A DNA stretch of 34,757 nt from Nitrospirota bacterium (GCA_040758355.1 JBFLWF010000025.1:1-34757), one strand, 5' to 3'; counted from the stretch's first letter, positions 1-34,757 are shown. Notes: generated by a model not told the origin, from the sequence alone. Made by a program: numbers and translations.

Positions 1-69
1 TTACAACCGACAGAGGAGACAGGCAAAGCTGGGGTATCTATCCCCTGTTGCTTATGAGAAAAAGTTTTA

Positions 70-258
70 TCAAACGAGGATTGCAGCATGAGTGAATTGG
101 TATCCACTATTGACATCCGACCTCACACACTGGGGGTTACAACTATAACAATCTGGTTCTTTTGGTTTTTGAGGCTTCTTCTCTTTGCCATAAGAAATCC
201 CTGCACTCAAGAAAAATATGCAAAACATAAGGACAAAAAATTTAAATGCGGTCCTCAT
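70..258 (-). CDS. Small secreted hypothetical protein (signal peptide, CxxC-x3-C)
   Basis: 62-aa ORF with a hydrophobic N-terminus ending SYG, a CYSCNPQC motif and a GGAGG RBS upstream; follows the lipoprotein gene. Confidence 0.55.
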   Translation of the reverse strand: MRTAFKFFVLMFCIFFLSAGISYGKEKKPQKPKEPDCYSCNPQCVRSDVNSGYQFTHAAILV

Positions 259-282
259 TTTATTGCCTCCATAATACCTGCC

Positions 283-1326
283 CTATTTTTTCTTCATCTT
301 GCCGCGGTGTTGCAATTCGGATTTTGGAATAATTTTTTCCTCTTTCTCTTCAACTGAGACTGTTGGCGGCGCAGACGGCAGCGATACCTTAGCAGGAGTC
401 ACTGTATAACCAGCGTCTTTTATAAGACCTCTAAACACATTTTCTGCATCCGCACCATAGCTATTTATAAAGGCAGCCTCTACGAAGCCCATGTTTCCTG
501 CCAGTTTTGGCTCTACCTCGTCAAAGGCTGTCTTGCTTCGCCTTAAGAGGTCAACAAGATCCGGTCTTTTTATCAGATTTGTGCTAAACCTCCGCCCCAA
601 CTCATCGCCCATAACCGTGAATGTCTGATGATAAATCTCTTTTTTAAGAATCTTAGGGTCAGGAATATCAAGGGCGCCGAGTGTTTTGCCTTTGCTGTAA
701 TCCAGTACAAGCAAAGTCCCGCCCTCTGATACCTGAGTCATCAATGCGCCTTCCTTTAACATCTTCTGTGTTTTGTGGTATTTGGCAGAATACTCATCGA
801 CAAACCGCGCTATAAAATTCTCTCTGTCTTTCTGAGAACCCTCGGCAATCAGTGTGATAAATACATCTATTGCCCTTTTGAGAGTCTTTGCCCATCCTTC
901 TTCAAAGTCCTGAATAACCTTAACAAATCGTTTGCCCGTTACATTGCCTATAGTGGCAGCCGCCTTATTGAGATGGGGACCCAGCACGAGGTCCGCTGTC
1001 CTGTCCTGATAGCCAAGCCTGTAACCCTTAACAAAAGCGTCTTTGAGGTCAGCGTGAACCCAGAAGTAATCCAGATTGTTTTCATCTATAAGCGCCTCTA
1101 CAAACCTCTCATCCAATATCTCTTTAGTAGCCTTTTCAGCATCGAATTTCAAATCCCAGTGCCTTTTTCCCCACCATTGACCGGCCCTTTCATAATCAGC
1201 CACAGTTTTAGCCGGCCTGAAAAACTCATCGTCTTTTTTAGTAAGTGAATCAACAGTTACACATCCTCCGAGAAAACAAACTACTAACAAAACGATCACT
1301 ATTGAAACCGCCTTTTTGTTAAACAT
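283..1326 (-). CDS. Hypothetical lipoprotein
   Basis: Likely start MFNKK at 1326 (GGGGCGAGG upstream); hydrophobic stretch then lipobox FLGGC; no recognisable domain. Confidence 0.7.
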   Translation of the reverse strand: MFNKKAVSIVIVLLVVCFLGGCVTVDSLTKKDDEFFRPAKTVADYERAGQWWGKRHWDLKFDAEKATKEILDERFVEALIDENNLDYFWVHADLKDAFVKGYRLGYQDRTADLVLGPHLNKAAATIGNVTGKRFVKVIQDFEEGWAKTLKRAIDVFITLIAEGSQKDRENFIARFVDEYSAKYHKTQKMLKEGALMTQVSEGGTLLVLDYSKGKTLGALDIPDPKILKKEIYHQTFTVMGDELGRRFSTNLIKRPDLVDLLRRSKTAFDEVEPKLAGNMGFVEAAFINSYGADAENVFRGLIKDAGYTVTPAKVSLPSAPPTVSVEEKEEKIIPKSELQHRGKMKKK

Positions 1327-1400
1327 GCCTCGCCCCCTTCTTAAAAGTTTTAAAAAGACTCTATTCCGGCTAATACTCAAGCATCTTTTTAGCCTCTATT

Positions 1401-1429
1401 TTTATAACACAGTGCAATATTGCTGTCAA
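1401..1429 (-). promoter_or_regulatory. Sigma70-type promoter for the lipoprotein gene with palindromic operator
   Basis: TTGACA-17 bp-TATAAA with TGn extension; spacer contains palindrome GCAATATTGC; GTGCAAT (1412-1418) is inverted as ATTGCAC (1436-1442). Confidence 0.65.
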
Positions 1430-1486
1430 GGAAAAATTGCACCTTGAAATTGTATTGGAGAATAAGGTGCTATTAGGATAGAGCTG

Positions 1487-1870
1487 ATGAAAAAAAGGAA
1501 TATAGTAGGAGAAAATATAAGAAAACTGAGATTAAAAGCAGGACTTACTCAGGAAGAACTTGCATTGAAAAGCGGCCTTTCTCAGGGCTATATAAATCAA
1601 CTGGAGAGCGGAAAGAGAAAGTACACGCAAAAATCATTAGAGATGATCGCAGATGCCTTGTCAATCCAGGTGATAGAATTATTCAGAGAAGAAAAAGAAG
1701 CCAGAGTCCCTATGATTAGCGAAAAAGCTGAAAGATATAGGGAGAGATATCCTGATAAAAAAGAGTTTTTAGCCCTGTTGGACGAATTGCCTGAATACAT
1801 TGTGGAGCATTACCTCACCCTTTTAAAGCTGGAAAAGAAATTATTAAGCAAGGGAAAAGGCAAATCTTAG
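1487..1870 (+). CDS. XRE-family HTH transcriptional regulator
   Basis: IRKLRLKAGLTQEELALKSGLSQGYINQLESGKR is a canonical HTH_3 motif. Confidence 0.9.
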   Translation: MKKRNIVGENIRKLRLKAGLTQEELALKSGLSQGYINQLESGKRKYTQKSLEMIADALSIQVIELFREEKEARVPMISEKAERYRERYPDKKEFLALLDELPEYIVEHYLTLLKLEKKLLSKGKGKS

Positions 1871-1891
1871 GAAATTTTATGCGCCGGAAAT

Positions 1892-1920
1892 AAAAAACCC
1901 CGCCTTGAAGCGGGGTTTTT
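1892..1920. terminator. Bidirectional intrinsic terminator
   Basis: AAAAAACCCCGC-CTTGAA-GCGGGGTTTTT between convergent genes. Confidence 0.85.
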
Positions 1921-1945
1921 GTTTATTTAAGCAATTAGCTTATCT

Positions 1946-3958
1946 CTACGCACAGACTACTGTTTCCTTAAGCCACAATAACCTTGAGCCGTTGATAACA
2001 GATGCGTTGATGGACTCTATCATTTCGTCCACCTTCACATCAAAGCCCTCTTTGCGTGCAAACGGAGCAACCGAAGCCTTTACCTTTACCTTAGCGAGCT
2101 TCTTTGTCTCGCTCTCCTTTGCCTCTTTTATTTCTGCACCCATTGCCTTTGCAATGTCTGCAAAAATCTCCCTGTGGCTCTTTGCTTCGCCAGCAGGCTC
2201 CACTGCCTTGCATACATGTTTTAACCTTCCTAAATAATCCACCATTGTTCCATCAACTTCAAGATATGCTGCTGATGGAAGAACAATATCCGCCTGTTTT
2301 GCAAGCTCTGTGAGATGGGAGTTCTGCACAACGAGAAAATCCACATCCGGCCTCTTGTTTAATGGAACCTCTCCGATTGCATAAAGGAGATTTAATCCTC
2401 CTGAAACCATTTCCTTATAAGGTTTATCTTCAGTGGTGAGACCCATCATCACTACTCCCTTTGCATTGCTTTCCACAGGAACAGATACTGCTATGCCCTT
2501 TAAAAGAGCGATATTAGCAGCAGCCTGATACATTGCTGGTGATGAGAGTATTACAGGATTCTTTGCCTCCGTATAAAGCGCTGCTGCTTTATCCACTGCT
2601 TCTGAAACAGATGCATTTGCAACTGCTGAAGCAAGTTTTTTATCTCCTGAAAGTCCCTTATCAATTAAAACCTTTGTCAGGGACATGAGGGCTGATACCT
2701 CGTTCTCGATGAGATTTACAGTTGCCACGGATGCGATCTTCGGCTCTGATGAATTGATCACAATCAGCTTTGCACCAGCATTAACCCTTCTCCTTATAAC
2801 AGCATCAATGGCTGGCAATACCCTTTTCCACTGGCTCGGATTTAAGTCCACGAGTACAAAGAGGTCTGCTGAATCAAGGTCTGCACTGCCTGAGATTAAT
2901 GTATCCGCATCGCCGTAAAGGCTTGCAGTGGTATCTACATTCTTTGTCTTTACAGCATCGGATGCAAACTTCTTTAATGTAAGTGCATCTTCGTTAAGTA
3001 TTCCTGCTGTTGTTATGAAACCTGCGTTTTGGCCTGCCTTTTTCAGTGCATTGGCAATCGTCTCTATGGCATCCTTCCATGTGGTCTCTTTCAGTTCACC
3101 GTTTACACGTTTCATCGGTGCTGTAACTCTATTGTCAGCCTCGATACAGTCAAAGCCGAATCTTCCGTAGGCACATATATATCTTTCTGGCGAGCCCTCT
3201 ATCGCACCTGCATTTACCTTCATTATCTGTCCATCCTTTGTGCTGACAGTTATGTCGCAGCCATTTCCGCAGAGAAGGCATACGGAATTTACTTTGTCAT
3301 AATCCCATTCCCTGCCCTTTCTCCATCTGTCAGCCTCAAGGAGCGCATTGACAGGGCACACATCAACGCAGCTTCCGCAGAATGTACACCCTGACTCCTG
3401 TAGGGGCTTATCCTCTGCTGTTGCAACCTTCGAACCAACACCTCTTCCCATAAATTCGAGCACATTCGTCCCCTGATCCTTGCAAACCCTTACGCATCTG
3501 CCACAGAGCACGCAGTAGTCAGGGTCGCGTTTGATGAACGGATTTGCCTCATCTATGGAAAAGCCGAATTTCTTTCTTGTGAATGATGATTCCTTTATCT
3601 CAAAATCATAGGCGTAATTCTGGAGATTGCATACGCCTGCCTTTGTGCATGTCATGCAGTCAAGGGGATGCATAGAGAGGATGAGGTCTATTACGAATTT
3701 CCTTACCTCCTGAACCTTCTCTGTCTTTGTGTTGACCACCATGCCCTCTTTCACCCTTGTGGTGCAGGCAATCATGGGCGCCTTCATTCCCTCTATTTCC
3801 ACAAGACAGAGCCTGCATGCACCGATGCCCTTTAAGCCTTTAAGATAACAGAGATTTGGTATATGAATGCCGCCCAGTTCCGCAGCATCGATGAGGTTAG
3901 TGCCCTCAGGGGCCTTTATCTCCTTGCCATCTATCTTAAGATTAACCATGTTTGCCAT
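1946..3958 (-). CDS. NuoG/FdhA-like multi-Fe-S protein (HydA-position subunit) with degenerate molybdopterin-oxidoreductase domain
   Basis: [2Fe-2S] (LC..GACRLCLVE..AC), HxxxCxxCx5C, two CxxCxxCxxxC ferredoxin motifs, CLLCGNGC..C [4Fe-4S], C-terminal ADIVLPSAAYLEVDGT; no Cys/Sec at the Mo-ligand position. Confidence 0.85.
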   Translation of the reverse strand: MANMVNLKIDGKEIKAPEGTNLIDAAELGGIHIPNLCYLKGLKGIGACRLCLVEIEGMKAPMIACTTRVKEGMVVNTKTEKVQEVRKFVIDLILSMHPLDCMTCTKAGVCNLQNYAYDFEIKESSFTRKKFGFSIDEANPFIKRDPDYCVLCGRCVRVCKDQGTNVLEFMGRGVGSKVATAEDKPLQESGCTFCGSCVDVCPVNALLEADRWRKGREWDYDKVNSVCLLCGNGCDITVSTKDGQIMKVNAGAIEGSPERYICAYGRFGFDCIEADNRVTAPMKRVNGELKETTWKDAIETIANALKKAGQNAGFITTAGILNEDALTLKKFASDAVKTKNVDTTASLYGDADTLISGSADLDSADLFVLVDLNPSQWKRVLPAIDAVIRRRVNAGAKLIVINSSEPKIASVATVNLIENEVSALMSLTKVLIDKGLSGDKKLASAVANASVSEAVDKAAALYTEAKNPVILSSPAMYQAAANIALLKGIAVSVPVESNAKGVVMMGLTTEDKPYKEMVSGGLNLLYAIGEVPLNKRPDVDFLVVQNSHLTELAKQADIVLPSAAYLEVDGTMVDYLGRLKHVCKAVEPAGEAKSHREIFADIAKAMGAEIKEAKESETKKLAKVKVKASVAPFARKEGFDVKVDEMIESINASVINGSRLLWLKETVVCA

Positions 3959-3962
3959 AATT

Positions 3963-4052
3963 CCTCCTTACTTAGTTTATGGGTATATGAGCATATGGGT
4001 GAATGAGTTTACTTTTTACTCATTAACTCTTTTACACATTTACTCATTTACT
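3963..4052 (-). repeat. 90-bp intergenic repeat, copy 1 (octamer-periodic imperfect hairpin plus RBS)
   Basis: Matches 11245-11334 at 87/90 positions. Confidence 0.95.
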
Positions 4053-4056
4053 TAAT

Positions 4057-4644
4057 TTATACTCCAACAGGTTCTTTGCTTTTTACTTCAACAATTATAA
4101 TCGCCTCTGTAGGACATACCTTGATGCAATCACCGCATTTGACGCATCTCTTCTGCCTTATCTCAAAGGGCAGATAGCCGCTCTGATATGGCTTTTTTCT
4201 TTCTCCAGTGATTGCATTGTATTTACATACATCCTGACATTCCCCACACATTATGCATTCCTCAGGTATAATCCTGTATTCTATGAATGCCTTGCAGTCT
4301 CTTGAAGGACATCTGCCATTGATATGCTCTTCGTAAACATTTGTGCCCATCCACTCGATGATGAACTTTGCAGTGTCTTTTCCCTTTTTGCAGAGAGAAC
4401 CCTCTGCCATTTCTTCGGCAATCCTCTTAAGTGCGAACAAATCAGCCTCTGCACCATTTCCGTCAACTATCCCCTGAAGCCTTATCCTTGCTTCATAGCT
4501 TCCCATAGCACAGGGGAAACATCTGCCGCACATGGGGCCTGAAAGAAACTCGGTGATATAGTAAAGGGCCTTCTGTACAGGACAACCCTTTTCCTCTGCT
4601 GATTTTCTTATGTCCTCTACTTTTAATTCCTTTATCTCTGTCAT
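4057..4644 (-). CDS. Stand-alone NuoF/HydB C-terminal Fe-S domain protein (195 aa)
   Basis: ATG at 4644 overlaps the upstream stop (ATGA), RBS GAGGTG; motifs CGRCFPC..SLC, GCP..EEH..C..C and two ferredoxin motifs. Confidence 0.85.
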   Translation of the reverse strand: MTEIKELKVEDIRKSAEEKGCPVQKALYYITEFLSGPMCGRCFPCAMGSYEARIRLQGIVDGNGAEADLFALKRIAEEMAEGSLCKKGKDTAKFIIEWMGTNVYEEHINGRCPSRDCKAFIEYRIIPEECIMCGECQDVCKYNAITGERKKPYQSGYLPFEIRQKRCVKCGDCIKVCPTEAIIIVEVKSKEPVGV

Positions 4645-6542
4645 TTCTTCACCTCGGCACCAGGCATTCTCCGGCCCTTTTCTACCTTTACCGCACCAAT
4701 CGGGCATGCAAGGTAGCATGCCTTACACTTCGTGCAATAGTCCTGATCAATGAAAAATGATCTTGGCGTCTCTTTCACTGCATCAAAGGCACATGCCTCT
4801 TTGCATAATCCGCACAGGAAGCATTCGTCATGATCTATCCTGTAAACGCCAAGACCACTGCATACCTTTGCCCTGCAGTATTTATCGTATATATGTTCCT
4901 CATACTCCTCTCTAAAATACTTTATTGTGGATAGTACCGGGTTTGGCGCTGAATTGCCCAGACCGCATAAAGAACCCTGGATGACCTTCCGGCCTATTTC
5001 TTCAAGCCTCTCTATGTCTCCATGCTCTCCCCTACCGGAGGTGATCTTTTCGAGTATCTGAAGCATCTGGTATGTGCCTATCCTGCATGGAGGACACTTT
5101 CCGCATGACTCCGACTGTGTGAAAGAGAGGAAGTACTTTGCCACATCCACCATGCATGTTTCTTCGTCCAGGACAACCATGCCTCCTGACCCCATCATAG
5201 AGCCGACCTTTGTGAGCGAGTCAAAATCAACAGGCAGGTCGAGGTAGCTTGCAGGCAAGCAGCCTCCTGAAGGGCCTCCTGTCTGGACTGCCTTGAACTC
5301 CTTGTCTCCAATGATTCCACCGCCTATATCGAAAATTATCTCCCTTAACGTCGTACCCATGGGAACTTCCACAAGCCCTGTATTCTTGACCTTTCCAGTG
5401 AGTGCAAAGACCTTTGTTCCCGGGGAATTCTCTGTCCCTATGCTCCTGAACCAGTCAGCACCATTCTCTATTATTGGAGGCACGCAGGCATATGTCTCTA
5501 TGTTGTTTAGATTGCTCGGATAGCCGAATACACCCCCCCCTATCTCGGATAGTCTTGGTGGACGGGGCCTCGGGAATCCCCTTTCTCCTTCAATCGATGC
5601 AACAAGGGCAGTGGATTCGCCGCAGACGAATGCTCCGGCGCCTTCCCTCACGTCGAGGAAGAAGCTGAAATTAGTTCCGAGTATGTTTTTGCCTAAAAGG
5701 CCGATTTCCTCTGCCTGTTTTATGGCATGTTTCAGGTTTTTAACAGCTAATGGATATTCGTGTCTGACATAAATAAAGCCGTATTGTGCGTCAATAGCGT
5801 ATGCACATAAAAGCATTCCTTCAAAAAGGCTGTGGGGATCGCCTTCCATTATCGATCTGTCCATAAATGCTCCGGGGTCGCCTTCGTCTCCGTTTGCAAT
5901 AACAAACCTTATCTTCTCTGGAGAGCCTTTTGTATGCTTCCACTTCTTTCCTGCAGGGAATCCTGCACCGCCCCTGCCCCTGAGATTGGCTTTATCAACC
6001 TCGTTTAAGACATCGTCAGGCGTCATGGAAGATAGTGCCTTTTCGAGCGCCTTGTATCCTCCGACAGCGATATAATGATATATATTCGTAGGATCTATTT
6101 TGTCGTTGTTTCTGAGGGCGATTCTCAACTGCTTTTTATAAAATGGCAGATCCAGCATTTCAGGAACAGGTTCGCTAAGGATATTATCCCTGTAGAGTGC
6201 CTGCCTGTAAGGCGTTCCGCCCACAAAGGTATAGCTCATAAGGGATGATGCCTGATCCGGCTTTACCCTCTGATAAAAGACATCTGACGGCTCGGCCTTC
6301 ATAACAGGACCCTTCTGGCACATACCCTGACATCCTGTCTTTACAATTTCTATGTCGACTCCTTTTTTCTTCGCATCTTCCTGAAGCGCATCGATCACCT
6401 TATACGCTCCGGTTGCAGTGCATGCAGTCCCGCAGCAAGCCCTTATCCTCGGCTTGCCAGGCTGAAACATTTCAGAGGAAAGTTTTTCCCTCAGCTTCCT
6501 TAAATCATCTATGCTATTTAATCTCTCCATCCCTAACCCCAT
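4641..6542 (-). CDS. nuoF: HydB/NuoF-like FMN/NAD(P)H-binding subunit, bifurcating-type architecture (alternative start 6530)
   Basis: N-terminal CCGTAC..CQGMC [2Fe-2S], GRGGAGFP, NGDEGDPGAFMDR, GGPSGG, CGKCPPC..LC, C-terminal 2x[4Fe-4S]. Confidence 0.92.
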   Translation of the reverse strand: MGLGMERLNSIDDLRKLREKLSSEMFQPGKPRIRACCGTACTATGAYKVIDALQEDAKKKGVDIEIVKTGCQGMCQKGPVMKAEPSDVFYQRVKPDQASSLMSYTFVGGTPYRQALYRDNILSEPVPEMLDLPFYKKQLRIALRNNDKIDPTNIYHYIAVGGYKALEKALSSMTPDDVLNEVDKANLRGRGGAGFPAGKKWKHTKGSPEKIRFVIANGDEGDPGAFMDRSIMEGDPHSLFEGMLLCAYAIDAQYGFIYVRHEYPLAVKNLKHAIKQAEEIGLLGKNILGTNFSFFLDVREGAGAFVCGESTALVASIEGERGFPRPRPPRLSEIGGGVFGYPSNLNNIETYACVPPIIENGADWFRSIGTENSPGTKVFALTGKVKNTGLVEVPMGTTLREIIFDIGGGIIGDKEFKAVQTGGPSGGCLPASYLDLPVDFDSLTKVGSMMGSGGMVVLDEETCMVDVAKYFLSFTQSESCGKCPPCRIGTYQMLQILEKITSGRGEHGDIERLEEIGRKVIQGSLCGLGNSAPNPVLSTIKYFREEYEEHIYDKYCRAKVCSGLGVYRIDHDECFLCGLCKEACAFDAVKETPRSFFIDQDYCTKCKACYLACPIGAVKVEKGRRMPGAEVKK

Positions 6543-7025
6543 TTATTTCTTAACCTTGTTTATAATCTCATTTACCTTCTTGGGGCCTACATCGCCCACG
6601 ACCTCTTCATTAACTGTCACAACAGGAGCAAGACCGCAGCACCCTACACAACCAACGGTCTCGAGGGTCATGGACATATCTTCTGTTGTCTCCCCTTCCT
6701 TGACGCCGAATTCATCTTCAAGCTTCTCAAGGAGCTTTGATGCGCCCCTGACATGGCATGCTGTGCCCATGCAGACGCAGACAACATTCTTGCCCCTCGG
6801 CTTGAAATAGAAGTGTTTGTAGAATGATGCAGTGCTGTATACATCGGCAAGGGGAATATCAAGCTTCTTTGACAATTCCCTCAGCTTGTCTTCAGGGAGA
6901 TAGTTATGCTCCTTCTGAATCTGCTGAAAGGCATAGATGAGAAGCCCCCTCTTTTTCTGATCTCCTGTAAGAACTTCCCCAATCTCTTTATAGTGCGCAT
7001 CTACATTAAATTCTTCTATCTTCAT
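6543..7025 (-). CDS. nuoE: HydC/NuoE-like [2Fe-2S] subunit
   Basis: VYSTASFY, CMGTACHVRG and CVGCCGLAP motifs. Confidence 0.92.
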   Translation of the reverse strand: MKIEEFNVDAHYKEIGEVLTGDQKKRGLLIYAFQQIQKEHNYLPEDKLRELSKKLDIPLADVYSTASFYKHFYFKPRGKNVVCVCMGTACHVRGASKLLEKLEDEFGVKEGETTEDMSMTLETVGCVGCCGLAPVVTVNEEVVGDVGPKKVNEIINKVKK

Positions 7026-7038
7026 CTAACCTCCAGAC

Positions 7039-9024
7039 TTATAACCCTATATGCGGTTTTGCTGCCTTTTCGAGTTCACGCCTTGCAGCCATATCCATGA
7101 GCACACGCTCTGCACCGAACTTGCCCGGCTCGTATTTCTTTAGTTTCAATGCCTCCCTTGCCTTATCGATATAGTCAAGGGTAAGTGTCAGCATCTTTTC
7201 CGGATCAGGCTCAAAATGCAATGCACCTCTAAATCTCTCAAACCATACCTCTGTCATTATTCTTGTAACTTCCTGGCTTGAACCCACAGGGGATTCTCCA
7301 CCCATTATTACAGGGACGCCTGATGCTGCAAAATAACTGCCGATGGCTATTGCCTTCTCAGACATCCATTCCGGCGCTATACCAACAGCAGGCATTCCGC
7401 CTATTTCATCGGAAAGGCCGCCTTCTTCTGCCATCGCACTCGCAATGGTTAATATCCTTGTATTATCAACACATGCGCCTAAATGCAGTATCGGGGGAAT
7501 TCCTATTGCTTCGCATACTTCCCTCAGGCCCGGACCAGCATGCTCTAATGCCATCTCCGGCGTCAGATAACCTGCAACACCGCAAGCCTGAGAACCGCAG
7601 CCGGTGGTTATGACAAGGACATCATTCTTAATAAGTTCCATTGTAAGGAACTTGTGTGTGCCTGTTGCCGGAACCCTCGGATTGTCGCATCCCACAACCC
7701 CTGCAACTCCACGGATCCTTCCTGCCATGATAGCATCGTTCAGCGGCCTGAATGACGCCCTCCATTTCCCTCCCTGCATATACTCAATGTACTCATGAGA
7801 GAAGCCTGCAATGACAGGATATTTTTCTGTTATATGGCTTCCTTCCTTCTTTCTATTGGCGAAGTTATCGATTGCGATCTTTATTATCTCCTTAGCTATC
7901 TCCCTTGCCTTATGTTCATCAAAGCTGATGTGAGTTGCACCCGGGATCTTTGCCTTTTCGGATGTCGTTATGACCTTTGTGTGGAATTTCTTTGATGTCT
8001 CTACAATTGCAGGCATTATGCACTGGACATCAACAACCATCGCCTCTACAAGCCCTGTCATAATAGCGAGCTCCTGATTGGTGAAGCCTCCGGCAGTAGG
8101 GATTCCACGCCTCATGAGCACCTCATTTGCCGTGCAGCACAATCCTCCGAGGTTTATTCCCTTTGCACCCTTTGACTGGGCATAGGCTATCATCTCGGGA
8201 TCTGAAGCCACATCTACTATTGTCTCGGCAAGCGATGGCTCATGACCGTGTATAACAAGGTTAACCTCGTTCTCTTTGAATATTCCAAGGCTCGCCTCTG
8301 CTTTTATCGGCATCGGTGTGCCAAAGAGGATATCAGTAACCTCTGTGGATATCATGCTGCCGCCCCATCCATTTGAAAGGGCAGTCCGCAAGCCCTGTGT
8401 TAAAAGGGAATCTGGATCTGCATCCATACCTATGGTGGTTCTATCCATCGCCTCGGCAATTTCCCTGTCTATACCTCTTGGAGTAATGCCCCATTTCTTC
8501 CACCTTTCCTGTGTTTTCTTTGGAGCCCTTTTTATGAAATTAACCTCTCCTCTCTGTCTGCCGTAGTCTTCCAGAAGCTTCGTTGCAACATCCCTTGCCA
8601 CATCATTCACAGGCCTTCCTTCGAACTCTATATCAAGGATTCCTGCAATCCTGTAAAGCTTTCTAACATCCTTTATCTGAAAGTCCTTTGTCTCGCCATT
8701 AGCAACAGCCAGCAGTGTGAATACCATGTCTCTTCCATGATCGCCATGACAGGCAGTTCCGGCAGCGATCATCCTCACAAAATTCCTTGCTGCAACTGTG
8801 GGAAGAGTTGCGCCACAAATGCCCCTTGCCTCTTCCTCTGCATTCTTACCAACAAGCCTGCACGGCCCCATGTGGCAAACCCTGCAACAAGCGCCGGATT
8901 CGCCTATCGGGCATGGTTTAAGTTTTTCCGCCCTCTCAAAACATGTGTCTATCTTATGGGACTCGCCCCATTCTATTACCTTCTCTGCTGCTTCATCAGC
9001 ACTTTTCATAATATGCTTATCCAT
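7039..9024 (-). CDS. cooS: Anaerobic Ni,Fe carbon-monoxide dehydrogenase catalytic subunit (AcsA/CooS)
   Basis: CPIG..CCRVCHMGPC (D/B clusters), HGDH, C-cluster ligands HGHEP, CCTANE, DVQC, GCDN, TGCG, GACVDN, catalytic EKA. Confidence 0.97.
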   Translation of the reverse strand: MDKHIMKSADEAAEKVIEWGESHKIDTCFERAEKLKPCPIGESGACCRVCHMGPCRLVGKNAEEEARGICGATLPTVAARNFVRMIAAGTACHGDHGRDMVFTLLAVANGETKDFQIKDVRKLYRIAGILDIEFEGRPVNDVARDVATKLLEDYGRQRGEVNFIKRAPKKTQERWKKWGITPRGIDREIAEAMDRTTIGMDADPDSLLTQGLRTALSNGWGGSMISTEVTDILFGTPMPIKAEASLGIFKENEVNLVIHGHEPSLAETIVDVASDPEMIAYAQSKGAKGINLGGLCCTANEVLMRRGIPTAGGFTNQELAIMTGLVEAMVVDVQCIMPAIVETSKKFHTKVITTSEKAKIPGATHISFDEHKAREIAKEIIKIAIDNFANRKKEGSHITEKYPVIAGFSHEYIEYMQGGKWRASFRPLNDAIMAGRIRGVAGVVGCDNPRVPATGTHKFLTMELIKNDVLVITTGCGSQACGVAGYLTPEMALEHAGPGLREVCEAIGIPPILHLGACVDNTRILTIASAMAEEGGLSDEIGGMPAVGIAPEWMSEKAIAIGSYFAASGVPVIMGGESPVGSSQEVTRIMTEVWFERFRGALHFEPDPEKMLTLTLDYIDKAREALKLKKYEPGKFGAERVLMDMAARRELEKAAKPHIGL

Positions 9025-9040
9025 TTTAAACCTCCGCCTT

Positions 9041-11239
9041 TTATATCATTGGTTCCATTTCCAATGCAGGATGTCCGACACTGGAAAGGTGTTCCAGAAG
9101 CTTCTCTGAATCTTCGCAGATAGTTTCATCTGCTATCTTGTCGAGCAGGTCAGGGACACCGGCCTCTTCCGCCCTCTTCTTGAAGTCCTCTGCTATTCTC
9201 TCCTTCAGTCCTTTCGGCATCCAGACAATCCTCTTTATGCCGCCGTCGCCGGAGAGGAACTTCTTGCTTGTTATGAAGTTAACGCCAATCCCCATAAATC
9301 CCGGTGTCTGTGCACCGCCGCCGACAGTGCCTGCAAGGGTGGAGAACTTCATGCCTATAGGGGTCATCATGGTTGCACCCCTGTTTACAATCATGACGCC
9401 GTTGGCCTCAGGGATAATCGCGACGATACACTCAAAGCATCCGCATGAGGTCATTGGGTTTTCCATTATTGTGTAAAGGTTCAGTGTTTCCACTGCACCT
9501 CCTGATGCCTTCTTCAGATACTCATCAACACCTGTGTATCTCCCGTATCTTGTATCAAGTATCTCGCCTTTTTGTATCGGCTGGTTTCCGCCTGTAGGGT
9601 CTATCTCGTATGCTGCCTTTCCGTCAAGCCAGTTGTATGCACCGCAAAGACCGAGCCTTTCCGGGGTGATCACACACACATGGGCAGGAGCAAAAGACTG
9701 GCAGAGGAGGCATGAATAGAATGTATCAACTGCATCGTCCGTAAGGCTTCCGAGCCTGTGGTCTCTTTCTTTGTATGCAGCCCTTGCCTCTTCCATCGTC
9801 AGTTTTACATCTTCATCGGTCGTATAAAGCGTAACCTGTACCTTGTCAACTATAGACTTGAAACGGTTGTGGGTCATTGTATTGAGAATGACCCCTATAT
9901 GTTCAAGGGTTATTCCGTCTTTCTGTGCAGCATTGTTTATCCTTATCCAGTTAATGTCACGCTGTCCCATGTGCCAGAGCCCCTGTGCCTCGTTTATATT
10001 GTGGTGTATCTTTCTTTCTATGACAGACTCGAAGTCCTTCTGCATTTTTCTTCCTGCGACTTCTATCAGGATACCGAGGGGCATCTGTCCGCCCTTTTCA
10101 TAACGCTCCTGCCAGTTGTCACCCACAATAATAACCTTGTTGTCCTCTATCTCCTCAAGCTCTCTCATCCTGACCCACTCAAATGCAGGAGTCCTCTGAC
10201 CTCCAAATTCAATAAACATATCCTCTTTTCTTATCCTCTCACCCTCAAATGCAGGGCCGTATGCGACTGGTATCGGAGGCTTTTCAACAATGATCTTAAG
10301 ACCCCTTACCTCTATTGCCTTCTGGACAATCTTTGAATGGTCAAACTCTTTATCCACTTCTTCGTATGTACATACACCTGTGGGATGTATGACAGGGACA
10401 TCCGTATCGCATACTGCCGGGAAGCCCATGTTTATTGCGCCTGCGCCTGTTGACCATTTGATGTCATCGAGAGGGCCGAGTGCAAGGGCGAATGCAAAGA
10501 CCCTGTCTTTCTGGTACTTTAAATGATCTTTAAAATCACCGGGCTTTTTGCCGCCAAATATCAAAGATGCCCTGATTGCCCAGTCAAGTGCATAAAGGGT
10601 ATGCTCTGTATCAGGGCCAAGCGGAACTATCCTCGTATCCCATCCGAGTTCTATTCCTTTCCTCTGGAGCTGCTTTGTCACGCTATCACCATTGGACTGG
10701 CCTGAAAGGAATGTAAGGATATTCTTTTCCTGCAACTCCCTGCAGATATTCACAGCAATGTCATCAGTTGGAGCAGCCCCGATTATTGCTGCAAATCCAG
10801 GCATTGTGCCGTCAACGAGCTGTATGCCAAGATTTCTCTGTATCGTGTCTGTTATAAAACCGTTATAGACATAGCCTGTCTCGGGATCTTTATATGGTTC
10901 GAGACCATATATATATTTGATTGCGAATATAATCTCCTCGGCAAAAAGCGTTGCCATTCCTGAGTCGAGGGCCTCTCCAAGATACGGCTTCCAGATATTC
11001 TCTTCTGGTTCGTCATGGAGAAGCTCCTTTGCAAAACCGAGGGCGACCTTCATATCGCCGACTGTCTTGACAGGGAACCCTGTCATTGCATATATCATAG
11101 GGAGATAGTAAGCGGTATCCGGAAACTCGAAGGCAAAGTCCTTTCCCTTTTCGGCTATTGCCTTTTCCACCATTTCTTCGGCCTGAGCCACGAGTTTATG
11201 TGCACCTCTTATAGCTGCCGAGGCTATTAACTTTGACAT
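9041..11239 (-). CDS. acsB: Acetyl-CoA synthase, bacterial type (732 aa)
   Basis: FPDTAYYLP, GPAFEGERIRK, A-cluster ligands CLLCQSFAP.HVC..ERLGLCG and TSCGCFE. Confidence 0.97.
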   Translation of the reverse strand: MSKLIASAAIRGAHKLVAQAEEMVEKAIAEKGKDFAFEFPDTAYYLPMIYAMTGFPVKTVGDMKVALGFAKELLHDEPEENIWKPYLGEALDSGMATLFAEEIIFAIKYIYGLEPYKDPETGYVYNGFITDTIQRNLGIQLVDGTMPGFAAIIGAAPTDDIAVNICRELQEKNILTFLSGQSNGDSVTKQLQRKGIELGWDTRIVPLGPDTEHTLYALDWAIRASLIFGGKKPGDFKDHLKYQKDRVFAFALALGPLDDIKWSTGAGAINMGFPAVCDTDVPVIHPTGVCTYEEVDKEFDHSKIVQKAIEVRGLKIIVEKPPIPVAYGPAFEGERIRKEDMFIEFGGQRTPAFEWVRMRELEEIEDNKVIIVGDNWQERYEKGGQMPLGILIEVAGRKMQKDFESVIERKIHHNINEAQGLWHMGQRDINWIRINNAAQKDGITLEHIGVILNTMTHNRFKSIVDKVQVTLYTTDEDVKLTMEEARAAYKERDHRLGSLTDDAVDTFYSCLLCQSFAPAHVCVITPERLGLCGAYNWLDGKAAYEIDPTGGNQPIQKGEILDTRYGRYTGVDEYLKKASGGAVETLNLYTIMENPMTSCGCFECIVAIIPEANGVMIVNRGATMMTPIGMKFSTLAGTVGGGAQTPGFMGIGVNFITSKKFLSGDGGIKRIVWMPKGLKERIAEDFKKRAEEAGVPDLLDKIADETICEDSEKLLEHLSSVGHPALEMEPMI

Positions 11240-11244
11240 CCCAA

Positions 11245-11334
11245 CCTCCTTATTTAGTTTATGTGTATATGAGCATATGGGTGAATGAGCTTACTTTTTA
11301 CTCATTAACTCTTTTACACATTTACTCATTTACT
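11245..11334 (-). repeat. 90-bp intergenic repeat, copy 2
   Basis: Matches 3963-4052 at 87/90 positions; includes the acsB RBS. Confidence 0.95.
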
Positions 11335-11418
11335 CATTAAAGATTAGTTTAGTCCTAATTCCACAATATAAGTCAATACATAATTATTAATTTTTAAATA
11401 ACCGATCCTTATGGCCTG

Positions 11419-12759
11419 CTATGCCTTTGACCTCAGGAATGCGGGAAGTCCATTTGCCTCCCTTGGCCCGACCGTTACCTTCCATCCCGGAAGTTTGTCC
11501 TCTATGGCGCCGCTCAGTATCGCAACATAGCCGGGGATAATCAATTCCCTGTGCTTTATCTCGTTCTCTATGCCGCTCTCCTGAATGAACTGGGCAATCT
11601 TAGACGCAGTGAATTTACCCGCTGCCCATGCTGTAAGGACAGACAATCCTTCGCAGTCCATAACAGCAAGTCTGCATGGAACCTTGCTGTTTTCGATCTC
11701 ACCCGAAACGATAAAGTATGTCAATGAGAAGTTTGTTGTAATGGTAAGAGGAGATTCAGGTGTGGGCTCGCCGATCTTGTATATCTTCTGCTCCACCTGC
11801 ATCGGAACCTGCGGGTCTGTATATATGTTCTGCCTCAGTGTAAATAGTGCGAGGTTCTTCCATCTTTCGATGCTGCTTAAGACTACAATCGATGCATATT
11901 TTGTCACTCCGAGTGTTGCAACAAGACTCTCGAACATCTTATCATCCCTCTGTGCAAAGGTTATCACGGGGTAGCCCAGTGCCTTGAAGTTCTTCTTGAT
12001 TGCAGCCCTTCTTATAAAGGTATTGGCCTCAAGGATTTCCTTTGCGGTCCTCGCACCTGAATCAATGACCATATCCTCGACGCCGAGGCCCTTTATCTTC
12101 TCTGTCAATGCAGAAAGTGCATCAAGCCCCTTCGCTGTAACGCCAAGGGATGCCTTATATGTCTTTGCAATGTTCGCCATTGTCTCTGCATTGGATTCAT
12201 CGGCTCCGTAAAGGAGCGGCTTTTTGTCGGCGATATTTTTCAGAGCAGCCTCTGCTGCAGCAGGATTATTGGTTGCGATAATCAAAGGCACGGCAGGCGC
12301 CTTTGATGCAATGGCCTTCACCACGCCTTCGAACCTTCCCGCATCATTTGATGCATTATTTACGAAAATGGCGTCAATCCTGAGTTTCTGGCCTACCCTG
12401 TCTATTTCTGAATTTAATACGCCATCAACAATCTTATTAATCTCGTCATCTGACATGGAGTCTTTTATCTCAACTGCAAAGGCGCATGGATTCACAAACT
12501 TCTTTTCATGCCTGAAGAGGACAGTCTCTTCTCCCATCTTCACTGCCTTATCGCCGGCACCGAGGGTTATCGGCCTTATTGGAGGAGCCGAGGCCTCGCC
12601 GAGAATTCTCTTTGCCTCTTCGGATACATCAGGACATGCATCGAGTGATGCCTGCCTCTGTGCCAGTTTCATGGCAAAGGCAAGACATGTGGGATGTCCG
12701 CACTTTTTACAGTTGGTCTTTGGAAGCAATTTAAATATTTCAACGCCTGTTAAAGCCAT
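11419..12759 (-). CDS. acsC: Corrinoid Fe-S protein, large subunit
   Basis: LPKTNCKKCGHPTCLAFAM, ETVLFRHEK, RQNIYTDPQ, TNFSLTYF, SVLTAWAAGKF. Confidence 0.96.
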   Translation of the reverse strand: MALTGVEIFKLLPKTNCKKCGHPTCLAFAMKLAQRQASLDACPDVSEEAKRILGEASAPPIRPITLGAGDKAVKMGEETVLFRHEKKFVNPCAFAVEIKDSMSDDEINKIVDGVLNSEIDRVGQKLRIDAIFVNNASNDAGRFEGVVKAIASKAPAVPLIIATNNPAAAEAALKNIADKKPLLYGADESNAETMANIAKTYKASLGVTAKGLDALSALTEKIKGLGVEDMVIDSGARTAKEILEANTFIRRAAIKKNFKALGYPVITFAQRDDKMFESLVATLGVTKYASIVVLSSIERWKNLALFTLRQNIYTDPQVPMQVEQKIYKIGEPTPESPLTITTNFSLTYFIVSGEIENSKVPCRLAVMDCEGLSVLTAWAAGKFTASKIAQFIQESGIENEIKHRELIIPGYVAILSGAIEDKLPGWKVTVGPREANGLPAFLRSKA

Positions 12760-12771
12760 ATTTAACCTCCC

Positions 12772-13710
12772 TTACATTAACTCATCAATAAATTTTTCGA
12801 CTGCTTTAACTGCTTCAGGATGTCTCATTATCAGAAGCTCCGCACCGGACATCAATAATGAGGCTGCGGTAGTGGCCTCCCATGTTATTCCCCTCTCTTG
12901 CAGGGATCCCCACAGAGGAAGCTCTGCATCTGATGCCTGTGTCTCCTTTATCTTCCACACATACATGCCCACATCTGCAAGCATGGGCGGCTGCATGGTC
13001 GCATCATTCTGCGTCAGTGCCGCAAGCCTTATCCTTTCCATAACCGAATATGTATATTCAAGACCGTATCCGAGCGCCGAACACATGGGGTCTGTTATCA
13101 GCTTCTCCTTGTCAAAACCCATCTGTGTTATCAAAATATTGAGCTGTTTTGAAAGGTTTATATCAAGCTCTGACATGGCTATAAGTCTATGGTTGTTTGC
13201 CATTGCAGCAGCGGCAATGGTCTTGTAATTGCCTTCCTGCGCCTTTCCTATTATGCAGTTTTTATCCTTTGCAGCTTCAGAGACTGCAACAAGCACGGAA
13301 GAGTCTTTCTCTACATGATTGCTTCCGAGTATTATCAGCGGGACATTTATTGCGGCAAGCACATCCTTTACTGTCTTTGCTGCATCCTCAGGAGAGCGGT
13401 TTTCCCTGTCAGGGTGTGTGCTTAAAAGCCTTAATGCTATTGCCTTTGCATTCAGTGTGTCCTGACAGTATTTTGCCCATGTAACAGGGTCTCCTGAAAC
13501 GCTTTCGTAGACCTTTTTCACTGTCTCGGGCCAGTCATCCGGAACTATGTCCTGAACCTCATAGGCTATTACAGGCCTGTGCGGAACACTTCCTTCAAAG
13601 GCATGAAAGGAGAGGACATTCTCTCCACCGAAAACAGCAGTCTTGTCGGTGCCTATGGTAACCTCAAAAACCTTGCCTGAAAAAGTCTCCTTTGGTATAG
13701 CAAAAGCCAT
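12772..13710 (-). CDS. acsD: Corrinoid Fe-S protein, small subunit
   Basis: FGGEN..FHAFEG, DINLSKQLN, ALGYGLEYTYSVMERIRLAAL, LLIMRHP. Confidence 0.95.
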   Translation of the reverse strand: MAFAIPKETFSGKVFEVTIGTDKTAVFGGENVLSFHAFEGSVPHRPVIAYEVQDIVPDDWPETVKKVYESVSGDPVTWAKYCQDTLNAKAIALRLLSTHPDRENRSPEDAAKTVKDVLAAINVPLIILGSNHVEKDSSVLVAVSEAAKDKNCIIGKAQEGNYKTIAAAAMANNHRLIAMSELDINLSKQLNILITQMGFDKEKLITDPMCSALGYGLEYTYSVMERIRLAALTQNDATMQPPMLADVGMYVWKIKETQASDAELPLWGSLQERGITWEATTAASLLMSGAELLIMRHPEAVKAVEKFIDELM

Positions 13711-13720
13711 ATTAAACCTC

Positions 13721-14578
13721 CTACATTTCTAAATACGAATGTGCATAAAGGGTTTTGTTCATTATTACATCAAGGGTCTTTTGTATAACCATCATTTTTT
13801 CGGCATCTTCAATCTTCTTGCCAGCAAGAATATCATCGACCAATTGCTTTTCATGCATAGCCTCTGCCATCTCATGGGCATCGGCAATAGCAGCATCCAG
13901 TCCTGCATTCATGAGCATAATAAAGTAATACTTATTTAATATCGGTCTGATATGTTTTGGACATCCATTGGAAATATTGCTTAGTCCAACAACTGTCTTC
14001 ATAGGCGGCTCATTCATTTCCCGGAACATCTTTATGGCATCGATAACCTTCATAGCATGGTCCTGCGATGTTGCTATCTGAAGTACAAGTGGGTCAAGGA
14101 AAATATCCTCAAGCGGCACGCCGTATTCCATAGCCCTTGCCATTATTTCCGCTGCTATTGCAGCCCTTTCCTCTGCATCGGCAGGCAGGCCGCCCTTACC
14201 GACGGTCAGGCCGATTATCTGCGAATTGTATTTTGCTGCAAGTTCAAGCATGGGAAATCTTTCAGGGTCATTTGATGTGGAGTTGATCAAAGGCCTTCCC
14301 CATTCATTATTATGAATCTTAAGACCAGCCTCTATTGCCTTATAGTTAGTGGTGTCCAGACATATCGGCAGAGGAACAACTTCCTGAATTGTTGTAACCA
14401 TCCACTGCATCAGCTCCTCTCCGCCGTCTTCAGCCGGACCTATGTTGGCATCAATCATGCCCGAACCCTCTTTCCACTGCCGCGTCGCAATCTCCTGTAT
14501 AGGGCCTTTGTCCCTCTTCATCATAGCCTCTCTAACCCTCTTGGCTATAATGCTTAATTTTTCGCCGATTATCAGCAT
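13721..14578 (-). CDS. acsE: Methyltetrahydrofolate:corrinoid Fe-S protein methyltransferase
   Basis: Pterin-binding barrel motifs MLIIGE, IDANIG, LDTTN, LINS, DPLVL, GLSNISNG; operon context. Confidence 0.93.
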   Translation of the reverse strand: MLIIGEKLSIIAKRVREAMMKRDKGPIQEIATRQWKEGSGMIDANIGPAEDGGEELMQWMVTTIQEVVPLPICLDTTNYKAIEAGLKIHNNEWGRPLINSTSNDPERFPMLELAAKYNSQIIGLTVGKGGLPADAEERAAIAAEIMARAMEYGVPLEDIFLDPLVLQIATSQDHAMKVIDAIKMFREMNEPPMKTVVGLSNISNGCPKHIRPILNKYYFIMLMNAGLDAAIADAHEMAEAMHEKQLVDDILAGKKIEDAEKMMVIQKTLDVIMNKTLYAHSYLEM

Positions 14579-14729
14579 CTTCTTCTCCTTTCGCTACAAA
14601 ATGTAATTGCCGTGTTACAAAAGGTAAAATTCTGGAATTTAAATAAAGTCTATAAAAATAACACAAAATTATGAGCAAGTAAAGAAAATTGTTTATTTGT
14701 TTATTTTATAAAACCATAATCGTGTAATT

Positions 14730-15497
14730 CTACGGTATCCCCAAAGACTGGAGTACACCAAATACAGTCTGCACAGATACCGCATCCTCCGGAAGCTCGA
14801 ATACAGGCTTGCCTTCTAAATCAAACCTGAATATCATCTCATCCTGCGGTATAAGGCCTGCCACATTAATGCCAAATCCCTCTGCCATCTTCTTTAGTTC
14901 TTCGCCTTCCTGGCCAATAACCCTGTTGATAATAAGGACACGCCTGTCAACATCGAGCTTTAACTCATCAACGAGCTCGTTTATCCTTTTGGCTGTCAGA
15001 ATGCCCTTAACAGTGGGGTCGCTCACGATTATTAATAAGTCAACTTTATGGGTTGTCCTTCTGCTTAAATGCTCCATTCCTGCTTCATTGTCTATAACAA
15101 TATAAGGATACTTATCAGAAAGCAGGTCTGTATATTTCCTTATAATATTATTGGCTGCACAATAACATCCCGGGCCTTCAGGCCTTCCCATCACCATGAG
15201 GTCAAAACCCTTTGCCTCTATAATGGACTGCTGAACCTGATAATCAAACAACTGCTCCATGGACATGCCGCCCGGCCTGTCTCCTCCGCCTCTCACTGCC
15301 TGAAGGGATTCTTCCCTGAGTTTTCCTATGGTTGCATGGATTTTAACGCCAAGGGCTTCATTCAGGCATGCATTGCTGTCTGCATCAACTGCAAGTACAG
15401 GCCCGCTCCTCTTGCTTAATAAAAATTTTATTGTCAGTCCTGCGATGGAAGTCTTTCCTGTTCCACCCTTTCCTGCAAAGGCTATCGTAAATCCCAT
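14730..15497 (-). CDS. cooC: CODH/ACS nickel-insertion ATPase (CooC/AcsF)
   Basis: GKGGTGKT, VDADSN, GPGCYC, DNEAGMEHLSR. Confidence 0.95.
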   Translation of the reverse strand: MGFTIAFAGKGGTGKTSIAGLTIKFLLSKRSGPVLAVDADSNACLNEALGVKIHATIGKLREESLQAVRGGGDRPGGMSMEQLFDYQVQQSIIEAKGFDLMVMGRPEGPGCYCAANNIIRKYTDLLSDKYPYIVIDNEAGMEHLSRRTTHKVDLLIIVSDPTVKGILTAKRINELVDELKLDVDRRVLIINRVIGQEGEELKKMAEGFGINVAGLIPQDEMIFRFDLEGKPVFELPEDAVSVQTVFGVLQSLGIP

Positions 15498-16154
15498 TTA
15501 TTCAAACCTCCTTAATATGTCTAACAACTTATCCATTCTGTTTATTATAAAATCAGCGCCCTTTAATAAGTCCAGCGGTCTGTATCCGTATGTAACAGCA
15601 ATGGTTTTAATCCCTGCTGCCTTTCCTGCTTCGATGTCGAAATTGCTGTCGCCGACAATAACAGCATCTTCCGGCTTTATATTCAGTTTTGAAAGGACAT
15701 GAAGGATCGGGATTGGCGAAGGCTTTCTCTCAGGGGTCGTATCGCTGCCCACTACCAGATCAAGATATTTCAAGAGTCCGAGGTCATTCAATATCTTGGT
15801 AGATAATGCTTCCCTCTTATTGGATATCACAGCCTTTTTATAGTCTTTCAGTCTTTCCAATGTCTCTCTTACTCCGGGATAAACAGTGGTCCTATCAACG
15901 AGATGTGCTGAATAGTAATCAAGAAACCTTTCAACCAATAAATCCCTTGACAGGCTGATGGCTGACGGCTGATGGCTAACTACTATCTTTTCCATGAGCC
16001 TCGTAATGCCTTCTCCAACAAGACTTATGGTCTCCTCAATGGTTATGGGTTTCACGCCATAAGGCTCAATTGCGTAATTTATGGCATTGGTTATATCGAT
16101 GCTCGAATCTATCAGTGTTCCATCGAGGTCAAAGATTATTAGTTTAACAGGCAT
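15498..16154 (-). CDS. gph: HAD-IA hydrolase, phosphoglycolate-phosphatase-like
   Basis: FDLDGTLIDS, SNK, KPSP, VGDSNFDIEAGKAAG. Confidence 0.85.
   Translation of the reverse strand: MPVKLIIFDLDGTLIDSSIDITNAINYAIEPYGVKPITIEETISLVGEGITRLMEKIVVSHQPSAISLSRDLLVERFLDYYSAHLVDRTTVYPGVRETLERLKDYKKAVISNKREALSTKILNDLGLLKYLDLVVGSDTTPERKPSPIPILHVLSKLNIKPEDAVIVGDSNFDIEAGKAAGIKTIAVTYGYRPLDLLKGADFIINRMDKLLDILRRFE
15953..15980. repeat. Four heptamer units inside gph
   Basis: GGCTGAT GGCTGAC GGCTGAT GGCTAAC, encoding VSHQPSAIS. Confidence 0.85.
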
Positions 16155-16258
16155 CTAATAATGTAAAAGAAAATACCTAAAAAGCTCAATATTCCCTTGA
16201 CTTTGACCGATTCCTTATTTTATCTTTCCTATCGAAATTCACTTTTAAAGGAGTGTTT

Positions 16259-17023
16259 ATGAGCAGTGTAAAGGTCGGTATTATCGGCGGGTCAGGACTG
16301 GATGATCCGAAACTTATGAAGGATGCAAAAGAAAAGAAGGTAAAGACGCCTTACGGCAGTCCATCTTCTCCTTTGACCATCGGAAAGATAAATAGTGTTG
16401 ATGTAGTAATCCTTGCCCGCCACGGCAAAGACCACTCGATATATCCGACAGGCGTCAATTTCAGGGCGAACATATATGCCTTAAAAAAAGAAGGATGCAC
16501 CCATATACTGGCTACAACAGCAGTCGGCTCTTTAAGGGAAAAAATAAGGCCAGGAGACCTTGTATTTGTTGACCAGTTCATAGACTTCACAAAGCACAGG
16601 CCGCTCACATTCCATGATGAAAAGGTCATCCACACCCCAATGAGCGAGCCTTTCTGCAAAGACCTGCGTTCATTGCTTATCTCATCTGCAAAGGAATTAA
16701 AACTCAGACATCACCCAAAAGGCACAGTAATTACCATCGAAGGGCCGCGGTTCTCCACAAAGGCTGAATCCCACATGTTCAGGGCATGGGGCGCTGATGT
16801 TATAAATATGTCGACCGTTCCCGAAGTGATACTTGCAAGAGAAGCAGGCATATGCTATCAGACCATAGCAATGTCAACTGATTATGACTGCTGGAAAGAG
16901 GGGGAAGAGCCTGTGACGTGGGATATGATCCTTTCCATAATGTCTAAAAATGCAGACAATGTAAAAAAACTCATTCTGAAAACCATACCGAAGATTAAAA
17001 ATACTAAATGCGGCTGTAAATAA
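16259..17023 (+). CDS. mtnP: S-methyl-5'-thioadenosine phosphorylase
   Basis: [46 protein letters not shown]. Confidence 0.95.
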
Positions 17024-17033
17024 GGAGGTAACA

Positions 17034-17567
17034 ATGACCATCAAATCAAGAATAAGGACAATTCCTGACTATCCAAAGAAAGGCATCATGTTCAGGGATA
17101 TAACAACACTAATCAAAGATCCTGTTGGATTCAGGCTTGTAATAGACAACTTTACACAGAGGTATATAAAAGGAGATGTGAACTTTGATGTCATTGTCGG
17201 CATAGAATCAAGGGGTTTTATCATCGGCGGAGCACTCTCTTATACATTAGGCAAAGGCTTTGTTCCCGTAAGGAAAAAAGGCAAATTACCTGCAGAAAAG
17301 ATAAGCCACGAGTATGAATTGGAATACGGGACAGACATCGTAGAGATGCACAAGGACGCCATAACTAAAGGCACAAAGGTGCTCCTCGTGGATGACCTGC
17401 TTGCAACAGGCGGTACAGCCCTCGCAGCAGCAGCCCTTGTGGAGAAACTGGGAGGAGTGGTTTCCGAGATGGCATTTATCGTTAATCTGCCAGATGTGGG
17501 CGGCGAAAAGAAGCTTAAAGAAAAAGGCTACAAGATATTTGCATTGACAGAGTTTGAAGGGGATTAG
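17034..17567 (+). CDS. apt: Adenine phosphoribosyltransferase
   Basis: PDYPKKGIMFRDIT, ESRGF, RKKGKLP, YELEYG, VDDLLATGGT. Confidence 0.97.
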   Translation: MTIKSRIRTIPDYPKKGIMFRDITTLIKDPVGFRLVIDNFTQRYIKGDVNFDVIVGIESRGFIIGGALSYTLGKGFVPVRKKGKLPAEKISHEYELEYGTDIVEMHKDAITKGTKVLLVDDLLATGGTALAAAALVEKLGGVVSEMAFIVNLPDVGGEKKLKEKGYKIFALTEFEGD

Positions 17568-17579
17568 AAATATCATACG

Positions 17580-17744
17580 TCAGTAAGTTTAAGCTGATTT
17601 GAAGCAAAATTTCTGGGTTCTCCGAGGGGCAAAGTAACGACTGCCCCTTGTTTTTGCACTGAGAAAAGCTGTTATATTCTGTTTTGGCTTTCATAAAGAA
17701 CAAGCGACTAATTAATTTTGCGAAAGTCAGCTTAACCTTGCTGA
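17580..17744. mobile_element. MITE-like element with ~31-bp imperfect terminal inverted repeats
   Basis: Left TCAGTAAGTTTAAGCTGATTTGAAGCAAAATT vs reverse complement of right TCAGCAAGGTTAAGCTGACTTTCGCAAAATT; internal AGGGGCA/TGCCCCT hairpin; no transposase. Confidence 0.55.
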
Positions 17745-17762
17745 ACGGTTAGCATATTTTTC

Positions 17763-17771
17763 TGTTATAAT
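17763..17771 (+). promoter_or_regulatory. Extended -10 promoter 5 nt before the polA ATG (leaderless)
   Basis: TGTTATAAT-CATCC-ATG, no Shine-Dalgarno. Confidence 0.6.
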
Positions 17772-17776
17772 CATCC

Positions 17777-18694
17777 ATGAACCTCTATCTTATCGACGGG
17801 AATTCTTATTTCTACAGGGCATTTCACGCCATTAGGGGACTGACCAATTCAAAGGGTTTTCCAACTAATGCAATCTACGGCTTCACAAACATGATTTTAA
17901 AGATAATCAGGGAAAAGAAGCCTGATGCAATTGCTATAGCCTTTGACTCACCTGTTCCCACAGAAAGACACAAAATATACGAAGAATACAAGGCACAGAG
18001 GCCAGAGACGCCCAATGATCTGATTGTCCAGATCCCGCATATAAAAGAAATAATAAGGGCATTTAATATAACTGCATTCGAAATGCCGGGCTATGAGGCA
18101 GACGACATCATATGCACTATAGCAAAGAAGGCAGCCTCTCAGAATATAAACGTATTCATACTCAGCGGCGACAAAGACATGATGCAGGTCGTGGGCAATG
18201 GAATAAAAATTTACGACCCGATGAAGGATTTAATAATTGATGAAAATCATGTCAAAGAGAGATTCGGTGTGCCTCCTGAGAGACTGCCCGAGATAATGGC
18301 AATAACAGGAGATGCCATAGACAACATTCCCGGAGTAAAGGGAATTGGAGAGAAGACAGCCAAAGAATTGCTTTCAAAAACAGACAGCCTCGATGAACTC
18401 CTGAATCATCCCGAAAGGATAGAGAGCGAGAGGATTAGAAAGATGGTAGTGGATAATATAGAAAACATAAAGATAAGCAAAACACTCGCAACTATCGACA
18501 CAAACATTCCAATAGATATAAGTCTTCAAGACATGATAATCAAAGAACCGGATTGGCCATCCCTCCTCCCCCTGTTCACCGAATTTGAATTCAAGAGCCT
18601 GATAAAAATGATCCCGTCAGGCGGATATAAGCCTCGCGGAGAATACAGGACTATTAAGGATAAAGATGAATTGAGGAAGGCCTTAGGGGTTTAG
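17777..18694 (+). CDS. polA: DNA polymerase I N-terminal part (5'-3' exonuclease)
   Basis: LIDGNSYFYRAFHA, TNAIYGF, YKAQR, GYEADD, SGDKD, GDAIDNIPGVKGIGEKTA. Confidence 0.93.
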   Translation: MNLYLIDGNSYFYRAFHAIRGLTNSKGFPTNAIYGFTNMILKIIREKKPDAIAIAFDSPVPTERHKIYEEYKAQRPETPNDLIVQIPHIKEIIRAFNITAFEMPGYEADDIICTIAKKAASQNINVFILSGDKDMMQVVGNGIKIYDPMKDLIIDENHVKERFGVPPERLPEIMAITGDAIDNIPGVKGIGEKTAKELLSKTDSLDELLNHPERIESERIRKMVVDNIENIKISKTLATIDTNIPIDISLQDMIIKEPDWPSLLPLFTEFEFKSLIKMIPSGGYKPRGEYRTIKDKDELRKALGV

Positions 18695-18701
18695 CGACTG
18701 C

Positions 18702-20516
18702 ATGGAACAATTTTCCCTTTTTAAAAGCAGCAAAAAGCCTGAAACGGAGCAAACCGTCTCCGAAACGCCGTCAACTTCACCTATCGCCCATAGCCCATCG
18801 CCTATAGCCTATCTTTCTTTCGACATCGAGGCCACTGGCAGAAATCCCATATCAGACTCCATTGTCGGCATTGCATTATGCAAGGAGAAGGGCAAGGCAT
18901 ATTATGTTCCGATAAGACACGCACACGGCACAAATATTCCTGATGCCCTTAACATTTTAAAAGAAGTCCTCGAAGATGAATCCATTCCAAAAGTTGGGCA
19001 CAACCTGAAATACGACATCCTCATATTAAGGCAGGAAGGGATTCATGTAAAAGGCAGGCTCTACGACACAATGCTTGCGTCATATCTTTTAAATCCCAAT
19101 AAGCCCGACCACAGCCTTGAGAATGTTGGCCTCGAATATCTCTTTTATAAAAAGAGACCATTCACAGAAGTACTCGGCAAGAGGCATTCATTCTCAGAAG
19201 TGCCCATAGATGATGCAACACAATACGCTGCTGAGGATGCGGAACTGGCAATGGAACTAAAGGACATCCTCTTTGAAAGATTGAAAACCGAAGGACTTGA
19301 AAATCTCTATTTCGATATGGAAATGCCTCTGATTTATGTCCTCACGGACGTGGAGGAGAGCGGTGTAAGGATAAACAAAGAAAGGCTTGAGGAATTATCA
19401 AAGGAACTGGACAGAGAGCTTGAAATAATAGAATCGAGGATATATACCATTGCAGGCGAGAGTTTCAATATAAATTCACCTCAGCAATTGCAGAAGATAC
19501 TCTTCGAAAAACTCGGTTTAAAGCCATTGAAGAAGACAAAAACAGGATATTCCACGGGAATGGATGTGCTCGAAGAGCTATCAAAGACACATGAGCTTCC
19601 AATGGAGATATTGAATTACAGGACATTATATAAATTGAAGACGACATATGTGGATGCCCTGCCAAAACTCATCGATAAAAAAACAGGAAGGATACACACA
19701 TCATTCAACCAGACCGTTACCGCAACGGGAAGGCTGAGCAGCAGCGAGCCGAATCTGCAGAATATTCCGATACGCGGCGAATGGGGAACAAAAATAAGGG
19801 AGGTTTTCATTGCAGATAAAGGATGCGTCCTTATTTCTGCTGACTACTCACAGGTAGAATTGAGGATACTCGCCCACATAAGCGGCGACGAAGGGCTGAT
19901 TGATGCATTCAACAGGGATATCGATATACACACGAGGACAGCAGCCGAGCTATTTAATATCCCAAAAGAGTCGGTAACAGAGGAAATGAGGAGAATAGCA
20001 AAGACAGTGAATTTCGGCGTTGTTTACGGAATAAGCCCTTTCGGATTGTCAGAGGCGCTCAATATCACGCCAAAGGAGGCAGCCACTTACATAGAACAGT
20101 ATTTTAAGAAGCATGAGGGAGTGAAGAATTATATGGATGATGCCGTCAAGATGGCAAGGGAGAACGGCTATGTTAAAACGCTTATGGGAAGGAAAAGGCC
20201 GATCCCTGAAATTAACAGCCACAATACAAATATCAGGCAACAGGCAGAAAGGCTCGCAATAAACACGCCCATTCAGGGGACAGCAGCGGATCTGATAAAG
20301 ATAGCGATGATAAACATATGGCAAAGGCTCAAAGAAAGAGATCTTAAAACGAGGATGATACTGCAAATCCATGATGAGCTTTTATTTGAAGTGCCTGAGA
20401 CCGAACTTGAGACCGCTAAAAAACTGATTACGCATGAAATGGAAAACGCCCTATCTCTATTAGTGCCATTAAAGGTGGATATGGGCTGGGGCAAAAACTG
20501 GGCAAAGGCGCATTAG
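18702..20516 (+). CDS. polA: DNA polymerase I C-terminal part (3'-5' exonuclease plus polymerase), in the +1 frame relative to the N-terminal part
   Basis: ExoI FDIE, ExoII HNLKYD, ExoIII YAAED, TGRLSS, DYSQVELR, KTVNFGVVYG, QIHDEL. Confidence 0.93.
   Translation: MEQFSLFKSSKKPETEQTVSETPSTSPIAHSPSPIAYLSFDIEATGRNPISDSIVGIALCKEKGKAYYVPIRHAHGTNIPDALNILKEVLEDESIPKVGHNLKYDILILRQEGIHVKGRLYDTMLASYLLNPNKPDHSLENVGLEYLFYKKRPFTEVLGKRHSFSEVPIDDATQYAAEDAELAMELKDILFERLKTEGLENLYFDMEMPLIYVLTDVEESGVRINKERLEELSKELDRELEIIESRIYTIAGESFNINSPQQLQKILFEKLGLKPLKKTKTGYSTGMDVLEELSKTHELPMEILNYRTLYKLKTTYVDALPKLIDKKTGRIHTSFNQTVTATGRLSSSEPNLQNIPIRGEWGTKIREVFIADKGCVLISADYSQVELRILAHISGDEGLIDAFNRDIDIHTRTAAELFNIPKESVTEEMRRIAKTVNFGVVYGISPFGLSEALNITPKEAATYIEQYFKKHEGVKNYMDDAVKMARENGYVKTLMGRKRPIPEINSHNTNIRQQAERLAINTPIQGTAADLIKIAMINIWQRLKERDLKTRMILQIHDELLFEVPETELETAKKLITHEMENALSLLVPLKVDMGWGKNWAKAH
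18780..18814 (+). repeat. Five heptamer units inside polA
   Basis: CCTATCG CCCATAG CCCATCG CCTATAG CCTATCT, encoding PIAHSPSPIAY. Confidence 0.85.
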
Positions 20517-20576
20517 TATGCAACAAAAATTTATTTTGGTATATAATTAGCTAAATCGCTCATTGGGGGGGCTGAC

Positions 20577-21605
20577 ATGAAGAAGCAGAAGACAACCAAA
20601 AAAGGCATTTTGAAGGCAAAGGCTGCAAAAAAAGCAGAGAGCAAGCTGGAAAAAAAAGAACTCATAAGGGTTCTCTCCGGCAAACCATCAAAGCAAAAAA
20701 AGAAAACCCCGGCAAAAAAAGCCGCGAGAACAAAAAAAGCGGTTACCCCTAAAAAGGCCATAAAAAAAATAACAGCTAAAAAAATAAAAGCAGTCCCTAA
20801 GAAGCCTGAGAAAAAGGTAAAAACAGAGAAAGCAAAACCGGCAACAGCAAAGAAAAAAACAGCTAAAAAGACTATCGCAAAAGCTGTTCTCAAAAAGCCT
20901 GCAAAGAAAGCTGCTGTGAAAGAGGCCCCCAAAAAGGCGGTAAAAAAACCATCGGCAAAAAAAGTCGCAAAGCCTGCCGTAAAAAAAGCTGTAAAACCCC
21001 AAAAAAAGGAGATAAAAAAGCCCCTTGAAGAATTAACAATAGCAGAACTCAAAACACTGGCAAAAGAGCTTAATATTGCCCTAAAGAGCGGACTTAAAAA
21101 AGCAGACATTATCAAGGCCATGGGCAAAGCAAAGGCCGAAAAAAAGCCAAGGCCAGAAAAGCCAAAAAAGAAGGTTGCAAAGAAGGAAAAGGTTGTGGTG
21201 GAGATGCCTCCGTTACCGGTCAGTTACGGCGAAAGCAAACTGGCATCTATGCCTGTAACGCCAAGACAGGTATATGCATACTGGGAGATAACAGAGGATA
21301 CGATTTCCAAATATGAGGGAAGTCTCAATCTTAAGGTCATCAACACAAAGACGAATGCGTTTTTCTATACGCCCATATCAGAACGGATCGGCGAACAGTT
21401 CATAAGCGTCAGTCCTGCCACTGAATATACCGTAGAGCTGGGGGTTATTAACTATAAGGGAGAATTTGTTAGAATATTAAAGTCCTTGCCGGTAGAAACC
21501 CCTGTTGTGGGTATTGCTCCGGCGGAAGTGAAAGAGGAAGCACCCCAGGCAGGCGGCCTGCCTGAGGAATTCTTTGAAACGCCGGAATCCATAAGCTCTT
21601 ATTGA
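20577..21605 (+). CDS. Lys/Ala/Pro-rich histone-H1-like region + Rho-N-like helix domain + DUF4912-like domain
   Basis: PAKK/AVKK repeats over about 145 aa; LEELTIAELKTLAKELNI..LKKADII; LPVSYGE..P..YAYWEI. Confidence 0.75.
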   Translation: MKKQKTTKKGILKAKAAKKAESKLEKKELIRVLSGKPSKQKKKTPAKKAARTKKAVTPKKAIKKITAKKIKAVPKKPEKKVKTEKAKPATAKKKTAKKTIAKAVLKKPAKKAAVKEAPKKAVKKPSAKKVAKPAVKKAVKPQKKEIKKPLEELTIAELKTLAKELNIALKSGLKKADIIKAMGKAKAEKKPRPEKPKKKVAKKEKVVVEMPPLPVSYGESKLASMPVTPRQVYAYWEITEDTISKYEGSLNLKVINTKTNAFFYTPISERIGEQFISVSPATEYTVELGVINYKGEFVRILKSLPVETPVVGIAPAEVKEEAPQAGGLPEEFFETPESISSY

Positions 21606-21616
21606 TTAATCCCTTT

Positions 21617-22858
21617 TCACCTCGAACCGCGCACTGTTTTTTGTCTGATGACTTTCTTTGCCCCGTAAGACTTGCCGGCCGGTCCGGGTTGCTGCGGCGG
21701 ACGGGCAAACTCCTTATCCTTCTGCGGCGGTGAGACATCGTAGTTGAAGTCTGTTACAGTACGGCGCTCGATGGCGCTGCCGAGTATCCTCTCGATGGAG
21801 CGCACCATATCGGCATCGTCATTTGTGACCAAGGTATACGCATCACCGCTTCGTGCGGCGCGACCGGTCCTGCCTATGCGGTGAATATAGGCATCAGTGG
21901 TGGACGGGATGTCGTAATTGATAACATGGGATATCTGGGTCACGTCGATCCCGCGCGCGGCGATGTCAGTCGCCACCAAAATCTGAAAAGTGCCGTTACG
22001 GAAACCGTTCATCGCAGCCTGTCGCCGCGCCTGCGAGAGGTTGCCCTGCAAAGAAGTAGCGCGGTAGCCGTTTTTGACCAGTTGTTCACCTACACGCTTG
22101 GCCCGGTGCTTGGTGCGGGTGAATATCAATACGGACTCGGTATCGGTATGGCGCAACAGTTCAATGAGCAGGGGCGTCTTCAGGTGCTGGGCGACCGGGT
22201 AGACAGCATGGCTGACGGTAAGAGCGGGTGCGGTTACGTCAACCTGGATTGTGACCGGATTGTTCAGCACGTCCTTGGCCAGATGCCGTATCTCCTGGGG
22301 CATAGTGGCCGAAAAAAGCATAGTCTGCCGTTTCTGCGGGAGATGCCTCAGGATTCGTCGAATGTCGGGTAAAAAGCCCATGTCGAACATATGGTCGGCC
22401 TCGTCGAGAACCAACATCTCTACCTTTGAGAGATCGATAGTGCCCTCGCCAATGTGATCAAGAAGCCTGCCTGGGCAGGCCACGACAATTTCTGTACCGC
22501 GTTTCAACTTTTCCACTTGCGGGTTAAAACCTACGCCGCCATAGACAGTAACACTTCTAAGGCCTGTTCGCCCTCCCAGACTGCGGATTGCCTCGTGAAT
22601 CTGTTCAGCCAGTTCACGGGTGGGAGCGATAATAAGCGCCCGAACGTGCCTGCGGCCCCCTTCTTGAAGCAGCCGGTGCAGGATAGGCAGTACAAAGGCG
22701 GCGGTTTTTCCGGTGCCGGTTTGTGCCAGTCCCATAATATCACGCCCATTAAGGAGCAGCGGGATCGCCTGCTGCTGAATAGGTGTCGGCGTAATATAGC
22801 CTTCGGCTTTGACCCCTGCCTCGACCAGGGGGTGAAAATCAAATGTCTTAAATTCCAT
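21617..22858 (-). CDS. rhlE: DEAD-box RNA helicase, RhlE-like
   Basis: PTPIQ, AQTGTGKT, PTRELA, DEAD, SAT, ARGID, HRIGRTGRA. Confidence 0.95.
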   Translation of the reverse strand: MEFKTFDFHPLVEAGVKAEGYITPTPIQQQAIPLLLNGRDIMGLAQTGTGKTAAFVLPILHRLLQEGGRRHVRALIIAPTRELAEQIHEAIRSLGGRTGLRSVTVYGGVGFNPQVEKLKRGTEIVVACPGRLLDHIGEGTIDLSKVEMLVLDEADHMFDMGFLPDIRRILRHLPQKRQTMLFSATMPQEIRHLAKDVLNNPVTIQVDVTAPALTVSHAVYPVAQHLKTPLLIELLRHTDTESVLIFTRTKHRAKRVGEQLVKNGYRATSLQGNLSQARRQAAMNGFRNGTFQILVATDIAARGIDVTQISHVINYDIPSTTDAYIHRIGRTGRAARSGDAYTLVTNDDADMVRSIERILGSAIERRTVTDFNYDVSPPQKDKEFARPPQQPGPAGKSYGAKKVIRQKTVRGSR

Positions 22859-22876
22859 AAATTCCTTGAACTCCTC

Positions 22877-22914
22877 AAAAGAAAAGCCCCCGCTCTTCGC
22901 AAGGGGCCTTCTTT
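22877..22914 (-). terminator. Terminator-like hairpin between csp and rhlE
   Basis: mRNA: AAGGCCCCUU-GCGAAGAGC-GGGGGCUUUUCUUUU. Confidence 0.65.
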
Positions 22915-22931
22915 AGTTAATTGTCAGTAAA

Positions 22932-23129
22932 CTAAATTTTTGTAACGTTGATTGCCTTGGGACCCTTAGGGCCTTTTTCGGTATCAAAGCTGACCCTGTC
23001 ACCCTCGGCAAGGGATTTGAACCCGTTGCCTTGGATGGATGTATGGTGGACAAATACATCACTGCCGTCTTCGCTTGTGATAAAGCCAAAACCCTTTGAA
23101 TCGTTGAACCACTTTACTGTTCCTTCCAT
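22932..23129 (-). CDS. cspA: Cold-shock protein
   Basis: [24 protein letters not shown]. Confidence 0.97.
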
Positions 23130-23180
23130 CAGTTGTGTACCTCCTTATGTGTGAATTGAACTTTCAGAAGGACACAAATA

Positions 23181-23213
23181 GAAAAAAGCCACAAAGCTAA
23201 AAGTCTTTGTGGC
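23181..23213 (-). terminator. Hairpin plus U-tract in the csp leader (possible attenuator)
   Basis: GCCACAAAG-8 nt-CUUUGUGGC followed by UUUUUU, about 50 nt upstream of the csp ATG. Confidence 0.6.
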
Positions 23214-23369
23214 CTCTTGTGGACAAAAAACTTCTGAAACTCTATATGTAGAATAACACGCCCAGAGGATAATTAGCAACAAAATAAGGTTACAAGAGGA
23301 ATCTGCATACAAAAAGCTGCATAATCGCCCTATTTCAAAGACTTTTCCCATACGTTTCCCGTAAAAACC

Positions 23370-23398
23370 TTGATTCACTCTGCCTGTCGGCATATAAT
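23370..23398 (+). promoter_or_regulatory. Sigma70 promoter for the DUF2703 gene
   Basis: TTGATT-17 bp-TATAAT. Confidence 0.6.
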
Positions 23399-23436
23399 GT
23401 ATAAGATGTGGAATAAATATAAAAGTGAAAGATAAA

Positions 23437-23829
23437 ATGAAAACATTAACGATTCGATGGCAAAGACTCACAAATGAGACGGGCCAAACTTGCGATAGAT
23501 GTAGAGATACAGGCGGAACCATTGAAACTGCATTCAAAAAACTTCAAAAAGCACTGGCAGAACTTGGCATTAAAACAGAATTAGAATCAAAAACAATAGA
23601 CCTTAAAGCATTCAGAAAAGATCCTCTTCAATCGAACCGAATTTGGATTAGCGGAAGACCCTTGGAAGAATGGATTGGAGCTAATGTTGGTCAAAGCCGA
23701 TGTTGCAATGTTTGTGGTGACTCCGAATGCAGAACAATATCAATCAACAAAAAAACATTTGAAACGATACCGGAAGAACTAATTATTAGAGCTTGTCTTC
23801 TGGCAGCAGCAGAACTATTTAAAGATTAA
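23437..23829 (+). CDS. DUF2703-like Cys-rich protein
   Basis: IRWQRL..TCDRC, SNRIWISGRPLEEW, CCNVCGDSECRT. Confidence 0.8.
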   Translation: MKTLTIRWQRLTNETGQTCDRCRDTGGTIETAFKKLQKALAELGIKTELESKTIDLKAFRKDPLQSNRIWISGRPLEEWIGANVGQSRCCNVCGDSECRTISINKKTFETIPEELIIRACLLAAAELFKD

Positions 23830-24057
23830 AAAAGAATAATATGAAACAAATCATCTAACAACCAGATGGACGTGAACGAGTGCATTATGATGAAGTGGAA
23901 ATGCTTTGTCTTCCGGCATAACAAAGTTTATGAATAGATGCGGGCTGAAAAATTTCTGATAACGAGCGTGGAAGTCCTAAACGGCTATTGTAATTCTGTA
24001 GCGCTGCGGCTCTGCGCTGTTTGACCTCGAATCTTAAAATCCTTTATTATCAACTAT

Positions 24058-24140
24058 GCGAGAGTGGCGGAACTGGCAGACGCGCTGGACTTAGGATCCA
24101 GTGGGCAACCGTAGGGGTTCAACTCCCCTCTCTCGCACCA
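24058..24140 (+). tRNA. tRNA-Leu(TAG)
   Basis: Acceptor GCGAGAG/CTCTCGC, D-loop GGAACTGGCAGAC, anticodon arm CTGGA-CTTAGGA-TCCAG, variable arm, GGTTCAA, encoded CCA; TTGACC-18-TATTAT upstream. Confidence 0.97.
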
Positions 24141-24151
24141 TTCTACGTCTT

Positions 24152-24451
24152 TTAATATTGTTCTGCCCAGTAAAAATGCATCTGGTTTTCGCCGTGAGCC
24201 TGTTTCTTCGGCGCGCATTTCCTTTTGAGCCAGTATTTGCTCAGGTCTACGGCGCAGCCTATGGTCTCTTTTACCGCCTCTTTGTCGAAATAGATGACCG
24301 GCTCTGCGTGATTATGGGCATCGTAAAAAACCTCCGTGTCGTCTTCAAGCCTTATTCCTTTTCTTTCGGCCTCGCTCCTTGCCCATGCCGCAACCTCGTG
24401 CCCGTACTTTTTCCTGAAGTCCCCCCAACATCCGATGTGCAGTAGTTTCAA
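24152..24451 (-). CDS. Hypothetical protein (island remnant)
   Basis: 99-aa ORF, TTG start preceded by GGAGG. Confidence 0.6.
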   Translation of the reverse strand: MKLLHIGCWGDFRKKYGHEVAAWARSEAERKGIRLEDDTEVFYDAHNHAEPVIYFDKEAVKETIGCAVDLSKYWLKRKCAPKKQAHGENQMHFYWAEQY

Positions 24452-24474
24452 TTTCTTCCTCCTTGTAATTGGTT

Positions 24475-24657
24475 TTATTTCTGTCCGGCAGCAATGCCTT
24501 TAATTGCGTACTGTCTTATAACCGCTGCAATGGGTATCTGCAGCGCATCAGCCATCTCCTCGAGCCTCTCAAAGTCTGAATTAGTGAATCTGACAAGGAC
24601 CGCCCTCACCTTCAGCTTTTCCTTTGGCTTTCTTGCTTTTTTAATTTTTTTCCCCAT
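24475..24657 (-). CDS. Small ribbon-helix-helix/CopG-like DNA-binding protein
   Basis: Basic N-terminus, alternating strand AVLVRFT, helices SDFERLEEMADALQ and IAAVIRQYA. Confidence 0.65.
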   Translation of the reverse strand: MGKKIKKARKPKEKLKVRAVLVRFTNSDFERLEEMADALQIPIAAVIRQYAIKGIAAGQK

Positions 24658-24663
24658 TCTTTA

Positions 24664-24753
24664 AATAGTAACTATTAGAAATTAAAAATAACTAAAAATA
24701 ATTTTTAATATATCTTAGGAACTAATAGTAACTATTAACGAAACGTTTGTCAA
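24664..24753 (-). promoter_or_regulatory. Promoter with two palindromic operators
   Basis: TTGACA (24748-53)-17 bp-TACTAT (24725-30); AATAGTAACTATT at 24664-76 and 24724-36. Confidence 0.7.
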
Positions 24754-25023
24754 TAGTTTTTTTGCTTACTGCCTACGTTCATCAATCAAGAAAAACAGGC
24801 ACGGCTTCAAAGCCTTTATCAATGCGATGTAGATTATTTTGCTGCCTGTTTATACTGTTGAATACAAAAGGTGATACTGAAATTGCCCTTAAACAGCGGG
24901 AGGGATCGGCTCTGAGGTATCGCTGACAAAGGCTTCTCACCCATGCCTGCTTTTCTTCTGTAAATGTGCCTTTACTATTTAGGTCTTGCCGGTTGATGTT
25001 TTTTGCAATATACTTTTAAACAT

Positions 25024-26742
25024 ATGGACTACTCGATAAAAATAGGCGGTGAGGCAGGACAGGGCATACAGACAATAGGCGATACCCTTGCGAGGGTATT
25101 TTCGCGGGCAGGCTATCATGTATTTACGCATCAGGATTATGAGTCGCGCATAAGAGGCGGGCATAATTTCTTTCAGATCAGATTCTCCGAGAAACCTGTA
25201 ATGGCATCGAGGGATAAAATCGATATACTGGTTGCATTAGACGAAGAAAGCATAGAGCAGCATGAAAAAGAGCTTTCCGAATACGGACAGATAATCTATG
25301 ATTCAGCAACATTAAAACAGAAGCACGAAAAATCCTATTTTCTCGATATACCTTTTGTAAATCTTGCAGTCGAGCATGGCGGAAACAAGATAATGGCAAA
25401 TACCGTTGCAACAGGTGCAGTATTGGGAATGCTCGGGATGGAACTGGATATTTTGCTCGATATTATAAAGGATACATTCAAAAAGAAGGGCGAAGATGTT
25501 ATAAAGGCGAATATCAATGCTGCAATGGCAGGGCATGACTATGCTGTAAAGGAATGCATTAAATGCTCCTTCTCTGCAGCGCCGATTTCTAAATCACGAA
25601 TGTTGATAGCAGGCAATGACGCCATTGGACTTGGCGCCATTGCATCGGGATGCAAGTTCTATGCAGCATATCCCATGACACCTTCAACAGGGATAATGCT
25701 CTATATTGCAGGCAAGGCAAAGGAGTACGGCATTGTTGTTGAGCAGGCAGAGGACGAAATAGCAGCAATAAATATGGCTCTGGGTGCTTCCTTTTCAGGA
25801 ATAAGGGCAATGACCGGAAGCTCCGGCGGCGGCTTTGCATTGATGGTTGAAGGGCTTTCTCTGGCTGCTATGACAGAGACGCCCATAGTCATAGCCCTTG
25901 CCCAGAGGCCGGGACCGGCAACAGGTTTTCCTACGAGGACAGAGCAGGCGGAACTGCAATTTGCCTTATACACTGCACACGGGGAATTTCCAAGAGTCAT
26001 CTTTGCCCCAGGCACGCCTGAGCAGGCATTTTATCTCACAAACAAGGCCTTTGGCATTGCAGAAAAATACCAGATACCTGTATTCATTCTTACAGATCAA
26101 TATCTTGCAGATTCACAATGGACATTCGATAATTTTGATTTGAGCAAGATTAAATACACAGATTACAGACTCAGGGGCGATGCTTTTAAAAGCCTTAAAG
26201 AATACAAGAGACATGCATTCACAGAAAACGGTGTATCGCCATTGGGCGTTCCCGGAGATGCAAAACACCCTGTCGTGACAGACAGCGATGAGCATGACGA
26301 AGAAGGGCATATAGTGGAAGATGCAGAGACAAGGATAAAGATGGTGAATAAAAGGCTCTTTAAAAAGTTGCCTCTAATACGAAAAGAAATCGAGCCGCCT
26401 TCGATTTACGGCCATTCTAATCCAGAGATAGTGGTTTCAGGATGGGGATCTACTTATGGAGTTATGAAAGAGGCTGTAGATGAGCTTTCAGCGAACTGGG
26501 ATATTGCCATGCTTCATTTCAGCGAGATTTATCCGTTCCCTCCCACGAACAAGTTCAATTACCTGAAGGCATTAAAGGATGCAAAGATGACCATATGTGT
26601 TGAAAACAATGCCACAGGCCAGTTTAGCAAACTCATGAGGGCAGAAACAGGATACACATTCAATAGGCTGATTAATAGATTCGACGGCAGACCATTCACA
26701 GTGGAATATTTGATAGGAGAGATAGATGCCCTCATTAGATGA
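25024..26742 (+). CDS. korA: 2-oxoacid:ferredoxin oxidoreductase, alpha subunit (gamma-alpha fusion)
   Basis: GGEAGQGI, SRIRGGHN, YPMTPS, QAEDEIAA, RPGPATGFPT, VENNATGQ; substrate specificity not determinable. Confidence 0.92.
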   Translation: MDYSIKIGGEAGQGIQTIGDTLARVFSRAGYHVFTHQDYESRIRGGHNFFQIRFSEKPVMASRDKIDILVALDEESIEQHEKELSEYGQIIYDSATLKQKHEKSYFLDIPFVNLAVEHGGNKIMANTVATGAVLGMLGMELDILLDIIKDTFKKKGEDVIKANINAAMAGHDYAVKECIKCSFSAAPISKSRMLIAGNDAIGLGAIASGCKFYAAYPMTPSTGIMLYIAGKAKEYGIVVEQAEDEIAAINMALGASFSGIRAMTGSSGGGFALMVEGLSLAAMTETPIVIALAQRPGPATGFPTRTEQAELQFALYTAHGEFPRVIFAPGTPEQAFYLTNKAFGIAEKYQIPVFILTDQYLADSQWTFDNFDLSKIKYTDYRLRGDAFKSLKEYKRHAFTENGVSPLGVPGDAKHPVVTDSDEHDEEGHIVEDAETRIKMVNKRLFKKLPLIRKEIEPPSIYGHSNPEIVVSGWGSTYGVMKEAVDELSANWDIAMLHFSEIYPFPPTNKFNYLKALKDAKMTICVENNATGQFSKLMRAETGYTFNRLINRFDGRPFTVEYLIGEIDALIR

Positions 26743-27589
26743 TTATAAAGGCCGGAATCCTGCTTGGTGCCCGGGATGCGGCAACTTCAGCATCCTGAAG
26801 ACATTCAAGGATGCAATGGTTGAACTCGTCATAGAGCCCCATCAGTTCACCATAGTCTCTGGAATAGGACAGGCAGGGAAATTTCCGCATTACCTTAAAT
26901 GCAATACATTCAACGGCCTTCACGGAAGGACGCTCCCTGTCGCAACAGGCATAAGGCTTTCAAATCACGACATGCTCGTAATCGCTGTTGCAGGAGATGG
27001 AGACTGCTACGGAGAGGGAGGAAACCACCTCATGCATGCCATGAGGAGAAATATCAATGTAAAACTATTTGTGCATGACAATCAGATATACGGGCTCACA
27101 AAAGGACAGGCATCTCCCACGAGCATGGCCACAGATAAGGGAGGTCCGGTTACAAAAAACCAGCCCTTTGGCGTGCTTTCAGCAGAGCTTAATCCAATGG
27201 CACTGGCAATAGCTCTTGATTGCAGCTTTGTGGCAAGAGGGTTTGCTGGTGATACGGAACATTTAAAGGGATTGATAAAAGAGGCAATAAACCATAAGGG
27301 ATTCACCCTCGTGGATATTCTGCAGCCGTGCGTGACATTCAATAAGATAAATACCTACGAATGGTATCGTCAGCGGGTCTATCGCATAGAACCAGAATAT
27401 AATCCCGAAGACAGAATTGAGGCATTCAAAAAGGCACTTGAATGGGGAGACAGAATTCCCATAGGGATAATCTATAAGAATAATAGACCGATATTTGAGG
27501 AAAGGATACCGGTAATTAAAGACATCCCTCTTGTGAGACAGCCATTTGATATAGCAAAAATAGAAAACACATTAAAAGAGTTTTATTAA
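26726..27589 (+). CDS. korB: 2-oxoacid:ferredoxin oxidoreductase, beta subunit
   Basis: WCPGCG, LHGR, TPP motif GDGD..DNQIYGLTKGQ, QPC. Confidence 0.93.
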   Translation: MPSLDDYKGRNPAWCPGCGNFSILKTFKDAMVELVIEPHQFTIVSGIGQAGKFPHYLKCNTFNGLHGRTLPVATGIRLSNHDMLVIAVAGDGDCYGEGGNHLMHAMRRNINVKLFVHDNQIYGLTKGQASPTSMATDKGGPVTKNQPFGVLSAELNPMALAIALDCSFVARGFAGDTEHLKGLIKEAINHKGFTLVDILQPCVTFNKINTYEWYRQRVYRIEPEYNPEDRIEAFKKALEWGDRIPIGIIYKNNRPIFEERIPVIKDIPLVRQPFDIAKIENTLKEFY

Positions 27590-27591
27590 TC

Positions 27592-28404
27592 CTACCCCAA
27601 TCCTACATCAAGAACCATCATAACGAGAAATCCCGCAATTGCGCCCATTGTTGCAATATCGGTATTTCCTCCCCTCTGCGACTCTGGAATCAATTCTTCC
27701 ACAACAACGAATATCATCGCACCTGCTGCAAAACTCAATGCATAAGGCAAAATCGGCCTCGAAAGCATAACCGCTGCAGCGCCTACTACACCTGCAACAG
27801 GCTCAACCATACCCGAAAGCTGTCCATACCAAAAACTCTTCAGCCGCGACATCCCCTCTCGTCTGAGCGGCATTGATACAGCAATGCCCTCAGGAAAGTT
27901 CTGAAGCCCTATGCCGATTGCAAGGGCCACTGCTCCTGCAAGTGTGGCTGATGGAAGACCTGCTGCAACAGCGCCGAATGCGACACCCACTGCAAGCCCT
28001 TCGGGTATATTATGCAATGTTACAGCGAGGATTAATAGTGTTGTCCGTCTCCACGATGTCTTGATTCCTTCGGCTTCCTGCATGGGAAAACCTAAATGAA
28101 GATGCGGGAGTATCTTATCGATAATCCTCAGAAATACTGCTCCCATCAAAAACCCTGCGGCAGGAGGAAACCATTTTGGGATACCCATGCCTTCAGACAT
28201 CTCGATGGCAGGCGCAAGCAAAGACCAGTAGCTTGCAGCAATCATAACACCGCCGGCAAAGCCGAGCATTCCGTCAAGCAGTTTCCTGTTAATGCCCTTT
28301 GCCATAAAAACAACGGCTGCGCCCATTGCAGTTACAAGCCATGTAAAACATGTGGCAATGATTGCCTGCGCTATCGGACTCATGTCTTTTAGAAGTTCCA
28401 TCAT
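27592..28404 (-). CDS. zupT: ZIP-family metal transporter (GufA/ZupT type)
   Basis: [30 protein letters not shown]; start placed at the ATG 7 nt after TATAAT (alternative 28410). Confidence 0.92.
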
Positions 28405-28655
28405 ATCCATAATTATACATAAAAAAGTTACTCGTTATTTGTTACTCGAATAACTAATTTGAGATCCGTAAATCATAAATGCAAACAGTCTTCTATATTT
28501 ATAAAAATATCTTGTAAATAGTTTTCTTTATGATAGACTTTAATTAAGACTGTTTTCATCTTAAAAAGAGGTGGTGCCTCATAATCTTTGCAGCTTAGAT
28601 CTAAAAACTAACTCTATGGGCAGAAATATTTCTGCCCGATTCAGGGAGGATAAAA

Positions 28656-29132
28656 ATGAAAAAGATTATTATACCTTCAATTATGGCGATGTTTTTGCTC
28701 TTTACAGTAATGGCTTCCCTTGCTGAAATGGGAAAGGGAATATCCCTTCCAAAAGGCTGGAGAAGTTTTACACATGTTAAATCAATGGTAATTCCTGACA
28801 AAAGTCACGGCCTCTACGGGTTTCATCACATCTATGTGAACAACACAGGCATCGAGACTTTGAAAAAAGGTGGTAAGTATCCACAGGGAACCATATTCGT
28901 CGGCGTCTTTTATGATGTGGTTACAGCAAAGGACGGCTCGATAAATCAGGGCAAGAAGCTATTCTATGTATGCATGAAAAAAGACTTAAGAGAAAAAGAT
29001 ACAGGTAGCTGGAAATATGCAGCCTTTAGCCCTGATGGGAAGTATATCGAGAAGGATGTAAAAAAGGAGTGCTATGAATGCCACACAGCAGCAAAAGACT
29101 CTGATTACATATTCTCAAAGTTTATTGAGTAA
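28656..29132 (+). CDS. Cytochrome P460 / c'-beta family protein
   Basis: Signal peptide, LPKGWRSF.HV, HHIYVN, YPQGT, MKK..WKYAAF, C-terminal CYECH..DYIFS. Confidence 0.85.
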   Translation: MKKIIIPSIMAMFLLFTVMASLAEMGKGISLPKGWRSFTHVKSMVIPDKSHGLYGFHHIYVNNTGIETLKKGGKYPQGTIFVGVFYDVVTAKDGSINQGKKLFYVCMKKDLREKDTGSWKYAAFSPDGKYIEKDVKKECYECHTAAKDSDYIFSKFIE

Positions 29133-29147
29133 AAGAGGAGGTTTAAA

Positions 29148-29690
29148 ATGAAAAGGTTATTCGTATCTCTTTTAACATCATGTTTTGTATTTTCCATGCC
29201 CCTCACAGTTGTTTATGCCATTCATGAGATCATCCCCTCTGAGACGCAAGTGCCTGAGCCAGGACCTGATGCTGAAAAGCTCAATGAGTATATTGTAAAG
29301 TACAATCCTTACAGGGCATGGGATCTCTGGCCTAAAAAAGGAAAACTTTACAAGGGGACAGAACCTCATGGGGCGTTACTTACAACATTCGTTAATGACA
29401 CAGCTTTACACTCAATAAGAAAGAAGAAGGGAATGGCAGGCAATCCTGATATTGATTTCCTCGCAATGATGATACCACATCATGAAGGCGCAATAGAGAT
29501 GGCAAGGCTTGTTCTTATTTATGGCACTGACCCGCTCGTAAGAAAACTTGCAGAGGACATAATAGCTACACAAAGGGTAGAGATAGAGACAATGAAACAG
29601 AGATTAATAATACTTCGTAAAAAACCCGAACCTGATCCCGGTGACTTTCCTGCTATAGAAGGCACAAGAGGAACAGGAAATAAAAATTAG
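29148..29690 (+). CDS. Secreted protein: P460-like N-terminal half joined to a DUF305/CopM-like helix pair
   Basis: YRAWDLWP..LYKGTEPHG..FVN then GNPDIDFLAMMIPHHEGAIEMA..LAEDII.TQ.EI; no CxxCH. Confidence 0.7.
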   Translation: MKRLFVSLLTSCFVFSMPLTVVYAIHEIIPSETQVPEPGPDAEKLNEYIVKYNPYRAWDLWPKKGKLYKGTEPHGALLTTFVNDTALHSIRKKKGMAGNPDIDFLAMMIPHHEGAIEMARLVLIYGTDPLVRKLAEDIIATQRVEIETMKQRLIILRKKPEPDPGDFPAIEGTRGTGNKN

Positions 29691-29790
29691 GAGGCATTAA
29701 AAAATTCTGCTCGTGAAAAATTAGAAGATGCTCTATAAATTGATGTTTAAAAATTTTGTGCTAAAATTAGAACGGAAAGGAGGTGAGAAA

Positions 29791-30189
29791 ATGAAGACTT
29801 TAAAGATAGTATTGCTGTCGCTTATAATCCTCGGACTGACCTTCTCCTTCGCCTATGCAAAAATGCACCTTCCCGAGGAGCGCGGGAAAACCCTTTTCAA
29901 TGACACGAAATTTGGAGGAGGCACAGCAGGAAAATCATGCAACTCATGCCATCCTGACGGCAAAGGATTGGAAAAGTCTGCCGACAAGAAAGAGTTCGGC
30001 ATCATGGGCAAAAAACAGAAGGGCCTCGAGGAGGCAGTAAATTTCTGCATCGAAATGGCTCTTAAGGGAAAGGCTATCGATCCGAAGTCGGAGCAGATGA
30101 AGGATGTAGTCGCCTATATTAAGTCGTTAAAAGGCATGAAGATGGACAAAGAAACGCCTAAGAAGAAAAAGGCTATCGAAGGCTGCTAA
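29791..30189 (+). CDS. Monoheme c-type cytochrome
   Basis: AGGAGGTG RBS, signal peptide ending AYA, ERGKTLF, SCNSCH. Confidence 0.85.
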   Translation: MKTLKIVLLSLIILGLTFSFAYAKMHLPEERGKTLFNDTKFGGGTAGKSCNSCHPDGKGLEKSADKKEFGIMGKKQKGLEEAVNFCIEMALKGKAIDPKSEQMKDVVAYIKSLKGMKMDKETPKKKKAIEGC

Positions 30190-30194
30190 AGCTA

Positions 30195-30235
30195 AATTAA
30201 AATGGGAAAGGCAGTATGCCTTTCCCATTTTAATT
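30195..30235. terminator. Perfect 19-bp stem-loop
   Basis: AATTAAAATGGGAAAGGCA-GTA-TGCCTTTCCCATTTTAATT. Confidence 0.8.
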
Positions 30236-30250
30236 ATCAGGGAGGCATTA

Positions 30251-31000
30251 GTGTCGATTCTCCTATTAAAATCCATCCTCTCCATTGTTATGGTCATCCT
30301 CGCAGTTATTGCCATGTTTACCATGTTCGAGGTATTCGGAAGAGATGGAAAAAGGTATAACATCGAAAAACTGAAAAAGATACATAAAGCGAACGGAATA
30401 ATCTATATTGCCTTATACATTTTTATAGCCTACTTTTGCCTGAATTATATCTTGCAAGCAAAGGCTGAACTTTCACCGCGGGCTGCATTTCACTTTGTAT
30501 TCGCACTCACGGTCATAGTCTTGTTCGGCCTGAAAATCTCCTTTATAAGGATTTACCGACAGTTCTACGGGCATGTTAAGACAATAGGACTTTTGATTGC
30601 ACTCTTGACTTTTGGCATGACGGGCACGTCAGGAGGATATCACCTTCTTGCAACCAAATTCGGCACCGAGCCTTTTAACTTAAAAGGAATAGAGACAAAA
30701 CATGAAAATCCCACAGTTGCCAAAATTATTGCCAAAACAGATGAAGAAAGCATAAGAAAAGGGAAGGAGTTATACGAATCGAAATGCTATTTCTGCCATG
30801 ATGCTTATAGCATGGAATGGGGCGTGGGACCCGGGCATAAAGGCATTTTAAAAAATCCTATACTCCCTGCAAGCAAAAAACCAGCAACACCTGAGAATAT
30901 TGCAAATCAGATACGAAATCCTTATAAAGATATGCCCTCGTTCTCATATCTGCCGGATGAAGATGTGCTGAATATAATTGCGTTTTTAAATACTCTCTAG
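30251..31000 (+). CDS. Membrane protein (about 4 TM, two intramembrane His) fused to a class I cytochrome c
   Basis: GTG start after GGAGG; IHK.NG and AFH helices; GKELY..CYFCH..GP..MPSF. Confidence 0.8.
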   Translation: MSILLLKSILSIVMVILAVIAMFTMFEVFGRDGKRYNIEKLKKIHKANGIIYIALYIFIAYFCLNYILQAKAELSPRAAFHFVFALTVIVLFGLKISFIRIYRQFYGHVKTIGLLIALLTFGMTGTSGGYHLLATKFGTEPFNLKGIETKHENPTVAKIIAKTDEESIRKGKELYESKCYFCHDAYSMEWGVGPGHKGILKNPILPASKKPATPENIANQIRNPYKDMPSFSYLPDEDVLNIIAFLNTL

Positions 31001-31707
31001 ATTTTCCTTGCGAGTTCTTTCTTCAACTTTTCATCCATCTTCGCGCCATCAAATTTTGCCCTTGTCGTATCAGGCGATTTAAGGCGTACTCCCCTTAAAT
31101 CTGCATTGGTGAGGTCAGCGGCTCGGAGATTGATATCCAGCATTGTTGCATCTCTGAGGTCAGCACCTGAAAGATTCGCTGCATTGAAATCAACCTTATC
31201 GAGATTGGAGCCTTGAAGGTTAGCTCCAGAAAAATCAGTCCCTATCATGTTTGCACCGAATATATGCGCATTGGAAAGATCCGCGCCTGCAAATTGTGAT
31301 AGAATGGCATCTGTCTGTTGCAGGTTCGCTCCTTGAAGCATTGCCCTCTCGAAATTGGCAGATGACAAATGGGAGACCTTAAAATTTACCTCAGACAGAT
31401 TCGCCTCTGAAAAATCGACTCCGACAAATGTGGAAAAACTCATATCCGATTTTGAGAGATTTGCCCTTTTCATGTTTGCACCCGCAAAGTTGGAACTGCT
31501 TGAATCGCAGCCAGACATGTCTGCATCCTCAAAATCAGACATGCTGAAGTTTGACTTGTTCAGTTTCGCCCCTGCGAGTTTGCAACCCCTGAAGCTTACT
31601 GCGCTAAGGTCAAGTCCGCTCAGATCCATTCCCGAAAGGTCAAATCCAGAAATATCGCCGGTGCTTGCCGATAGTTCAATCACCCTGTTCCTCGAAAGCT
31701 TTTCCAT
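30997..31707 (-). CDS. Pentapeptide-repeat protein
   Basis: Continuous A(D/N)Lxx / xxFxx repeats. Confidence 0.93.
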   Translation of the reverse strand: MEKLSRNRVIELSASTGDISGFDLSGMDLSGLDLSAVSFRGCKLAGAKLNKSNFSMSDFEDADMSGCDSSSSNFAGANMKRANLSKSDMSFSTFVGVDFSEANLSEVNFKVSHLSSANFERAMLQGANLQQTDAILSQFAGADLSNAHIFGANMIGTDFSGANLQGSNLDKVDFNAANLSGADLRDATMLDINLRAADLTNADLRGVRLKSPDTTRAKFDGAKMDEKLKKELARKI

Positions 31708-31760
31708 TTTCACCCCGACTCAATATCTTTTTTCAGTATATTTTGCTATATTTTATATAG

Positions 31761-31971
31761 CTAATATGAGCGATATTACATGTTAGGCACGGCTCGAGGA
31801 CTTTAAAAAGTGCTATTTCAAGTGTATTATAGAAGATTATAAGTGCATTATCCAACAAGTATTCAATGTAGTAGATGACAGGTACAAGATAAATGTTAAT
31901 ACAAGTGCGGAGTTTAAAGTCTTTTCGCCGCACCTAACATGCATTTTAAGTGTAAGAATCGCTCAATTTAG
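31761..31971. repeat. ~210-bp imperfect palindromic element
   Basis: TGAGCGAT/ATCGCTCA, CATGTTAGG/CCTAACATG, CGGC/GCCG, GACTTTAAA/TTTAAAGTC nested around an AT-rich core. Confidence 0.75.
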
Positions 31972-32000
31972 GATAATATTATTTCTAATGGAGGTAGACC

Positions 32001-32537
32001 ATGAAAGTTCAGTTGCAGATTACGGCCCACAATATTGAGCTAAACGATTTTATCAAAGAAGACATCCGCGAGAAGGCAGAGAAGCTTGATACTTATTACG
32101 ACCAGATTATGAGATGCAGGGTTGTGGTGGATGTCCCCCACCGCCATAAGCATGAAGGGATTCTGTATGATGTGCATATTTACATGACTGTTTCGGGTGG
32201 AGAGATTGTAATAAAACGCGAACAGAACGAAGATCTCGCAATAGCAATAAGGGATGCCTTTGATGCTGCACGCCGCAAGCTTGAGGACTATGCACGCAGG
32301 CAGCGAGGGGATATAAAACATCACGAAGAGATTTTGCATGCCCGTGTAAGTGCATTATTTTCAGACAAAGGCTATGGTTTTATAACCACGCCTGACGGCA
32401 GGGAGATCTATTTTCACGAAAATAGTGTATTGAATAAAGAATTTAAAAACCTGAAGGTCGGAACAGAGGTGCGCTTTGTGGAGGAACTTGGGGAAAAGGG
32501 GCCACAGGCCAGCACTGTAACGGTTATAGAAAGGTAA
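32001..32537 (+). CDS. HPF/RaiA-family ribosome-associated domain fused to a cold-shock domain
   Basis: LQITAHNIE..IREKAEKL..CRVVV..AIRDAFDAARRKL then GYGFI..EIYFH..GPQAS. Confidence 0.9.
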   Translation: MKVQLQITAHNIELNDFIKEDIREKAEKLDTYYDQIMRCRVVVDVPHRHKHEGILYDVHIYMTVSGGEIVIKREQNEDLAIAIRDAFDAARRKLEDYARRQRGDIKHHEEILHARVSALFSDKGYGFITTPDGREIYFHENSVLNKEFKNLKVGTEVRFVEELGEKGPQASTVTVIER

Positions 32538-32541
32538 ACAG

Positions 32542-33435
32542 CTAAGGATTCAATAGCCGTTTTTTGATATCGATGGCTGCAACAGCCCCCTCTCCTGCTG
32601 CAATAACAACCTGATCATTGCCCTGATTGAGGGGGCCTACAATATACAGGCCGCTTAAAGATGATTCATAGTTCTGGTCTACTATATATTTAAAGCCATT
32701 ATTGTCCCTTTTTAAATCCAGCATGGAAAGAAATGCATCGTTCAGCTTATAACCAAAGTGGGACATTACTACCTCGCACTCAATCCTTTGCCCGTCTTTT
32801 AGTTCAAGGGCCTCCATCTTTTCATCACCGATAATCCTCTCAGGACGGCCTATTATCAATGGTATATTTTGTTCCCTTAGTTCCTCTTTATATTCATCTG
32901 GCACTTTATCCATATAAAAAACAAGGGTTATATCCTTTGTAAACATCTCCTTCATGGCAAAGGCAAGATGCACTGTCTTGAGAGAATTGCCGATGATAAT
33001 CAGTTTCTTGTTTGTGGTTTTGTATCCATCGCAGTCTATGCATGTGAAAAGGCTGACTCCTAAAAATTTATGCAGGTTTTCAATGTCAGGCAGTTTATCG
33101 TAGACGCCGGATGAGACAATCACAAATTTTGAGAGATATTTCTTTTCTCCGGCATATACTTCGAAAAACTCATTCTTCAAAACCTTTGTGACAGTGGCAT
33201 TTTCGACTTTTACATTAAAATTCTTTGCCTGCTCGATGCCTATTTCTATAATCTCTTTACCGGAAATAGCCTTCTGCGTGAGGAAATTCTCTATATGGCG
33301 CGCATGTCTTGTCCTTCCACCGCCTCTGTCTAAAAGGATGACATCCCTGTTGTATCTTCCGAGATAAATAGCAGCCTGCAATCCTCCAGGGCCTGCGCCT
33401 ATGATTATGCAGTCATATATTTTTTCTTCAGGCAT
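32542..33435 (-). CDS. Thioredoxin-reductase-like NAD(P)/FAD oxidoreductase
   Basis: IIGAGPGGL.AA.YLGR, CIDCDGY, QVVIAAGEGAVAA; start MPEEK chosen by RBS. Confidence 0.85.
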   Translation of the reverse strand: MPEEKIYDCIIIGAGPGGLQAAIYLGRYNRDVILLDRGGGRTRHARHIENFLTQKAISGKEIIEIGIEQAKNFNVKVENATVTKVLKNEFFEVYAGEKKYLSKFVIVSSGVYDKLPDIENLHKFLGVSLFTCIDCDGYKTTNKKLIIIGNSLKTVHLAFAMKEMFTKDITLVFYMDKVPDEYKEELREQNIPLIIGRPERIIGDEKMEALELKDGQRIECEVVMSHFGYKLNDAFLSMLDLKRDNNGFKYIVDQNYESSLSGLYIVGPLNQGNDQVVIAAGEGAVAAIDIKKRLLNP

Positions 33436-33531
33436 TGGTAAAATTACCCTCATCTTTTCATTATGATTATTAATCATAAGTCGTTTCCCAAAATACACCT
33501 GCCAATTATTTTGTAAACGGCAATTATAGTC

Positions 33532-33559
33532 TTGACATTATACATCAATATGCTAATCT
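33532..33559 (+). promoter_or_regulatory. Sigma70 promoter for the ferritin-like/nitroreductase pair
   Basis: TTGACA-16 bp-TAATCT with TGn extension. Confidence 0.5.
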
Positions 33560-33705
33560 TGTTTTATAGGACAGAATTAGTTTAGTTTTACAAAAATGAA
33601 AAAGTATTACAAAAGTATATGACTTCAATAGAAAGCTGCCTTAAATAGGCCAGCAGTTGTTACCAACACCTGCGAGTATATTACATCTTTAAAAGGAGGT
33701 TTTGT

Positions 33706-33990
33706 ATGTTATCAAAAATTCCAATCAATCTCGAAAAGGTCAAGAAAGAGGATATCAACAAGGAGATACTCAGGGCTGCAATCATAGCCGAACTTGACGC
33801 CATCAATCTCTATGAGCAGATGGCTGCAATGGCTACAAATAACAATATAAAAAAGATACTCCTCGATGTGGCAAAAGAGGAAAAGACCCATGTCGGAGAG
33901 TTTCAGGCCCTGCTTTTGAGAGAGGATAAGGAACAGGAAAAAGAATTGGAAGAAGGCAGAAAAGAGGTAAAGGAGATAACAGGGAAATAA
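33706..33990 (+). CDS. Short ferritin-like protein (rubrerythrin/EncFtn-like half bundle)
   Basis: AIIAELDAINLYEQ and VAKEEKTHVGEF di-iron motifs. Confidence 0.88.
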   Translation: MLSKIPINLEKVKKEDINKEILRAAIIAELDAINLYEQMAAMATNNNIKKILLDVAKEEKTHVGEFQALLLREDKEQEKELEEGRKEVKEITGK

Positions 33991-34004
33991 TGCAGGAGGT
34001 AATT

Positions 34005-34646
34005 ATGGATGCGATTCAGGCAATCAAAGAAAGGCGCTCCATAAATTTCTTTGAGACAGGCAAAGACATTCCAAACGATAAGTTAAAAGAAATGCTCGAG
34101 ATTGCAAACCTTTCGCCATCATCTTTTAACCTTCAACCATGGAAAGTGGTGGTGGTGAAAGAACCTGAGAAAAAGAAGATATTGAAGCAGTGTGCATTTA
34201 ATCAGCCAAAGGTTGAGGAGGCATCTGTAGTTTTAATCCTTGTTGCCGACCCGAATGCAATGGAAGAAAACATAGACAGGATGCTCGATAGCTGGCAGGA
34301 GCTTGGATATATGAAACCGGATATGAGAGAGACATATAAAGGCATGGCAAACAACCTTTACGGCCCGGCAGACAGTTTAAAAAGAAAGATATTCGCAGTA
34401 AAAAACACATCCCTGTTTGCAATGAATCTCATGATTGCTGCAAAGGGGCTCGGACTCGAAACTCATCCAATGGATGGGTTTGATGAGGAGTGCGTGAAAA
34501 AGGAATTCAACATACCTGCTGACAAGATAATACCAATGCTCATAGCTGTCGGCTATTTGAGGTCAGGAATAACACTGCTTCCAAGGGCTTTCAGAAGGGA
34601 TATCAACGAATTCGCAAAGTACGATTCCTATAAGGCTGTTCAATAA
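34005..34646 (+). CDS. Nitroreductase family protein
   Basis: IKERRSI, SPSSFNLQPW, LMIAAKGLGLETHPMDGFD, IAVGY. Confidence 0.93.
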   Translation: MDAIQAIKERRSINFFETGKDIPNDKLKEMLEIANLSPSSFNLQPWKVVVVKEPEKKKILKQCAFNQPKVEEASVVLILVADPNAMEENIDRMLDSWQELGYMKPDMRETYKGMANNLYGPADSLKRKIFAVKNTSLFAMNLMIAAKGLGLETHPMDGFDEECVKKEFNIPADKIIPMLIAVGYLRSGITLLPRAFRRDINEFAKYDSYKAVQ

Positions 34647-34757
34647 CAGCGAATAGTTTTTGACAAGGAGTTAACAAACTGGGCAAATCAGACAACAAGG
34701 CAATGCAAACCGCAACTACAGCACATAATAACCTCAAACAACGCGGCTTCAAGTCCG

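What the first reader, a model, noticed from the sequence alone, without database searches (positions are those of the whole stretch)
1946..11239. CODH/ACS operon wired directly to a hydrogenase-less HydABC-like module: candidate electron-bifurcating CO dehydrogenase complex
Seen: acsB-cooS is followed by a 13-nt gap to nuoE-like, which abuts nuoF-like, which overlaps an extra Fe-S gene; after a 98-nt gap comes the nuoG-like gene, ending at one terminator. The NuoF-like protein has the full cofactor set of bifurcating HydB: N-terminal [2Fe-2S], AFM and GGPSG motifs, the C..H..C..C site and terminal 2x[4Fe-4S]. No H-cluster, NiFe or Mo-ligand catalytic subunit is present. Established: HydBC-type (Bfu) modules couple NAD(P)H and ferredoxin to a third redox partner. 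Inference: here the third partner is CODH itself, giving the carbonyl branch a dedicated electron supply (or sink, in the acetate-oxidising direction).
Basis: partly seen in the sequence, partly recalled or inferred. Interest (0 to 1): 0.82.

Follow-up and report, generated by a model that had tools for sequence, protein, structure and literature searches.

The report
CO dehydrogenase with NADPH/ferredoxin bifurcating module
Four genes that travel with the CO dehydrogenase gene of subsurface Nitrospirota bacteria encode an electron-splitting flavin module, probably using NADPH plus ferredoxin and carrying an extra flavin-less subunit, which suggests an untested, cheaper way to power the CO2-to-CO step of an ancient carbon-fixation pathway.

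Summary
On the minus strand, cooC-acsE-acsD-acsC-acsB-cooS runs into bfuC-bfuB-X-bfuA and one terminator. BfuB has every bifurcating-type ligand, BfuA has five Fe-S sites and no Mo ligand, and X is a flavin-less copy of BfuB's C-terminal third.

The module follows cooS, not the ACS genes:
- 155 of 159 Thermodesulfovibrionia genomes with X have cooS; 26 of 30 without cooS lack X.
- In another class it forms a stand-alone bfuC-B-X-A-cooS operon.
- One Brocadiia genome swapped its own cooS for cooS plus module and kept its native acsB.

BfuB carries Ser310/Arg330, like the NADP-only T. kivui HydB, so NADP(H) is the likelier nucleotide. Many relatives add a CBS pair. Against a strict link: at least 11 relatives run cooS-acsB without the module, and 13 of 75 informative loci have no cooS or acs gene near it. 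Nothing is shown biochemically.

A CO-using Bfu enzyme was predicted in 2022 (Firmicutes, Type 2, never purified). This is a different architecture: five-cluster BfuA, no CooF, extra subunit X. This scan has reported the same system before on other DNA. Verdict: new variant of a predicted kind.

The parts
14730..15497 (-). cooC/acsF-type Ni-insertion ATPase
   Evidence: Pfam CbiA/ParA family; name from family knowledge and position before acsE
13721..14578 (-). acsE, methyl-THF:corrinoid protein methyltransferase
   Evidence: NF005719 237 bits, below its cut-off of 259; Pterin_bind
12772..13710 (-). acsD, corrinoid Fe-S protein small subunit
   Evidence: NF003376 above cut-off
11419..12759 (-). 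acsC, corrinoid Fe-S protein large subunit
   Evidence: NF003195 above cut-off
9041..11239 (-). acsB, acetyl-CoA synthase, 732 aa
   Evidence: NF040764 and NF007078 above cut-off
7039..9024 (-). cooS/acsA, Ni-CO dehydrogenase, 661 aa; the only cooS found in the genome; D-, B- and C-cluster ligands intact
   Evidence: TIGR01702 above cut-off; single copy; ligands invariant in 36 sequences
6543..7025 (-). bfuC (NuoE/HydC-like), [2Fe-2S] C1 ligands C85, C90, C126, C130
   Evidence: PF01257; sequence
4641..6542 (-). bfuB (NuoF/HydB-like), FMN plus sites B1-B5; NADP-type residues Ser310 and Arg330; lacks the C-terminal CBS pair of its four same-genus relatives
4057..4644 (-). X, 195 aa: flavin-less copy of the C-terminal third of BfuB with B1-, B2-, B3- and B4-type ligand sets
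   Evidence: naturally fused to BfuB in 9 proteins
3959..4056 (-). 98-nt spacer holding an octamer-repeat palindrome; a 90-nt copy 97% alike lies at 11245-11334
1946..3958 (-). bfuA (NuoG/HydA-like), 670 aa, five Fe-S ligand sets, no H-cluster, Mo ligand deleted
1893..1920 (.). bidirectional intrinsic-terminator-like hairpin

Best explanation
BfuC, BfuB, X and BfuA form a soluble Bfu-family complex whose third redox partner is the CooS of the Wood-Ljungdahl pathway. The likely net reaction is reversible: 2 CO2 + NADPH + Fd(2-) + 3 H+ = 2 CO + NADP+ + Fd(ox) + 2 H2O, with CO passed on to ACS.

Shown here: gene order, cofactor ligands, loss of the catalytic site in BfuA, co-occurrence and co-transfer with cooS, and the NADP-type residues.

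From known Bfu enzymes: FMN with C1/B2/B5 couples the nucleotide to ferredoxin at B3/B4, and BfuA is the wire to the third partner.

Inferred: (1) CooS is that partner. (2) X docks on BfuA and takes the place of the missing CooF, offering a 2x[4Fe-4S] domain to the CODH D-cluster, or acts as a second ferredoxin port. (3) The nucleotide is NADP(H), giving a pair near -440 mV rather than -390 mV. (4) The main use is CO2 fixation, sparing a quarter to a half of the reduced ferredoxin, with the reverse flow available for CO or acetate oxidation. (5) The CBS pair found in over half of the relatives gates it by adenine nucleotides.
For: Co-occurrence in 201 genomes of the class: X and cooS together 155, X alone 4, cooS alone 16, neither 26.

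Synteny: of 75 informative X loci, 50 have cooS directly before bfuC and 9 more have it in the same locus. In family f26 of another class, 13 of 14 fetched loci read bfuC-B-X-A-cooS and the 14th is cut by a contig end inside bfuB. There acsB lies on another contig in 5 of 5 genomes tested, and the module-linked cooS is the only one in 4 of 5. Other orders keep a cooS in or beside the module: L159, L161, L167, L170, L136.

Transfer: in G208 (record titled Candidatus Brocadiia), cooS is 77% identical to the window's against at most 51% in 40 relatives, and X is found in G208 alone of 41. Fourteen of 16 fetched loci of its relatives read cooS-acsB with nothing between. Trees put G208's cooS among Thermodesulfovibrionia and its acsB among its own kin.

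Ligands: B1-B4 ligands are kept in 96 of 96 BfuB sequences and B5 in 93 (3 gapped). All 20 BfuA ligands are kept in 105 of 105, and the 16 X ligands in 114-115 of 115.

NADP: Ser310/Arg330 align with Ser320/Arg340 of T. kivui HydB. Arg340 contacts the bound NADP+ (PMC10021017, Fig. 4 legend), and that enzyme reduces NADP+ but not NAD+ (PMC8578170). The NAD-using A. woodii and A. mobile proteins, and the genome's three other NuoF paralogs, have Glu and Phe there.

X belongs with the module: BfuB-X fusions exist. A model of X with BfuA 1-275 and two CooS 1-238 gave weak support, 0.60 against a best control of 0.00, and the score depends on BfuA. That mark was reached by 116 of 157 solved and 2 of 215 mismatched pairs, but at 0.60 or under by only 18 of the 157 and by both mismatches. 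Runs agreed in at least 95% of contacts, partner pLDDT was at least 76, and the pass may come from likeness to solved HydA-HydB contacts.

The FDH and hydrogenase catalytic genes examined in the genome each sit with their own small or diaphorase subunits.
Against: All evidence is genomic; no activity or co-purification exists.

Eleven fetched loci show cooS-acsB followed by other genes in genomes where X was not found, so the module is dispensable. Thirteen of 75 informative X loci have no cooS or acs gene within about 10 kb; 7 of these lie beside nfnAB, and in 8 more nfnAB shares the locus with cooS and the module. In G011 and G054 the module follows acsB while cooS lies elsewhere, beside a molybdopterin enzyme.

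Kin are not independent: two genera make up 19 of the 30 genomes without cooS. The cross-phylum transfer rests on one genome. The middle of the window's cooS was swapped recently without the module, so any interface tolerates about 17% change.

A pair at -440 mV sits 80 mV above the standard CO2/CO couple, which caps pCO near pCO2/500. The NADP call rests on two residues and one NADP-specific reference structure.
Confidence: 0.55

Rival explanations
1. The module is a free-standing ferredoxin/NADP(H) hub that is co-expressed with cooS but meets CODH only through soluble ferredoxin. X is a second ferredoxin port, so electrons from two ferredoxin pools are balanced with NADPH for the methyl branch, alongside NfnAB.
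For: nfnAB is a frequent neighbour and follows cooS in several module-less genomes. The module is detached from cooS in 13 of 75 loci. CODH/ACS of C. autoethanogenum takes electrons from plain ferredoxin at the D-cluster (bioRxiv 10.1101/2024.08.05.606187, passages). X ends in a ferredoxin-like domain.
Against: The module stays with cooS when cooS leaves the acs genes and came with cooS into G208. A general hub should not be lost with cooS in 26 of 30 genomes. The genome already has NfnAB and Rnf.
Confidence: 0.25
2. The module is bound to CooS but does not bifurcate: it is a plain CO:NADP+ oxidoreductase, suited to CO or acetate oxidation.
For: CO (-520 mV standard) can reduce NADP+ directly (Table 1 of PMC9304861). 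The genome has an acetate-CoA ligase and DsrA, so the oxidative direction is possible.
Against: B2-B5 ligands, which non-bifurcating homologs lack according to PMC9304861, are kept throughout. Wor-Bfu bifurcates even with a -560 mV substrate.
Confidence: 0.12
3. The true catalytic partner is encoded elsewhere (a formate dehydrogenase, a group 3 hydrogenase or an NfnB/GltD-like flavoprotein), and the link to cooS reflects only shared regulation of the pathway.
For: Type 3 Fdh-Bfu has a five-cluster BfuA with a separate FDH subunit (PMC9304861). In L029, L052, L063 and L072 the module lies just before another bfuC-bfuB-fdhA-like set.
Against: In this genome the Sec-FDH has its own BfuBC, the second FdhF and the group 3 hydrogenase have their own flavin subunits, and NfnB has NfnA. 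G208 received cooS and the module without such a partner in the block.
Confidence: 0.08

Closest known systems
Codh-Bfu / CodhABCSF, predicted only (Schut et al. 2022, PMC9304861, abstract and parts 1-6 of 9 read, supplement searched; Feng et al. 2025, PMC12318220, passages read)
   Same: BfuABC core encoded with a Ni-CODH, CO proposed as third substrate, never purified.
   Different: The published form is 4 sequences, Firmicutes only, Type 2 (BfuA lacks A3 and A5), with CooF as wire; no link to ACS appears in the text read ('acetyl-CoA synthase' 0 occurrences). Here BfuA has five cluster sites, no cooF lies in the operon, an extra BfuB-derived subunit X is present, BfuB has NADP-type residues and often a CBS pair, and the CODH is the ACS-associated one of Nitrospirota.
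NiFe-Bfu (HydABCSL) of Acetomicrobium mobile, PDB 7t2r
   Same: Best solved match of BfuB (E 1e-222); five-cluster BfuA without a catalytic site, fed by extra subunits (Type 3).
   Different: Uses H2 through NiFe subunits S and L and NAD; no X-like subunit.
HydABC of Thermoanaerobacter kivui, PDB 8a6t
   Same: NADP-specific bifurcating BfuBC core; shares the Ser and Arg positions.
   Different: Its HydA carries an H-cluster; BfuA here does not.
CODH/ACS of Clostridium autoethanogenum with bound ferredoxin (PDB 9g03; bioRxiv 10.1101/2024.08.05.606187, passages read)
   Same: ACS-associated CODH with a D-cluster entry for a 2x[4Fe-4S] partner.
   Different: Fed by free ferredoxin; no flavin module is described in the passages read.

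Membership tests
BfuABC family (Schut 2022) | BfuB with FMN domain, SLBB, and cluster sites B1-B5 including the B2 His | tested here: met
BfuABC family (Schut 2022) | BfuC with the [2Fe-2S] C1 site | tested here: met
   PF01257 and four Cys
BfuABC family (Schut 2022) | BfuA homolog with at least A1 and A2 | tested here: met
   five ligand sets in 105 of 105 sequences
BfuABC family (Schut 2022) | Strictly coupled reduction of NAD(P)+ and ferredoxin | not testable with these tools
   needs purified enzyme
Codh-Bfu as published (Type 2) | BfuA lacks clusters A3 and A5 | tested here: not met
   all five sites present (definition)
Codh-Bfu as published (Type 2) | CooF subunit encoded with CooS | tested here: not met
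   no cooF in the operon; PF13247 matches lie only on other contigs
Codh-Bfu as published (Type 2) | CODH gene clustered with bfuABC | tested here: met
Codh-Bfu as published (Type 2) | BfuB in clade 49 | tested here: inconclusive
   best PDB match is a clade-49 enzyme, but the published reference set was not available for a tree
Type 3 Bfu | Five-cluster BfuA without catalytic site, plus additional subunits | tested here: met
Type 3 Bfu | Electrons enter through cluster A3 | not testable with these tools
   no contacts were returned by the complex model
FeFe-Bfu (HydABC) | H-cluster domain | tested here: not met
   PF02906 absent from the genome
Type 1 Fdh-Bfu | Mo/W ligand Cys/Sec-His and pterin-binding domain in BfuA | tested here: not met
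Nfn-Bfu / Stn | GltD-like FAD domain in BfuA | tested here: not met
   no such Pfam domain in BfuA
Complex I / Nuo-Bfu | Membrane and quinone subunits in the same operon | tested here: not met
   a separate short-NuoF locus lies on contig C58

The most novel reading that the evidence does not exclude
Most Thermodesulfovibrionia, and at least one family of another Nitrospirota class, fix CO2 with a CODH/ACS that is physically plugged into a four-subunit confurcating complex. A BfuA dimer carries a flavin-bearing BfuB on one side and the flavin-less mimic X on the other, X hands electrons to the CODH D-cluster, NADPH and ferredoxin jointly drive CO2 reduction, and a CBS pair gates the flow by energy charge. 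Tandem BfuB copies with Glu/Phe or Ser/Arg let some species switch between NADH and NADPH.
Probability: 0.25. Interest if true: 0.82.

Novelty: new variant of a known kind. Interest (0 to 1): 0.6.

Why it matters
CO2 reduction to CO in the bacterial Wood-Ljungdahl pathway is treated as a pure ferredoxin reaction. A confurcating CODH would cut the need for reduced ferredoxin by a half if NADPH comes straight from a hydrogenase, or by a quarter if it comes through NfnAB (inference). That would change energy budgets for a class common in aquifers (PMC10203281, PMC11033732, passages).

It would also give the first real example of the predicted Codh-Bfu, in a new architecture, and a natural flavin-less BfuB fragment for studying the disputed B2 site. 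The Ser/Arg versus Glu/Phe pair is a testable rule for nucleotide choice in Bfu enzymes. A protein 83% identical to X is named from Dissulfurispira thermophila (P0003), recalled as a cultured autotroph, so native purification looks feasible.

Tried and rejected
Complex model: with BfuA replaced by an unrelated protein the score for X fell to 0.00, so the job says nothing for or against an X-CooS contact. CooS-BfuA was not scored.

Transcription: one metatranscriptome held 0.06 of the words. Its 21 laid contigs are short and none spans the operon, so co-transcription is untested. The promoter scan found fewer sites than shuffles (17 against 21).

Fusions: the search for longer forms of X gave only BfuB-X fusions, no CooS fusion. 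It scored 8000 candidates, so absence is weak evidence.

Reach beyond Nitrospirota: a 50%-cluster search gave 30 proteins at E up to 1e-30. Of 10 looked up, one cluster is named from Ammonifex. A metagenome scan for its context gave one short locus with an X-like gene before a bfuA-like gene and no cooS in view. A search from distant X sequences gave no taxon names outside Nitrospirota.

Literature: 8 searches listed no paper describing this module in Nitrospirota. Passages of PMC10203281, PMC11033732, PMC12827605, PMC8965080 and bioRxiv 10.64898/2026.07.10.736077 did not describe it. PMC13240472 mentions in general terms that some clade E CODHs lie near NADH:ubiquinone oxidoreductase genes. 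Inoue et al. 2019 was not read. The supplement of PMC9304861 gave only 8,449 characters of text; its tree figures could not be seen, so these BfuB proteins may sit there in an unassigned clade. No paper on the NuoF Glu that excludes NADP was found; that role is recalled.

The careful cooS tree did not finish, so the quick tree was used; the other trees are FastTree. I dropped the idea that the 150-aa BfuB extension is MvhD: it is a CBS pair.
Full report
Observation. The window is contig C25 of genome G000; named relatives are Thermodesulfovibrionia of the phylum Nitrospirota. On the minus strand the genes run cooC, acsE, acsD, acsC, acsB, cooS, bfuC, bfuB, X, bfuA. The gaps from acsB on are 16, 13, 0, -4 and 98 nt, and a strong two-way hairpin follows at 1893-1920. 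The extra gene X starts at 4644 and has 195 residues. CooS keeps its D-, B- and C-cluster ligands and is the only copy found in a genome 99% complete.

Anatomy of the module. BfuB's best solved matches are all bifurcating B subunits, led by A. mobile NiFe-HydB. Mapped on that protein, the B2 ligands named in PMC9304861 are C463, T501, H550, C556 and C561; Thr at the second place is the common variant. In 96 distinct BfuB sequences (at least 600 aa and 60% identity) the B1-B4 ligands are kept, as are AFM, F305 and GGPSG, whose use as bifurcation markers is recalled from Losey et al. 2020. The B5 ligands are kept in 93, with 3 gapped. BfuA has five Fe-S ligand sets, invariant in 105 sequences. 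Against the genome's own FdhF, the Mo-binding Cys-His is deleted and the last domain is missing. There is no [FeFe] hydrogenase in the genome. X is 31% identical to BfuB 459-620, and its model (pLDDT 83) matches B subunits of Bfu enzymes best. Its 16 ligands are kept in 114-115 of 115 sequences. Nine database proteins fuse X behind BfuB.

Nucleotide. The window's BfuB reads Ser310 and Arg330 where NAD-using HydB proteins of A. woodii and A. mobile read Glu and Phe; T. kivui HydB reads Ser320 and Arg340 (organisms of 8a6t and 7q4v). T. kivui HydABC reduces NADP+ and not NAD+ (PMC8578170, passages), and Arg340 contacts the bound NADP+ (PMC10021017, passages). Across the 96 sequences, 88 have Ser or Ala with Arg and 8 have Glu with Phe or Tyr. 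In four loci a Glu/Phe copy stands in tandem before a Ser/Arg copy, and a tree places such copies inside the module's clade rather than with the FDH-linked BfuB. The genome's three other NuoF paralogs have Glu/Phe. NADP(H) use is therefore a well-founded inference, not a result.

What the module follows. In 201 genomes of the class, X was found in 159, acsB in 190 and cooS in 171. X and cooS occur together in 155, X alone in 4, cooS alone in 16 and neither in 26. Genera g30 and g9 keep acsB (14 of 14 and 4 of 5) but have no cooS match and only 1 of 19 has X; these two genera are 19 of the 30 cooS-less genomes, so the count is not independent. For the 125 genomes whose coordinates were listed in both outputs (each listing stops at 150 rows), X lies within 13 kb of acsB in 98, far away on the same contig in 1 and on another contig in 26. 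Among 90 distinct X loci, picked as best matches to X, 15 end too early. Of the other 75, cooS is directly before bfuC in 50 and elsewhere in the locus in 9; acsB is directly before bfuC in 2; 1 has other acs genes; 7 have nfnAB without cooS; and 6 have neither.

Natural experiments. In family f26 of another class, X is in 27 of 36 genomes. Thirteen of 14 fetched loci read bfuC-bfuB-X-bfuA-cooS with no acs gene in the stretch, and the 14th is cut by a contig end. In 5 genomes tested, acsB is on another contig, and in 4 the module-linked cooS is the only one. In family f14, cooS-C-B-X-A stands apart from the acs genes (L159, L161), and second copies keep a cooS inside or beside the module (L167, L170, L136). 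In G208, a Brocadiia genome, cooS (77% identical) and the four genes sit at the place where 14 of 16 fetched loci of relatives have a native cooS directly before acsB. X is absent from the 40 relatives searched. Its cooS nests among Thermodesulfovibrionia while its acsB stays with its kin. The unit that moved was thus cooS plus module, without ACS. This is one genome, and a chimeric assembly is not excluded.

Results against. Eleven loci show cooS-acsB followed by unrelated genes or nfnAB in genomes where X was not found. Three more of the 16 cooS-only genomes (G007, G139, G181) are cut by contig ends there. The module is detached in 13 of 75 loci. In G011 and G054 it follows acsB while cooS sits beside a molybdopterin enzyme. 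The middle of the window's cooS is 90-92% identical in DNA to another genus against 71-80% to its own, while the flanks show the reverse, so cooS alleles can be swapped under the module.

Structure model. Two CooS 1-238, BfuA 1-275 and X were folded together with X scored. The result was weak support: 0.60 against a best control of 0.00, a mark reached by 116 of 157 solved and 2 of 215 mismatched pairs, but at 0.60 or under by only 18 of the 157 and by both mismatches. Runs agreed in at least 95% of contacts and partner pLDDT was at least 76. The score depends on BfuA and may reflect likeness to solved HydA-HydB contacts.

Energetics. With the potentials in Table 1 of PMC9304861, NADPH plus ferredoxin averages -440 mV and NADH plus ferredoxin -390 mV, against -520 mV for CO2/CO. 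The equilibrium pCO2/pCO is about 500 and 25,000. With the ACS step pulling (overall couple near -240 mV, recalled), both are downhill overall, but only the NADPH pair keeps CO within a few hundredfold of CO2. This fits the Ser/Arg residues and the frequent nfnAB neighbours. The genome has Fhs, FolD, MetF, Rnf, NfnAB, a group 3b-like hydrogenase, DsrA and an acetate-CoA ligase, so both directions are open.

Known and new. Schut et al. 2022 predicted Codh-Bfu from 4 Firmicutes sequences as a Type 2 enzyme, and Feng et al. 2025 state that it has a CooF wire and has not been purified. The system here meets the sequence definition of the Bfu family and of Type 3, and fails two features of the published Codh-Bfu. 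Eight literature searches found no description of it in Nitrospirota; subscription journals are mostly outside that library. Earlier notes of this scan describe the same or parallel operons in other genomes. My NADP reading and the Brocadiia lead were written down before I saw those notes.

Verdict. A real, widely conserved, cooS-bound Bfu module with a distinct architecture. A bifurcating CODH complex is the best reading (0.55), NADP(H) the likely nucleotide, and no step is shown by experiment. New variant of a predicted kind; interest 0.6.

Noticed in passing
window 3963-4052 and 11245-11334: Two 90-nt copies, 97% alike, of an octamer-repeat palindrome lie in the X-bfuA and acsC-acsB spacers. 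The same kind of element gives 46 strand hits across the genome. One relative has a 23S rRNA intervening-sequence-type gene in the acsC-acsB gap, and two others have a Fur gene there.
   Followed up: partly
L014:6490-8844 and relatives: 54 of 95 module BfuB proteins end in a CBS pair; in L023, L027, L082 and L112 it is a separate gene. The window's BfuB lacks it although its four same-genus relatives have it.
   Followed up: partly
window about 7500-8700 and 4700-5100: The operon is a mosaic: the middle of cooS is closest to another genus, and the 3' end of bfuB departs from same-genus relatives.
   Followed up: partly
genera g30 and g9; L141-L144: acsE-D-C-B are present but no cooS was found in 14 of 14 and 5 of 5 genomes: an acetyl-CoA synthase apparently without a Ni-CODH.
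   Followed up: partly
L151:3223-11420 (G000 contig C6): A second Bfu-like set: a response regulator, a response-regulator-fused NuoE, a 135-aa gene, a Glu/Phe-type BfuB and an 818-aa NuoG-like gene, followed by a PAS/GAF protein, with no obvious catalytic partner in the stretch.
   Followed up: no
L155:4318-8566 and L156:7319-11523: In G011 and G054 a divergent 690-aa cooS lies directly before a molybdopterin oxidoreductase gene, while the module sits behind acsB.
   Followed up: partly
L021, L023, L024, L066, L036, L102, L163: Two or three bfuB genes in one module; in four loci one copy has NAD-type and one NADP-type residues.
   Followed up: partly
window 17777-20516: DNA polymerase I is in two ORFs 7 nt apart: the 5'-3' exonuclease and the polymerase part.
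   Followed up: no
window 283-1870: A 365-aa ORF with no Pfam match and an XRE regulator lie behind the operon, where two same-genus relatives have nfnAB-hisG. In this genome nfnAB-hisG is on contig C52.
   Followed up: partly
P0276 (database protein): A 173-aa stand-alone X-like protein is named from Ammonifex species; its gene context could not be seen.
   Followed up: partly
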